Source of the DNA: Promethearchaeia archaeon
GTDB lineage: Archaea; Asgardarchaeota; Lokiarchaeia; Sigyniarchaeales; SOKP01
Direction: 5' to 3'
Assembly: GCA_046483985.1 (NCBI GenBank)
Contig: JAWOCD010000031.1
Coordinates: 32,001 to 96,000 of the forward strand
DNA length: 64,000 nt
The position numbers and the translations under genes were made by a program. Every line of letters starts with the position of its first letter. Position 1 is the first letter of the stretch. Shown here piece by piece: positions 1 through 64,000 of the stretch. The notes under the pieces are model-generated. The model did no database searches, had not been told where the DNA came from, and was given only the letters and a program-made list of their open reading frames with translations.

Positions 1-137
1 TCCAAGCTCTTAGAATTAAAAGAACCAATATCATAAGTCCAATTAGTATCAAAAGAAATATAATCAAATCTAACAAAATCTTATCCTCTCATCTCTTCTA
101 GTATTGAAAATGGTTATGATAAATTAAAAATCTTGCT

Positions 138-695
138 TTATTTTAAATCATGGGGTAGTCCAAGTGGAATCGTTTTAATGACCATAAATCGTGAATTTTG
201 TTGTTGTTTTCTGTTAATAAAATAAATTTCTTCCAATTTGAAATTCAAGGGCTTCCATTTTCTTTGTATTTGAGAAAAAACCTTTTTAAATCGACCCTTT
301 CCCCTAAGTTGCCCTATACTTAGATGGGGAGTATATCCTCCTTTAAAGCGATCTAAATCATTAAACTGGGGTAAAATGTCCACGAAGGTTTTATAAAGAT
401 TTAAGATTCTGTTTTTTGGTTCTGGATCTAACCACAAAGTATAATTTTGCCTACGATGATGGAAATAATTTACCTTCTTCAAGGTAATTTCGAAGTGCTT
501 AAGTTTCTGGCATTTTGACTTAAATCTTGGTGTAATATCATCAAATTTGGATCGAGGTACAAACGGATACATCAAATTAATATGGGGCATCCACCGTCTT
601 ATTTGACGGTCGTATTTTTTTCGAATATTCTGGATGGGATTCCACACGCTTTCTGGCGGGATTATAACCACAGCGGAGGTATGAACTTTTTTCAT
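138..695 (-). CDS. 2H phosphoesterase / 2'-5' RNA ligase family protein
   Basis: Two HxT/S-like motifs: WMPHINLMYPF and YTPHLSIG. Confidence 0.85.
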   Translation of the reverse strand: MKKVHTSAVVIIPPESVWNPIQNIRKKYDRQIRRWMPHINLMYPFVPRSKFDDITPRFKSKCQKLKHFEITLKKVNYFHHRRQNYTLWLDPEPKNRILNLYKTFVDILPQFNDLDRFKGGYTPHLSIGQLRGKGRFKKVFSQIQRKWKPLNFKLEEIYFINRKQQQNSRFMVIKTIPLGLPHDLK

Positions 696-816
696 AATAG
701 ACTCCTTAAAGGATTTAAGAATTTAAAGACTTAATAATATATATCAACACATATTTATTGTATTTAGTAATAATAAAGAATAGGTAATAAGTCAGAAATT
801 AGCGAAAATAATAAAG

Positions 817-1323
817 ATGAATATAAAACAACGTCATTTCATCAAGGAATCTACAATTCGAGACCTCAAAAAAGATGTTAAAAACCATTATAACGAGGAT
901 TTTGTGAAAAACGTGTTTCCAGAGGATACCAAAGTCGAATGGATTAAAACAGAAGAGAATGACGAACTCTATGCCATTAATGATGAATTGCGGTTATGGA
1001 AAAGTAAGGATGGTTATATCCCGGTTCTTACGTTATTGTTAGACAATAGAGTTGGTTTAAAATCAGTGCATGTAGACGATGGCGCGATTAGATTCGTGAC
1101 TGATGGGGCCGATATTATGAGACCAGGGATCACAAAAATAAATGATCAGATTAGAAAAGGAGATATTATTCGAATCGCGGCCGAAAAGCAAGATCGAACT
1201 TTAGCTGTTGGAAAGGCACTCTACAATGCAGATGAAATGGAAAAAAAGAAGAAAGGAAAAGTCATTAAAAACCTTCATACGATCAATGACAACGTGTGGG
1301 AATTTGAAAAGGAATTCCATTAA
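817..1323 (+). CDS. DUF1947/pre-PUA + PUA RNA-binding protein (Tma20/MCT-1-like)
   Basis: VDDGAIRFVTDGADIMRPGI and KGKVIKNLHTIND motifs. Confidence 0.9.
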   Translation: MNIKQRHFIKESTIRDLKKDVKNHYNEDFVKNVFPEDTKVEWIKTEENDELYAINDELRLWKSKDGYIPVLTLLLDNRVGLKSVHVDDGAIRFVTDGADIMRPGITKINDQIRKGDIIRIAAEKQDRTLAVGKALYNADEMEKKKKGKVIKNLHTINDNVWEFEKEFH

Positions 1324-1336
1324 ATGCTCAAATTTA

Positions 1337-1876
1337 TTAAACAAAAGGAAATTCTTCCTCAATAACATAAACTGAACCTACTTCAATCCCTTTTTCTACT
1401 GCGTAAATGCTATCCACAATAAATGAGATTTTGTCGAAGAGTTTTTGCACTTTCTTTATTTTTTCCCGAATCTTATACGTTCCTTTAAATTTGGCCACTG
1501 TAAGATGGGGAACATATCCCGTCATAAAACTATTGACATCGTTACAGTTTGGAAAGGTTCTAAGCAACAACTCTTGGAGTTTTTTAATCTTTTTAGTTGG
1601 TTCTGGTTTAAGCCAGACGGAGATTGTCTGATATTTATGTAAAAAAAAGTCTACTTCGGTTAAAGATACTTCAAATGGGTGAAATCTTTCACATACATCA
1701 AAAATATCTCGTTTTGCCCCCGGATACTGCGCTAGTGAGATAAATGGATATAAAAGTTTAATATGGGGCATCCATTCATAGATATCCTCGTCAAATTTTA
1801 ATCGGATATCTTGGATCTCATCCCATTTTGATTTGGGAGGGATAAGAACTAATGCGCTTCGATGATCCTTTTTCAT
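1337..1876 (-). CDS. 2H phosphoesterase / 2'-5' RNA ligase family protein, paralog of 138-695
   Basis: WMPHIKLLYPF and YVPHLTVA; colinear with 138-695. Confidence 0.85.
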   Translation of the reverse strand: MKKDHRSALVLIPPKSKWDEIQDIRLKFDEDIYEWMPHIKLLYPFISLAQYPGAKRDIFDVCERFHPFEVSLTEVDFFLHKYQTISVWLKPEPTKKIKKLQELLLRTFPNCNDVNSFMTGYVPHLTVAKFKGTYKIREKIKKVQKLFDKISFIVDSIYAVEKGIEVGSVYVIEEEFPFV

Positions 1877-2027
1877 TTCTGAGTAAAATAAGTTTTTTAA
1901 ACTTTTAGAATTTTTGATTTTAATCTATTTATAGAACGAGAAGAAAAGGTTATATAATATAGAGAATTTACATTTTTGTTAATAATTCGAATAAAAACTC
2001 AAAATTTCGGTGGAATATTTTTAAAAT

Positions 2028-3272
2028 ATGAAGTTAGCTTTAGTTGATGGGGCATTAGGGCATACCGGAAGCTTTTTGGTTAGACATCTGTTAGACAAAG
2101 GCTGGGAAGTCGTAGCAACGGATTTAAAAGAATCTGATCGGGACGTGATAATGACGAAAGAAAAGGTATTCAGCAAGAGGTTAAAGTACTTAGATTGCAG
2201 AGAGTGGAAAGGGGTAAACTACATCGCAGCCGATCTGACTAAAAAAGAAACTTTAAGAACACTTTTTTCGGATGAAGTCTTTCCCAAAGGAAAGAAAAAC
2301 TATGATGTTATCTTTCATCCTGCAAGTTTATATGATTATGGTGCTTCATATGAACTATTGCATAAAGTAAATTATGATGGATTAAAAAATCTCGTTGAGG
2401 TTATGTTGGAACATACCGATAAGACAAGCACAGAACCCCCACGATTTATTCATTGGTCAACTTGCGGAGTGTATGGGGAACCTATTTATCAAAGAGATGA
2501 AGATGGATATATTTATCCAATCAATGAAGAGGCTCCCTTTAATCCTCCAAATAATTATTCACAGACCAAGGTTGAGCAAGAAAATTTGCTTAATGAATTA
2601 GGAGAACAGCGTAAAAATTTAAAATTTACAATTATTCGTTCTGCTCCAATCTATGGGCCATATCAAACCTACGGAATGTTTCATATCTATCATATGTTAC
2701 ATAAAATGGGAACAATCTTTTTACCAAAAGTGTTTCCAAAGAAACATAAACTTATGATGCCCATGGTCCGGGTGGAAGACTTAGTAGAAGCTGCAATTTT
2801 TCTTTCTGAGAAAGATGATGCGATAGGAGAAGTGTATAACGTTGTAAATGACACACCATTACAAGAAGATTTTCTGGAATTCATTTATAATGAACTCAAT
2901 GTTGATTTTTTTACAATTCCCTGTCCATGGTTTCTATATAAAGTCCTTGCCAAAATTGTATATAACCTCGGGGAGCTAAAAGAGAAAAAAGCACACGATT
3001 ACGGAGTTCGACCAAAATTCGATCTTCCAATGGTAGGTTACTTAACGCATCAATACTACTTTTCCAATCAAAAGATTAAAGAACTCGGTTTTGAATTTCA
3101 ATATAATGACTTCCGAGAATCAAATCGTGAAACAATCGCATGGTATAAAGAGCGTGGTTGGTTTGAAGAGCCAGAATGGGAAGAAAAAGAATATATTAAT
3201 ACAGAATCAAAGCCTGCGCTACCACCCGAGAAGCCCTATAAGACACCAATGGAAGGAGGTGAAGTGTTCTAA
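2028..3272 (+). CDS. Extended SDR NAD-dependent epimerase/dehydratase (3-beta-HSD-like)
   Basis: GALGHTG Rossmann motif, STCGVYG, YSQTK (YxxxK). Confidence 0.85.
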   Translation: MKLALVDGALGHTGSFLVRHLLDKGWEVVATDLKESDRDVIMTKEKVFSKRLKYLDCREWKGVNYIAADLTKKETLRTLFSDEVFPKGKKNYDVIFHPASLYDYGASYELLHKVNYDGLKNLVEVMLEHTDKTSTEPPRFIHWSTCGVYGEPIYQRDEDGYIYPINEEAPFNPPNNYSQTKVEQENLLNELGEQRKNLKFTIIRSAPIYGPYQTYGMFHIYHMLHKMGTIFLPKVFPKKHKLMMPMVRVEDLVEAAIFLSEKDDAIGEVYNVVNDTPLQEDFLEFIYNELNVDFFTIPCPWFLYKVLAKIVYNLGELKEKKAHDYGVRPKFDLPMVGYLTHQYYFSNQKIKELGFEFQYNDFRESNRETIAWYKERGWFEEPEWEEKEYINTESKPALPPEKPYKTPMEGGEVF

Positions 3273-3751
3273 TGGGATTTTTTGTCGCATTTTTATTGAT
3301 CGCTGTGCTTGGCTTCTATTCTCAGTATTTCTACCATAAATTTGGATTACCTAAACACCATTTAGCATGGATATTTTATTACTCCGTTATAGTGGTTGGT
3401 GGATTAATGATAATGGGTATTCTTTTCTATGTGGGAGTGTTTAATAATAATCTTATTGGTATATTCAACCAGATTCCGTGGGTAAATATTGATAATGGAA
3501 AAGATTACATGTGGAACTCATTTCAGTTAATTGGAATCGATTGGAACATCGATTACAATGGTTCTGGATTAAATGCAATTGCAGTTTTACTTTTTCTCTC
3601 CTACCCAACTTGGTATGTGTGCTTTAAGTTAATCTCCAAATACACATTTGGGGGCAATAAAGTATATCAAAAAGGACTATGGTATGTGTTTGGGCCCACA
3701 AAAAAGCCAAAAAAGGGTGAAAAACGAGCAAAAGTACCTGGTAAGACTTAG
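3272..3751 (+). CDS. Hypothetical membrane protein coupled to the SDR gene
   Basis: TAATG stop/start overlap; about 3 hydrophobic segments. Confidence 0.7.
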   Translation: MGFFVAFLLIAVLGFYSQYFYHKFGLPKHHLAWIFYYSVIVVGGLMIMGILFYVGVFNNNLIGIFNQIPWVNIDNGKDYMWNSFQLIGIDWNIDYNGSGLNAIAVLLFLSYPTWYVCFKLISKYTFGGNKVYQKGLWYVFGPTKKPKKGEKRAKVPGKT

Positions 3752-3848
3752 GTTTTTTGGAAAATAGTCAATTTCTTTTCTTATTTTTTTAATTCTCTAT
3801 TTTATTTTGGAAAAATATCTTAAATCTAGTCCACTTATATAATTATTT

Positions 3849-5255
3849 ATGTCTGAAAAAAATAAAATGACCGAACGTGTCCCCAAAAAAATTCAGTTTT
3901 ATTATTCGCTTGGAGAAGTTGGAGATGGAGTAGCATACCAGACGTTTACTTTCCTTATCTTTACCTTTTATTTTGCAGTTGTAAGAATCCCATTAATGCT
4001 AATCACTACTGGTTTTATCATCTGGTCTGGATGGAACTCAATTAACGATTTATTAGTTGGCTTTATCTCTGATAAGACTATTAGCAAGCATGGACGACGT
4101 ATTATCTGGATGAGGATAGCTATTGCTCCGCTCGCAATCATCATGGTGTTATTGTTTACACCTCCATTGAATGCAGAAGTTCCCTTTAAATTCTTATACT
4201 TCCTGCTGATACTATTTCTCTTTGATCTTATCTACACGGCTTGGAATTTAAATTATAACGCGTTCTTTTCAGAGCAATTTACCAGTATGAAGGGAAGAAG
4301 TGAGGTGGGAAAGATTCGGGGAATTTTTGTAATCGTTTCTCTGATTTTTGCGTTTGTACTGCCTTCATTTATTATCGAAGATATGGCAAATCAATATGGG
4401 TATAGTTATACCCCCTTCCAATATATGATTACCGGAATTATTGCCGCAATTATTATTAGTGTTTCCTTGTTTCTCGTTATCACCAAAGGAATTGCCAGAA
4501 AGACGGAATTTGAAGAGGATGCAAAAACGGCTCCCTCGATTAAAAGAGCAATGAAAATTACGCTCAGTAATAAGACATTTCTAATTTTTATGATCCCTGC
4601 ATTAGGCACGTGGATCTGCTCAGGAATTTTACCCACCGCTATTCCCCTCTATGCCACCTATGTCTTGGGTATTGCAGACCAGAATTCCATCTTGATAGGT
4701 GTTCTGTTACTTGCCGCATTTTTAGTGGCGGGTATGAGCATGACCCTTTGGGAAAAGATACGAAGGAGGAAAGGGGCACGCTTTGCGGGACTTTTAGCTT
4801 TTATCCTTTGGGCAATTGGTCAATTCATCTTCATGTACATGCGAACCTTTCCTACCGCAGTAGCTGCTTTGGCATTTGCGGGGATCGGGTTGGGCGGGTC
4901 GTTATATTTTTACGATCAATGTTTGGCTGAGATCATTGATGAGGATGAAATTAAACATAAGACTCGGAGGAGCGGAGCGTATTACGGAATCATTAGCTTT
5001 ATTATTCGAATGTCGGGAGTTATTAACTTTCTGGTAATCGGGTTAGTATTTCAGGGAACTGAATGGGCCTCCAATTACTCCCCAAATCCTGGTGTGAACG
5101 TATTGGCGGGCCTCCAAGTTTTGGTCGGTTGGTTCCCCATTATTGTACTTATTATTGCGTTTATTGGACTTTATTTTTATCCCATAAAAGGCGAGAGGCT
5201 TGATACCATTAGAAAGAAGGTAGATTTACTGCATTTGGAAAAACAGAAAAAATAA
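3849..5255 (+). CDS. MFS transporter, GPH (glycoside-pentoside-hexuronide) family
   Basis: WNSINDLLVGFISDKT..GRR and EIIDEDEIKHKTRRSGAYYG; about 12 TM segments. Confidence 0.88.
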   Translation: MSEKNKMTERVPKKIQFYYSLGEVGDGVAYQTFTFLIFTFYFAVVRIPLMLITTGFIIWSGWNSINDLLVGFISDKTISKHGRRIIWMRIAIAPLAIIMVLLFTPPLNAEVPFKFLYFLLILFLFDLIYTAWNLNYNAFFSEQFTSMKGRSEVGKIRGIFVIVSLIFAFVLPSFIIEDMANQYGYSYTPFQYMITGIIAAIIISVSLFLVITKGIARKTEFEEDAKTAPSIKRAMKITLSNKTFLIFMIPALGTWICSGILPTAIPLYATYVLGIADQNSILIGVLLLAAFLVAGMSMTLWEKIRRRKGARFAGLLAFILWAIGQFIFMYMRTFPTAVAALAFAGIGLGGSLYFYDQCLAEIIDEDEIKHKTRRSGAYYGIISFIIRMSGVINFLVIGLVFQGTEWASNYSPNPGVNVLAGLQVLVGWFPIIVLIIAFIGLYFYPIKGERLDTIRKKVDLLHLEKQKK

Positions 5256-5312
5256 AGGAAGAAAGAACAGATTGCATATCTCTTCTTTATAATTACTATT
5301 TTTAAAAACCTC

Positions 5313-6287
5313 CTAAATCATGCTCTCCCATTGCGTTGTCTGGTTCGAAAAAAAGTCTATATTTATCTCAGCATAATTACTCGAAAAATGTACCCGTAGA
5401 CTGAGATTAGCATCGTATTGGGCAAGCCCTGCTGCGTAGTCCGAAAAGATTTGAACCACAAGCTCCTTTTCATAAGCCGTTTGTTTGCTCGGAAAATCTC
5501 CGTAGGAAACATCATCAACTTCTCCAATTTTTGTATCATCTGGAAGCAGAAGTTGGGAGGGGTCAGTAGTTTCGATGGTATAAATATCCACATTAATCAC
5601 CACGTCCGAAATTGCATAAAAGCCATAGTTCTGTAAATCGAAATACATCGTAATATTGAACTTATCATCGGTATAATTTGTAGGCGTTCCCGCGTTATCA
5701 TAATCGTAGTCATACTCCTCCTTAACATTTACGGAGATATTACTTCCGCTATAGGCAATGCTTCCTAAATAGCCAAGCATGAATAAAGAAATACCCAAAC
5801 CAATTACGCTAAATATTTGATGAATATGAAATTTCTTGGATGCTTTGCGCTCTTTTCCTTTGGCTCTTATATTTTCTATTAATCGTACGCCCGACCCAAG
5901 CGCTCTTACCATCGCACTTGCAAGTAGTGTCCATGCAATAATCTGAAGCCCCAAAACAGCAACAAAGTTTTCGGTTATTATCTGATAACTCCCCCAAGTT
6001 TTTTCCGAAGAAAAACCCCCAAACAAGTAAAATGCATAAAAACCCGAATATATCGCAGAAATAATTCCAATTGCGCTGCTGGTAATGGTCTCCTTAGAAA
6101 ACATATTTTTTCCTAAGGTGATAATTACAAAAATTACTCCAAGTGTAAGCAGATTATTCTTAAACTCAGCCTTGAAGCTGATCAACCCTAATCCAGAAAG
6201 ATAATTAAACAAAATGATCGGAACGACAATATATATAATGGCGCTTATGGTTCCATAAATGATCATTCGAGGAAAATCTAATTTCAT
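5313..6287 (-). CDS. Hypothetical membrane protein with C-terminal acidic soluble domain
   Basis: About 5 TM segments followed by a beta-rich domain. Confidence 0.7.
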   Translation of the reverse strand: MKLDFPRMIIYGTISAIIYIVVPIILFNYLSGLGLISFKAEFKNNLLTLGVIFVIITLGKNMFSKETITSSAIGIISAIYSGFYAFYLFGGFSSEKTWGSYQIITENFVAVLGLQIIAWTLLASAMVRALGSGVRLIENIRAKGKERKASKKFHIHQIFSVIGLGISLFMLGYLGSIAYSGSNISVNVKEEYDYDYDNAGTPTNYTDDKFNITMYFDLQNYGFYAISDVVINVDIYTIETTDPSQLLLPDDTKIGEVDDVSYGDFPSKQTAYEKELVVQIFSDYAAGLAQYDANLSLRVHFSSNYAEINIDFFSNQTTQWESMI

Positions 6288-6728
6288 AGGGTAATTAATT
6301 TACTTACTAACTCAGTTAAAAATCTTACAATTATAATTTAATAATAAGATATTCTTAGGAAGAGGGATTTAGAGAATTTTGTCGGTATTGATCGTGTAAG
6401 CGTATTTTTGTCGGTAACTATTGCAATGGAAACAGAGGGTAACTAAATTCTCAGAAGTAGTTACTACAAACTTTTTTACTTTCTGATTTATAAGGGATTT
6501 CACAAATCATTAGAGTATGATAAGGCTGAATAATATGAATATAAAAGAAAGCGATAGATTAGAAATTTCATATTATCTGGATATGGTATAATCCAGATAT
6601 TATACGGTATTAAGAAGTCAAGATTATTCATATTATTTAGATCACATCTCAAGGAATACACCGAGCATATCGGTAGATTGCTTGGGAATATATGTAAATA
6701 AAACATCAAATGAGGTTTTTGTGTAAAC

Positions 6729-7049
6729 ATGAGTATGTATCGCAGTTATCTGTTATCGAAGAATTTCTGGGCTCGAAAAGGAAATGAAAATAACGATGGT
6801 GAAACCCGAACATACATTAAACATTCCCAAAATGCAGGCGGAATATACGCGATAATTGAGCCTAACGGGCAACGCGGAGTGAAGATTATCGCAGACGGTC
6901 ATGAAAAATTCTTTAATAATTTCGACAAGTTAGATAGATATTTAAACCGATTGGAGCGAAGGGAAAATGATTTCATGAAGATTCTCCGCAGGAAGACGAT
7001 TTCGAAAAAGCTCAGGAAAAGCTCAGATTTAAAAAAGCTTAAAATCTAA
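6729..7049 (+). CDS. Hypothetical basic protein
   Basis: 106-aa ATG ORF followed by a T-rich tract. Confidence 0.5.
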   Translation: MSMYRSYLLSKNFWARKGNENNDGETRTYIKHSQNAGGIYAIIEPNGQRGVKIIADGHEKFFNNFDKLDRYLNRLERRENDFMKILRRKTISKKLRKSSDLKKLKI

Positions 7050-7063
7050 ATCATCATTTTTTA

Positions 7064-7091
7064 TTATTTATTATTTATTATTTATTATTTA
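7064..7091. repeat. TTATTTA x4 microsatellite
   Basis: Read directly from the sequence. Confidence 0.7.
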
Positions 7092-7156
7092 CTATTAGAT
7101 GGCTTTTGAAGTGGTACTTGATAATGTTTTTTATTCTATTATGATTCAAGATCATA

Positions 7157-9217
7157 ATGAATTTTGAGATTAAACACGGAATATTAAATTTTGATGGAAA
7201 AGAGCTGCTTTCCCATCTACCGCAAGGAACCACAATTAATCAAAATCAATATAAGGATAATGAGGTGTTCCTTTCTTTTTCTAAACCTAAAAAATTCTCA
7301 CTAACTTACTGGTCCGGAATGCAATTAGCAAAATTGATTCGGTTCACTTCTCTTTTTCGAGCGCTACCGTATTGGTTTCGCCCCTATTTTGGAAACAAGG
7401 AGTCTGAAATTCCAAAACGTTCCATTATTCTCTGGTATGAGCGAAGTGACGGGTTTATTGTTACCCTTATTCCCCTAATTGATAAAGGATATAATCTTTA
7501 CTTGAACGGGAACCAAGATGGATTAGAACTAATGGCAGATAACAATTGCGAGACCGGAAGAATACGCGTATTAAGGGGATTATACATAAGAGTGGGTAAT
7601 AATCTATATGAAATGTTAGAAAAGGCCAGCAAATCGATTTGTGAATTTGTAGATGCTGGAACCCTACGTAAAGACAAAAGAGTACCAGAATGGGCGGAGT
7701 ATTTGGGATATTGTACTTGGAATACCTTCTATCGGAAGGTCAATCAGGAAAAACTTATTCGGATGGTCCATACAATTGTCAAGAAAAAAGGGATTAATTT
7801 AGGATATGTACTATTGGATGACGGATGGCAAAAAACACGATTTCGAAAGTTGCTGGATAAGGGCGTGGACAGAAAAAAGTTTCCTGATGGATTAAATGGC
7901 ACAATAAAATTCATAAAAACGCGATTTGACGTCTCATTCTTTTTGGTGTGGCATACTTTCCAAGGTTACTGGTCTAATATTGCAATCCATTTCAGCCCAT
8001 ACGGAGAGAAATTCAAGATAACAAAAAATTTACCCCAGTATGGTCCCTCGTATCCAAATATGAGTATCTATTCAAAATGGATAAAAGGGATTAATAAGTT
8101 ACAGCATGCTCTTAAATATCACTATGGGGTATTATATCCAGAACAAATGAGGGAGTTTTGGGATGATTATCATGGATGGTTAGCCTCCCAGGGCGTTGAC
8201 GGGGTGAAAGTGGATAACCAATCCGGAATGGAGTTGCAAACATACAATATGGGTTATCAAGCACATATGATGAGAAAATATCATAGGGTGCTGGAAGAAT
8301 CTGTATCCAGTCATTTTTCTCCGTACAGCATCATCAATTGTATGTCCCAAAACACTAATGTATATTATCAACTAAATGAGAGCAATATTACCAGAAATTC
8401 AAACGATTATTTTCCCGAAAAAGAAAAAAAACAGACTACGCATATAATCTATAATGCTTACAATAATTTGTGGTGCGGAAAATTCGCCCACCCCGACTGG
8501 GATATGTTTCAGACTGAGCACCCGTGGGGAGAATATCAAGCCGCTGCAAGAGCGATCTCTGGGTCTCCAGTTTATTTTGCAGACAATTTTAAAGAGGTAA
8601 ATGCACAAGTTCTAAAGAAGTTGGTACTTCCTAACGGTCGTATCTTACGGTGTAAAGAACCCGCCCTTCTTGCCCAAGAAAATTTATTCCATAATCCAGC
8701 AAAGCCAGGAAGAGCTTTGAAAATATTTAACTATAATCGATTGAATTCTATCGTAGGACTTTTCAATGTAATGCAGAAAAGTGAGACCAAGACATCCTTT
8801 ACTCCGACCCTTGTTGAAAAGTTTAGGAAAAGAAGAAATGAAGGGCACTTTGCAATATATAAATTCAGAACACAGAAACTCAGTACTCTACAATTAAATA
8901 CATCTATAACTATCAATTTAGGAATTAAAGGCTTTGAACTCTTCACAATAGCCGAAATCAAGGATGGTTTTGCTCCTATTGGAATTCTAACAATGTATAA
9001 TTCTGGTGGGATTTTTGAGAAAATAAAAAGAAAAGAGAATCGGATAGAAGTAAAACTCTTATATGGTGGATTAATTGGATTCTATTCCGAGCAAAATCCA
9101 CATAAAATCCTAATAAATGAAAACAAAAAAGCCAAATTTGATTATAATGAAAGCACTAAGCTTTTAACCGTATCCGTAGATAGGGAACAAGCTCCTCACA
9201 TTTCCCTCATTTTTTAA
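7157..9217 (+). CDS. Sip1/raffinose synthase-type alpha-galactosidase (GH36)
   Basis: GYCTWNTFY, LLDDGWQ, DGVKVDNQ, PDWDMFQT, AARAISGSPVY motifs. Confidence 0.9.
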   Translation: MNFEIKHGILNFDGKELLSHLPQGTTINQNQYKDNEVFLSFSKPKKFSLTYWSGMQLAKLIRFTSLFRALPYWFRPYFGNKESEIPKRSIILWYERSDGFIVTLIPLIDKGYNLYLNGNQDGLELMADNNCETGRIRVLRGLYIRVGNNLYEMLEKASKSICEFVDAGTLRKDKRVPEWAEYLGYCTWNTFYRKVNQEKLIRMVHTIVKKKGINLGYVLLDDGWQKTRFRKLLDKGVDRKKFPDGLNGTIKFIKTRFDVSFFLVWHTFQGYWSNIAIHFSPYGEKFKITKNLPQYGPSYPNMSIYSKWIKGINKLQHALKYHYGVLYPEQMREFWDDYHGWLASQGVDGVKVDNQSGMELQTYNMGYQAHMMRKYHRVLEESVSSHFSPYSIINCMSQNTNVYYQLNESNITRNSNDYFPEKEKKQTTHIIYNAYNNLWCGKFAHPDWDMFQTEHPWGEYQAAARAISGSPVYFADNFKEVNAQVLKKLVLPNGRILRCKEPALLAQENLFHNPAKPGRALKIFNYNRLNSIVGLFNVMQKSETKTSFTPTLVEKFRKRRNEGHFAIYKFRTQKLSTLQLNTSITINLGIKGFELFTIAEIKDGFAPIGILTMYNSGGIFEKIKRKENRIEVKLLYGGLIGFYSEQNPHKILINENKKAKFDYNESTKLLTVSVDREQAPHISLIF

Positions 9218-9322
9218 GGTTTTTTGTAAAATTCACTTCAACCCCCCCATCTCCTCATTTAAAGTCTCTTTTAATAAATTTCTAAAAAAAATTTTTAAAA
9301 ATTACTTTTCATTTTTAAAAGT

Positions 9323-11428
9323 ATGACAAAATATGACTTTCAAGCTGAGATTAAAAAACTTTTGAATATTCTCAGTAAATCACTCTATAAACATAAAGAG
9401 ATATTCTTGAGGGAATTAATCAGCAACGCAGTGGATGCATTAAAAAAGATTAAATTTATTCTCCTAACAAACAGAGACATCGAAGATCCCGATGAGGAAC
9501 TTCGGATTGAAATATACTTTAATCCTGATAAAAAAACTTTTCTCGTCCGCGATTACGGGGTGGGTATGACAAAGAAAGAACTCATCAACGATCTGGGAAC
9601 TATAGCTAGCAGCGGAACCGAAAAGTTTATCAATAAACTTAAGGAGATGCAAGAGAAAGAGGAGGAAAAAGTTGATTTAGATATCATCGGTCAATTCGGT
9701 ATTGGCTTTTATTCGGTGTTCATGGTAGCCGATAATGTGAAAGTTCGGACGAAATCATACGTGAAAGAGGAAGATGCTTATGAATGGGAATCAGACGGTA
9801 CAGGTAAATTCGATGTCAAAAAGATAACCAAAGAAAAACGTGGAACTGACGTCATCCTTTATCTCAACGAAGAGGAAACCGAATATTTAAACGACTTCCG
9901 AATTGAACGAATAATCAAGAAGTACTCAAATTTTGTACCATTTCCTATCTATGTATACGAACTGGAAGAAGGAGAAACACCGGAAAGAGGAAAAATAAAG
10001 AAGGAAGAGGAACCTGAAGGTGAAAAAGAGGAAGACAAAGAGGAAGAAAAAGGTGAAGGAGAGGAGGAAAAAGAACCCGTCAATAAGACAAGGCCATTAT
10101 GGAAAAAAAAGAAAGATGATGTGACGGAAGAAGAATACGAGGATTTCTATCACTTTATCTCAAAAAAATACGATGATTATCTCCATGTGATCAACTATCA
10201 AGTCAGCGGGCGCATTCGATTTCGCTCCATCTTATATATTCCCGGATCCGCAAGTGAAGATATGCTTCAACCCGAAACTCGATATGGCTTATCGTTATAT
10301 TCCAAAAATGTTATGATCATGGAAAAATGTGAAGAACTCATCCCAAAATGGATGCGATTTGTAAAAGGAGTTTTAGAATCTGATGATATCCCCCTTAATA
10401 TTTCTCGGGAGACTATTCAAGCCAATCGACTAATTATGAAGATGAGCAATTTAGTGGTCAAAAAATTTATTAGGGAACTGAACCGACTGGCCGAAGAGGA
10501 AACTGATAAGTACATGGAGATTTGGGATAAGTTCGGGCATTTCATCAAAGAAGGTATCATTACGGATACGGCACGGAAAGACAAGCTCAAAGATTTATTA
10601 CGAGTGAAAACTTCGAAGACAGAGGAGGGAGAACTAATAGGACTCCGAGAGTATGTTGAGAGAATGAAGGAAGATCAAGAAGAAATCTTCTATTTGATCG
10701 GGGAAGATTTGGACACTTTGAAAATGTCACCTCATCTTGGATATTATGAGAAAAACGATCTTGAAGTTATCTTATTCGATGAATCTGTGGATAACTTCCT
10801 AATGATGAACATGAACGATTATAAACTCGAAGTTGGTGAAGGAGAAGAAAAAGAGACGGAATATCTTCAATTCTCTCCCATTGATGTTGCCGAAACAGAA
10901 GAAGAGGGAGAGGAAGAAGAAGGAAAGGAACAAGAAGAGGAGGAAAAGAGAAAAGAATTACCAGATAAAGTAAGTGATTTCCTTGATTATGTTGAGGATA
11001 TATTAGAGGATAAAATAGTAAAAGCTGGTACGTCTAAAAGACTATATGGAAATCCATGTCGGTTAGCTAACCCTGCCGGCGGACCCACTTCAAGTCAACA
11101 ACGTGCAATGCGCTATTGGACCCAGGCACAAACCGGTCAAAAATTCAGTATTCCACGAAAGATATTGGAATTTAATCCCAAGCATCCAATGGTCAAAAAA
11201 TTAATTGATCTGTATGCAAGGGATGAAGATAACAAAATAATTAAACCCGTTGTTATCCAATTATTTGAAAATTGCTTACTCTCCGAGGGAGACTTACCCA
11301 ATCCATCTTCAATGGTGCCACGGATTAATGAATTAATTGAATTTTTAGTTACTGGAAAAAACGAAACAGACAAGACTGCGATGAGTCAAAGCGATACAGA
11401 CGCTGGCGAAAAAGAAAATTCGGATTAG
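9323..11428 (+). CDS. htpG: Hsp90 family chaperone
   Basis: FLRELISNAVDA, LGTIASSGT, IGQFGIGFYS, PLNISRE, LEFNPKHP. Confidence 0.95.
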   Translation: MTKYDFQAEIKKLLNILSKSLYKHKEIFLRELISNAVDALKKIKFILLTNRDIEDPDEELRIEIYFNPDKKTFLVRDYGVGMTKKELINDLGTIASSGTEKFINKLKEMQEKEEEKVDLDIIGQFGIGFYSVFMVADNVKVRTKSYVKEEDAYEWESDGTGKFDVKKITKEKRGTDVILYLNEEETEYLNDFRIERIIKKYSNFVPFPIYVYELEEGETPERGKIKKEEEPEGEKEEDKEEEKGEGEEEKEPVNKTRPLWKKKKDDVTEEEYEDFYHFISKKYDDYLHVINYQVSGRIRFRSILYIPGSASEDMLQPETRYGLSLYSKNVMIMEKCEELIPKWMRFVKGVLESDDIPLNISRETIQANRLIMKMSNLVVKKFIRELNRLAEEETDKYMEIWDKFGHFIKEGIITDTARKDKLKDLLRVKTSKTEEGELIGLREYVERMKEDQEEIFYLIGEDLDTLKMSPHLGYYEKNDLEVILFDESVDNFLMMNMNDYKLEVGEGEEKETEYLQFSPIDVAETEEEGEEEEGKEQEEEEKRKELPDKVSDFLDYVEDILEDKIVKAGTSKRLYGNPCRLANPAGGPTSSQQRAMRYWTQAQTGQKFSIPRKILEFNPKHPMVKKLIDLYARDEDNKIIKPVVIQLFENCLLSEGDLPNPSSMVPRINELIEFLVTGKNETDKTAMSQSDTDAGEKENSD

Positions 11429-11729
11429 ATTTTTATTTTCATTTTTTTCTTCTACTCTATTTTTGAAAATTATTTTGAACTACCACGCCATAAATAACGT
11501 GGATTCATAATTCATCGAAGATTGCTGACATAACATCAGTCTAACATCCTCTCCAAACGTATTCACCGTAATCCTTACGGAAGAATCATTATGAGTAAGC
11601 TCTCTAGTGGTAAATTTTAATTTGGGAAGAGGATTTTGTTCGGCTCTTCCTAAAGGATTTTTGGTTTGCAATTCATTATTTTTTTAAAACATTAACTATT
11701 TTTTAATGTAATTTAGAAGGAGTAAAACC

Positions 11730-12704
11730 ATGATGAATGGAGAAAGCAATCCCGAACTAAGAGAAGACGAGGGGTATTCTTTTCATAAGTATGTTATCTA
11801 TATCTTAGTAGGGATCACTGTTGTGCTTACAATCTTGAGAATTCTCGTCAACACGCTAGAAATGCCTTATATAATTGAATTATCGAGAGATTTCGATTAT
11901 AGGATTTTAATAGAGGGGATGGGCAATGGTTTAGTCAATTTTTATGACCCCATCTCGTATCCTCAATTTCCGCCTTATTATCTTTATTTCTGGTACTTTA
12001 TGTTTTATCCAATGTACTTACTGCCCGTTGAAGTGGGCGTTTATATCTGGGACATGTTACGATTATTATCTTGTATCTATGTGGTAAAAGAAGCCCAAGT
12101 GGTGTTCCAACAGAAGTTTGATCTGGTCATATTTTATGGGTTTGTCACGATAAGTTACGCGGTCTCCGGGTACTTTAATAATGTGAATTTCTTGATCTTA
12201 TTATTACTCTTTTGTTCCTACACGTCTTATGAAAGAGATCAGAAATGGCTTGCGGGAATCTTATTCACCTTAGCCACTTTTAAAATAAACTCTGTCATAT
12301 TCCTTCCGGTTCTCCTAATTGTTAAAAAAATAAAACTTAAAGATATTATCTATTTTATCGTACCTTTTGGACTCATCTGTATTCCCTATATTCTATTTCC
12401 GGACTATTTTATGGGAATGGTGGGAAATTGGACCCACGGCGGTGGTGATATAATGAAAAATGACTCAATCCTATTAAGCATACTAACACTTATCGACTCC
12501 GTTTTATGGAAAGCCCTTCAACCCTCCCATTTAATGTTTATCGGTTTCATTATTTTAATCTTCTTGGAAAATATAAAAGAAAAAAAATGGAGGCGCCGCT
12601 ACAGAGTCATTATCTTCATGATTTTAATAATCTATATTATGAGGCTCTCATTTGTCACATTCATTCATGATCTATTTATGGGCGGCAATTTCAGCGACAT
12701 ATAA
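11730..12704 (+). CDS. GT87/DUF2029-like GT-C membrane glycosyltransferase
   Basis: Polytopic; YPQFPPYYLY loop and LATFKI motif. Confidence 0.6.
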   Translation: MMNGESNPELREDEGYSFHKYVIYILVGITVVLTILRILVNTLEMPYIIELSRDFDYRILIEGMGNGLVNFYDPISYPQFPPYYLYFWYFMFYPMYLLPVEVGVYIWDMLRLLSCIYVVKEAQVVFQQKFDLVIFYGFVTISYAVSGYFNNVNFLILLLLFCSYTSYERDQKWLAGILFTLATFKINSVIFLPVLLIVKKIKLKDIIYFIVPFGLICIPYILFPDYFMGMVGNWTHGGGDIMKNDSILLSILTLIDSVLWKALQPSHLMFIGFIILIFLENIKEKKWRRRYRVIIFMILIIYIMRLSFVTFIHDLFMGGNFSDI

Positions 12705-12742
12705 AAAATCTTTTTGAAAGATCAGTTCCTTTTTAGCTCATA

Positions 12743-13996
12743 ATGAGTAAAAGATTTCCCCCCCGCCGATATCTTATTTTTCTATCTTCAATCTTGGGAC
12801 CCCTTACTACCAACGCGATTATTCCCTTATTTGAACCATTGCGAGCGAATTTTTCTTTGGCCACAATCTCCCAAGTTTCGCTGGCAATTTCATTCTATAT
12901 TTTTCCATTCGCCCTGTTTCAATTATTTGGCGGAACATTTTCCGATGTGGTTGACAAGAAAAAAGTGATGATTTTAGGGTATATCATCTTTATAGGTTCA
13001 TTACTCACTTCTTTATTGGCGATCTTCATTCGGGTGTATTGGTTATTCTTACTCGCCTTTTTCATCCAAGGAATAGGGTTCTCCTTTATTAATCCTACTG
13101 TGCTGGCCATCTTAAGCATCATCACCCCAGAAGAAAAGGAGGGAGCAATTATGGGGGTTTTTAATTCTTCAGCCGGTATCGGGATTTCATTGGGGTCATT
13201 TATTGCAGGACTCCTTGTATCATTGGCAGGGGGATGGAGATATCTATTTATTATTAACCCAATAATATCAACCCTTTCATTATTTTTATTTTTATACGGG
13301 ATAAAAGGGTGTGAAGACCTAATTTGTAAACCTTATGAATTGTCCCCGCCGGAGGGGAGTCCCGAAGAACGTTCATTTTTAGGGAAAACCTTGACACAAT
13401 TTAAAGAAAATTTAACAAGAGAAATACTCTTATTGGGCATAATCGGGTTCCTATGCTTTTTTACCGTGATTACGCTAACTAATACCTTGGGTGAGCAGAT
13501 GATGGTTGCATTACCGAATGTTTCAGATAAAGAAATAGTGAGCATTGTTAGCCTTACCTTAACCATTAACGGGTTGATTTCGATCTTTATGTCACCCGTA
13601 ACGGGTTATGTTCTCAAGAAAATCAGTCCGTTAATTATGATGTTTATTGGATTCATTTTTCTATTGGCCGTAATTGGTCTTCCACTCGCAGAACATATTC
13701 CTACATTCATGGTCCTTAGTTTTCTCATTTACATAGGTTCAGTTTTTATCTGGCCCAGTTTGTTTAAATCGGCAATGGATTTAAACCCCACCGCAAAAGG
13801 TACCAATTCGGCAATCATCAATAGCCTCAGGTTTTTGGGGTATGCATCAGTGGGACCGTTCTATGTTTTAATCGGGATTCCAACCTTGTTTATGATCGTC
13901 ATAATTCTGGATATATTAGGAATTGGTATCTTGATTTTAATTAACCATTTACGAAAATCTTCAAGAAAGAAGATCGAGAACAAAAGAAAAGAATAA
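12743..13996 (+). CDS. MFS transporter (DHA1-like efflux)
   Basis: GTFSDVVDKK motif A; about 12 TM segments. Confidence 0.85.
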   Translation: MSKRFPPRRYLIFLSSILGPLTTNAIIPLFEPLRANFSLATISQVSLAISFYIFPFALFQLFGGTFSDVVDKKKVMILGYIIFIGSLLTSLLAIFIRVYWLFLLAFFIQGIGFSFINPTVLAILSIITPEEKEGAIMGVFNSSAGIGISLGSFIAGLLVSLAGGWRYLFIINPIISTLSLFLFLYGIKGCEDLICKPYELSPPEGSPEERSFLGKTLTQFKENLTREILLLGIIGFLCFFTVITLTNTLGEQMMVALPNVSDKEIVSIVSLTLTINGLISIFMSPVTGYVLKKISPLIMMFIGFIFLLAVIGLPLAEHIPTFMVLSFLIYIGSVFIWPSLFKSAMDLNPTAKGTNSAIINSLRFLGYASVGPFYVLIGIPTLFMIVIILDILGIGILILINHLRKSSRKKIENKRKE

Positions 13997-13999
13997 TAA

Positions 14000-14260
14000 T
14001 CGCCCGACATCCAGCAGTAACAATATAACTGTAATAATAACCGCAATTATAGGGGAGAGAAAGGCGGGATTGAACATTTGCAGAGATAACAATACCATAG
14101 TTGGCGAGGTAAGTGCTCCAGTTATGGACTAATTTTCAATAATCCAAAAATCTCTCCATTGTGAATATTGAACGAGATATTGTCTACAGCCCAAATATCC
14201 CTTTCGGATTCTTTATTATAGAAAACCTTCGACAACTCCTCAACTTCGATCACGATTTCT
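14000..14260 (-). pseudogene. Collapsed ABC exporter remnant: ATPase N-terminus plus a short hydrophobic, permease-like fragment
   Basis: IEVEELSKVF...AVDNISFNIHNGEIFGLL stops just before Walker A; followed by PAFLSPIIAVIITVILLLLD. Confidence 0.65.
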
Positions 14261-14342
14261 AAGTATATCCTTGCTCCAATTATTAGATTCAAATGTAATC
14301 TTATTGTTATAAAAAGAAAAAGGAAAATATAAACATCTTGGT

Positions 14343-17300
14343 TTAGGCAAACCAAGTTTCTATTGTGAAGGAGTTTATCCAAAGATAAAGAGCAAGAGTT
14401 AGTAAAAACCACAGAGTGAAAAGAACTAGGAATGAAAAAGAGAGCGTGATACCTGTACTCTTAAATTTGCGTGAATTAAAGTCTCTGAATAGATAAAAGA
14501 AGGTAAATAAAACGACAGCAAAAATCAAGCTCAGCATTACCAGTTGGAACAGCGCCCAGTTCACCAAATCATAGGAGAATGCAATGAGTGTGCCGAAATC
14601 CTTCGAGAGATAATCCATTAATGTATGCTCCCTTATAAAATATACAACATCAAATAAAATCGTTATCGCAATCAAGATGGGATAAAGATGCATGAACCTT
14701 TGATTAAAGGCTATTGCTTTACCATGATACTTCTCCGTACTTTTATCTAAGATTCTTCTCTTAATCTTTCTTCCTATAAAGAGAAGTAATACGGAGGTGA
14801 TGAAGGGAAGGATAAATAACGCGGCCCAAATTGCCGTGTTCACCGTTGCAATCATTTGATAGTCTTGGGTATATGCCCATTCTTCCATCTTCCGAAGGAT
14901 AGAATAGGAAAATGCAAATAACCGAAAAAAGGTTCCGATATAGAGTAAGACAAACATCAACCATTTGGGTTGACCGAGTGTCTTAAAGATTTTGTCCCGA
15001 AAAGATAACTGATTATGATTTTCGTTCTCCTCGATCTCCTTTCCTGGCTCTTTTTCCATGGGGCTATGTGTTCGGGTTTTACTATCTCTTAATATAATAA
15101 AAAAAAGATAAATAGCAACACATAAAAATCCGATCTGTAACAAGGCAGTGATAATATATAAAATCGGATTAATCTTGAATGAAAATGGTGATCGATATAT
15201 ATCTCCTCCTTCCATTGTTACAATATCGACGTTTGCTGAAAAGGCATGAAAACCAAATCCATTACACGTTTCTTGGAGTTGATCATGATTATTTAATCGA
15301 ATAAGATTAGATCCAAACGTGGAAACACAATCAGCATGATGTTCCTTTTTCCAGCCAGGATATCCGATATTCATGGACAGCATTGCCCCATAGGCATAAA
15401 TCTCATAACTCATTTCATCTAAGTGGGTATGGGATTGATGATATGTTTTTGCATTAAAACTGACAAACACAGCACTCTTATTCCAACTTGAGCGAAGGGC
15501 GCCATTCCCCCCTCGATTTGAAAGCCATGATAACCGATTTTGAGGCGGAGACTCTGGAGCGGTAGAAAGATTTTGCCAACAAAATAATTCCAAGTAAAGA
15601 TAGTTATCCCGGACATTAATAAAAGAACTCTGATTTTGAATGTGATAAAAATGAGCAATTTTTTGTCTTAACTTATTGTTTTCCGTCAAATGACTATATG
15701 ACCGCAACCAGAGCGCTTGTCGAGCTCCGTCAGAAGCATCTTCATAATGTGGATAAACGCCCGTTGGACTAAGCATATCAAGCGTCCGTTCATAAAATCG
15801 TTCAACTTTGCCATTCTCCTTAAGATAATCAACGAGATTTAAACGATTCATTGCATATAGGAAGGGCATAAGGCTTTGGAAGCCAAAATGCGCATAATTA
15901 AAGGATTCAATTGGTATGCCATCAACGGTCTCCTCGGAGATAAAGGTTTCGGTTTCATCCAGTGCAATTTGCAATAAATCTTTATCTTGGGTAACCATGC
16001 CAACAAGCCCCACAGAATTCATATTCACGGCAAGATGATTATTTAAGGGAGTAATATCATGCGGTTCTGCTAAAGGAACCACGAATTCTTTTAGGTTTTG
16101 GGCATATTGCTCTTGCTCTTTCTCTGTTAAATTTTGATATACGGCATCGTAAGCAATTATTGCCCCATATGACATTAAAGCGGAATCCAATGTCTGTTTG
16201 CTGCTATAATGATAATCCATGAGATTTGCCAAAACAAGTTTAATTTTTTCAAGCGCAGATTTGTCTCCCTCGTAATAATGTAAAACCCATCCAATCAACC
16301 CCCGTCTCATTATGGGATGCGATACATTCTCATAGGTCAGGGTTCCGTCATCCTTGAAGATCAGATCTTCTGATGTTTCTGTTGTTTCATTTAATGAGTT
16401 ATAGAAGGAATTTAATGGATTCGAACTGTGTAATTTTGAAAGCACATTATCTATATCCTCCTCTTCATAGAGAAGATAAGGATGAGTGAGATCTTGAATT
16501 TTATCTAAACACCTTTCTGCTGAAATTACCTCATGATCCTCCACTTCTATTTCAGCCACATTCTCATATTGTCCTCCCAAAGTATAGTTTCCTGGCTCAG
16601 AGAAATGTATTGTTACTAATCCGTTTGAATAATCATAAAGATGGGGGTCGCCGTTAACTTCTATGCTTTCCGGCTCCGGCATTCTTAATTTTATAGTACA
16701 AGGATTTATAACTTCAAGTTGTCCCGATAACTCAGTGTTGGAAATTGAAAAGCTCCCAGAAACTTTCTCCGTTGAGTGAAAATAAATATCCTCTCCTTCT
16801 TGTAATTTAGTGGCTTTTTGAAATCCCAAGGAAAATAAATGATTCGTGTTATTAGCCCGTAAATAGAAAGTCTCGGCATCAGCCGTCCAACCTTCCACTT
16901 CCTTGGTTAAAGATCCTTGTTGTTGTGGAAAGCGGCTCCAGAAGATATCATATGTTTCTTCATGGTGCACTTGGAAGCACGTTTGATTTTTATCATTTTT
17001 CAAAACATCCACTTTCGGGAGTGTCATTGATTCGTTTAGCGGAAATAAGAGAGTACTAATCTGCTGGGGACCGTTGGTATCTGCGATTAAATAGGGAGCT
17101 GTTTGATCGGCCCCAGAGGTTGCAAAACTTTCACCAGATTGAAAACTCATTTCTGAGGTAATGATTCGTCCGTATAATTTTACTTCATTCCCCTCAAAAT
17201 CATCATTAGCAGTGAAATTCCAACTCTGAGCATCTTCATCCAATGTGAGATTTTCTCGACCGTGTTGGATCCATTCAACCTCCATTCCTTTCTTAGTAAT

Positions 17301-17480
17301 GATATCATCCTTAATGATAAAATATGGAGTTTCATTATTGGTCGATTTCATAAACCAGATATCCCGATTTACGGTACCATTATCGGGAAATTGTTCGTTC
17401 AAGAAAGGATATATTAGGAATAATGAGCCTATAATCGCAGCAATAATTACTATTGCTATTTTTCTTTTAGAAACTCTCAT
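14343..17480 (-). CDS. Membrane-anchored heparinase II/III-like polysaccharide lyase (apparently circularly permuted)
   Basis: HPYLLY toroid start, NNH, ESFNY, LRSSW..HTHLDEMSYEIY, SNLIRLN; N-terminal TM and about 6 C-terminal TMs. Confidence 0.75.
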   Translation of the reverse strand: MRVSKRKIAIVIIAAIIGSLFLIYPFLNEQFPDNGTVNRDIWFMKSTNNETPYFIIKDDIITKKGMEVEWIQHGRENLTLDEDAQSWNFTANDDFEGNEVKLYGRIITSEMSFQSGESFATSGADQTAPYLIADTNGPQQISTLLFPLNESMTLPKVDVLKNDKNQTCFQVHHEETYDIFWSRFPQQQGSLTKEVEGWTADAETFYLRANNTNHLFSLGFQKATKLQEGEDIYFHSTEKVSGSFSISNTELSGQLEVINPCTIKLRMPEPESIEVNGDPHLYDYSNGLVTIHFSEPGNYTLGGQYENVAEIEVEDHEVISAERCLDKIQDLTHPYLLYEEEDIDNVLSKLHSSNPLNSFYNSLNETTETSEDLIFKDDGTLTYENVSHPIMRRGLIGWVLHYYEGDKSALEKIKLVLANLMDYHYSSKQTLDSALMSYGAIIAYDAVYQNLTEKEQEQYAQNLKEFVVPLAEPHDITPLNNHLAVNMNSVGLVGMVTQDKDLLQIALDETETFISEETVDGIPIESFNYAHFGFQSLMPFLYAMNRLNLVDYLKENGKVERFYERTLDMLSPTGVYPHYEDASDGARQALWLRSYSHLTENNKLRQKIAHFYHIQNQSSFINVRDNYLYLELFCWQNLSTAPESPPQNRLSWLSNRGGNGALRSSWNKSAVFVSFNAKTYHQSHTHLDEMSYEIYAYGAMLSMNIGYPGWKKEHHADCVSTFGSNLIRLNNHDQLQETCNGFGFHAFSANVDIVTMEGGDIYRSPFSFKINPILYIITALLQIGFLCVAIYLFFIILRDSKTRTHSPMEKEPGKEIEENENHNQLSFRDKIFKTLGQPKWLMFVLLYIGTFFRLFAFSYSILRKMEEWAYTQDYQMIATVNTAIWAALFILPFITSVLLLFIGRKIKRRILDKSTEKYHGKAIAFNQRFMHLYPILIAITILFDVVYFIREHTLMDYLSKDFGTLIAFSYDLVNWALFQLVMLSLIFAVVLFTFFYLFRDFNSRKFKSTGITLSFSFLVLFTLWFLLTLALYLWINSFTIETWFA

Positions 17481-17542
17481 AGATGGGGATACAAATATGT
17501 AAAATGTATAAGAAATAAAAAAGATTACAGAAAAGTATAATT

Positions 17543-17884
17543 TTATTCCTTATTGGCTGATTTTGTAAGTCTCGTAGTTACCACGTCATTTAAGGCCCCA
17601 AAACCGATTCCCGCGAACAAATATGTAATTGTAAGCGTTTGCTGGAAGAATGCAAATCCAGCGGAAACAAATGCTCCAATCAAGGCACCACGAAAAATTG
17701 AGTTAGGGATAGAATCCTTTCCCTTGTAAATTCTGATTTCCCCAGCAAGCCCAATTAAGGCGCCCATAACGACCCGATTATACCAAGCCCCAATTAAATA
17801 AATTACCGGATTCAAAAGAAGGAAAGAATATAATTGAAAAGAGATCTTCTTCCTCTCTCTTGATTCAAGCAACCCAAGTTTCAA
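17543..17884 (-). CDS. Small membrane protein between the lyase paralogs
   Basis: Overlaps the 3' end of the upstream gene; 3-4 Gly-rich hydrophobic segments. Confidence 0.65.
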   Translation of the reverse strand: MKLGLLESRERKKISFQLYSFLLLNPVIYLIGAWYNRVVMGALIGLAGEIRIYKGKDSIPNSIFRGALIGAFVSAGFAFFQQTLTITYLFAGIGFGALNDVVTTRLTKSANKE

Positions 17885-20800
17885 TGGTGAATGAATTGAT
17901 TACGCCGTGCAAGATGAGAGATAACCAGGTCCATAACAAAATAAATATCAATGAAACGATCAGCAAACGGAGAGAATATTTCTTGCTCTCTTTAGGATTC
18001 AAGGAATAATACTTATATATAAACACTGCAATAATAAATGTAAATAAGAGACCCATAACTCCCACTTGAAATAACATCCAATCTACAAACTCAAGGGCAA
18101 ATCCGGACACGGTACCGAATCGCTTAGATATGAGATCCATAATCCGGTATTCCCGAACATATATTGCAAAATCAAGTAAAAAGAGAAATATTCCAGCAGC
18201 AATTACTATATAGGACATGCGCCTTTTAAGTTCGGGATATATGTCGGAATTTTGATGAGTCGACGTGGCGATTATTTTTTTATGGACTCTCCAGAAGAGG
18301 AGATACAGAACAACGGTGAATATTAACGGCAATACAAATAACATTACCCATACAATATTGGTAATCGCATTTATCAATTCATAATCGCGTGTATATGACC
18401 ATTCGGTTAATTTTCGCAAAATGGAATGCGCAAATGCATAGATTCGAAAATGGAGCCCAAAATACACTAAGGTTATTATTTGAAACACCTTCCATTGATA
18501 GATGAGACGATCATCAATAGGGGTGTAAAACTGACTTGGCAAGTTTATGAGGGTATTATTGCCTCCAGATCCGTTATTTTGCTCTGTAGGTAGTTTTGCT
18601 TCGTTTTTATCTTCTCTTTCCTTAGTTTCCTCATAGCGTTTGTCCATTTTCAATAAAAGAAAGTAATAAAATGCAATCGCTGCAAATGAGATTTGAAGAA
18701 TTATAATAATAATATAAAAGATTGGATTTTGGGTAAGTGCATAGGGAGATCTATAAAGATCACCCCCATCCATAGCGATGATATCCACTTCTTTTGAAAA
18801 TGCATGAAATGAAAAACCATCACAGGTCTCTTGCAATTGATCTTGATTATTTAGACGAATTGAATTAGAGCCCACTGTGGAGACACATTCAGAATGCCCT
18901 TCTTCTTTCCATCCTGGAAAACCCGAATTCATGGAGATTAATGCGCCATAAGCATAAATTTCATAACTAAGCTCATCCAATTGCGTATGTGATTGATGAT
19001 AAGTCTTCGCATTCATGCTGATAAATACTGCGTCTCGATCCCAATCGGTCCGGAGAGCTGCATTTCCCCCTTTATAAGAGAGCCAAGAAGTTCTATTAGG
19101 AGATGGATCACTCGGCGAGGGGAGATCTTTCCAACGGAATAATTCCATAAAAAAATATTTGTTCTCAAGATTATATATCGAGCTTTGGTTTTGCCAATTG
19201 TAGAAGAAGGAAATTTTTTTCCGTAATTCATCATTTTCCGTTAGATGCGCAACTTGTCTGAATTCAATGGGAGGGCGCCAATCATCAAAAGCATCTTCAT
19301 AATGGGGAAACATTCCTATTGGACTCATTATATCCAGTGCGCGATCATAATATCTGTCAATAATTCCCCCTTTTTTATAGTAATCCATAATGCCGAGTCG
19401 TGACATAGCATAAAAATAGGGAGCTGCAAGATGATGCCCAATGGTTGCAATTGAAAAAGACTCAATGGGAATTCCGTCTACCGTTTCCGCAGCTAAAAAA
19501 TTGCTCATTTCATTAATAGCCAATTGCACCAAGTCTGGATCTTTTGTAACCAAACCGACAAGGCCCAAAGCACCCATATCTGTCGCGAGGTGGTTATTAA
19601 GCGGGATAACATCATGGGCCTCTTTTATGGGGTTGACAAAGGTCTTAAGATTCTCTGCATATTCCTCTTGTTTCGAGGTGGTGAGGTTATTATAAATTGT
19701 ATCATAGGCAATTGCAGCACCAGAGGCGATTTGGGCGGTATCCAAGGTCTTTCCGGTATAATGGAGATAATCGGGTATCTTCTCGAGAACCTTCTTTATA
19801 TTCTTCAGTGCATCTTTTTCCCCCTCCAGAACTTGGAGACTCCAGCAGATTAATGCATGTTTAAACGGATCTCGTTCAAGATCTTCAAAAGAAACCTCAC
19901 CATCCAGAAAAATTCGCGTTTCAAATTCTGCGGTATCGTCTATTAGATCTTGATAAAAATCCTCTGTCGGTGAAGGGGGATTTTCATTCAAGACATCGGG
20001 AATCTCGGAATCATCAAACACTAAGTAGGGATGGTTTTTATCTTTTATTTTCTTTATGGCTTCGCTACCAGAAGGTGTTGAATACTCCTCAATTTCCATC
20101 TCTCCGTAGTTGCTATACTGATCTCCTAAAGTATAATTTCTTGATGCCTCAAAATCCAGAATCAACTTACCATCTTCATAGATATACTCTGAAGAATCCG
20201 CAAGATCTCCATTAATTAAAAGCGATTCGGGTTCAGGAATATGTAACTCAACTTGGCAAGGTTCTTTAATGGAAAGCGTCCCGTCTAATCCCGCTTCTGT
20301 AAATGAAAGTGAACCCGAAATAGGTTCAGATGATAAAAAATGAGTTTCTGCTCCCTTATCTAAGCGAGTAGCATCCTTAAATCCCATAGACAGGGGATCA
20401 TCACTTTCGTTGGTTCTTAGGAAAAAAGATTGGGCAGTTGGTATCCAATCATCAACTTCGTGGGTAATTTTCTCTTTTTGCTCATCATATCGACTCCAGA
20501 AAATGTCCTCTGTGGAATTATGGTTAATCCGAAAAGATGTCTCATTTTTTTGGCTTTTTAAAACATCAATTTCTGGGAGTGTTCTAGTTTCATTAAGTGG
20601 AATTAAAATCGTAGGAATCTGCTGAGACCCTTGAACCTTTGCAAGGAGATACGGCGCTTCATTATTTTCAGTAACTGAAGCAAATCCCATTTTTTTCTCA
20701 AATTCCACATTATCCGTGAGCATCTTTCCATATAATTTAACTTGATCCTCTTGAAAATAATCCCGTGTGGTAAAGTTCCATTCATGCTTTCCAGCATTTA

Positions 20801-21032
20801 TTGATAGATTATCCTTCCCATGCTGAATCCATTCTACCTCTTGATTATTCTGCGTGTATACATCATCAATAAAAATAAAATACGGAGATTCTTCATTCGT
20901 GGGTTTTATAAACCAGATTTCACGCTCTACTGTACCGTTATCTGGGAATTCCGAAAAAAGTAAGGGATAAAATAAAAAACTACTGATCGCTATTCCCAGA
21001 CACACGAGAATCGTTACCTTAGTCTTGGCCAT
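17865..21032 (-). CDS. Heparinase II/III-like paralog with substituted catalytic motifs
   Basis: Colinear with 14343-17480; ESFSI, HTQLD, SGF. Confidence 0.75.
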   Translation of the reverse strand: MAKTKVTILVCLGIAISSFLFYPLLFSEFPDNGTVEREIWFIKPTNEESPYFIFIDDVYTQNNQEVEWIQHGKDNLSINAGKHEWNFTTRDYFQEDQVKLYGKMLTDNVEFEKKMGFASVTENNEAPYLLAKVQGSQQIPTILIPLNETRTLPEIDVLKSQKNETSFRINHNSTEDIFWSRYDEQKEKITHEVDDWIPTAQSFFLRTNESDDPLSMGFKDATRLDKGAETHFLSSEPISGSLSFTEAGLDGTLSIKEPCQVELHIPEPESLLINGDLADSSEYIYEDGKLILDFEASRNYTLGDQYSNYGEMEIEEYSTPSGSEAIKKIKDKNHPYLVFDDSEIPDVLNENPPSPTEDFYQDLIDDTAEFETRIFLDGEVSFEDLERDPFKHALICWSLQVLEGEKDALKNIKKVLEKIPDYLHYTGKTLDTAQIASGAAIAYDTIYNNLTTSKQEEYAENLKTFVNPIKEAHDVIPLNNHLATDMGALGLVGLVTKDPDLVQLAINEMSNFLAAETVDGIPIESFSIATIGHHLAAPYFYAMSRLGIMDYYKKGGIIDRYYDRALDIMSPIGMFPHYEDAFDDWRPPIEFRQVAHLTENDELRKKISFFYNWQNQSSIYNLENKYFFMELFRWKDLPSPSDPSPNRTSWLSYKGGNAALRTDWDRDAVFISMNAKTYHQSHTQLDELSYEIYAYGALISMNSGFPGWKEEGHSECVSTVGSNSIRLNNQDQLQETCDGFSFHAFSKEVDIIAMDGGDLYRSPYALTQNPIFYIIIIILQISFAAIAFYYFLLLKMDKRYEETKEREDKNEAKLPTEQNNGSGGNNTLINLPSQFYTPIDDRLIYQWKVFQIITLVYFGLHFRIYAFAHSILRKLTEWSYTRDYELINAITNIVWVMLFVLPLIFTVVLYLLFWRVHKKIIATSTHQNSDIYPELKRRMSYIVIAAGIFLFLLDFAIYVREYRIMDLISKRFGTVSGFALEFVDWMLFQVGVMGLLFTFIIAVFIYKYYSLNPKESKKYSLRLLIVSLIFILLWTWLSLILHGVINSFTIETWVA

Positions 21033-21222
21033 TTTTCTTCGAAATTAGTTCAAAATGATATTTTTTGTTTTGATTAATCTAAGTAAGTAAGTTAAATTAA
21101 TCTTTAATTTTCTATCTGCTTGCTTAGTTTTAATGAAATATAAAAATTAATTAATTATTAAAAGTAAGTATAAATTAATTTGTTAATTTGACAATGATAA
21201 TTATATAATCTAAAGGATTAAT

Positions 21223-21738
21223 ATGGCAAAAAATAAGATATTCATGTTCGGGTTAGATAATGCTGGAAAGTCTACTTTAAGTGAATATATCAGAAAGGAA
21301 AAGGTATTGGATGATCCAAAACCCACAAAATCTTTTAATATTAATGATATGATCCTAGATGATTTGGAATACATTCTCTGGGACGTACCAGGGCAAATTA
21401 AATTCAGAAAAAAGTGGAAAAAAGGAGTATTGGACACAAATATCTTGGTCTTCGTCTTAGATACCGCAGATAAAGAACGCTTCGATGAGGCAAAAAAAGA
21501 ATTATATCGTGTACTAAACGATTTAGAAACGCGAAGCGTCCCCTTAATTGTATGTTTTCATAAAATGGATTTAGATGAGGCTCAGTCTAACTTTAAGGAA
21601 GCCAAAGAAACGTTGGAACTGTCCAGAATCGAGGAAAGGGAAGGATATTGGTTTAAAACCTCTGTTAAAAATGGGGTAGGAATCGATGATTTAAAAGATA
21701 AACTAGTCGACCTTGTAGAAAAATCTCGCTGGGGATAG
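21223..21738 (+). CDS. Arf-family small GTPase (eukaryotic signature protein)
   Basis: GLDNAGKST, WDVPGQ, HKMD, TSVK. Confidence 0.9.
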   Translation: MAKNKIFMFGLDNAGKSTLSEYIRKEKVLDDPKPTKSFNINDMILDDLEYILWDVPGQIKFRKKWKKGVLDTNILVFVLDTADKERFDEAKKELYRVLNDLETRSVPLIVCFHKMDLDEAQSNFKEAKETLELSRIEEREGYWFKTSVKNGVGIDDLKDKLVDLVEKSRWG

Positions 21739-21818
21739 TTTTCTACTTTTAAAATTTCAATTAATCTTTTTATGTTTAAAACCCTTATCAAGGGTTTTTT
21801 CAACCTTTGAAAAAACAT

Positions 21819-23246
21819 TTAATGTTTCTTCTCGATATTCAATTTTTCTGCTCTCTCTGCAAGTATTTTCTTAATGTTTTTCCTATCACCGGGGAACCAC
21901 CGTAGAGCAAATAGCCACAGTAATGTGCCCGGAACAATAAAAAAGATCAAAAAAGTGGAAACCAGCGGATAATTGTTCTGAGTTAGTCCCAAAAGAATGC
22001 CACATATTATTGGTCCGATCCCCCTTCCCAAAGATTCTAAAAATTGATTCCATGAAACAATCTGTCCTTGCGCTTCAGGTAAGTTAATTTCTTGCAAGAC
22101 CGGAGCTTGATTAACCACATATAGAGAAAAGATTGAGCGAGAGGTAAAAAATAACGCCCCCATAATCCAAATTCTTCCGTTGCTCATCAGAAAGAGGACA
22201 TTGCTCCCCTCTCCTGGAGTAAAATGGGGCCAAGGAAAATGAAAAAACAGAGAAAAGGTAATCAACCCTCCTGTAATCGAGAAAATTATAATCGGAATGC
22301 GACGTATAGGATGGTCTTTAGAAACTTTATCGGATAAATCTGCCAAAAATATGGTTCCCAAGAGCCCTCCAGATAATCCGAACACAACTAAAAAGACGGA
22401 CGTGGAGAAGGGAGAAATATTAATAGGAGGTGACTGGACGTAGGGAAGAATTAGAAAATTAATGCTTCCCAACAAAATCATGGTTGATATTCCTTCAATT
22501 AATGCAACGACATTTGTTTTGCTTAACATCGTTTTTTTCATGATTTTTTTATCTATTTCAAAGTCATATTCTATAGAATATTGAACTAAATGGGCCAGTT
22601 CTTCTCTTTGAGCCCCTCGTTTTGGCTCGTCTATATGATTATAAAATATTACCCCCAATATGATAATAGCAATACCGATTCCCCAAAACAATTGACGCCA
22701 AAACCCATTTTCAACAAGATAAGAGGCAATTAAATACCCAGTCACGGTGGAAATGTTTCGAACTATCTCATAATAGCCAAAAAATCTTGATCGCTTTCCT
22801 TTCGGAATCTCATCATCTGCGAGTGACATCACTGCGGGCCACATTCCTCCAGAAGCAGACCCAAAAATAAAAACAAAAATTAGAAAATAAAGCCACGTTT
22901 CAGCCCCTTGACCCGGATTCACGAATCCTAAAAGGATCATCGGAATGCCCCGAAATAGTGAGAGAATAAAAATGATCAAACGACGGGAGTATTTATCTAC
23001 CAATCGTCCTATGAATAATCCTGAAAAAGATCCGCTCCAAAAAAGGGTAGTAATAAGGATGCCAAGCTCAAGGGCATGGTAGGGCTCATTCGGCCAAAAG
23101 AGTAATGATAACGGTACAACTAAGACAACAAAACTACCGAATCCTATACTCTCAAACCCGTTAAGTAAATACAGAGGCCAGAAGGTCTTATTTATTGTCT
23201 TTAAGGTGTTGGTATCGGTATTTTTTTCATTTTGAAAGGGTTTCAT
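21819..23246 (-). CDS. MFS transporter
   Basis: GRLVDKYSRR motif A; about 12 TM segments. Confidence 0.88.
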   Translation of the reverse strand: MKPFQNEKNTDTNTLKTINKTFWPLYLLNGFESIGFGSFVVLVVPLSLLFWPNEPYHALELGILITTLFWSGSFSGLFIGRLVDKYSRRLIIFILSLFRGIPMILLGFVNPGQGAETWLYFLIFVFIFGSASGGMWPAVMSLADDEIPKGKRSRFFGYYEIVRNISTVTGYLIASYLVENGFWRQLFWGIGIAIIILGVIFYNHIDEPKRGAQREELAHLVQYSIEYDFEIDKKIMKKTMLSKTNVVALIEGISTMILLGSINFLILPYVQSPPINISPFSTSVFLVVFGLSGGLLGTIFLADLSDKVSKDHPIRRIPIIIFSITGGLITFSLFFHFPWPHFTPGEGSNVLFLMSNGRIWIMGALFFTSRSIFSLYVVNQAPVLQEINLPEAQGQIVSWNQFLESLGRGIGPIICGILLGLTQNNYPLVSTFLIFFIVPGTLLWLFALRWFPGDRKNIKKILAERAEKLNIEKKH

Positions 23247-23320
23247 ATTAAAATTTCAGACGAGTAATTATGAAATTAACTTCAAATCTAATAATTGTAA
23301 CTTTAATTTAAAATTGCCCG
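23226..23320 (+). repeat. Direct repeat copy 1 of a ~95-bp divergent promoter region
   Basis: Core 23267-23320 matches 30651-30704 at 52/54 nt. Confidence 0.85.
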
Positions 23321-23593
23321 TACGTCAAAAATTATTATTTATGAAAAGTTCGAAGGTCAAATTCCTTTTCCAAATGTCTCAGCAAATAAAAATAAATTTA
23401 GGGAGAGCTCCCGTTGATGTCTCAAAAGAAAAACATACTACTAAGTTTGAGGAGATTGAAAACGCTTTCAGCCGGTTAGAACATCTCAGGTTTATTGAAA
23501 AGAAAAACGGGAAATATAACTTTATCGGGACTGGTAAAAATAAATCGTATACAATCGATAATTATATAAACATCTTTTTGTATATATTATATA

Positions 23594-24100
23594 ATGCGAT
23601 GGATTTTGGGTGCGTGCACCTTGATTTATCTTGTCAAAACCGAATTACTTGAGAATTTTGTTAATTTAATTGATTATCCTCTCATTATTGATTCAAGTGT
23701 GCATGAAGAAGTGGTTCTTAACGGAAAACGGCAGAATTATAAGGATGCTTTCGAAGCGGAAAAGTTGTTAAAGCAATTTCGAATTCCCGTGATTCCAATT
23801 GATGTTTCTAAGCACTTGGTTTTATTTCGAGATGCTGGAGAAACAAGTTGCTATATCTTGGCTAAAGAAGAAGGAATTTGTCTTACATCTGATGAAAGGG
23901 CATACAAAAAGTTTCTTAAACACGGAAAAAAGGTTATCCGATTGGATACTTTTTATTTCAGAAAATGTGTTGAGGGAAGATTAACTAGAAAAGAATTTAT
24001 GACCATATTGAACCGATTAAAATCCGCGAATGCGACAAAACCTAAATCTATCTTATTCTTTATGGAAAAATTAGAAAAGCAAGGGGAGGTTAATAAATAA
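23594..24100 (+). CDS. PIN-domain (DUF3368-like) toxin homolog
   Basis: WILGACTLI, VHEEV, DAGE, LTSDERA; sits next to a UPF0175 gene. Confidence 0.75.
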   Translation: MRWILGACTLIYLVKTELLENFVNLIDYPLIIDSSVHEEVVLNGKRQNYKDAFEAEKLLKQFRIPVIPIDVSKHLVLFRDAGETSCYILAKEEGICLTSDERAYKKFLKHGKKVIRLDTFYFRKCVEGRLTRKEFMTILNRLKSANATKPKSILFFMEKLEKQGEVNK

Positions 24101-24104
24101 AAAA

Positions 24105-24440
24105 ATGACCGATGTAATATCGACTCGCCTAGATGAAAAGGATGTTGAAGAATTAAACAAAATATGTGAAAAAGAACATTTGGATCGTTCGGCACTTATA
24201 CGTAAATTCCTTTTGAATCAAATAAAAGAATATCATATGAAAGAAGCTGGTGAGAAATACAGAAAAGGATTGGTCAGCTTAGCTGAAGCTGCTACACTGG
24301 CAAAAGTATCGATTTATGAGATGATGGAATATATTGATCGGGAGCGACTTGAATCTCCTTCATTCTCAAAAGAGGAAATGGAAGCAGAGTTAAAAAACTC
24401 CGAAAATTTATTTGCGAAAATGGAAAAGAAAAATGATTAA
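24105..24440 (+). CDS. UPF0175 family antitoxin (RHH/HTH)
   Basis: VISTRL..DRSALIRK and YRKGLVSLAEAATLAKVS. Confidence 0.85.
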   Translation: MTDVISTRLDEKDVEELNKICEKEHLDRSALIRKFLLNQIKEYHMKEAGEKYRKGLVSLAEAATLAKVSIYEMMEYIDRERLESPSFSKEEMEAELKNSENLFAKMEKKND

Positions 24441-24449
24441 ATCAAAGCC

Positions 24450-24851
24450 TTGTTTAACGGTGCCGGAAGGATTGTATGGGGGAAATTTGCTGATGTGTTA
24501 GATTTTAGAAGAGCAATGATTACCATGTTTGGGATACAAGCGTTGCTGTTTTTTATCTATTATACGTCGAATGTGAACAATACCTTCTTTCTGGTAATGA
24601 CTTGTCTTATCTTCTTTTGTTATGGGGGGAATTTAAGTTTATTTCCCACGGCTACGAGTGATTTATACGGAAAAGAACATTTCAGTTCTAATTATAGTGT
24701 AATATTCTGGGGAAATGGTATTGCGGGATTTGTCTCCGCAGTTGCCACCAATCTGATTGTTTCAATATTTGGGAGTTATCTTTTATTATTCACCACCCAA
24801 AAAACCGTCAAAGGGAGAAATTTAATGCCTTTTGAAGGTCTTATTGATTAA
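24450..24851 (+). pseudogene. C-terminal fragment of an OFA (oxalate/formate antiporter-like) MFS transporter
   Basis: FNGAGRIVWGKFAD, CYGGNLSLFP, DLYGKEHFSSNY; N-terminal two thirds absent. Confidence 0.75.
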
Positions 24852-24862
24852 ATTTAAGGAGT

Positions 24863-25258
24863 TTATAGTTCCAGAAAATGTTGTAGCAGATCCATATAGT
24901 TTCTAAATTTTTCTTTTCTCATAGCATAATGAGTAAATCTTCCTTTTCTTATTCCCTCTATTACCCCAATTTTTTCCAAAACCCGGAGATGGTGGGAGAT
25001 GGTTGATTGAGATTTATTTAATGCTGCTTCTAATTCACAGACACAGCACTCTTTTTCTTTAATGATCCCTAAAATCTTTAAACGCTCTTCATTGCCTAAA
25101 GCATTGCACATTTTTAGAATTTTTTGAAAATTTTGTTGCTTGGTAATTGAGTTCCCTCGATTCTGGAGTGTTTGGCAATATTCATCAAGATCTACATCTC
25201 CTAACCCCTCGCATCCTTTAAGTGAGTCTATAATTTCTCTTCTTCTTTCTTTTTTCAT
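24863..25258 (-). CDS. arsR: ArsR/SmtB family metalloregulator
   Basis: ALGNEERLKIL, ECCVCELE, QSTISHHLRVL. Confidence 0.85.
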   Translation of the reverse strand: MKKERRREIIDSLKGCEGLGDVDLDEYCQTLQNRGNSITKQQNFQKILKMCNALGNEERLKILGIIKEKECCVCELEAALNKSQSTISHHLRVLEKIGVIEGIRKGRFTHYAMRKEKFRNYMDLLQHFLEL

Positions 25259-25326
25259 GTGAGAATCAATTAAAAATTTTTATTTCAAATATTAAATATC
25301 AATTTTCCTTTTAAAATTCATCCTTA

Positions 25327-25340
25327 TCGATTTAAATCGA
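25327..25340. promoter_or_regulatory. Perfect 14-bp palindrome TCGATTTAAATCGA, candidate ArsR operator
   Basis: Lies between arsR and the divergent acr3 remnant. Confidence 0.45.
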
Positions 25341-25367
25341 AATGGTTAAATCTATAAATTTAGATTA

Positions 25368-25490
25368 GTGTTGGTTGGCTTGGGAGTATTTGGTCCAAGT
25401 GCTGTATTGGCTACGGTTGTAGAGGTATTAATAGAAGTACCGATCCTGCTAGCGTTGGTCATAATTATGAAACGTTTAAAAGGAAATTGA
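25368..25490 (+). pseudogene. acr3: C-terminal remnant of the ACR3 arsenite efflux pump
   Basis: Translates to VLVGLGVFGPSAVLATVVEVLIEVPILLALVIIMKRLKGN*, resembling the ACR3 last helix ALATVVGVLIEVP. Confidence 0.75.
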
Positions 25491-25581
25491 GAATCTTCGG
25501 AAGAAGAAAAATAAGAAAACATTATATTTGAGGGTTGTTTTTTTAATAATTTTTTTAATTCTCCCCATAATTTAGTTATAA

Positions 25582-25650
25582 TTGAAGTCTCCCCGCCCTA
25601 AAGGACGGGGATTCCTACGAGTCCACTAAGCGTTAGCTGGTGGGCATATC
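25582..25650 (-). mobile_element. IS200/IS605-type right end
   Basis: Minus strand reads GAATCCCCGTCCTTTAGGGCGGGGAGACTTCAA: GC hairpin followed by TTCAA. Confidence 0.7.
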
Positions 25651-25669
25651 TTAGGGCTGTGTTTCGTAG

Positions 25670-26040
25670 AAAATTTAAGTATAATTTTTTATGAAAGTCA
25701 AATGCTATCTTTAATTTCTTTGGAATTAACTCTCTCTCCAATAACAAGGGCAATATTTCTTCTGAAATGTCCAAAAGCGTTTGATTTGTCTCTTCCATTG
25801 GAAATGCTTTCGCGTAATCCCTCATTTGAGAAGTATGGGGTAAAATACGTCCCGTGTCCATTGACGTGGAAGAATTATTTTTCAACAAGGTTTCTAATTT
25901 ATGATTCAATATTTGAGTTCCCGTTCTCTGACTATTCCCCACTAAAGCGTTAAACAAAGTAACGATAGAAAACTCCTAGCTCGAGTGCCCATCATATCGT
26001 TTCCTTACCGGCTTGCAAAACGACTTAATAATATAGACCA
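25670..26040 (-). pseudogene. ISH3/IS4-like DDE transposase N-terminal fragment
   Basis: KLKIAFDFHKKLY resembles the first-Asp motif; in-frame TAG upstream; truncated. Confidence 0.6.
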
Positions 26041-26200
26041 AAAACCTTTTATTAAACCTCGCACCTATATTTAATTGGGAAAAAGAAGAACGTGGATTTT
26101 TCCATAAATAGTTATTTTTACTCGTCATAAAGATAACTATCTTCTTTTTCCTATTTTAATTTAGCGCAACAAAATTATATAATAAAAGTGAAGATAAAAT

Positions 26201-26599
26201 ATGACAGAAAAAACTGCAGAAAACGCCAAAGAAGAATTTACCCCAGGAACTATGGGATTTATTCTTGGATTAATTTTCGGAGGAGGATTTGGATTTATAG
26301 CTACCTTACTATCCGGTTTAGATATCATTACTGGATTATTAATGGGTATTGGGGGTGGAATTATAATCGGTTCGATTATTGGTCTTGCTTTAGAAAGAAG
26401 ATGGGTTGGTACAAATGATAAACTAATAATTCCATTTGGATTAGGCTGGGGAACGGTAGTGGGTATTCTTTTAGGAGTAGTTACCTCTTGGATACATAAT
26501 CTTGCCTACCTCAGTGGATTTTCAGTGGGATCCATAACCGGTTTAGTCGCTGGAACTTTTTTAGGTACTTTACTCTATCTTTCCTCCAAAAAAGACTAA
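26201..26599 (+). CDS. Small Gly-rich membrane protein
   Basis: 4 TM segments with GxxxG repeats. Confidence 0.7.
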   Translation: MTEKTAENAKEEFTPGTMGFILGLIFGGGFGFIATLLSGLDIITGLLMGIGGGIIIGSIIGLALERRWVGTNDKLIIPFGLGWGTVVGILLGVVTSWIHNLAYLSGFSVGSITGLVAGTFLGTLLYLSSKKD

Positions 26600-26981
26600 A
26601 ACGTGATCTTGATTTTTCAAAAGATATTCTCCGATATTGTATTGTTGGAAGTTGAGCAATCTCAGGCCAGAAAAGGGGGGAATTGTTAAATTATTTATAG
26701 ATTCAAAATTGAACTACTAACCTCTAATCTATCTTTTAACATTCGCTTATAGAGAAGGGTTATGGCAATTTTTGGGATTATCGTCATCGGTTGCAACTTA
26801 GCCGTCCAGTGTATATAATAGAGCAAAATTCCAGAAGGAAATCAAAAAACAACCTCAAGAATAGTAGATCAAAAATATTTTATATCTATAATCGGAGATA
26901 TTGTGTATGTTAAGAAAGAAAGTTGTGAAACAACTGAAGTCCTTTCAAAATGCAAGTATTGGACCTTAAGGGTGTGAATCT

Positions 26982-28241
26982 TTGAAGATATTACTTGTAA
27001 ATCCGAACAGATTCAAAATCCCTCCCGTGATTCCCATAGGATTGGAATATCTGAGTTCAGCCGTGGAGAAGAGAGGATACGATGTTGATCTTCTCGATCT
27101 TTGTTTTTCGGATGCGCCAGAAAATACATTGAAGGGCATATTAAGGAGAAATAATTATGATATGATCGGTTTTAGCATCCGTAACATCGATTCGGCTGTG
27201 TATTTTAACCACCAGTTCTTTTTAAAGAACATAAGAAAGCTTGTCCAGATCGCCAAAAAGACTGGCATCCAGGTCATATTAGGGGGTTCTGGATTTTCTG
27301 CAATGCCCAATAAAATATTTAAATATATGGGAGCCGATTACGGAATTATCGGACCCGCCGAAAAAGCAATGGTGCATTTCTTGGAAAAATGGGAAAAAGA
27401 GGGAATAGATGAACCGATCCTTGATGGAACACAGTACGGAATCGATAAGAACGCAACATATATGCGGGCAAGAAAAATCGATTATGAACCCTACCTCGAA
27501 AAAGAAGGAATTGTAGGATTTGGAACCCACATAGGGTGTGCCCACCAATGTCCGTATTGCGTAGAGGGAGGAACCCGAGAGTGGTTCAGAGAGATTTCAA
27601 GTGTAATTCAAGAGATTAAATATTTGGTTAACCAAGGATATAAACATTTCCATCTATGCGATAGCGAGTTTAATGCCGACTTAAATTATGCCATCAATTT
27701 CTGTAACGCATTAGCGAAGGAAAATATGAATATAACATGGACATTATACATGAAACCGTATCCGTATACAGAGCAACTCTTCCGAGCATTGAGAGATTCA
27801 GGAGCTAATTTAATAACTCTTTCTGTTGACAGCGATAACCGTATTCAAAAACAAAATCGCTATACCCTGGACGATGTGAAAATGATTTTGGATTATGGAA
27901 ACAAATACGGAATTGATATTGCAATTGACCTTCTTACGGGTTACCCTGGTGAACCTGTGAATTCCACAAAAAAGATCATCAAATTTTTTAAAAACAATCG
28001 ACCGAAAACAGTAGGAGTCAGTTTTATCTACAGGATTTATGAAAACACTCCGCTAGGCGATCTCATACAGAACAGCCCTTCGCTTAAACACGGAATAATT
28101 AAATCATATTCAGGAGATCTAAATTTGTTAAAGCCAACCTTTTATGTACAGCTTAAACGAGAGTTTTTAGAAAATCTCTTCAAAGATGATGACTTATTTC
28201 AACTTGCCGGCTTAAAAGAAGGGGTCAATTATCAATTTTGA
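26982..28241 (+). CDS. B12-binding radical SAM protein
   Basis: LVNPN..PIGLEYL and SIRNID in the cobalamin domain; CAHQCPYC. Confidence 0.9.
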   Translation: MKILLVNPNRFKIPPVIPIGLEYLSSAVEKRGYDVDLLDLCFSDAPENTLKGILRRNNYDMIGFSIRNIDSAVYFNHQFFLKNIRKLVQIAKKTGIQVILGGSGFSAMPNKIFKYMGADYGIIGPAEKAMVHFLEKWEKEGIDEPILDGTQYGIDKNATYMRARKIDYEPYLEKEGIVGFGTHIGCAHQCPYCVEGGTREWFREISSVIQEIKYLVNQGYKHFHLCDSEFNADLNYAINFCNALAKENMNITWTLYMKPYPYTEQLFRALRDSGANLITLSVDSDNRIQKQNRYTLDDVKMILDYGNKYGIDIAIDLLTGYPGEPVNSTKKIIKFFKNNRPKTVGVSFIYRIYENTPLGDLIQNSPSLKHGIIKSYSGDLNLLKPTFYVQLKREFLENLFKDDDLFQLAGLKEGVNYQF

Positions 28242-28553
28242 ACAAATCAGAAAAACTATTTTTTCGTATAAAATAGGAGTTTCCCGATAAAATAAAATTA
28301 TTTTTAATTTCTTAAAATACGAAATTACTTGTCTACAGTACAAAAGAAGCGAGTACAGCACGGAGTATCGGCACTGTTAAGGAAGCAGAGTTTCTCGAAA
28401 ATGATCTTATCATCCCTATAGCGGGAAAATAGTGACTAATTCCCTACAAAAATCCTCCGTTTGAAAGTATATAAAGAAAGCCGTACTAAAATTTAGTTAA
28501 ATATTTATTAGAAAAATACAGTTCTATTTTCTATAACAAGAAAGGGAAGTTAT

Positions 28554-30479
28554 ATGTTATTCGAAAGTGTCATTATGGTTAGAACGGGTCGTTTTGGTGC
28601 AGATTTTGGGCATAAACTCATTATGAGCCTTATAGGATTAGGGATTTGTATTTATGATTGGAAAGTGAATGATCGAAAGGATTATTTCTGGGTTTTCCTA
28701 GTGGGGACACTGATATGGACACTCGCCGAAGTATGGCTTCAAGTTGTTGGAACGAGAATATTACAAGATCCAGATCTCTTTGGTCTTGATGTGACGGATG
28801 CATTATGGTTGACAGCCCCTCTACAAGGAATGTCTGAAGCAGGATTTGTTGCGGCAATTGGTATGGTATTCGGAGATCGATTATTAAATAAGGAAACACG
28901 AAAAAACGGGATAATATCTTTTGTTATCGTCCTTCTATTCCTTATGCTCAGTTACATTGAATATGGAATAGCTTTTCAAGATGTACCCGTAGGAAATCCC
29001 TCAATCCCGTCCAGAAGAGATATGTTTCCTTTCAGTGCGAATCTTTTTGTTCTTTTGTTGAGTTCTATTGCAATAAGTTGGTTAATTACAATGAATTCCA
29101 AAGGTCGAAAGCGCGGACTTTCAATGTATTTAATTATGGTCTCTTTTATCGCTTGGTGGACCTTATTAGAATTTCTAACCGGACAGAGATTTATTGAAAT
29201 AGGAACCTTGAATCCGGATGGAACATTCTCCAATTTACGTCGCGCACCCCCATTAATTGAATTTGCGGCAAACGCTTATTGTGTGCTCGTTGAAGTTTCT
29301 CTTATTTATGTTCCCTTTTTGGGCATTCCTTACTGGCTGGGACTAATCAAACCCGAGGTCCAAGATCAATCAGAAAAGAACTATGAAAAGATGAGGGAAC
29401 TGTTGAGTTCCAAGATTTCTGCCCCCCTTCCAGAGAATAAAACTTCCAAGAAGCTCATTACCAACCTCTTCCCCGACGAAGAAGGATTTCTCATCGCAAA
29501 CGGCATTAGGCACTCATTCTTTCCTACGAGCTTGTTGGGGATACGTATGAGAACGGGATTTTCGAGAAGAAAAATAAAGAATATGATCGAAGATATGGCC
29601 GAAAAGGGTAAGATCCTCAAGTTTGGACCCTTCGTCATCTTGCCGGGTTATTTGCCCGGGTTATTCGAGGTATATTTTACCTCTTCTCGGGACGACCCAG
29701 AGCACATGAAAAAGGCTGCCGAAGCACATTATAAATTGTTGAGTTCCGGATTTCACGCGGAACACATGGCAAATTTCCCCATTTATCGCGTCCTCCCGGC
29801 GGCCAAACCCGTGGAGAAACAAATCGAGGTCAACCAATCCTTGGAAGTTAAACAAGACATCTTTCCTCATGAGATCGTCAAAGAATATTTCAAGGCGTTT
29901 GATGTGTTCGGAGTGCAACCATGCAGCTGTCGAACCGCCGCCAAGTTGGCGGGGAATCCTTGCCAAAGAACGGATGAAAATTATTGCATTTCTGCCGGAG
30001 CATTAGCAAAAAATCTCATTAAGAAGGGGGTCGCAAGGAAAGTAAGTTATGAGGAATTGATGGAAGTGTTAAAAAGGGCAGAAAGGGAAGGGCTCATACA
30101 CGGCACGTCCAACATGAAGAAGAGTTCGATGTTCGTATGTAATTGCTGTCCTTGCTGCTGCGGCGTGTTTAAGCAAGTAAAAAAATATAGAGACGAGCTA
30201 AATCATGAGGAATTCCAAAAACTGCTGCCAGAAAGGAGCTTTGAGCCTGAAATAGATAAAAAATGCGAAAAATGCGAATTATGCGCAGACAAATGCCCTA
30301 TGGAGGTAATCTCATATTTGGAACAAGAGGATCGAATGCACATCGAGTTGGAATACTGTATTGGATGTGGTGTATGCGCAGCAAACTGCCCTAACGATGC
30401 GATTACCCTCAAGAAGGTAAAGAACGTCGAGTATCCCAAGGGATTGCTCGGTCTTGGGCGAAATCTCATGAAAAACTAA
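28554..30479 (+). CDS. Fusion of a polytopic membrane domain and a Cys-rich 4Fe-4S-binding domain
   Basis: About 7 TM in the N-terminal ~270 aa; then CSCR, CNCCPCCC and two CxxCxxCxxxCP motifs. Confidence 0.8.
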   Translation: MLFESVIMVRTGRFGADFGHKLIMSLIGLGICIYDWKVNDRKDYFWVFLVGTLIWTLAEVWLQVVGTRILQDPDLFGLDVTDALWLTAPLQGMSEAGFVAAIGMVFGDRLLNKETRKNGIISFVIVLLFLMLSYIEYGIAFQDVPVGNPSIPSRRDMFPFSANLFVLLLSSIAISWLITMNSKGRKRGLSMYLIMVSFIAWWTLLEFLTGQRFIEIGTLNPDGTFSNLRRAPPLIEFAANAYCVLVEVSLIYVPFLGIPYWLGLIKPEVQDQSEKNYEKMRELLSSKISAPLPENKTSKKLITNLFPDEEGFLIANGIRHSFFPTSLLGIRMRTGFSRRKIKNMIEDMAEKGKILKFGPFVILPGYLPGLFEVYFTSSRDDPEHMKKAAEAHYKLLSSGFHAEHMANFPIYRVLPAAKPVEKQIEVNQSLEVKQDIFPHEIVKEYFKAFDVFGVQPCSCRTAAKLAGNPCQRTDENYCISAGALAKNLIKKGVARKVSYEELMEVLKRAEREGLIHGTSNMKKSSMFVCNCCPCCCGVFKQVKKYRDELNHEEFQKLLPERSFEPEIDKKCEKCELCADKCPMEVISYLEQEDRMHIELEYCIGCGVCAANCPNDAITLKKVKNVEYPKGLLGLGRNLMKN

Positions 30480-30608
30480 TCTCCTTTTTTTTTATGGTCC
30501 TTGGAACACCTTATAAAAGAACAAATTATAACTACTACGGACTATACCAAAACAGAAAATTTCTTTAAAATTAAATTAAAGTGAGAAGAACGAAAGGAAG
30601 TCCAGTGA

Positions 30609-30704
30609 TTCATTTTGAAATGGGGGTCATATTTATATTTCAGAAAAGGTATTATGAAATTAACTTCAAATCTAATAATTGTAATTTCAATTTAAAATTG
30701 CCCG
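30609..30704 (+). repeat. Direct repeat copy 2 of the ~95-bp divergent promoter region
   Basis: Matches 23226-23320. Confidence 0.85.
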
Positions 30705-32770
30705 AGTTTAAAGAATTTAAAGTAAACCAGTACATTACCCTTCGTTTAGAGGGGCATAAAACGATTATTTATGTAAACGGAGAGGTCTATAATCAATGTA
30801 AATATGTGTTACTGGAGAATCCGCATAGATATGAAGGGCAAGATGAGATAAAGAGCATTGACGATGCCATTGAACGCCTTTCAAAAAAATTAGAAGGAAC
30901 TAAAAATAAGGCAAAATTTACGATCAGTCCAGAACAAGAATTTTGGGCCCATTGTTCCAACATGCAAGCATGGGTAGAGCACGACTATGATACCAGAATT
31001 CTTCATCGGAATCTAGCATTTCCCCTACTAAAAAAACTTACGGAGGAAGGAGATAAAAAAGCAAAAAAAGTATTTAAAGACGAAATAGGGAGAAGATTTA
31101 CGAACGGTAATAGCACGGTTATGAATTTTTTAATCCGAGAAGGCTATTTGGATTATCTTAACGATGACGAAATTAACGCATTGTTTAATGACCCAAACCT
31201 GCAAGAAATAGAAATACTGGATTTATCCTATACGACATTTGATTTAGATCCGGATTTTTTACTTTCCCTCAAGAACATAAAAGAATTAATATTAATGGGA
31301 AATAATTTGACCACGCTTCCCAAAGAGATTGGGGAGCTGAAAACGTTAAGAAAATTGGACCTATCTAATAATGAGTTAAAAGAACTGCCCAAAAGAGTAT
31401 GCGAGTTAGAATTACTCGAAACATTAAAGATCAATAATAATCTCTTAGAAGTATTGCCGATCTCACTTGGAGATCTCACAAACCTAAAAAAATTAGAAAT
31501 AGAACGAAATTTAGTAGAAAAAATTCCTGATTCTATTGGCAATTTAATAAACTTAGAAATTTTTAATGCTAAAGATAACCGAATTAGCCTTATTCCCGGT
31601 GCGCTCGGAAAATTAGTAAATCTTCAAGAACTTTATTTGGCCCGTAATCAACTCCAACTTATCCCCGATGTAATTGAAAACTTAGACAAATTGAGAATTG
31701 TTGATTTAGATGATAATCAATTAAAAAAATTACCCAGAGGATTTGAAAGGTTAAAACAGCTTGAAGAAATCCATTTGGATGATAACCATTTAACAAATAT
31801 CTCCGGGTCTATTAAGAACTTAGAAAAATTACGAATTCTCAATTTAAATGATAATCAATTGTACGCCTTTGATTCGTTTGGGCAGTTAAATAGTCTCAAG
31901 GTTCTAAATCTCAGCGGAAATTATTTAGTTACCCTACCAGAAGCATTCGGTAATTTAACCGTCTTGGAAATATTAAACATTAATGAGAATAAATTAAAAA
32001 AACTTCCCTCTTCGCTTGGAAACTTGCGTAATCTTAAAAAATTGAATTTAACCCATAATCAAATTCAATCCTTACCACGGAGTATTGGAAATCTTATTAA
32101 ATTAGAATCGTTAAATTTTTTACGAAATAACATTATTTTCCTTCCTGAAACTATTGGTCTCTTGCAAAATTTGAAAGTTCTTGCTTTAGAGAATAATAAA
32201 ATTCGAAAACTTCCAAAAACCTTTACCAAATTAACCGAAGTGAAAAATTTAAATCTCAGCTATAACAAAATCAACACATTACCGGAGGATATTGGAAATC
32301 TCAGTTCTTTAGAAGTGCTCTATCTCAATCGGAACCAAATAAAAGAATTACCAGAGTCTTTCGGCAGGCTAACGTCATTAAAGAGGGTTAATATCAGCGA
32401 TAATAATCTAATCACGGTCCCAGAATCTTTTAAACATTTGAATCTGGAGAGTATAAACTTAAATCGAAATAATTTAATGAACTTTCCAGAAGTACTTTGT
32501 CAAATTCAATCTTTGAAAAAACTTCATATGGGAACAAATAACATTCATATCGTTCCCTCTTGTGTGGGGAATTTAAAAAACTTGGAAAGGTTAGATTTAG
32601 GAGATAATCAAATCGAATATTTACCGGAATCATTCAAGAGACTCGATCAATTAGTCCACCTCTTTTTGGGATGGAATAAATTCACCCAAAGGCCTCAAGT
32701 TCTTAAGAACTTAAGAAAATTAAAATTCGCATATTTTAATGAAAACCCATTTGAAAATGAAACCTCATAA
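30698..32770 (+). CDS. Leucine-rich repeat protein with Loki-type N-terminal domain (probable TTG start at 30698)
   Basis: EFKVNQYITLRLE..EFWAHCSNMQAW..HRNLAFPLLKKL, then about 22 23-aa LRRs. Confidence 0.9.
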   Translation: MPEFKEFKVNQYITLRLEGHKTIIYVNGEVYNQCKYVLLENPHRYEGQDEIKSIDDAIERLSKKLEGTKNKAKFTISPEQEFWAHCSNMQAWVEHDYDTRILHRNLAFPLLKKLTEEGDKKAKKVFKDEIGRRFTNGNSTVMNFLIREGYLDYLNDDEINALFNDPNLQEIEILDLSYTTFDLDPDFLLSLKNIKELILMGNNLTTLPKEIGELKTLRKLDLSNNELKELPKRVCELELLETLKINNNLLEVLPISLGDLTNLKKLEIERNLVEKIPDSIGNLINLEIFNAKDNRISLIPGALGKLVNLQELYLARNQLQLIPDVIENLDKLRIVDLDDNQLKKLPRGFERLKQLEEIHLDDNHLTNISGSIKNLEKLRILNLNDNQLYAFDSFGQLNSLKVLNLSGNYLVTLPEAFGNLTVLEILNINENKLKKLPSSLGNLRNLKKLNLTHNQIQSLPRSIGNLIKLESLNFLRNNIIFLPETIGLLQNLKVLALENNKIRKLPKTFTKLTEVKNLNLSYNKINTLPEDIGNLSSLEVLYLNRNQIKELPESFGRLTSLKRVNISDNNLITVPESFKHLNLESINLNRNNLMNFPEVLCQIQSLKKLHMGTNNIHIVPSCVGNLKNLERLDLGDNQIEYLPESFKRLDQLVHLFLGWNKFTQRPQVLKNLRKLKFAYFNENPFENETS

Positions 32771-32904
32771 ATCCAAAAATTCAAAATTTAGAAATCTATT
32801 ATTTATGTAGAAGTTAATCTTCCATTTTTATAGAAATTAAGAAGACTATAGAAAAAATATAACATATTATTGCAAAAGCATTAAGGATGAGATAAGGATT
32901 TCCG

Positions 32905-34419
32905 ATGAGCAGCTCCGATAAATTTCAGAAAAGTTCAAAATTGTTTACAGAAGGGAAATATAATGAAGCAATTTCATTATTAAATGAAGTTTTAGAGGAG
33001 GAACCGGAAAATATTATCTTTTGGAATTATTTAGGGAAAGTATATTTAAAAATAGAACATTTCGACGATGCAATTGACGCATATCGGACTGCGCTCAACA
33101 TTAATCCAAAAAGTTACTCGGCTTGGCAAAATTTAGGGTCTGTGTTTTATGAAAAAGGAGACTATAAACATGCGGTGGTCGCCTTGAAAAAAAGTTTATC
33201 CTTAGAAGAGAAAAACAGTCTAACTCTGAGTACATTGGCAAAGACCTACAAAAAATTAGGAAGTCTGAAAAAAGCTAAGCAAATCTATATCCGCATATTG
33301 AAATCATGGCCCAAACATGCGGTTGCATGGAGCAATTTGGGAGTTATTTATTTTCACGAAAACATGTACGATAAAGTCATTAGTGCTTTTAAGAAAGCGG
33401 TTAAAATTGTTCCCAATAATTCTTTTTATTGGAATAACCTCGGATCTGCATATCTGAAACGAGGGGTTTTAGATAAAGGCATTTATGCTTGTAAACGCGC
33501 TTTAGATATCGACCCAGAATATGAAGCAGCATGGCATAATCTTTGCAAAGCATATAATAGCCGTGGCTTAGATTTTGAATATAAGGGGAAAAAGCCAAAT
33601 GATGAACAGACTTGGTTTTCCTTATCTCGCACGTTATACAAAGCCAACTATTATCAAGATGCATTGGACGCAATAAAGCGGGCATTAAAGGAAAACAAGA
33701 AAAAAAGATTCCTTAAATTAGAGAAAAAGATTAAAAAAGCGCTCAAGGAAAAGAAGATTGACAAAAAATCCAAAAAAATTCCCAATAAAATCAAACATTC
33801 TTTTAAATTCTTTAAAAAACCGGAAAATAAAAAAGCGGTAGAAGAATTAAAAAAATCATCCAATATTAAAGATCTTGATCATACACCTTCTGATGTCCAA
33901 GAAGAACCTAACCAAGGTGAAGGAAAATATAAGATAAGTACATTAATATCTTCATTATCAGAAGAAGGGGATGAAAAAGAAGATACGGTATTTATCAGTG
34001 AAAAAGAGTATGATTTAGTGGATGCGTTATTTATCGTTGATGGAGCAAATATTGCATATGGGGATACCAGAGGGGAAAATTTGGCAAAGTTTTCTAATAT
34101 AGAAAAATTGGTAAAACGGCTCGAAGAACTGGGTGTTAACTATAAGATATTTACCGATAGGTCTCTCTATTACAAGATAGATGACCAAGACAAATTTGAT
34201 AAGTTTGTCAAAGAGGGGAAAATTCTGGAAATGCCCGGGGGAACGGAGGCAGATTATTTTATCTTACAATATGCCCAAGAAAATAATGCATTTATCATTT
34301 CAAATGATATGTTTAAAGAGTTTTATCAGATATTCGGAAGAGACTGGATTTTAGACCATAGAGTATCATTTAAAGTAATAGATGACCGAGTTTTCTTCGA
34401 TAAGTTGCTTAAAAGATAA
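32905..34419 (+). CDS. TPR-repeat protein with C-terminal NYN/Zc3h12a (Regnase-like) RNase domain
   Basis: About 7 TPRs (W.NLG..Y); IVDGANIA, ADYFIL, ISNDMFKEF. Confidence 0.85.
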   Translation: MSSSDKFQKSSKLFTEGKYNEAISLLNEVLEEEPENIIFWNYLGKVYLKIEHFDDAIDAYRTALNINPKSYSAWQNLGSVFYEKGDYKHAVVALKKSLSLEEKNSLTLSTLAKTYKKLGSLKKAKQIYIRILKSWPKHAVAWSNLGVIYFHENMYDKVISAFKKAVKIVPNNSFYWNNLGSAYLKRGVLDKGIYACKRALDIDPEYEAAWHNLCKAYNSRGLDFEYKGKKPNDEQTWFSLSRTLYKANYYQDALDAIKRALKENKKKRFLKLEKKIKKALKEKKIDKKSKKIPNKIKHSFKFFKKPENKKAVEELKKSSNIKDLDHTPSDVQEEPNQGEGKYKISTLISSLSEEGDEKEDTVFISEKEYDLVDALFIVDGANIAYGDTRGENLAKFSNIEKLVKRLEELGVNYKIFTDRSLYYKIDDQDKFDKFVKEGKILEMPGGTEADYFILQYAQENNAFIISNDMFKEFYQIFGRDWILDHRVSFKVIDDRVFFDKLLKR

Positions 34420-34587
34420 AACACTTCATTTTTTAAATTAATATGCCTCGTTTATATCAATCTTCTTGAACTCTATTGATAAAATAAATTGTGAGGTAAC
34501 GACCATTTTTTTTAAAAACTCTTTTTATTTTCTTTTTATTATCTTTATTATAATATACATATAAATAACAATTCAGATAGGATTAAA

Positions 34588-36330
34588 ATGGTTTATGAAA
34601 AAAAACCTTGGCTAAAATATTATGATGATTGGGTTCCCGAGACCTTAGAGTATCCTGAAATTACTATGTATGAAGGGGTTGCTCAATCATGCCGAGAACA
34701 TAAAGATAGGACAGCGTTAGAATTCTTTGGGTATGAGATGAATTATGGAACTTTGCTAAAAAAGATAGATAAGTTTGCGCGAATATTATATGACTTAGGT
34801 TTACGGGAAGGGGAAAGAATTACAATTGCTCTGCCTACTTGCCCGCAAGGTATTATTGCTTTTTATGCAGCAAATAAACTTGGCGCGATTGCGTCCATGA
34901 TCCACCCACTCTCGCCTCCCAACGAAGTTGAGTTTTATCTTAATCTCAGCGACTCAAAAATGGCTCTGACTTTGGATATGTTCTATGAAAATTTTGAGGA
35001 GATTCTCGATAAAACTTCAGTAGAAAAAGTCATCTTGGGAAAAATCCAAGATTATTTGGGGTTTATCAAAAAAGCTCTGTTTTGGCTCGTAAAGGGAAGA
35101 AAGGTGAAGGTTCCCGACGATCCGAAAATTCATTGGTGGAGTGACCTTGTCGATAAAGAATATACAGAATTTCCGGAATCGTCGATGGGATTTGAAGATT
35201 TAGCAGTAATACTTTATTCAGGAGGGACCACCGGTTTGCCGAAAGGGATAAAACTGTCCAATAAAAATTTTATTTGCGAAGGGTACCAAGTAACTAAATG
35301 GGGGAATCTAAATCAAAATGACTCTATGCTTATCATTTTGCCGATATTTCATGGATTTGGATTAGGAGTATGTGTAAATGCCGGATTAATGGCAGGTGGA
35401 AAGGGGATTTTAATTCCTACTTTTACCCCCGAGAAAGTGGTTAAATTAATCCAGAAGAAACAACCCACCTTTATGGTTGGTGTCCCAACCTTATTTGAAG
35501 CGATGAATAAAGACCCGAATTTCCAGAATGATACTGATCTCAGTTGCTTGCGGGGTGCGTTTTGTGGTGCGGATACTTTACCGCGCATTGTAAAAGAGAA
35601 TTTCGAAGAGATTGCAAGAAAAAGCGGAAATGAAGATTTAATTTTGCGAGAAGGGTATGGATTAACGGAAACGGTCACGGCTGTTGCTGCTATGCCCATG
35701 AATGAATACAGAGAAGGGAGTATAGGAATTCCATTTCCAGATATGCTAATGAAAGTGGTAAAAATGGATGAAAACGAGGAATCAACAATGGAAGAGGCTC
35801 CAATAGGTGAGGAGGGTGAATTCTGTGTTTCGGGACCTGACGTCATGATGGGGTATTTGGATAATCCAGAAGAAACAGAAAATGTTCTCAAAAAGCACAA
35901 GGACGGACGAGTTTGGGTTCACACGGGAGATGTTGGCACAATGGACGAAGATGGGTTCTTTTATTTCAAATTAAGGAAGAAACGGATGATAAAATCTTCA
36001 GGATTTAATGTGTATCCCGTACAAGTGGAGAACATATTGAACGACCATCCCGATGTGGTCAATTCTTGTGTAATTGGAGTTCCGGATAAAGATCAAGTGG
36101 AACGGGTGAAAGCCTATGTGGTCTTAGAAGATCATGAAAAAGCGTCTAAAGAAAAAGAGAAAGAACTTATCAATTACTGCAGAGAAAAGTTGTTGAAGTG
36201 GAAATGTCCGCGAGATGTTGCATTTACCGAGGAGTTACCGAAAACGCTTGTCGGCAAGGTCGCATACAAGGTCTTGGAAGACAAGGAGAAAGAACGACTC
36301 CGCGCCGAAGGAAAATATGCAGGAGATTAA
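34588..36330 (+). CDS. fadD: Long-chain fatty acid-CoA ligase
   Basis: YSGGTTGLPKG, EGYGLTE, HTGDVG, PKTLVGK. Confidence 0.85.
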   Translation: MVYEKKPWLKYYDDWVPETLEYPEITMYEGVAQSCREHKDRTALEFFGYEMNYGTLLKKIDKFARILYDLGLREGERITIALPTCPQGIIAFYAANKLGAIASMIHPLSPPNEVEFYLNLSDSKMALTLDMFYENFEEILDKTSVEKVILGKIQDYLGFIKKALFWLVKGRKVKVPDDPKIHWWSDLVDKEYTEFPESSMGFEDLAVILYSGGTTGLPKGIKLSNKNFICEGYQVTKWGNLNQNDSMLIILPIFHGFGLGVCVNAGLMAGGKGILIPTFTPEKVVKLIQKKQPTFMVGVPTLFEAMNKDPNFQNDTDLSCLRGAFCGADTLPRIVKENFEEIARKSGNEDLILREGYGLTETVTAVAAMPMNEYREGSIGIPFPDMLMKVVKMDENEESTMEEAPIGEEGEFCVSGPDVMMGYLDNPEETENVLKKHKDGRVWVHTGDVGTMDEDGFFYFKLRKKRMIKSSGFNVYPVQVENILNDHPDVVNSCVIGVPDKDQVERVKAYVVLEDHEKASKEKEKELINYCREKLLKWKCPRDVAFTEELPKTLVGKVAYKVLEDKEKERLRAEGKYAGD

Positions 36331-36472
36331 TTCCATTTTCGCGGTAAATATTTCCTCCCTATTTTATTACTTTTTTACCAAATTAGAATTAAAAAATTCT
36401 AACATTTTTATATAATCTAACCCCTAATTGAATTATAATTCAAATTAAATATATAGAAGAAGAAAATTAGAA

Positions 36473-37489
36473 ATGTTTGACGAGTCCAATTGTGCGGAGT
36501 GTGAAAATATCGACTGCTTGATGAGATGTCAATGGATAGAGTTCGAGAATCTTGAGGAAGCTCGAGCGGAAATGAGAAAACTAATCAACGGAGAAAAATC
36601 CCAGGTATTAGAAGAGTGCGTCACGTGTTTTGCGTGCGATGAATATTGTCCCTATAATTCTCATCCATTTGATTTATTTGTCAACCTGCAAGAAAAATAT
36701 GAGGCTCATGAAATTAACCCTGCCGTTATCGAAAACATGATTAAAAGATATCAGCCCCATGAAGAACTCAGAATAAAGGATATTGACCCCGAGAAACCAG
36801 TCCTCAATAAATGTGCCTTTGTAAAATCACATGGCAAACATATGAAAGGACAATTATTTGAAGATCTCCAATATGTAGCGGGGAGAGATTTTTTCTGCAA
36901 TTTAATGTATCACCATTTTGAACGAGATTCGGTAATTCGAGAACGGATACCAAAGATTATCGAAAATATTGAAAAACAAAATATAAAAGAGATGATATGC
37001 TTCCATGATGAATGTTATGGGTTATATGCCTCATATTGTCCGCGAAATGACATTGAGGTTCCATTTGACCCGATTCATGTATTTGAGTATATTTATAATT
37101 ATCTACAAGATAATCCTGGTAAAATTACGAGTCTTAATAAGAAAATCGCATATCAGAGAAATTGTTCAAATCGGTTCATCCCGGAAACAGATAAGTGGGT
37201 GGACAAAATATGTGAACTTATCGGAATAGAGCGGGTTGATAGGAAATACGATCGGGAAAATGCTTTATGTTGCGGTGCGCCGTTCGCTATGTTAGGGAAA
37301 CGGAAAATGGTAAGACCCACTCAGAAAAAAAATATCAAGGATATGAAAGAGCACAATGCCGAATATGCAATCTTTAATTGTCCGATGTGTTTAGATACTC
37401 TGGGATCCAAAGCGAAACGAAAAGACCTAAAACCATATCTCTTGAGCGATTTAGTACGGATGGCCATGGGAGAGGAATTAGATTACTAA
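36473..37489 (+). CDS. Fe-S oxidoreductase (CCG/GlpC/HdrD-like)
   Basis: CVTCFACDEYCP, YQRNC, CCGA, CPMC. Confidence 0.8.
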   Translation: MFDESNCAECENIDCLMRCQWIEFENLEEARAEMRKLINGEKSQVLEECVTCFACDEYCPYNSHPFDLFVNLQEKYEAHEINPAVIENMIKRYQPHEELRIKDIDPEKPVLNKCAFVKSHGKHMKGQLFEDLQYVAGRDFFCNLMYHHFERDSVIRERIPKIIENIEKQNIKEMICFHDECYGLYASYCPRNDIEVPFDPIHVFEYIYNYLQDNPGKITSLNKKIAYQRNCSNRFIPETDKWVDKICELIGIERVDRKYDRENALCCGAPFAMLGKRKMVRPTQKKNIKDMKEHNAEYAIFNCPMCLDTLGSKAKRKDLKPYLLSDLVRMAMGEELDY

Positions 37490-37620
37490 ATGAGGAGATA
37501 AAAGATAGGCTTTTTCTTTTTTTAATTCTTATATTCATTCATTAATATATTCAATCAATTTAAAGATAGATTAGGATGTTACCATTAAATGTGCCAGAGG
37601 TAATGAGAAGATTTCTAAGG

Positions 37621-38793
37621 TTATTTCTTTCGCTTAATTTCTAAAGTGTCAAGTATTTCAATCAAATCTAAAACCTCAAATCCCGCCTCATATTTATCAT
37701 TGGCATCACTAAGATTAGTTCTACAAAAAGGACAAGTCGAAGATAGGATCTCAGCACTTGTTTCTTGAGCTTCTGTAAGACGATCTTTGGAGATTTCCAG
37801 AGCCCAATCGGGGTATCCGATTTTCACACCTCCCCCCGCCCCGCAGCACCATGAATTTTCGCGATTTCTTCTCATTTCGACGAATTCAATACCGGGTATC
37901 TGTTTGTAGACCTCTCGGGGTGCCTCATAGACACCCGCATGCCGACCAAGATGGCAAGGATCATGATATGTTAATCTTTTTTCAAATCTCCCACCAATTT
38001 CTATTACACCTTTATCAAGTAAGTCTTTGATTAATCCTGCGGTATGAAACACTTCAAAATCATAACGTAACCCCAATTTCTTACAATCTTCTTTAATTGT
38101 ACGATAGCAGCCCGCACAGCTTGTGACCACATTGGAAGCTCCCGCATTCTGAATCTGCTTGATATTATAATTCAAAAATTCCTTAGACGGTTCTACTTGG
38201 CCAGTTCTAATTAAAGGACTTGTACAACAATGCTCATCAATAAGCGTAAAATCAGTTCCCGCCTTTTTCAGAAAACGAATGGTATCATCTCGCAATTTTT
38301 GTTGTCGATAATTGCTGGTACATCCGATAAAATAGACCCATTCGGCCTCATCTGGTATATCGTGCTCCTTTTTTAACTCTTCATTATCCGCGTTCTTCTC
38401 TCCATACGGATTAAACATCTCAGGATTAGTAGTTCTTTCTAACAATTGCTTCTGCTTTTCTGGACAATAGCCATTTTGGACAGCTTCCACTCTGGCAAGT
38501 TCGATAAAATCCACCAATAAGTGATTAAATTTATCAAATCGGCAATTTTCCATGCAATTTCCGCATGTTGAGCATGCATATAACACATTTGCAATACTTT
38601 CCTCCCATTCCAGTTTACCTCTGCATAGGGCATAAATAAGCCACATCCTTCCTCCGGTACTGTAGGTCTCAAATTGAAATTTCTGGTAACTCGGACAATT
38701 GATATCCGAGTAATTTGAGGTAAACTTACAATAACCGCAACGGAAACAGCGATGTACGATCTCTTTCCAATTTTCGAATTCTTCTTGAGTCAA
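37621..38793 (-). CDS. Fe-S oxidoreductase (GlcF/HdrD-like, CCG domains)
   Basis: CSTCGNCMENC, YHDPCHLGR, CCGAGGG, CPFC. Confidence 0.9.
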   Translation of the reverse strand: MTQEEFENWKEIVHRCFRCGYCKFTSNYSDINCPSYQKFQFETYSTGGRMWLIYALCRGKLEWEESIANVLYACSTCGNCMENCRFDKFNHLLVDFIELARVEAVQNGYCPEKQKQLLERTTNPEMFNPYGEKNADNEELKKEHDIPDEAEWVYFIGCTSNYRQQKLRDDTIRFLKKAGTDFTLIDEHCCTSPLIRTGQVEPSKEFLNYNIKQIQNAGASNVVTSCAGCYRTIKEDCKKLGLRYDFEVFHTAGLIKDLLDKGVIEIGGRFEKRLTYHDPCHLGRHAGVYEAPREVYKQIPGIEFVEMRRNRENSWCCGAGGGVKIGYPDWALEISKDRLTEAQETSAEILSSTCPFCRTNLSDANDKYEAGFEVLDLIEILDTLEIKRKK

Positions 38794-38794
38794 A

Positions 38795-40165
38795 TTACTT
38801 CACCTCCCAATTTCCAGGATTCATAATCCCGTTTGGATCAATGGCCTTACGAATAATATGAAAAAGCTTTTTGTAGCCATCATCCATATATTTCATTACT
38901 TCTTTTTGACCAGCCAGCTCCGTTTTCCATGGAATACCTCCTAAATTTAAGACCATTTTATTTGTCTCATGCAAGGCAGATCGTGCATTCTCCATATCAT
39001 TCGGATCCGCGCGATTAAAAGAATAAGTAGCGGCAAACATTACATTGTGCGCTTTTCCAATGATTCTGCATACTAAGGTGGGAACGATGTTATGATCATT
39101 GGAGATTTTACTTGCCTTGCTGATGGCATCTGGAATTTTATCTATAGGCACAAAAGAGCCCACATATTCAAATCCCCCTCCTTTTCGGAAATCAGCAGCT
39201 CTTGCGGCAAACTGGGGTTTTTCCAAAAAGATGTCTCTTAATTTATCGGGGGCCTTCATATATCGCGCTCCGTTCTTTCTATAAATTCGTTTTAATTTTT
39301 TAATTTTCCTTTCAATAACCTGTTCTTTATCTCCCGTAACATAGGTCATAAAGAAACAATATCCTTTCATCCATTTGGGTTTATCTTGCTTTCCGATTAA
39401 AATATCCTCTGCTAACTCGGTGTAGGTTATTTTATTTATCAATTCTGGGATATTAGATTCATCTTTCATTAATGCGAATGCAATTTCTCTTATTTTAGGC
39501 TTCGGAAAAAGGCGAATAGCTAATTTAGTAACAATTCCCATGGTGCCAAATGAACTAATAAATAACCCAATCATATCGGGGATAGGGCCTCTAGTAAACC
39601 AAGAATCCGAGATGGCACAAGATCCTAGTTTACATACCTGTCCATTGGGGAGTAATACTTCTATTCCATTGATCATTTCCCCATGATTGCCGTATTTATG
39701 AGAAAGATAGCCGGAACCGTGAATAAGCGCATTGCCCGCCACGGTAACTGACGGAGGGGCATCCGGTATAGGTGGTTGTAAATTAGGATAATTTTCATTC
39801 AAAAAATTAAGTAACTGACCGGAAGAAACACCAGGCTCAATAAGGGCATAGCGACTTGATTTATTAATTTCAATGATTTTGTTCATTCGTTTTAAATCTA
39901 AAACAACGCCGCCTTTAATCGGAATAGTAAGTCCACTTAATGTTAAACCTGCACCCATAGGTATAACAGGTATGGTTTCTTGGTTGGCTAAATTAAGAAT
40001 TTGTTGAATTTCCTCGGTATCTTGCGGCATGACAACTATATCCACATCACGGGGTTTTGAGGCACCTGGATCTCTTGAATAAATAAATAATTCTTCTTTT
40101 CTATTAGAGACAAACTTTTTTCCTACGATGGATTCTAATTTTTCATAGATCTCATTTTTATCCAA
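38795..40165 (-). CDS. FAD-binding oxidoreductase (GlcD/D-lactate dehydrogenase-like)
   Basis: PMGAGLTLSG, LDLKRMN, GTMGIVTK, DPNGIMNPG. Confidence 0.9.
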   Translation of the reverse strand: MDKNEIYEKLESIVGKKFVSNRKEELFIYSRDPGASKPRDVDIVVMPQDTEEIQQILNLANQETIPVIPMGAGLTLSGLTIPIKGGVVLDLKRMNKIIEINKSSRYALIEPGVSSGQLLNFLNENYPNLQPPIPDAPPSVTVAGNALIHGSGYLSHKYGNHGEMINGIEVLLPNGQVCKLGSCAISDSWFTRGPIPDMIGLFISSFGTMGIVTKLAIRLFPKPKIREIAFALMKDESNIPELINKITYTELAEDILIGKQDKPKWMKGYCFFMTYVTGDKEQVIERKIKKLKRIYRKNGARYMKAPDKLRDIFLEKPQFAARAADFRKGGGFEYVGSFVPIDKIPDAISKASKISNDHNIVPTLVCRIIGKAHNVMFAATYSFNRADPNDMENARSALHETNKMVLNLGGIPWKTELAGQKEVMKYMDDGYKKLFHIIRKAIDPNGIMNPGNWEVK

Positions 40166-40326
40166 TCTTCAATTCACCTTATTTGATCAAATAATAATAG
40201 TTTCCTCAAAATAAATACCTAGTTCTTTTGACTAAATTAGATTTTGAAGAATTAAAGAGTCAAAAAATTTAGCAAAGTTAGAGAAGAGAAACTTAAGAGT
40301 TTTATACAAAAAAAGAATGAAAAAAA

Positions 40327-41127
40327 TTAACTTACTTCCAATTTACTAAAAGATCGAGCTCCGAGGGAGATTAGAAATGCACCAAATACAACTTGAACCA
40401 GTAAGCTCAACCATACGGGGAAATATGAGACGCCAAAGATTACTGCTCGGAATAAGTCTACACCATATGTAAATGGATTACCCATCATAATTATTTGCAT
40501 AAATTGAGGTACAGTGTTAAATGGAAATAGCGCTCCACTTAACCAGAACATAGGCATAACGATAAATGTCTGAATAAGTCCGAATCCTTGAAAGCTCTCT
40601 AAGTGGGAAGCGACAGTCAGGCCTATTCCCACAATTCCTATGCTCACCAAGATTATAACGGGAATAAGTAGAAGAGTTCTCCATATAAGATCAATTCGGT
40701 AACTAAAAAAACCTAAAATGGATGCAATAATAACGATTAAAAGGCTTTGGATCAAGGTTTGAAGGGCTATTCCAAGGGTTTTCCCAGTCATAAGTGTTCT
40801 TCGCTTAACTGGTGCAACTAACAATTCTTTCATAAATCCAAACATTTTATCCCGAATTATTCCAAGCCCACCAAAAATTCCTGTAAACAAAATTGTAATA
40901 GCGGCTATTCCAGAGGCTGTAAAAGCGTGTGACGCGATAGTTTTTCCTTCAATGACAATATCCAATGAGGAGAATCCCGCGCTAAAGACTACCAAGAAAA
41001 AAAAGGCTTGAGCAAAGGAAGAGATAACTCGAGACTTTTCCCTCCAGAATTTTAATAATTCTCGTTTGGCTAAAACCCAAATGGCCGGCCAATTAAATTC
41101 CTCTAAAAATTTTATTTCTTTATCCAT
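40327..41127 (-). CDS. ABC-2 type exporter permease
   Basis: GFMKELLVAP, LSGALFP, NPFTYGVD. Confidence 0.9.
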   Translation of the reverse strand: MDKEIKFLEEFNWPAIWVLAKRELLKFWREKSRVISSFAQAFFFLVVFSAGFSSLDIVIEGKTIASHAFTASGIAAITILFTGIFGGLGIIRDKMFGFMKELLVAPVKRRTLMTGKTLGIALQTLIQSLLIVIIASILGFFSYRIDLIWRTLLLIPVIILVSIGIVGIGLTVASHLESFQGFGLIQTFIVMPMFWLSGALFPFNTVPQFMQIIMMGNPFTYGVDLFRAVIFGVSYFPVWLSLLVQVVFGAFLISLGARSFSKLEVS

Positions 41128-41130
41128 CTT

Positions 41131-42462
41131 TTATCGCTTCTTCCTCAATTGTTTCATTTGAATTAATTTTCTTATATTTTTCGTTCTACTCCCGTCTTCT
41201 TCACGGATGGCTCTTCCGGTGTAATGTAAAAAGACATCTTCCAATGTAGGTTGATGCATATGAATTGTTTTGATCTCTAACTTGGATGAATTAACATATT
41301 CCACCACTTTTGATAGTTGCTTACCTCCCTTATCGCAGGAAATTGAAATCTGAGGTTTTATACCATTTTCTTCGCTGTATTCTCCGTCTTGGATTTCTTT
41401 TATAACTATTTGAATATTTTCCGGAAGCTCTTTCAGTAATTCATTTTCAATCTGAGTTGCTAACCTTTTTTTCTTATCAAACGGGGCCTTTAAAAAGGCT
41501 TGGGCTGCCATAGGCTTACTTTTTACTGCTTGGACAAAGTTTTCCGGATTAGAAAGCATTTGGTTAATCTTTTCACGAATTATCTGAGGACTTACATTTG
41601 GCATCTTTTGCATTTTTGACTTGTCAAATGAGATTTGTTCTCGTTTTTCGTGTTGCGATCCACGGGAGACATTTTTCACTCCTTCAATGGAATTAATTCT
41701 TTTGATAAGGGAGGCAAGATCTGAAGGATCTTCAATTCCCTCAAACTCCAACTCAATCACATCACCAGATAATTTATGTTTCAGATTCTCAGCTGTATCC
41801 ATAGCAATTATTTTTCCATGATCCATGATACAGATTCGATCTGCTAATTCGTCAGCCTCTTCCATATAGTGAGTAGTAATAAGAATAGTCATCTGTGTCT
41901 CTCCTCTATTTAGTTCCTTTATTTTTTCCCATATCTTTCTACGTGTCTGAGGATCCAGACCCAAGGTAGGTTCATCCAAGAGTAAGACTGCGGGATTATG
42001 TAGAAGTCCTCTGGCAATTTCTAACCGTCGTTTCATCCCGCCCGAGTAGTTTTTTGCGTACATATCGGCATATTTCGTCATGTCAACTAAGTCAAGAACC
42101 TCTTTGATTTTTTTTTCACGTTCTTCCTTTTTCTTCCCATATAATACCGCATGTAATTCCAAGTTTTCATAGCCCGTTAAATCACCGTCTAAACTGGGTT
42201 CTTGAAATACCATTCCTATGCTTTTTCTTACTGCATCTGGATCTCCTTCGACATTATAAGAATTTACAATCGCTTCTCCATTTGTAGGAAATAAGAGTGT
42301 GGCGAGCATAGAGATTGTTGTAGTTTTTCCAGCCCCGTTTGGTCCGAGAAGAGCAAATATTTCGCCTTTTTTAATTGAAAAATCAATCTCATCCACTGCC
42401 AGCACATCTCCATCTTCATAAACTTTTTGTAGCGAGTCCACTTCTATAATATTTTCACTCAT
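41131..42462 (-). CDS. ABC exporter ATP-binding protein (DrrA-like)
   Basis: GPNGAGKTT, YSGGMKRR, LLDEPT, PTLEDVF. Confidence 0.92.
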   Translation of the reverse strand: MSENIIEVDSLQKVYEDGDVLAVDEIDFSIKKGEIFALLGPNGAGKTTTISMLATLLFPTNGEAIVNSYNVEGDPDAVRKSIGMVFQEPSLDGDLTGYENLELHAVLYGKKKEEREKKIKEVLDLVDMTKYADMYAKNYSGGMKRRLEIARGLLHNPAVLLLDEPTLGLDPQTRRKIWEKIKELNRGETQMTILITTHYMEEADELADRICIMDHGKIIAMDTAENLKHKLSGDVIELEFEGIEDPSDLASLIKRINSIEGVKNVSRGSQHEKREQISFDKSKMQKMPNVSPQIIREKINQMLSNPENFVQAVKSKPMAAQAFLKAPFDKKKRLATQIENELLKELPENIQIVIKEIQDGEYSEENGIKPQISISCDKGGKQLSKVVEYVNSSKLEIKTIHMHQPTLEDVFLHYTGRAIREEDGSRTKNIRKLIQMKQLRKKR

Positions 42463-42467
42463 CAGTA

Positions 42468-43022
42468 TTATTCCTCTAAATCTTTAATTTTTTGTTCCAT
42501 ATTTTGAAGAAATATTTCTTGTTGTTTGATTCTCTTCTTTAATATCTTCTTCTGAATCTTTAGATGTTCAAGTTGTTCTTCTCTTGACATCTCTCTCCCG
42601 CGTAATACGATTTCCTCAACCGGCAAAAAGTTCTCAATGTCCAAATCAATAAAATCCTCATCTAAGTTAAAGGTAAAAACCACCATCGATTTTATTGCTT
42701 CACTTAATTTCTTCCGTTTTTTCAACAAGATTTTAAGAGTTTCTTCACCCTTAGGAGTTATATCATAGATTTTTTTTCCCCGTTCATCTTGTTTTGTTTC
42801 CGTGAGCTCAATCAGCTCTTTTTCCTTCAAATTTTTTAGTACAGTATAAATTGTAGAAACAGCAGGACTCCATATGCCCATTGAATGTTCTTCAATATCT
42901 TGAATAATTTTATATCCATGGGAGGGGGCTTTTTCTAATAATAAAAGAGTATGCATACTAATAAACCCTCTCTTCATGCCCCGATTAAATTTATTTACGA
43001 TATCCTCAACCAATATTATCAA
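42468..43022 (-). CDS. PadR family transcriptional regulator
   Basis: HGYKII, STIYTVLKNL, KKIYDITPKG. Confidence 0.88.
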   Translation of the reverse strand: MIILVEDIVNKFNRGMKRGFISMHTLLLLEKAPSHGYKIIQDIEEHSMGIWSPAVSTIYTVLKNLKEKELIELTETKQDERGKKIYDITPKGEETLKILLKKRKKLSEAIKSMVVFTFNLDEDFIDLDIENFLPVEEIVLRGREMSREEQLEHLKIQKKILKKRIKQQEIFLQNMEQKIKDLEE

Positions 43023-43179
43023 ACAAATTTCTTTAAATCAATTATATTATATATTGATAATTGATATATCAGTTCTTGAAATATAAAATTTCTGATTATG
43101 GCAAATCCATCATAAATCTTTCTGTTAGCATATTTCAAGAGGAATAAGGTTAACAATAATTTTCTCTTTCATTTTTTAT

Positions 43180-43430
43180 CAAAAAAGCAAAAGAAATGGG
43201 GACTTCTTTCGCAGATCGTTAAATGATTAAATATCTTAAGGGCATATTTTTAAATAGGTCAATATCTAACTTATAATTAAACAATGCTTCGGACTTAATA
43301 TTAATATAGTTCGTAATTATAAGAAGAAGCAGAACCTTAATTTACGGTTGGAGAACCAACCAATATTGTCTAATGTACTGATCACGCATTAGAGAATATA
43401 AATCTCACGCCCTTAGGCGTGAATAGTTCA
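43180..43430 (+). mobile_element. Non-autonomous IS200/IS605-type mini-element, copy 1
   Basis: Follows TTTAT; ends with TCACGCC-CTTA-GGCGTGA hairpin then TAGTTCA; homologous to 57071-57342. Confidence 0.75.
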
Positions 43431-43476
43431 AATATGTTTATTAATTATATTTCAAGTATTAAAATGAAGGTCTTCT

Positions 43477-44922
43477 ATGTCTAAACTTAAAAATTATTTG
43501 AAAGAACTGGAAATTTGGAAACAAGCGCTATGGGGGATAATTATTATTGGAGGGCCCGTTATTACCACCCTCCTTTTGATTTGGCTCTTTTCTTTACATG
43601 GAACTTTGGGTATTTTCCTCTGGCATCCTTTATTCTTTTCCATTATCGTTATACTGGGAATTTTTGCGGTTTTGGGATTTAGTTTTGCTTTACTCAATAT
43701 TTTTCTTCCTAATCGAAGAGAATCAAAACTCTTTTCTATCCTTAGAAAATGTTCATGGATCTTTTGTATCACTTGTTTAATTACTTCCGTTTCGTTTATA
43801 GGGTATGTGGGACCGAAACTTACCCATACCGCGGGGTCAACTGCGCCTCAGATTTTAATTTGTGATGGAGAAGGGGAGAATGGGATTCCTAAAATGGCGG
43901 TCACCTTTTGGACCGAAAGGCCCACCACGAATACACTCAAATGGGGAAACGAATCCTTATCAAAAACCATAACGGAAGAAAAAGCGACCCATCAACATGC
44001 ATTTATCTTGGATAAATTAAATCCCGACACAGAATATTGGTATCAAATAAATGAAGAAGGGGAAATTTACAATTTTACTACCGCATCGGAAGACAATGAC
44101 AAACTGAGACTTGCAATTACTTCTGACGCCCATTTTGGCCGGTCGGAGAGTAGACCCGGCATTACAAGGGATATTTTAAAGGAAGTTACAGATCCGGGCA
44201 ACTCTTTTGATAGTCTCTTTTTCTTGGGTGATCTTGTAGAATACGGATTCATGGATAGTCAGTGGAAGCAATTTCTAGACTCTGTGTCCCCCTATACTAC
44301 AAGAATACCCTTCAGAACTCTATGTGGTAATCATGATACGATATTTGGTGGTGTAAAATATTACAAAGATTATTTATATCCAGAGAAAATGCCAACAGAT
44401 ACAGGATCTCGGCTATATTACCGAATCGATATAAATAATGTCCACATTTTTGCTTTGAATCTTGAATGGGGGCTTGAAACCTATACCGCAGAACAAAAAG
44501 AATGGCTTGAAAGCGAAATTGCAAAAGTTGAAGAAGATGATTGGACCATTGTAATGTCTCATAGTTTTTTCTATAGCTCAGGAAGTGTTTATGGATTTAA
44601 GTCATGGGCAGATCAACCTGATATGCTTGATGCCTTTGAGGATTTATTCATCGAAAATGATGTAGACCTCGTCTTTTCTGGCCATAATCACCATGTGGAA
44701 GTTTTAGAAAAGGAGGGAATTTATTATCAAATCGTGGGGGCTGCGGGGGCCGTCCCTGATCCCAAAGCAGATACAATATCAGACGCAAGCGAATGGTACA
44801 TGAATATCGAAACGGATTCAGAATTCGGATTCTTCGAAGTTGATATAGACGGAAACAATGCCACCCTAAATTACCGGAATAAAAACTATGATTCCCTCTA
44901 TAATATTACAATAGAGGAATAA
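43477..44922 (+). CDS. Membrane-anchored FN3 + metallophosphoesterase (purple acid phosphatase-like)
   Basis: 3 TM segments; SDAH, GDLV, GNHD, GHNH. Confidence 0.88.
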   Translation: MSKLKNYLKELEIWKQALWGIIIIGGPVITTLLLIWLFSLHGTLGIFLWHPLFFSIIVILGIFAVLGFSFALLNIFLPNRRESKLFSILRKCSWIFCITCLITSVSFIGYVGPKLTHTAGSTAPQILICDGEGENGIPKMAVTFWTERPTTNTLKWGNESLSKTITEEKATHQHAFILDKLNPDTEYWYQINEEGEIYNFTTASEDNDKLRLAITSDAHFGRSESRPGITRDILKEVTDPGNSFDSLFFLGDLVEYGFMDSQWKQFLDSVSPYTTRIPFRTLCGNHDTIFGGVKYYKDYLYPEKMPTDTGSRLYYRIDINNVHIFALNLEWGLETYTAEQKEWLESEIAKVEEDDWTIVMSHSFFYSSGSVYGFKSWADQPDMLDAFEDLFIENDVDLVFSGHNHHVEVLEKEGIYYQIVGAAGAVPDPKADTISDASEWYMNIETDSEFGFFEVDIDGNNATLNYRNKNYDSLYNITIEE

Positions 44923-45127
44923 TGCGATAAAAGGAATAATATATATTTTTTCTATATTTTTTTAAACTAAAGGATAATAATTCCTAAAGAGAAAAAGAGA
45001 GTAAAAAAATGAAAGAATTAGATTTTGTTTAAAATTTTTATTCTTTTTTTAGATACACAGCTCAAATAGATGATCCTAATGGAAATAAATATAAGATTCT
45101 CTAAAAATCCTATTCTTTATTTTTATA

Positions 45128-45262
45128 TTTAGATATACTTTTTTCTTGAATTTAGATATACTTTTTTCTTGAATTTAGATATACTTTTTTCTTGAATTTA
45201 GATATACTTTTTTCTTGAATTTAGATATACTTTTTTCTTGAATTTAGATATACTTTTTTCTT
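45128..45262. repeat. Perfect tandem repeat TTTAGATATACTTTTTTCTTGAA, 23 bp x5 plus a 20-bp partial copy
   Basis: Read directly; no spacers. Confidence 0.95.
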
Positions 45263-45283
45263 TATCAGTATCTTATTATAATT

Positions 45284-46483
45284 ATGTCTCAATCTGAAAT
45301 AAAAAGATCAGACACAAAAAAACCTACAAGTAAATCTCTCGTAAAACAGGCGATAATTAAATTACTGCTTATTGTGTTAGTTTTAAGTCCTATACTGATG
45401 TTTTTCATTCTCTCGCCCTTGTTCTATTTATATGATCCTAATGAGCATGGTCCATGGGTTTCATGGTCTGGAAATCCGGATGAACAGGTGTATATTTCTT
45501 GGGAAACAGAGGAGAAAACCTCGGGAATTCTCAAATATGGTATCGATGAAGGCGATCTCAACCAAAGTGTGACTGAATCAGAGAAGACAAACATCCATCA
45601 TGTCAATTTAACTGGCTTATCAGCGGATACTACGTATTACTATGAGGTGGAAATTGATGGGAAAGTATTTGGAAAAGGAAAATTTAGAACAGCCCCATCC
45701 AGCCAAAAGGATTTTACTTTTGGATTATATTCTGATACGCAGCAAAACTTCGGACCAGGGCATCATTTTCGAGTGGGAAACGCGTTAAAAGATAAGAAGT
45801 ATGCTTTTATTGTGAATGTAGGAGATATCGTCCAAGATGGTGGGAAAAAAGAACATTATAATAATTTTTTCAAAATAGGCTCTGAATATTTGGATACTAT
45901 TCCCTTTATTCCTGTAATTGGTAACCATGACCAACGAAACGTTACGCTATTTACCGAATACTTTATCAATCAAGTCAACAAATCGCAATATCACTTTTAT
46001 TACAGTTTTAATTGGAGTAATGTGCATTTCTGCTTCCCTCATTTTGCCTATGGAAGTGAATCCGAAATGACGGATGCGCAATTAAACTGGCTAAAAAAAG
46101 ACCTATCACGGTCCCAAGATAAAGCATTTCGCATTGTGATGTTTCATTGTCCCATTAAAGGAGCCTCCTTTTTCGGCCCCAATGAAGTGTTAATCGAAAA
46201 AGTACAACCAATATTGCTCGAATATAATGTTACCGCTACGGTCCATGGCCACGAACATCATTTCGAACGCGGAAATATTAAGGGTATGACATATTTTATT
46301 TCTGGCGGCGGGGGCGGAGCACTGGATGTAGGGCTTCGCCCACTACCAGAAACAGAGGTCTTAACAGAATCTCCTAATTTCACGGAGGTTCACGTAACCG
46401 AAAATGAAATAAATTTCAAGACCATGACGCTCGAGGGTTCAGTTATTGATGACTTTACTATCCAGGCAGAGGAGGGGGTATAA
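45284..46483 (+). CDS. FN3 + metallophosphoesterase (purple acid phosphatase-like), paralog
   Basis: 1 TM segment; SDTQ, GDIV, GNHD, GHEH. Confidence 0.88.
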   Translation: MSQSEIKRSDTKKPTSKSLVKQAIIKLLLIVLVLSPILMFFILSPLFYLYDPNEHGPWVSWSGNPDEQVYISWETEEKTSGILKYGIDEGDLNQSVTESEKTNIHHVNLTGLSADTTYYYEVEIDGKVFGKGKFRTAPSSQKDFTFGLYSDTQQNFGPGHHFRVGNALKDKKYAFIVNVGDIVQDGGKKEHYNNFFKIGSEYLDTIPFIPVIGNHDQRNVTLFTEYFINQVNKSQYHFYYSFNWSNVHFCFPHFAYGSESEMTDAQLNWLKKDLSRSQDKAFRIVMFHCPIKGASFFGPNEVLIEKVQPILLEYNVTATVHGHEHHFERGNIKGMTYFISGGGGGALDVGLRPLPETEVLTESPNFTEVHVTENEINFKTMTLEGSVIDDFTIQAEEGV

Positions 46484-46486
46484 AGA

Positions 46487-47140
46487 ATGATCGAAACCTT
46501 TACATTTGCCCCATACCTTATGCTGTATTTTGCCGCCATTATTCAAACCTTCGTCATGATCTCCTTCATTGTGGCACCACAGAATTATAAAGCACAAAAT
46601 AAATTCGTTAGGATCGTGCACAGCTTCTTTATGCATTTTGGTTTTACATTCATGTTTTTGTTCGGAGTCGTCTTTCTTGATACTGCTCTTGCATGGTTAT
46701 TCGGGCAATGGATGTATGCGGACTGGAGATATCAGCTTCCCGCGGTCTTGTTTATCCTATTCTTGGGAATTCAATATGTGATCGGAAGCATGTTTATTAA
46801 TCCTCGAATTAGCACCCTCATCTACTCAATTTGTGCGATACTCGTTATTCTGCTCGGAATTCACATCTATATTCCCTCAATGGACTTGTGGACGAGCGTG
46901 GTCAACTTCTTGAGAATCTTGATTCTTCTGCAGATTATCTATCTCCTTATATGGGGAATTAACACCTATTTGGACTCAAGGGAAAGATTATCATGGAAAG
47001 AAAAGAATAAAAAATTATGGGATATTTCCCCTAAATTTCACGAGATATTTTCAAGGGGATTGAATATTATCATCTGGATTATTATGATGGTCGAAGTGTG
47101 GCTCAAGCTATTCGGGAGCTCTCTCTTTATCTGGTTTTAA
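46487..47140 (+). CDS. Hypothetical membrane protein
   Basis: About 6 TM segments; 3 bp after the phosphatase gene. Confidence 0.75.
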   Translation: MIETFTFAPYLMLYFAAIIQTFVMISFIVAPQNYKAQNKFVRIVHSFFMHFGFTFMFLFGVVFLDTALAWLFGQWMYADWRYQLPAVLFILFLGIQYVIGSMFINPRISTLIYSICAILVILLGIHIYIPSMDLWTSVVNFLRILILLQIIYLLIWGINTYLDSRERLSWKEKNKKLWDISPKFHEIFSRGLNIIIWIIMMVEVWLKLFGSSLFIWF

Positions 47141-47768
47141 GATCCTACATTAAATCTTTCTTATTTCACAAATTAAATCTTTAAGGAAAATCAAGCTAAA
47201 AGAAGAGTGGTCAATGTGTCGCCTACTTTTTTTATGTTCACTAATTATTTTTTGGGTAATTAATGATATTAGGCTAATTTTTTACGTTAGTATTTTTTCA
47301 GCGATCCATTGACCAATATATATTATATCAAAGCCGGCGTGTTCGTGAAAATCAGAAAATCAGCAAATCTTTACTGAACTTTATGGAAATGGATTATCCA
47401 TAATTAAGATTTATTAATAAATTCCTTTCAACCAATATTCTAAACTATCATCAGAGTTCCAGAATTCTTATAATTAAAATCTGGAGTGAATTTAAAAATC
47501 ATTTTCTAAAAATTCTAAAATTATTAGAATTAGAAGAAACGCATTAAAATAATCTATCTTCTCTGAACAAATCCAAACACAATATTTACGAATATCATTA
47601 ATTTGTGCAAAACTAACTAATAATATTCGTATTAATTAGAAATTCTTTTTAAGTAAACTAGGGTTAAATTTTATAAATAGTTATTTGATTAAAAACAAAT
47701 TTCGCTTAATCAAACAAACAGACTATTAATTAAATCATTTTATTAAAAAAGGATAAGAAGGTATTCTT

Positions 47769-48554
47769 ATGAAAAGCGATCAAGAGTTGATCAAGAAGTT
47801 ACGGTCAAACACTTTGAAATGCGTCATTTTCGATTTTGATGGGACGGTATACGATATTAAAGAACCCCTAGAAGATGCCGTAAAAGAGGTAATAGAATCT
47901 TATAACATTCAAGCCGACGAAGAGTTATTGCTGCAGGAAATCGCGGCTATTATTGAGTCAATACAAGCGCATCCCATTCCAAAAATCATTCTTCAATCGT
48001 ATGACATCTTTAATCAGGTAACAGCGCTGAGCGACATTAGATTTTTAAAAAAACTGAAAATAGCGGCAAAAATGTTCACAAAATATCAAGCAAATGCAAA
48101 AGAATCCTCAGTTTTCGCAAGTGTCGAACCAGTGGTGCAACATTTCAAAAAAGCGGCTGAAATAATTATCGTGTCTCATAACCAAACGGCACACATTGAA
48201 GATCACTTAGAAAAGGCACGGTTAACTTCGTATTTTGATAAAATTTACGGTGCAGATAAACTTGAAGCATTAAAACCTGATCCCAGAGTTTTTGACTTTT
48301 TCCTCGAGAAAGAGGAAGGATATAGTCCGAAGGATATTGTGGTTATCGGGGATATGCCTACAGATATACAAGCTGGAAATGAAGCAGGCTTCTGGACAAT
48401 CGCAGTTCAGAGCGGAATTACAAGTCGCGACATGTTAGCGAATTACGGACCGGATTTATTGCTAAATAATCTTGGTGAACTCTTAGCAATATTAAAGAAT
48501 GAAGACCAATTACCTTCAAAATCCAAAATCAATAAAGCAAAAGTAAAGATGTGA
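47769..48554 (+). CDS. HAD family phosphatase
   Basis: FDFDGT, VSHN, KPDP, GDMPTD. Confidence 0.9.
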   Translation: MKSDQELIKKLRSNTLKCVIFDFDGTVYDIKEPLEDAVKEVIESYNIQADEELLLQEIAAIIESIQAHPIPKIILQSYDIFNQVTALSDIRFLKKLKIAAKMFTKYQANAKESSVFASVEPVVQHFKKAAEIIIVSHNQTAHIEDHLEKARLTSYFDKIYGADKLEALKPDPRVFDFFLEKEEGYSPKDIVVIGDMPTDIQAGNEAGFWTIAVQSGITSRDMLANYGPDLLLNNLGELLAILKNEDQLPSKSKINKAKVKM

Positions 48555-48564
48555 GGTTTTAATT

Positions 48565-50241
48565 ATGGTTATTACTGAATTAGAAACTAAAGATGTTGTA
48601 AAAGAAAAAGATAGAAAAGAACAACCAGAAAGAGAAGAATTAGAACAAAAGGAGCCAGACTTTAGGAAAACTCATACCAAATTATTGTATAAGTTATTTA
48701 AGTATAATTTATTTGATATATCGAATGATATTTTACGAAAGATTCTTGATCAATTTAATCTTTTAGATAAATTCGGAGAATTACAATGGTGGGCGGCGTA
48801 CATTTGGGTACGTGAAGCGATGAGAAGATTATGGAATTTTAATTATGATCGGGTCGATGGCAATCTTTTCCCCGAATATGGGGGTGGAATCTTAGTCTCC
48901 AACCATCAATCGCACCTAGATCCGTTTTTCGTGGCGGGGGCTACCACTCGTAGGATTCATTGGATGAGCAAGGACGAAAATTTTAAAACCCCAATTATGC
49001 GTAGCTTGTTCACCAATCTCAGCGCATTTGAAGTCAAACGGGAAGCTAAGAATAAAGAAGCATGGAACAAAGCAATAAGTATTTTGGAAAATGATAACTG
49101 GGTTGGAATCTTTCCAGAGGGGACACGTTCAAAAGATGGCTCGATAGGAGAATTCAAAACCGGTGCCGTACGAATGGCCATCGAAACGGGACAACCGATA
49201 GTTCCCGCCGCTGTCATCGGCTCAAGAAACGCTTTACCTAAGGGAAAATTAGTTATGAAGCCCGTACAAGTGAAGGTTCGGGTTGCGGAACCCCTCTATT
49301 ACGACGAATACGACATAGACACAGTCTCTTACAAGAAAGTCCGAGAATTGACTGAGGAACTCCGGGAGATTGTAATTGGCCTCAAGAATGGAACCTATAA
49401 TAAGGACAGCGATTACCATGTGGAGGACCTTTCGATTGGAGCTCCGGATACAGCCGAAGAAAGCATTAAAAAATTCAATCTCATGGACCGAATCAAGTCC
49501 TTGGGAAAGGATACATTACAATTAATAGATGATATCTGGTATTCAATTCTCCGTGGTGCCGAAGTTTTCGATTTGAAGGAACATTTTCAAGAAGCCATTT
49601 ATCACTTTTCTGGGAATGTCGTAAATGGCATGTGCGATTTAATGCTACCATACCGGACCATCGATTATGATGAACATATTCCCGAAGAAGGAGGGGCTAT
49701 AATCTGCTCCAACCATAACTCCGAATGGGATGTTATCATACTCGCCACCACCTTCCAACAGCGAGGGGAAGTCGTCTATCAGATGGCAAAGGAATCTCTT
49801 TTTAAGATACCGATAGTGAACGGATGGGTGCGAACATGTCATGCATTTCCATTACGCAGAGACGCACATGATGAGGGTTCTTATAATTATGCGAGAGAAC
49901 TCTTGGAAAATGGAAAAAGAGTTATAGTATATCCTGAAGGGACCACCAATCCCGGAAACGGACAATTCTTGGAAGGTCACACCGGTGCAATTCGATTAGC
50001 AATTGAAGCAAAAGTTCCCATCATCTTGGTTGGAATAACCGGCACAGAGGATATATTTCCAAAACATGCAAAAATGTTAAATTTCGGACAAGGATGCATC
50101 CTTAAGGCGGGAGAATTGTTTCGAGAACATGAACAGTATTTTGATAAGCCCATGCCAGATTATAAGGAACTAAAACGAATGACGGATAACATGATGGCAC
50201 GTATTGAGGATTTAACATTTTATGACGATCCAAATGCATAA
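48565..50241 (+). CDS. plsC: Tandem two-domain PlsC-family (LPLAT) acyltransferase
   Basis: Domain 1 NHQSHLD and FPEGTRS; domain 2 NHNSEWD and YPEGTTN. Confidence 0.9.
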   Translation: MVITELETKDVVKEKDRKEQPEREELEQKEPDFRKTHTKLLYKLFKYNLFDISNDILRKILDQFNLLDKFGELQWWAAYIWVREAMRRLWNFNYDRVDGNLFPEYGGGILVSNHQSHLDPFFVAGATTRRIHWMSKDENFKTPIMRSLFTNLSAFEVKREAKNKEAWNKAISILENDNWVGIFPEGTRSKDGSIGEFKTGAVRMAIETGQPIVPAAVIGSRNALPKGKLVMKPVQVKVRVAEPLYYDEYDIDTVSYKKVRELTEELREIVIGLKNGTYNKDSDYHVEDLSIGAPDTAEESIKKFNLMDRIKSLGKDTLQLIDDIWYSILRGAEVFDLKEHFQEAIYHFSGNVVNGMCDLMLPYRTIDYDEHIPEEGGAIICSNHNSEWDVIILATTFQQRGEVVYQMAKESLFKIPIVNGWVRTCHAFPLRRDAHDEGSYNYARELLENGKRVIVYPEGTTNPGNGQFLEGHTGAIRLAIEAKVPIILVGITGTEDIFPKHAKMLNFGQGCILKAGELFREHEQYFDKPMPDYKELKRMTDNMMARIEDLTFYDDPNA

Positions 50242-51323
50242 TGTTCGAGGGAATCAGTATGAGTTCTGAAGAATATAAAATTAAGGTCGGCATCCCCCGA
50301 GCATTTCATTATTATCGATATTTTCCTTTTTGGAAGAAGTTATTTGATGAGTTTGGGGTAGAAATTATTTTGAGCCCCGGGACCAACAAAAAAATCGTCC
50401 AAGAGGGGGTTTCCTATGCATTGGGGGATCTTTGTTTGCCTTTGAAGGTATATTACGGACATGTGTTGAAATTAATTGAAAAACATCCAGAATTAGATTA
50501 TTTATTTGTTCCGCGTTATGTTTCGGAGGTGCCTGATTCTTATTTCTGCCCGAAGTTCCTTTCTTTACCAGATGTAATCAAAATTGTGCCTAATGTGCCT
50601 CCAATTTTGCATTTCGAGGTTAATGTGAAAAAGAAACCCATTTCTATGTCGGTAATAGATATGGCAAAAGAATTAGGGATAGGGCAGAGAAAGGCATTGG
50701 ACGCATATTATAAGGCAGATGAGTATTTTAATAAATACGTATCTTTTTTGAGGAGCGGAGCGCCCGTAAATTATGCACTACGTCTGGTAAAAAACAATAA
50801 AGCTTTTAAGCTCCCAAAGAAAAAACAAAAATCTGGTGAAATCAAACTACTTCTTTTAGGACATGAATATAATATTTTTGATACCTATGTAAATTTAGAT
50901 TTTCAAGAAAAATTGCGGGAAGAAAACGTTGAGGTAATTACTAAGGAAAATTTGCCCCAAAAAGTATTTCAAACCCCAGTAGTTGTAAACAAAAAGCTAA
51001 AAAACTATTGGAGGCACGAAGAAGAAATCATGCAAGCGATCCGATATTTTCTTACTAAAGGTCGCGACGAAATTGATGGCGTCATCTTTTTAATTAGTTT
51101 TGCATGTGGCCCCGATAGTATTATTTCCGAATTAATTATGCGGGATATGAAAGTTGTAAGACTTCCGTTTCTCCAGATTATAATGGACGAACATACTGGA
51201 GAAGCAGGGTTACTTACTCGTGTTCAATCATTTACAGATATGATAAAACGAAAAAAGAAGAAATTAAAAATGCGAGAAAAAGAACAGCAAACTACGAGTT
51301 CTCAAAAAGCGGAGGTAATATAA
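50241..51323 (+). CDS. DUF2229 acyl-CoA dehydratase activase-related protein (PlsA/Ger reductase-like domain)
   Basis: VGIPRA..FPFW, CLPLKVYYGH, CPKF, SFACGPD, DEHTGEAGLLTR. Confidence 0.85.
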   Translation: MFEGISMSSEEYKIKVGIPRAFHYYRYFPFWKKLFDEFGVEIILSPGTNKKIVQEGVSYALGDLCLPLKVYYGHVLKLIEKHPELDYLFVPRYVSEVPDSYFCPKFLSLPDVIKIVPNVPPILHFEVNVKKKPISMSVIDMAKELGIGQRKALDAYYKADEYFNKYVSFLRSGAPVNYALRLVKNNKAFKLPKKKQKSGEIKLLLLGHEYNIFDTYVNLDFQEKLREENVEVITKENLPQKVFQTPVVVNKKLKNYWRHEEEIMQAIRYFLTKGRDEIDGVIFLISFACGPDSIISELIMRDMKVVRLPFLQIIMDEHTGEAGLLTRVQSFTDMIKRKKKKLKMREKEQQTTSSQKAEVI

Positions 51324-51326
51324 CAG

Positions 51327-52523
51327 ATGTTGGTATCATTTCCAAATATGGGTTATAACTGGGTAGCTTTTAAAACATTATTCGACTGTCTAGACGTTCC
51401 TGTCGTGTTACCCGATCCGACAAATAGAAAATCAGTCAAGTTCGGTGTGCGGCATAGTCCTGAATTTGTCTGTTTTCCGTTTAAAGCGACGCTTGGAGAT
51501 TTCAAAAATGCTTTAGAGAAAGGCGCAGACACTCTCGTGATGGCAATTGATTGCGGTCCTTGCCGGTTCGGTTTTTATGCGAGCGCCCAAGAACGAATTC
51601 TGCGAGATTTAGGATATGACGATTTTCGAATGGTCCCTTTAGATCAAGCTGATCTCTTAGAATTAAAGTGGGTCAATACCTTATTTAAAGTGACAGAGGA
51701 TCAAGGACTATTTAAATATGCAAAGGCCGTTAAAGCAGTCATCTTTTTCCTAAAAAAATCAAAATATATAGAGGATATTCAGACTGCAGAGGGGATTTTC
51801 CGGGCATATGAAGAAAATAAAGGCGATACCACCCGAACGGTGGATAAACTGCTGGACAAATTAGATCAAATGAATACTTTAAAAGGGCTTCGAAACTTCC
51901 GTTCGGTTATCAAGGAAGAATTTAATCAAATTGACGTAGATAAAAGTCGCAACACCTTAAAGGTGGGTATTTCTGGTGAAATTCACATCACTTTAGAACC
52001 TTATGTTAACTTAGATATCCGTCGTAAGTTGGGTAACATGGGCTGTGAAATACATCAGTCATTAAGTCTTTACGATTGGATAGTACATAAATTTCATTTA
52101 AATTACCACCGAAAATGGTTAAAACATTTAGCAGAGCCTCATATGTCAATGGACATTGGCGGGGAAGCTGTCTGGGTATTAGGCGAATATATTGATAAAG
52201 CGAATGCAGGTTTTGACGGATTTGTCCATCAATATCCCTTTACTTGCATGCCAGAACTTACGGCTCGGACAATTATTGAAAATAAATTAAAGCCCGAATA
52301 TGATTTGCCTGTAATTTTCTTTTCATTTGATGAGCAATCAGGACAAGAAGGCTTCAGAACGCGTCTGGAAGCATTCTGCGATTTAATGCAATCAAGGCGA
52401 TCTCAGAGTTTGATCGGCCCCGGAAGTGAAACAATCAAAAAAGACAAGCAAGATGAGGTTAAATTGAATAATTATGGTAATGTATTTTATCAAGAAATTA
52501 AACAATTAATTCAAACTAAATAA
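51327..52523 (+). CDS. 2-hydroxyacyl-CoA dehydratase-like subunit (PlsR/Ger-like)
   Basis: CFPFK, GPCRFGFY, PFTCMPE, DEQSGQEGFRTRLEAF. Confidence 0.8.
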   Translation: MLVSFPNMGYNWVAFKTLFDCLDVPVVLPDPTNRKSVKFGVRHSPEFVCFPFKATLGDFKNALEKGADTLVMAIDCGPCRFGFYASAQERILRDLGYDDFRMVPLDQADLLELKWVNTLFKVTEDQGLFKYAKAVKAVIFFLKKSKYIEDIQTAEGIFRAYEENKGDTTRTVDKLLDKLDQMNTLKGLRNFRSVIKEEFNQIDVDKSRNTLKVGISGEIHITLEPYVNLDIRRKLGNMGCEIHQSLSLYDWIVHKFHLNYHRKWLKHLAEPHMSMDIGGEAVWVLGEYIDKANAGFDGFVHQYPFTCMPELTARTIIENKLKPEYDLPVIFFSFDEQSGQEGFRTRLEAFCDLMQSRRSQSLIGPGSETIKKDKQDEVKLNNYGNVFYQEIKQLIQTK

Positions 52524-52534
52524 TAAAGAAGGAA

Positions 52535-53569
52535 TTGAATATGGTTCAAGCTAGAGAAAATATTACAAGTACTAAAAAAATAAAACAAGATGCATTTCTT
52601 GGCATCGATGTAGGAAGTGTAAGTTGTAAATTTGTATTGATAGATGAAGATGGGAATATGCTAACTAATGTGTTTCTTAGAAACCGCGGATCACCGATTG
52701 ATTCAGTGAAAGTTGGGATGGCAAAAATGAAATCCCATATAGAGGAAAACGAAGAACTACAGGAATACAAGATACGATCGTGTGGAACAACAGGATCAGC
52801 CCGATATTTAACAAAAGCAGTCGTTGGCGGTGATCTTGCAAAGACCGAAATTATTGCTCATGCAGTTGCTACACAATCAATGTATCCCGACGTTAGAACA
52901 ATCCTTGAAATCGGGGGGCAAGACAGTAAAATTATCATCCTTCGTGATGGGATTATCGTTGATTTTGCAATGAATTCAGTATGCGCCGCTGGAACAGGAT
53001 CTTTTTTAGATCACCAAGCAGAACGATTAAATATTCCTATAGAGGATTTTGGAAATTATGCTATCAAATCCGATAGTCCTGTATCCATTGCGGGACGATG
53101 TACGGTATTTGCTGAATCGGATATGATCCATAAACAAAACGCAGGACACTCAAAAGAAGATATCATTGCGGGGCTTTGTGATTCCTTGGTACGCAATTAC
53201 TTAAACAACGTAGGAAAAGGAAAAGAATTGGCCGAACCAGTTGTGTTCCAAGGTGGAGTTTCTTATAACGAGGGTATTATAGAAGCATTTGAACGGCATT
53301 TGGAGTGTGAAGTGACAGTTCCCAAGCATAATGTATTAATGGGAGCACTCGGGATGGCAATTTTAGTAAGGGAATATTTTTACGAACATGGAAAGGAAAC
53401 AAGTTTCCGTGGATTAAACGTCGCACAAACTGAATTTCATACCTCTACATTTCATTGTGGAGATTGCCCCAACAATTGCGAAATCGTTGAAGTAAAAATG
53501 CCCAACCAGGGAGATAAGATAATAGCACGCTGGGGAAGTAGATGTGGTAAATGGAGTATAGGGTGGTAG
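52535..53569 (+). CDS. ASKHA ATPase activase (BadF/BadG/BcrA/BcrD, HgdC-like) with C-terminal Cys cluster
   Basis: GIDVGS, EIGGQDSK, CAAGTGSFL, RCTVFAESD, FHCGDCPNNC..SRC. Confidence 0.92.
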   Translation: MNMVQARENITSTKKIKQDAFLGIDVGSVSCKFVLIDEDGNMLTNVFLRNRGSPIDSVKVGMAKMKSHIEENEELQEYKIRSCGTTGSARYLTKAVVGGDLAKTEIIAHAVATQSMYPDVRTILEIGGQDSKIIILRDGIIVDFAMNSVCAAGTGSFLDHQAERLNIPIEDFGNYAIKSDSPVSIAGRCTVFAESDMIHKQNAGHSKEDIIAGLCDSLVRNYLNNVGKGKELAEPVVFQGGVSYNEGIIEAFERHLECEVTVPKHNVLMGALGMAILVREYFYEHGKETSFRGLNVAQTEFHTSTFHCGDCPNNCEIVEVKMPNQGDKIIARWGSRCGKWSIGW

Positions 53570-53627
53570 TGGAGAAATGAGTGGAAATTTAATCTATTAT
53601 TTATAAAATTAAAATAATTAAAATGGA

Positions 53628-53843
53628 GTGAAAAGCAAAGTGGAAAATGTAGAAAAGATTTTCAAAAATATAAAAAAACTTGGGAAAGAAATTTTTGACA
53701 CAGCAAACCATCGCACAAAGCTGCGAACAATATTTGATGCGTATACAGAAGAAGCTATCCCAACTTTTGTGAAAGAGGAAGATTTGAAAGAATATTATGA
53801 GGAACAAATGGAAAAAGTAAATGAGTTTATTTATAAATTATAA
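53628..53843 (+). CDS. Small hypothetical helical protein
   Basis: Within the operon; GTG start. Confidence 0.5.
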   Translation: MKSKVENVEKIFKNIKKLGKEIFDTANHRTKLRTIFDAYTEEAIPTFVKEEDLKEYYEEQMEKVNEFIYKL

Positions 53844-53890
53844 GGATTTTAAAAAGTTTTAAAACAAAGTAAAAATAAAAAAAAGAGTGA

Positions 53891-54607
53891 ATGAAAATGG
53901 TTGAAACAGCTTATAATACAACGGAAGAAAGCGCGGGTTTCGATAAAGATGAACTCATAAATGATCTCCTATATGGAGCAACAAAGGGACTCGGAAAAAT
54001 GGTGTCTAAGTATGTAAATAATTTGAAGATTGAAGGAAAAGGAAATGTGCCTATGCGTGGGAAGGCAATTTTAACAACAATTTCAAAAAACGCCCTTCGA
54101 GACATGGTCCTTATCAGTCAAGTATCAGGTAGAAAAATCCATTTTATGCTTGATCCAAAATTGATGAAGCAAAAAGTGGTTGGAGACTTCTTAAAACGAT
54201 TGGGGATGTTTCGAAGTACGATCAGTAAAGACGACAAAGAACCAATAAATAAAGTGTTTAAGATCTTAAATAAGAAGAAAGAACTGGTCGCCATGACGCC
54301 CGAGGAGAAATTAGGCAGAGAAACCATAATTAAAGCAATGGCCAGCATTATCAAGTTTGCAATCGCCGGAGATGCTCCAATAGTCCCGGTCGCGATTTAC
54401 ACGAGAACTAACAAAATTCTCAATATGATTCCAACAAGTTCATTGGTAGTACGGGTTGGAACACCGCTAAAATTAGACAGAAAATTAACCCGTGATAAAT
54501 ATCGCCCAAAACGATATAAAGCAGCGGAAGAGATAGTTAATATTATCGAACATCTGAAAAATGAGACCCCGATAGACGAATCAGACAAGAATTCATCATC
54601 AGAATAA
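53891..54607 (+). CDS. Degenerate PlsC-like protein
   Basis: IEGKGNVP, IHFM, MTPE, APIVPVAI, VRVGTPL; HxxxxD histidine missing. Confidence 0.7.
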   Translation: MKMVETAYNTTEESAGFDKDELINDLLYGATKGLGKMVSKYVNNLKIEGKGNVPMRGKAILTTISKNALRDMVLISQVSGRKIHFMLDPKLMKQKVVGDFLKRLGMFRSTISKDDKEPINKVFKILNKKKELVAMTPEEKLGRETIIKAMASIIKFAIAGDAPIVPVAIYTRTNKILNMIPTSSLVVRVGTPLKLDRKLTRDKYRPKRYKAAEEIVNIIEHLKNETPIDESDKNSSSE

Positions 54608-54625
54608 TAAATGAGCTGAAAGACA

Positions 54626-54895
54626 GTGGAAAAATTAAAAGAGAAAAACCCCGAAGAATCCTCAGATAAGAATTGCCATCCCAAAGAAAATGAAGATCTT
54701 AATATGAAGAAGGTGAAGAAAATGTTCGGCGACTTAGATATTGATAAGGAACTGAGTGGATTATTCTATAATTCAATAAAACTTTTCTTTGAACTTGGAA
54801 GGGAACTCACCGAAAATCTAGACGAAGAGCTGTATGACAAAGCACTTAAAATGTATCAGCAGAAAAAGAATAAAAAAGAAAAAAGTAACATTTAA
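54626..54895 (+). CDS. Small hypothetical protein
   Basis: 18 bp after the upstream gene. Confidence 0.5.
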   Translation: MEKLKEKNPEESSDKNCHPKENEDLNMKKVKKMFGDLDIDKELSGLFYNSIKLFFELGRELTENLDEELYDKALKMYQQKKNKKEKSNI

Positions 54896-55084
54896 GATTT
54901 TTTCTATTTTTCATTTTAAAAAATCTTATTTTGCTTGTAATTTAAACTGTAGTTATATTGAGATTCAAAGATATGATCCATATTTAAAAATTAACAAAAA
55001 GGCAATTCTCTCCCATAGAAAGCGGTCGAACAGACATGTGATAAAGGAAGGAAAGAAAAAGCATGAGAATCTCGTTCTACTTAG

Positions 55085-55261
55085 TTAGTCCTTCTTCTGT
55101 TCCTCACGTTTAATATCAAGGAAACGCTCGACTCGGCGGCGAACAGCATCTATAATGAATTCCGAGTGGGATCTATAACCAAGTTCCTTTTGCTCCTCAA
55201 TAATTTTAAGTATTGATTCAACCAAATCTTCGGGGATTCTTACTGTGCGATAATTAGGCAT
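55085..55261 (-). CDS. Ribbon-helix-helix (CopG/Arc-like) regulator, 58 aa, absent from the ORF track
   Basis: MPNYRTVRIPEDLVESILKIIEEQKELGYRSHSEFIIDAVRRRVERFLDIKREEQKKD. Confidence 0.85.
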   Translation of the reverse strand: MPNYRTVRIPEDLVESILKIIEEQKELGYRSHSEFIIDAVRRRVERFLDIKREEQKKD

Positions 55262-55547
55262 AATTAAAACAAACAGACAATGTTAATTTTATATTTTTTT
55301 TTTTTTTTATATTATGGAGAAAACAAATATGATTTTTTCTTGACACGCTAACTATTTCTCTCTGTGTTCTATGAATAAAAAAATTCAAATATATTAATAG
55401 TTTTGTATTTTTTTGTTAATTTACATTAAATTCTTTGACTATAAAGTGAAAGTACGGGGAAAATATTGAATTATTAATGAGTTATCCTTGTTTAAAATGA
55501 TTAAAAAATAAAAAATCTCTTCAATTATATAATAAACTATTCATTTA

Positions 55548-55586
55548 TAATTCCTTTTAATTCCTTTTAATTCCTTTTAATTCCTT
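55548..55586. repeat. 10-bp tandem repeat TAATTCCTTT, about x4
   Basis: Read directly from the sequence. Confidence 0.8.
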
Positions 55587-55684
55587 CATAAATCCAACTT
55601 TTTCTAAAAAAATTAGATAAGATTATCCACAGACAGTAATTGAAATGAGAAATACGCCAGAAACTTCAATAAACAAAACTTCAA

Positions 55685-56611
55685 TCAAACACGCTTCTCA
55701 TAATTAATGAGTACCACTGCAACTAGTACTATAACCCCCCCAAGTATGTTCCATATTACAATGACTTCTTCTCTTTGGAGCAGTGTTGAGATAAGGAGAG
55801 TAATAAATGGTTCAAAATATAAAAATGAAGCAACTTTAGAGGACATTAAGTTTTTTTGAGAATATTGCCAAATATAATACCCGACCACATAGCATCCTAC
55901 ACCCAAATACAGACCACTTAAAAGGACAACCGGATGAAAAAAAAATTGCAAAAATATCTCCAATTCATTGGAAAATACAACTAAAAAAAACAACTCTAAT
56001 GTCCCCAAATATCCAATATATTCAAGCATTCGGTGATGGGAATTAGTTTTTGGAATTTTCTTGGTCAAGGTTGAATAGATACTCCAAGAAACAGGGGTTA
56101 AAAGAGCAAAAAAAAATCCTAAGAAACTGGGAGAGGAGGGAAAAAGAGTTCCTAGATCCCCTCCCGTCACCAACAAAAAGCCTCCAATGCTTGCAATTAT
56201 AAAACCGATCGCCTTTAATAGAGTGAGAGGTTCTTTGAAAAGGAAAAGTGCAAGAAAAGAGATCAATACGGGTGACAAAAGACAGACAAATAGAGCCGGA
56301 AGGGAAGGACCGATCAGTTCAATAGCATTATATTGTGTATAGAAAAAAAAAGAAACCCCAGTAAGGCTTGCAAAGAATAGATAGACCCATGAACTTAAGG
56401 AATATGAAGTCTTTTTCTGAGAAGAAGAATCTGAAGTAAATATCTTTCTGTAAATCCGTATTAATATGTAAGTGCCAGAAGCGATAACAAAACGATATAG
56501 AGCAACAGAAAGAGGAGGGATATATTCTACGGAGATATCAACGACGACGAAAGAAAAACTCCATATAATAATCATTAAGGTAAGTAACAGATAGTTTTCA
56601 TACTTCTTCAT
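55685..56611 (-). CDS. DMT/EamA family transporter
   Basis: IWSFSF..PPLSVALYRF; about 10 TM segments. Confidence 0.9.
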   Translation of the reverse strand: MKKYENYLLLTLMIIIWSFSFVVVDISVEYIPPLSVALYRFVIASGTYILIRIYRKIFTSDSSSQKKTSYSLSSWVYLFFASLTGVSFFFYTQYNAIELIGPSLPALFVCLLSPVLISFLALFLFKEPLTLLKAIGFIIASIGGFLLVTGGDLGTLFPSSPSFLGFFFALLTPVSWSIYSTLTKKIPKTNSHHRMLEYIGYLGTLELFFLVVFSNELEIFLQFFFHPVVLLSGLYLGVGCYVVGYYIWQYSQKNLMSSKVASFLYFEPFITLLISTLLQREEVIVIWNILGGVIVLVAVVLINYEKRV

Positions 56612-56618
56612 ATGAATC

Positions 56619-57011
56619 TTACTTCAGTATCTTTATCTCATATAGGTTATCGTATGCATCTTTGATAAAATAATAAAACCCTTCTCCTTGTCTCGGAATC
56701 TTCTTAATGTCGAAATCCATAGCATTCGCACGGGAGAGTAATCTATCAGGGTCTTTCACAAGTAAACAATTGTGAGTAAAGATGTCCCTTGCTTTTTCAT
56801 TTTCATCTGTAATAAATACCTCCGCATTAATATGTTCTGACTCGTATCGAATCGCGCGCCTCTTCTTTTTAACCCCAAAAATTTTCTCCGTTAAATCTGG
56901 AGAAATATCAAAAGAGCGCACTTTTTTCATTTCCAAGAGGTTAACAAAAAAATTATCGCTATTCTTTTCCGAATTTGATGCAACCGCAATATGTTCTAAA
57001 TTCATCTTCAT
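56619..57011 (-). CDS. VOC/glyoxalase family protein
   Basis: LEHIAV, THNCL, FIKDAYDNLYEI. Confidence 0.85.
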   Translation of the reverse strand: MKMNLEHIAVASNSEKNSDNFFVNLLEMKKVRSFDISPDLTEKIFGVKKKRRAIRYESEHINAEVFITDENEKARDIFTHNCLLVKDPDRLLSRANAMDFDIKKIPRQGEGFYYFIKDAYDNLYEIKILK

Positions 57012-57070
57012 TATTATAGGTTAATCAATTAATAATTAGTTTTATTATTATCTGAGATAAATAATTTTAT

Positions 57071-57342
57071 CAAAAAACAAAAGAAAACATCATCCCTAGG
57101 ATGGAGATGAATTTTGCGTTTAAATCCCTAAATATCTTAAGACCATATTTTTAAATAGGTCAATATCTAACTTATAATTATACAATGCTTCGGATTAATA
57201 CCTACCTTAACATTAATATAGTTCATAATTATAAAAAGAAGCAGAACCGTAATTTCCGGTTGGAGAACCAACCTATATTATCTCGTGGAATGATCACACA
57301 TTAGAGAATAGGAATCGCACGCTTTTAGGCGTGAGTAGTTCA
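57071..57342 (+). mobile_element. Non-autonomous IS200/IS605-type mini-element, copy 2
   Basis: Follows TTTAT; left hairpin CATCC-CTA-GGATG; right hairpin then TAGTTCA. Confidence 0.78.
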
Positions 57343-57419
57343 TAATCAATGGTACACTTTAATTAATTAAAGTATTTTCTACAGAAAAAAATAAATTTAC
57401 CTTAAATCGGGACATTAAT

Positions 57420-58007
57420 GTGAAGAAAATTGTATATAATCTAAATCTAGCGATAGTGGGTTCTTTAAATTCCAGAAAAAAAAGATTATTAGATGTCTTA
57501 GAATCGGTAGTTTTAGAACAAAGGGAAAAAAGAAACTTCCGAGAATTTCAGATTTTATATCACCACATTATGTTTAAATTAAAAATTTTTACTTCTGCGT
57601 CATTCAAGGAATTAAAGAAAAAAATATCAGACGTTCAAAGATTAGACGGTTTAATGATAGTGATTAATGTCTACGAAAGGAAATTTTTTAACTCCTCATT
57701 AGATAAAAAAATAGAATCTCTTAAAGGGACAATTGAATTTGAAAATTATAAAATTTTAGTGGCGTCCGAACAACAAGCTTTTGCAGAGAGATATAAAATT
57801 CGAGAGAATGAGTTAATTCAGAAAGCGAAAGATTTAGACTTTATTTACTGTTTTAAAATAGATAACCAAACAGATAATGGAGATATTTTAGGAATATTTC
57901 ATAAAATCCTAGAAGATTCCATTTTAAAGTTTGAAAACTCTAATCCTGAGTTGTTTGAATTAGCAAAGATTTATGGTAAGCATGTAGAAGAAAAGGAAGA
58001 AATATAA
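57420..58007 (+). CDS. Degenerate small-GTPase-like (Rab/Ras fold) protein
   Basis: NLAIVGSLNSRKKRLL, FKLKIF, DGLMIVINV; G1/G3/G4 motifs eroded. Confidence 0.45.
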   Translation: MKKIVYNLNLAIVGSLNSRKKRLLDVLESVVLEQREKRNFREFQILYHHIMFKLKIFTSASFKELKKKISDVQRLDGLMIVINVYERKFFNSSLDKKIESLKGTIEFENYKILVASEQQAFAERYKIRENELIQKAKDLDFIYCFKIDNQTDNGDILGIFHKILEDSILKFENSNPELFELAKIYGKHVEEKEEI

Positions 58008-58032
58008 ATGATAAATCGATTTTTGTGAAAAT

Positions 58033-59277
58033 TTAGATAAAAAGCCTACTCCCTATAAAACTTGCCAAATCCATGACTTTTATCTTTTCTTTCAATTTTT
58101 TTTGCTCGTTTGCTAAGGCGGGCTCACTTAAATAACAAATAAAATGCGATAGACATTTTATACAAGGAACCAGTAAATATTCAGCACCCGTTTCAGCAGC
58201 CTCATTTATTCGCATTTTTCTTAATTGTCTCGTAAATTCTGTACACCCCGAGAATGCAGAAACGCCGCAACATTTTGCATCTTCTTTTATATGTTCCATT
58301 TCGAGAAGTTTTACGCCAGGAATTTTTTTTATGATCTCTCGTGGGGTATCAAATAATTTAGGTCCAAAACGACCAATTCGACAGGAATCATGATATGTCA
58401 CTGTAACCGGGTTTTCCTTTGGAAATCGAACCTGTTCAAGAATATTATGTTTTAGAAAGTATTCTGTATAATGGAGAACCTCAAAATCACAATCTTCAAC
58501 AACTTTTGGATAATCTATCTTCCATGTTCTGTAGTCCTCTGCATCAACCACAATTAAAGTTTTTACTCCGGCTTGTTTGAACAATTCTACATTATAATGT
58601 GCTAATTTTTTAAAGGTTTCCTCATCACCGCGCCCCCATAACGAATCATGGCCCGATAATTTCTCACGTAACACAACAGGAGAAATACCTACTTCATTCA
58701 ATAAACTAATAACAGTTATAGGGGATTTTAAATAGTCCACATCAAATTCGAAAGGAATATCTTCCATGAAAGGTGCCGGTCCTACAAATAACCCAATTTC
58801 GCCAGCTTCTTGTATTTGAAGATCTTTCTCCTCAAGGAAACTTAAGTGATTAGGGGGATTGGGGTTCTCCGCCATAAGATTTGCAATTAAAGGGAATATC
58901 CCATCGTGAGTTTCACATTGAGAGATTTTTTCTAATTCTTCTTCAATTCCTTCTTTAACGGCGAGTTTTCTTAATTCCAAGATTAGTTCTGGAATCTGAA
59001 CCCCTTCTTCCCCTTTTGTCATGGGACAATACACTGTGCATTGACCGCAGGTTAAACATTGCCATATGTTATTTTTTTCCAAGGCTTCTTCGACTGATTT
59101 ATATACAATATCATCGATTAATTGTCGAGGAGAAAAAATATCTAAATGAGCCAAGAGGCATACATTGACGCAGCGGTTACAATTATAGCAATAGTTTGCA
59201 CGTGCTCTCACTTTCTGAATGATATCTTGCGATTCGAACAATTTCTTATTCTTTTTTTTAGTTGCCGTCATATTCAA
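58033..59277 (-). CDS. HdrD-like Fe-S oxidoreductase
   Basis: CYNCNRCVNVC, CLTCGQCTVYCP, YHDSCRIGR, CCG. Confidence 0.85.
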   Translation of the reverse strand: MNMTATKKKNKKLFESQDIIQKVRARANYCYNCNRCVNVCLLAHLDIFSPRQLIDDIVYKSVEEALEKNNIWQCLTCGQCTVYCPMTKGEEGVQIPELILELRKLAVKEGIEEELEKISQCETHDGIFPLIANLMAENPNPPNHLSFLEEKDLQIQEAGEIGLFVGPAPFMEDIPFEFDVDYLKSPITVISLLNEVGISPVVLREKLSGHDSLWGRGDEETFKKLAHYNVELFKQAGVKTLIVVDAEDYRTWKIDYPKVVEDCDFEVLHYTEYFLKHNILEQVRFPKENPVTVTYHDSCRIGRFGPKLFDTPREIIKKIPGVKLLEMEHIKEDAKCCGVSAFSGCTEFTRQLRKMRINEAAETGAEYLLVPCIKCLSHFICYLSEPALANEQKKLKEKIKVMDLASFIGSRLFI

Positions 59278-59414
59278 AAAATAGAATTATCTTAACTCTT
59301 ACCAATGATAATTAATTCAATATTTTTAATGCTATCATTTTTTTAAATAAGAAATTTTAAACTCCAGCTTGTATACATATAAACATTAAAATTGGTTGAA
59401 TTAATTGTTATCTT

Positions 59415-60158
59415 ATGGAGAAAGAACAAAAGATTCAGATAGCCCTTGCTAAAGTAAGTGGCAAAATAATAGAGGACAAAAAAAAGTTAAAGAATCTTAT
59501 TATTCAATGTAAGAAGATTACATATGATAAGCAATACCTAAAAAAGATTATACTTATTCCAGGTGGAGGGAGTTCTGCAAATTTAATACGTTTTATTAAT
59601 GCTCAACTCAAAATAAGCAATGACTTGGCTCACTGGATGGCCATCTTAGCTATGGACTTTAATGCAGATCGGATTCATCGAAGGTTTCCTTCTCTTAAAA
59701 TTAGTGATACAATCGAGAAATTAAAGGAAGATACAGAGTCAAGGATCATACTCCTTAAACCTTTTCAGTTTCTCTATGAAGAGGATGCCTTACCTCATAG
59801 TTGGGATATTACTTCTGACTCAATCACATTATATATTGCACATAAATTAAAACTTTCAAATTGCTTCTTGATAAAGGATGTAGCGGGCATATATTTAAAA
59901 GATGAAGAGAGAGTAATAAAAGAGATTACAGCTAATGAGATTATAAAGTTAAAAAAAAATAACAAATTAACAAACTTGGGAAATAAAAATGAAAATCTTA
60001 AAAAATCCCGGCCCATTGACGAATATTTACCTATTTACATCAAGAAATTCGGCATAGATTGTATTTTCATTAATTTTGGAGAAAACCTCTTGGTCCGCTT
60101 TTTCGACGAGTCTGTAAATAAGCAAGACCTTATTTTCACAAAAATATCGCATATCTGA
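59415..60158 (+). CDS. mfnE: Amino-acid-kinase family, 5-(aminomethyl)-3-furanmethanol phosphate kinase-like
   Basis: IPGGG, AHWMAILAMD, LPHSWDITSDSI, KDVAGI. Confidence 0.7.
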   Translation: MEKEQKIQIALAKVSGKIIEDKKKLKNLIIQCKKITYDKQYLKKIILIPGGGSSANLIRFINAQLKISNDLAHWMAILAMDFNADRIHRRFPSLKISDTIEKLKEDTESRIILLKPFQFLYEEDALPHSWDITSDSITLYIAHKLKLSNCFLIKDVAGIYLKDEERVIKEITANEIIKLKKNNKLTNLGNKNENLKKSRPIDEYLPIYIKKFGIDCIFINFGENLLVRFFDESVNKQDLIFTKISHI

Positions 60159-60221
60159 ATTAAATTTATTAATTTATAGAATTAATATTATAATTAAAGT
60201 TACCACATTTTGGGAAAAAAT

Positions 60222-60917
60222 ATGGATCTCTCTCGTATTATACAAGTATATGTTATTCAACTCGGTGTTGGTGGAATATTTTACTTGGTAATAGCGTTTT
60301 TGATTCTGAGACGCAATAGGAACCGATTAAATAAAATATTTTCAATGTACTTTATCTCAATCGCAATAGGAACCATAATCAATGTCATCTATGTATCTTT
60401 GGAGTCTATTTTTATTATTAAAGTACTGAACATACTCACTTATTATTTTTTCTGTTTTGGTCAAGTCTTCCTTTTATTATTTAGTCTCATTTTGATCAAA
60501 TCAGAACGGGTAATTAATACCAAAAAACAATTAATCATCATTATTGTATTCGCAATCCTCCTAACGGGTCTTTTCGTAATTGGATTAGGGTTTAATGCAG
60601 TCACATTAAATGACAAAAATAAACCAGTTTGGGATTTTTTGTTTGTATCCTACACCTTAATTGTGTGTGGATTATATAACTTCATTCCAACTTTATATTT
60701 TTCCGCGGAGATTTATAAAAAATTTGAAGATCAACAATTAAAAAGGAAATGGAAATTCTTTCTTTTGGGAATTATCATCTACTACTTCGTTTGGGGAGGG
60801 ACCACACTTTCAAATCACTTAAACATTCCCGCCTTTAGAATGGTCTGGTCCCTGATTTCTTTAATTGCATTAATCAGTACATATACGATTTATTATGGGG
60901 TTGGAAAGCAGTTATAA
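60222..60917 (+). CDS. Stand-alone 7-TM membrane protein (HisKA_7TM-like)
   Basis: 7 hydrophobic segments; RLNKIFS after TM1. Confidence 0.65.
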   Translation: MDLSRIIQVYVIQLGVGGIFYLVIAFLILRRNRNRLNKIFSMYFISIAIGTIINVIYVSLESIFIIKVLNILTYYFFCFGQVFLLLFSLILIKSERVINTKKQLIIIIVFAILLTGLFVIGLGFNAVTLNDKNKPVWDFLFVSYTLIVCGLYNFIPTLYFSAEIYKKFEDQQLKRKWKFFLLGIIIYYFVWGGTTLSNHLNIPAFRMVWSLISLIALISTYTIYYGVGKQL

Positions 60918-61113
60918 TTCACTCCTTTTTGTCCTTTATTTCTTATTTCTCCTTTCTTGATCAATAAATCATGACATGAACAGCTTTTATTTTTTAGAGA
61001 AAAGTTATAATTAATATTATTGATTAAATAAAACCATTCCAACTTGCAAGGTTTTAAAACCTAATCTAATATTTGCAAGTTAATTAACCGAATTATGAAG
61101 TAAATTTATCTAT

Positions 61114-61461
61114 ATGTCTTGGGATCTGAGAAAAATAAAGGGAATAGGGCCAGTTATGGCAGACAAGCTGAATGAAGCTGGAATCAAAAGTATAGAGCAG
61201 TTGGCAGAATCCAGTATCCAAGTTTTAGCATCTGTAAATGGGATCGGAAAATATTCGGCTGAAAAATTGAAAAAAAACGCCAAACATTTATTAATGCTGG
61301 AAAATGGGCTTATAATCGCCTTAGATTCTATAAAAAAAGAATTTCAAAAAAAATGTCCAAAATGCGGGGGAAAAATGAAATCAAAATTTATTATTATTTC
61401 CCCGGAGAAACGTATGCATGTTAATCAATGCACAGTTTGCAAATTTTATATGCCAAAATGA
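61114..61461 (+). CDS. Helix-hairpin-helix protein with C-terminal Zn ribbon
   Basis: IKGIGP, VNGIGK; CPKC..CTVC. Confidence 0.8.
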   Translation: MSWDLRKIKGIGPVMADKLNEAGIKSIEQLAESSIQVLASVNGIGKYSAEKLKKNAKHLLMLENGLIIALDSIKKEFQKKCPKCGGKMKSKFIIISPEKRMHVNQCTVCKFYMPK

Positions 61462-61487
61462 ATTAACGTTATAAGAAAGTCTTTTCC

Positions 61488-62249
61488 TTACTCATTTTTC
61501 AGTTTTTTCATCAATTGAGTAAAGATCTCACCGGATTTTCCTTTTACAAATATGTCAGCGATATCATCCATTGCTGTGCTGTCTTTATTTATAAATATTA
61601 TCTCCGCTCCGTATTCTTTAGCAAGGCCAGGCAAAAAATTAGCGGGTGACACTTCTAAAGAACTTCCAACCATTAAAAAGCAATCACAATCTCTTACTGA
61701 AGCAACTGCATTATTCAGTATCCCTGGCGGGAGATTTTCGCCAAACAAAATAACTTTTGGTTTAATAAATCCACTGCATTCACATACGGGATACTCCTCA
61801 GATTGAGTATCCACTTCATCTAAATCATACTCGCGGTCACACCGGACACATTCTAATTTTCCATAAGAGCCATGCAATTCATAAATGGGAATGTCTTCAT
61901 GGGAACTGCTTCCAGCTCGTTGATGTAACATATCAACATTTTGAGTAATGATTGCCTTGACTTTACCCATCTTTTCCAATTCGGCAATCGCATAGTGAGT
62001 TGGATTCGGTTCAGCTTCGATCAAAGTTTTTTCCAGATCTCGATGCATCTCCCAAAACTTTGTAGGGTCTTTAAGGAATAATTGATAATTGGCATGGACA
62101 GCAGGATCATATCGACTCCATAATCCACCTTCAGAACGGAAATCCGCAATACCTGATTCTGTGGATGCTCCTGCACCGGTAAAAACTACAATATCATCGG
62201 AATTTTGGATAATTTCCGCAGCTTCTGATAATTTTTTTTGCTCGATCAT
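61488..62249 (-). CDS. cobB: Sir2 family NAD-dependent protein deacylase
   Basis: TGAGASTESGIADFR, TQNVD, ELHG, CxxC..CxC, GSSLEV. Confidence 0.93.
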   Translation of the reverse strand: MIEQKKLSEAAEIIQNSDDIVVFTGAGASTESGIADFRSEGGLWSRYDPAVHANYQLFLKDPTKFWEMHRDLEKTLIEAEPNPTHYAIAELEKMGKVKAIITQNVDMLHQRAGSSSHEDIPIYELHGSYGKLECVRCDREYDLDEVDTQSEEYPVCECSGFIKPKVILFGENLPPGILNNAVASVRDCDCFLMVGSSLEVSPANFLPGLAKEYGAEIIFINKDSTAMDDIADIFVKGKSGEIFTQLMKKLKNE

Positions 62250-62312
62250 CTTACTTACATAAAGGGAAAATTCAAATTTAAATTCAATATTTCAAAAGAA
62301 AAAGCATGTTGA

Positions 62313-62993
62313 TTAAAAATTATAATATTTTCCTATATCTTCATACGTATATTTACCATAGGTAACCGAGTCGACATTTTTTAGAAAACTATTGTACATC
62401 TTCCACGTGAATTTGATTTTCTTTTGACTTTGGTAAATTTTCAGCCATTTAAACAGATTCTTTCTTTTTTCCTCATCAATTGAATAGGAAAACTGTTGTT
62501 CCTCAGAATCGCTTTTAAACTGGCCGTAGGTGGCGATAAAATAGACAAAATATTCGATATCCTTTAATTCCAACTCTTTTGCCGCCTTAACTCCAATATC
62601 GTGGGTTGCTTGATGGTCTTCGTGTCCATTACTATCACTGGGTAAAACAAGTCTATCGACATCCTCTAATAGCGGTTTGACCTTCTGTACCGCATCGTCC
62701 ACATACTTTTGTCCTTCCGCATCATGAAATTTTAAAAGATGATGATTTTCGGAGGGAAGCCCCAAAAAGTCAATGGCTTGCTTCGCTTCATTTATCCGCA
62801 TATCTGCCACCTCATCTTCCGTCATGTTTTGAGCCTCTTCATTTAGGACATCTTTTGCTAAGCGATAACAAGCTCTGCCGTCTGTGACCGTGATTACATG
62901 GATTTCATAGTCTTCATTTATCCAATCGAGTAAAAGAGGACCTGGGCCAAACAACAAATCGTCCGGATGGGGTTCAAGAATTATTATTTTCAT
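62313..62993 (-). CDS. PIG-L/LmbE family deacetylase
   Basis: PHPDD, VTDG, HEDH. Confidence 0.88.
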   Translation of the reverse strand: MKIIILEPHPDDLLFGPGPLLLDWINEDYEIHVITVTDGRACYRLAKDVLNEEAQNMTEDEVADMRINEAKQAIDFLGLPSENHHLLKFHDAEGQKYVDDAVQKVKPLLEDVDRLVLPSDSNGHEDHQATHDIGVKAAKELELKDIEYFVYFIATYGQFKSDSEEQQFSYSIDEEKRKNLFKWLKIYQSQKKIKFTWKMYNSFLKNVDSVTYGKYTYEDIGKYYNF

Positions 62994-63059
62994 TTTTTAT
63001 CATTTTAAATTTAATTGATATTTTTCAATATAAAAGATGGAAAAGAATGCTTTTTTAAG

Positions 63060-63755
63060 TTATTTCTTATCCATTTGATATCCACATCGTGGGCACACTA
63101 ACTTTCCAAAACCGATTTTATAATTGTTTAATCCAGTCATTACTTCATTACAAATGGGACAACGAGGTTTAAAGGTGGGAAACCATTCTCCTTTCACATT
63201 TGGCATTGCCTTTAATCGCTGAGACATCTTCATCTTTTGTAACGTGTCCCTATCGAGTTTAAAGAGATCATGCTCATGCTCTTCCATAATAGACTTACCT
63301 TTTGGAGCAAGAACCGTAACAAATCTCATTTTCGACGGTGTTTGTAGAAGATTTAAAATTCGCTGGATGGCTCCCCTCTTATGCTGCTGAAATAATTTGG
63401 CCAATTCAGGAGGGGCAAGGGCCACCAGAATGCCTTGAGATATTCCTTGCTTTTTTTTATTCTGAAAGAGAAGCTGATATAATCGTCCATTCTTATCAAC
63501 CCCCCAGATAAAATTCCACATCGTGATATCATAATCTTCCCCTTGCGGACCCACAATCCTCCGAATTGTCCGATACCAAGAATATTCTTTATTATTATAG
63601 ATTTTCGAAACAATATCGTCGAAAAAAGAGGCTTCTATGACCGGGTATGTTTTAAATACTCGTTTTATGCTCAATAATTTGACTTCTGAGAGTTTATCCT
63701 TGGTATGTGTTTCCCACGGAGTAAGGGTATATAGTGAAAAAAATCTATTCATCAT
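63060..63755 (-). CDS. Hypothetical protein with C-terminal Zn ribbon
   Basis: CPIC..CPRC. Confidence 0.7.
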   Translation of the reverse strand: MMNRFFSLYTLTPWETHTKDKLSEVKLLSIKRVFKTYPVIEASFFDDIVSKIYNNKEYSWYRTIRRIVGPQGEDYDITMWNFIWGVDKNGRLYQLLFQNKKKQGISQGILVALAPPELAKLFQQHKRGAIQRILNLLQTPSKMRFVTVLAPKGKSIMEEHEHDLFKLDRDTLQKMKMSQRLKAMPNVKGEWFPTFKPRCPICNEVMTGLNNYKIGFGKLVCPRCGYQMDKK

Positions 63756-63900
63756 TTATTAAAAACCATCAACCAATAATAAATCTAAGTTTATAGATTG
63801 CGCAAAATTTGTAAAGATTATGGGTATAATTTATTTTAAGTTTCCCATCTTTTAAAATTGAAGAAAAATGAATAATTTTATAATAAAAAAAGAAGAAAAA

Positions 63901-64000
63901 TTAAATTTTAGTTAATTTTGATAAATCTCCTTCAATTGTTGCATCTAAAATCGGTCCAATGACCTCCTCTACCTTATCTAATGGGACTGGATTGGGCATG
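63901..64000 (-). CDS. 3' end of a CDS running off the window, possibly an iron-containing alcohol dehydrogenase
   Basis: ..MPNPVPLDKVEEVIGPILDATIEGDLSKLTKI*. Confidence 0.4.
   Translation of the reverse strand, partial: MPNPVPLDKVEEVIGPILDATIEGDLSKLTKI

Follow-up and report, generated by a model that had tools for sequence, protein, structure and literature searches.

We analysed a window of 64,000 nucleotides (the whole stretch of DNA considered here) from a Lokiarchaeial genome of 4.06 Mb that is 97% complete. ORF calling places eight co-oriented genes with intact reading frames at positions 47769-54895 of the plus strand, separated, in gene order, by gaps of 10, -1, 3, 11, 58, 47 and 18 bp. 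This arrangement matches that described in an earlier interpretation of the same DNA (the sequence-only reading: eight co-oriented genes, gaps from -1 to 58 bp), whose domain inventory also agrees with our Pfam matches and whose assumption of an archaeal host fits the names, Promethearchaeota or Lokiarchaeota, carried by close homologues. The features are as follows.

47660..47768, plus strand: AT-rich leader, putative promoter, read from the sequence
47769..48554, plus strand: phosphatase of the HAD-IA type at the head of the operon, 261 aa (HAD_2, 2e-23)
48565..50241, plus strand: tandem PlsC-family acyltransferase, 558 aa (PF01553 twice, 1e-59)
50241..51323, plus strand: Red1, putative [4Fe-4S] catalytic subunit, a DUF2229 protein ending in a short HGD-D-like tail, 360 aa (PF09989, 1e-46)
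51327..52523, plus strand: Red2, paralogue of Red1 and PlsR-equivalent second catalytic subunit, 398 aa (partial PF09989, 7e-10)
52535..53569, plus strand: single-domain ASKHA activase with a Cys-rich C-terminal extension, 344 aa (PF01869, 4e-46)
53628..53843, plus strand: sm71, hydrophilic helical protein, 71 aa (conserved in 14 orthologous loci)
53891..54607, plus strand: dPlsC, PlsC-fold paralogue without the catalytic His, 238 aa (PF01553, 2e-7)
54626..54895, plus strand: sm89, hydrophilic protein, 89 aa, last gene of the operon (homologous ORFs in 6 related loci)

In the leader, a TATA-like element (ttttataaata) lies about 90 bp ahead of the HAD start codon, and the ATG is preceded by a run rich in purines; a T-rich stretch follows the stop codon of sm89. 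The FadD expected at 34588 is indeed a FadD-like AMP-binding gene (34588-36330), about 13 kb upstream of the operon. None of the eight operon proteins has a transmembrane helix, and no lipase or uptake system is recognisable by Pfam among the operon genes.

The tandem PlsC scores 174 bits against the NCBIfam model TIGR00530 (cut-off 103). Both of its domains retain the HxxxxD dyad and the PEG(T) motif (NHQSHLD and FPEGTR in one half, NHNSEWD and YPEGT in the other), and both sets of catalytic motifs are intact. Compared with bacterial PlsC/LPAAT enzymes (TIGR00530; Thermotoga maritima PlsC type), it has the same two motifs and stands above the NCBIfam domain cut-off, whereas it joins two domains in one polypeptide, shows no recognisable N-terminal membrane anchor and is accompanied by a conserved His-less paralogue. 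Outside the core strands the Kyte-Doolittle mean stays at or below 1.6 over every stretch of 19 residues, a profile with which amphipathic binding is still compatible. The paralogue, dPlsC, was rightly called degenerate: this last-but-one gene product matches the Acyltransferase family weakly and has neither the His of HxxxxD nor the Gly of PEG. In 13 of 13 orthologues (53-59% identity) the His is replaced by D, K, E, G or P and the Asp is kept. The tandem PlsC and dPlsC together hold all three PF01553 domains of the genome.

The HAD phosphatase shows the HAD core with a DxDxT motif (FDFDGT) and matches HAD_2 (83.6 bits), Hydrolase (2e-20) and, weakly, PGP_phosphatase (1e-6) in Pfam; since no NCBIfam equivalog reached its cut-off, a substrate is not assignable. 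Its orthologues, at 41-49% identity, head the operon in eight related loci. The two small ORFs of the sequence-only reading turned out to be real genes: sm71, for which no Pfam family scored above cut-off, sits between the activase gene and dPlsC throughout its 14 orthologous loci, and the homologues of sm89 come after dPlsC in their 6 loci. We regard dPlsC, sm71 and sm89 as conserved accessory parts of the operon.

Red1 contains a DUF2229 domain (159.6 bits, cut-off 29.4) and no full-length HGD-D domain; a C-terminal tail of about 60 residues (276-335) matches HGD-D (PF06050) at 19.8 bits, below the cut-off of 28.4. Red2 has a partial, N-terminal DUF2229 match (39.3 bits) and, as had been quoted, the motifs GPCRFG and PFTCMP. 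The only three cysteines of Red1 (C65, C103 and C289) and C49, C79 and C307 of Red2 are invariant among relatives, both triads being kept in 100% of the fused and unfused alignment rows. A PDB sequence search returned marginal matches only; the superfamily was confirmed at the level of the fold. With the AlphaFold model of Red2 (pLDDT 88.6), the top 20 Foldseek matches were DCCP, HadBC and BzdNO/MbdON (TM about 0.5, E 2e-7 to 2e-5). The module thus shares its fold and the principle of an ATP-dependent activase with HadBC, HgdAB plus HgdC, BzdNO/MbdON and DCCP, at only 11-14% identity. Red2 has 4129 homologues, of which the best 120, at 68-86% identity, carry mostly Asgard names. A complex prediction of Red1 and Red2 with dPlsC scored 0.00 and gave no verdict in either direction.

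The activase also matches TIGR00241 (186 bits). In place of two tandem fused BcrAD_BadFG domains, it has a single PF01869 domain encoded by a separate gene downstream of Red2, and near its C-terminus it has CGDCPNNC, in agreement with the CxxCxNxC noted before. Its residues 276-344 (CxxCxxxC...C) have their counterpart, by jackhmmer homology (E 1e-9 to 3e-20), in the linker located behind the second activase domain of fused PlsA/Ger-type proteins. The genome as a whole encodes two DUF2229 genes, both within the operon, and two activase genes, the second of which (263 aa) is distinct from that of the operon; three canonical HGD-D pairs lie elsewhere with their own short activase. The fused Act-Act-DUF2229 form is absent from this genome.

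Profile comparisons and trees were used to place the module. In hhalign, Red1 and Red2 ranked unfused relatives first (5e-112 and 2e-92), the corresponding halves of the fused PlsA/Ger type second (1.5e-43 for Red1, 4e-23 for Red2, which identifies the second reductase component) and, far behind in third place, the HGD-D proteins of the genome itself (3e-7 to 2e-3). Identity to the fused forms is only 22-26%. In the trees the Red1 and Red2 halves are reciprocally monophyletic (100%) and the fused forms make up one clade in both halves (98-99% SH-aLRT), a clade that is defined by architecture, since validated PlsA, PlsR and Ger sequences were not obtainable for the tree. The clade of the window (99-100% SH-aLRT) is separate from it under both LG+G4 and LG+C20 PMSF, on a backbone that is unresolved, and neither half falls inside the fused clade. 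NCBIfam contains no PlsA/Ger model. A profile search of genome contigs with the fused-type alignment matched only Lachnospiraceae. In a separate survey, 14 control genomes (T. maritima and L. lactis among them) were scored as hit or no hit only. The proposed kinship was therefore borne out in part: Red1 and Red2 are nearer to PlsA/PlsR/Ger than to the dehydratases of amino-acid fermentation by hhalign, but they stand outside the fused clade and come with one activase domain, not two. From these sequence comparisons we assign the module to an uncharacterised, unfused DUF2229 group.

PlsA/PlsR and Ger, which have the same domains, turn sn-1 esters into vinyl or alkyl ethers anaerobically, and the arrangement BBD (two BcrAD_BadFG domains plus DUF2229) is conserved in all confirmed alkyl-ether producers. 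With PlsA/PlsR (CPE1194/1195 of Clostridium perfringens; the single-gene PlsA of Enterococcus, Lactococcus and Bifidobacterium) the operon shares the BcrAD_BadFG activase, the DUF2229 protein Red1 and a paralogous Red2 (PlsR), as well as three invariant cysteines in each of the reductase halves and a Cys-rich linker behind the activase; oxygen-sensitive, ATP-driven Fe-S chemistry is expected for both. In contrast to PlsA/PlsR, where two activase domains are fused upstream of Red1, the putative enzyme encoded in the window is split over three genes with a lone activase domain, in an archaeal host, and shares its operon with PlsC, HAD, the His-less PlsC paralogue and the two small proteins. Ger (Tmari_0479 of T. 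maritima; SHJ90043 of Desulfatibacillum alkenivorans) belongs to the same superfamily and follows the domain logic BBD...H; a fused Asgard form occurs inside the operon of sibling genomes, though not in that of the window. The true nearest relatives (28-45% identity) are the "additional PlsA homologues" without activase domains that occur in Bacillota and in other bacteria. These are unfused Red1 and Red2 or Red1-Red2 fusions of about 750 aa with a separate activase gene, and a 2026 paper calls the role of those in Bacillota "unclear". They have the gene order Red1-Red2-activase in common with the window, whereas the linkage to PlsC and HAD is found in the window operon and in none of the three bacterial contexts read (L109-L111, unfused homologues with no adjoining PlsC, HAD or lipid genes; the taxonomy of L109 and L110 is judged from neighbouring genes only).

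Among related archaea, the full order HAD-PlsC2-Red1-Red2-Act-sm71-dPlsC is repeated in two loci (L010 and L016) and recurs with insertions in three more (L005, L013 and L017). In a sister family the version is PlsC-PlsC-Red1-Red2-Act, at 43-59% identity. Conserved synteny with plsC, which the sequence-only reading proposed to check across Lokiarchaeia, is present in the window's family and its sister family; among 120 genomes sampled from the phylum, the operon type occurs in these two families of one order only. Conservation across Asgard phyla, as suggested by the NCBI names Thor, Odin and Hermod on 70%-identical proteins, was rejected: with sampling balanced by taxonomy, families f1 and f2 are the only ones to have close orthologues. 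In genomes G113 and G008 the operon also contains, directly after Red1, a fused Act-Act-DUF2229 gene, whose closest named relatives among bacteria are Thermodesulfobacteriota (56% identity). Another Asgard family (f5) has Red1-Red2-Act, and PF01553 was not found in 9 of 9 of its genomes searched. The sibling genome G083 (100% complete) retains HAD-PlsC2-dPlsC and lacks the reductase genes. We had considered dPlsC as a substrate-presenting subunit of the reductase; this idea is weakened, because in G083 dPlsC stays beside the tandem PlsC and sm71 is missing along with the reductase genes.

On these comparisons, we propose that the operon is a conserved Lokiarchaeial unit that would make fatty-acyl glycerolipids and then modify them from ester to ether, a reading in which confidence and doubt are about evenly balanced. 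More specifically, the tandem PlsC, soluble or peripheral, would add acyl groups to two positions of a glycerol phosphate (G3P or G1P) or of a lyso-lipid, using acyl-CoA that may come from the FadD-like ligase upstream, and the HAD phosphatase would strip the phosphate from phosphatidate or a head-group intermediate. An activase dimer would hydrolyse ATP and drive a low-potential electron into a Red1/Red2 heterodimer, in which each subunit is predicted to bind one Fe-S cluster through its three invariant cysteines (a putative [4Fe-4S] cluster for Red1). Like the fused PlsA/PlsR and Ger of bacteria, the heterodimer would then turn an acyl ester into a vinyl or alkyl ether by reducing its carbonyl. 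Counted in favour of the ester-to-ether step are the meeting of the genome's only PF01553 and DUF2229 genes in one operon, the conserved gene order down to the sister family, the presence of the validated PlsA/Ger architecture inside the operon of G113 and G008, and the Cys triads, Cys-rich linker and hhalign order. Counted against it are the position of the module outside the fused clade (99% SH-aLRT in both halves), the PlsC-free unfused relatives, G083, the missing transmembrane helices, the failure to find PlsY in the genome, and the cultured Lokiarchaeon analysed so far, which showed archaeal lipids only by a method that may have missed ester lipids. Given kinship with PlsA/Ger in a group that lies outside the fused clade and is partly unlinked to PlsC, ester-to-ether conversion is the best hypothesis only.

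A smaller, still appreciable probability goes to a reductase that shares the operon and spares the glycerol ester, acting instead as an ATP-driven radical enzyme that tailors the acyl chain or CoA donor through dehydration or reduction at a thioester, after the manner of the wider BCR/HAD superfamily, or that acts on another metabolite. The fold and Cys triads are general to the BCR/HAD/DCCP superfamily, whose solved members use CoA thioesters or small molecules, and the separation from the fused clade, the relatives without PlsC in bacterial-looking contigs and family f5, and the acyltransferase part kept alone in G083 all point the same way. Yet the fused PlsA/Ger type is a much closer match to the DUF2229 proteins than HGD-D enzymes are, the three canonical HGD-D pairs and short activase are already there for CoA-type chemistry, fused PlsA/Ger-like genes have been inserted in the operon of relatives, and the linkage to PlsC persists at 43-59% identity.

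We think it improbable that the operon serves to remodel or salvage bacterial glycerolipids taken from outside, such as those of syntrophic partners, instead of building lipids de novo, with PlsC re-acylating lyso-lipids, HAD trimming head groups and the reductase converting or detoxifying the products. No first acyltransferase of PlsY or PlsB type was found outside the operon, all operon proteins are soluble or peripheral, and the archaeal GGGPS pathway, present in the genome, covers the main membrane; however, the two intact PF01553 domains in one protein could perform both acylations of a de novo route, the genome has a GpsA-like gene and an acyl-CoA ligase, and the operon has no lipase-like or uptake-like gene. 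A decaying, functionless remnant of a bacterial transfer, which frequent insertions and the loss of the reductase part in one genome might suggest, is highly implausible with all eight frames intact, Red2 68-86% identical over more than 100 clusters, and the catalytic cysteines, the PlsC motifs and even the His-less PlsC and the 71-aa ORF conserved.

Whether Asgard archaea make fatty-acid-based lipids is a standing question for the "lipid divide" and eukaryogenesis, addressed so far through scattered homologues (PlsC, PlsY, fused Ger). PlsC in Lokiarchaeota and, in 2022, Ger homologues in Lokiarchaeota and Heimdallarchaeota have been published. With its thresholds (e <= 1e-50 and at least 30% of a ~1400-aa query covered), the published Ger search would probably miss the window's unfused genes. 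With eight conserved genes in a compact unit, the locus lends itself to cloning and anaerobic testing, and it gives a first plausible context to the large group of unfused PlsA relatives with activase in trans. The bearing on eukaryogenesis claimed for it was overstated: the link is indirect, given an operon type that only these two families of a single Lokiarchaeial order carry among the genomes sampled. Its reach is limited further by the archaeal lipids of the cultured Lokiarchaeon and by the plasmalogen synthesis of eukaryotes, which is an unrelated aerobic pathway.

In some Lokiarchaeia three paralogous systems share one PlsC operon, namely the unfused module, a fused PlsA/Ger-like gene together with its partner of 479 aa, and a FAD_binding_4::Red1' module. 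There is a small chance that such stacked systems convert diacyl glycerolipids stepwise to non-isoprenoid dialkyl diethers, the unfused DUF2229 enzymes serving as a distinct ester reductase, for example for the sn-2 or another ester. An archaeal-style ether membrane lipid would then be made from fatty acids, and the systems would supply enzymes for sn-2 ether formation and vinyl-to-alkyl ether reduction, both still listed as unknown in the bacterial literature. By analogy with MurB, which reduces an enol ether, the FAD_binding_4::Red1' module might reduce vinyl ethers.

All eight ORFs of the operon (window 47769-54895) lie on the + strand at the coordinates assigned by the sequence-only reading, with gaps of 10, -1, 3, 11, 58, 47 and 18 bp, and each motif that it had quoted was present in the translated proteins. 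Genes were assigned using Pfam and NCBIfam.

Genes of the operon in order (+ strand)
HAD, 261 aa: HAD-IA hydrolase
PlsC2, 558 aa: tandem PlsC, two PF01553 domains (1e-59), TIGR00530 above cut-off
Red1, 360 aa: putative reductase subunit, DUF2229 (1e-46), HGD-D tail below threshold
Red2, 398 aa: paralogous putative reductase subunit, DUF2229 recognised over the first third only
Act, 344 aa: BcrAD_BadFG activase
sm71, 71 aa: without family
dPlsC, 238 aa: PlsC paralogue, weak PF01553
sm89, 89 aa: without family

None of the eight proteins carries a transmembrane segment. Upstream of the first gene lies an AT-rich leader that contains a TATA-like element, and the last gene is followed by a T-rich run. 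The catalytic His of dPlsC is missing in 13/13 orthologues, which still show 53-59% identity.

The assembly holding the window (4.06 Mb, 97% complete) contains Red1 and Red2 as its only DUF2229 genes and three PF01553 domains, all inside the operon. It encodes GGGP synthase and a GpsA-like gene; PlsY and a fused Act-Act-DUF2229 (PlsA/Ger-type) gene were not found in this genome. Three pairs of canonical HGD-D proteins (2-hydroxyacyl-CoA dehydratase / BCR-like; contigs C9, C71 and C32, loci L117-L122) and one 263-aa activase of their own are located elsewhere in the genome; they are unrelated to the operon and suggest a chemistry of amino-acid or aromatic fermentation. The 120 best Red2 relatives share 68-86% identity, and the named ones are Promethearchaeota or Lokiarchaeota MAGs.

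Synteny was assessed by tblastn across 30 related loci. The complete order HAD-PlsC2-Red1-Red2-Act-sm71-dPlsC was found again in two sibling genomes (L010, L016) and, with insertions, at four further loci (L005, L013, L017, L004), and a sister family within the same taxonomic order carries PlsC-PlsC (two genes)-Red1-Red2-Act at 43-59% identity (L021, L022). Linkage of the reductase genes to plsC, on which the first interpretation depended, is kept across two families. In a sample of 120 genomes from the phylum, close Red2 orthologues occur in 13/15 genomes of family f1 and 2/2 of f2, distant ones (32-37% identity) in 6/9 of f5, and none in the 23 other families. PF01553 is present in f1, f2, f14, f16, f22 and f25 and in none of the nine f5 genomes searched; the f5 Red1-Red2-Act modules are surrounded by housekeeping genes.

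When Red1 was the query of an exhaustive HMMER search, the best 150 representatives were all ~330-aa proteins or ~700-770-aa Red1-Red2 fusions, with no 1400-aa fused form among them; fused forms match with 22-26% identity (E-values 1e-11 to 1e-18). Profile-profile comparison of the Asgard proteins ranked the unfused bacterial forms first, the fused type second and the HGD-D proteins of the same genome last, consistently for Red1 (5e-112, 1.5e-43 and 3e-7 / 3e-5) and Red2 (2.4e-92, 4e-23 and 2e-3 / 7.5e-5). The Red1 and Red2 halves were analysed in one tree rooted on their paralogy (132 rows, LG+G4; 92 rows, LG+C20 PMSF), which recovered the two halves as reciprocally monophyletic (100), with one clade of fused forms, defined by architecture, per half (98-99). 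Red1 and Red2 of the operon belong to a separate clade (99-100) that also contains the PlsC-linked genes of f1 and f2, the paralogues fused to a FAD domain and a small number of stand-alone proteins from metagenomes. Backbone topology depends on the analysis: one puts the fused clade as sister to all others, and the other nests it among unfused forms. The proposed kinship with PlsA/Ger is supported by profile E-values, which place Red1 and Red2 nearer to the fused type than to the dehydratases of their own genome; membership in the fused clade is not supported by either tree. Every row keeps the same three Cys in each half, and in Red1 these are the only ones. Over its C-terminal 70 residues Act shows homology to the linker that fused proteins carry behind their second activase domain. 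Among its top 20 Foldseek hits the predicted Red2 model (pLDDT 88.6) matches DCCP, HadBC and BzdNO/MbdON only, at TM ~0.5.

Three natural variants stood out: one lacking the reductase, one with further reductase genes, and the f5 modules described above.

Features of the variant loci
L112:7145-11421, genome G083 (100% complete): HAD - PlsC2 - 204-aa ORF with Toxin-deaminase domain - dPlsC
L014:16905-19838 (-) and L115:8055-10934 (+): fused Act-Act-DUF2229 gene
L014:15478-16914 (-): family-less 479-aa ORF beside the fused gene
L014:12631-15168 (-) and L011:12628-14424 (-): FAD_binding_4 (PF01565)::Red1' fusion, protein P0276

The G083 locus is without Red1, Red2, activase and sm71, and the whole genome gave zero Red2 matches; dPlsC stays with the tandem PlsC and not with the reductase, alongside which sm71 travels. 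In genomes G113 and G008 a fused gene (~980 aa) sits directly 3' of Red1, between Red1 and Red2, followed in G113 by the 479-aa ORF, a second unfused module (FAD_binding_4-Red1') and then Red2. In sibling genomes Red1' carries FAD_binding_4 at its N-terminus, with its own activase and Red2' next. Because FAD_binding_4 is the flavin domain of MurB / alkyl-DHAP-synthase type, its presence suggests an extra redox step, e.g., vinyl-ether reduction. Contig breaks immediately 5' of Red2, seen in many MAGs, are probably due to this stack of paralogues.

PlsA/PlsR and Ger have the same domains as the operon reductase and convert an ester to a vinyl or alkyl ether under anoxia; the BBD arrangement is present in every confirmed alkyl-ether producer. 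In 2022, Ger homologues were reported from Lokiarchaeota and Heimdallarchaeota with search criteria that, we infer, would catch the fused type only. The fused Asgard type is common across Promethearchaeota, and among named bacteria it is closest to Thermodesulfobacteriota/Deltaproteobacteria (56% identity). PlsC and PlsY had been reported in Lokiarchaeota by 2019, and activase-less PlsA homologues of Bacillota were noted with a role stated as unknown. The cultured Lokiarchaeon analysed had archaeal lipids only, by a method that carries a caveat. The literature searched held no description of the operon or of the unfused form in archaea.

The most economical reading of the sequence evidence is a lipid operon with a predicted ester-modifying reductase. 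The tandem acyltransferase and phosphatase would yield an acyl glycerolipid, whose ester bond an unfused PlsA-like, ATP-driven Fe-S reductase would then alter; whether it would run the ester-to-ether mechanism we judge evenly balanced. The lipid-operon reading gains because all PlsC and DUF2229 genes of the genome sit exclusively together, PlsC linkage persists in two families, relatives have fused PlsA/Ger-like genes inserted into the same operon, and catalytic residues and linker are shared with the fused proteins. It is weakened because the module groups with uncharacterised proteins apart from the fused clade, because relatives occur in genomes where no PlsC was found, and because G083 dispenses with the reductase. 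That the reductase of a lipid-related operon acts on another substrate is possible, if unlikely; salvage or remodelling by the operon seems to us improbable, and a non-functional remnant very improbable indeed. Of the original proposal, the operon and its motifs stand and the lipid role is partly supported, with the module placed outside the fused PlsA/Ger-type clade, and its wider Asgard and eukaryogenesis claims were overstated. As judged from sequence, the operon reductase is an unfused, single-activase PlsA/Ger relative of predicted function within a Lokiarchaeia PlsC operon, which is of interest because it is directly testable.

Several other features of the window were recorded.

Features around the operon
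43477-44922 and 45284-46483 (+): two calcineurin-like / purple-acid-phosphatase genes, just upstream on the same strand
46487-47140 (+): family-less 217-aa ORF, with a 628-bp AT-rich spacer between it and the operon
55085-55261 (-): 58-aa ORF downstream, on the opposite strand
55540-55590: short tandem repeat, unit aattcctttt, near the 58-aa ORF
34588-40165: FadD-like AMP-binding ligase (580 aa), then CCG-domain and FAD_binding_4/FAD-oxidase_C proteins (GlcD/GlcF-like)
30581-34419: LRR protein (729 aa) adjoining a TPR and Zc3h12a-like NYN RNase protein (504 aa)

Neither the calcineurin-like genes nor the 217-aa ORF showed linkage to the operon at the other loci that were read. Judged from its sequence, the 58-aa ORF looks like a ribbon-helix-helix regulator. 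The FAD_binding_4/FAD-oxidase_C flavoprotein belongs to a broad family shared with alkyl-DHAP synthase. Elsewhere, LRR genes break up the operon at one related locus (L004) and flank it at another (L006).
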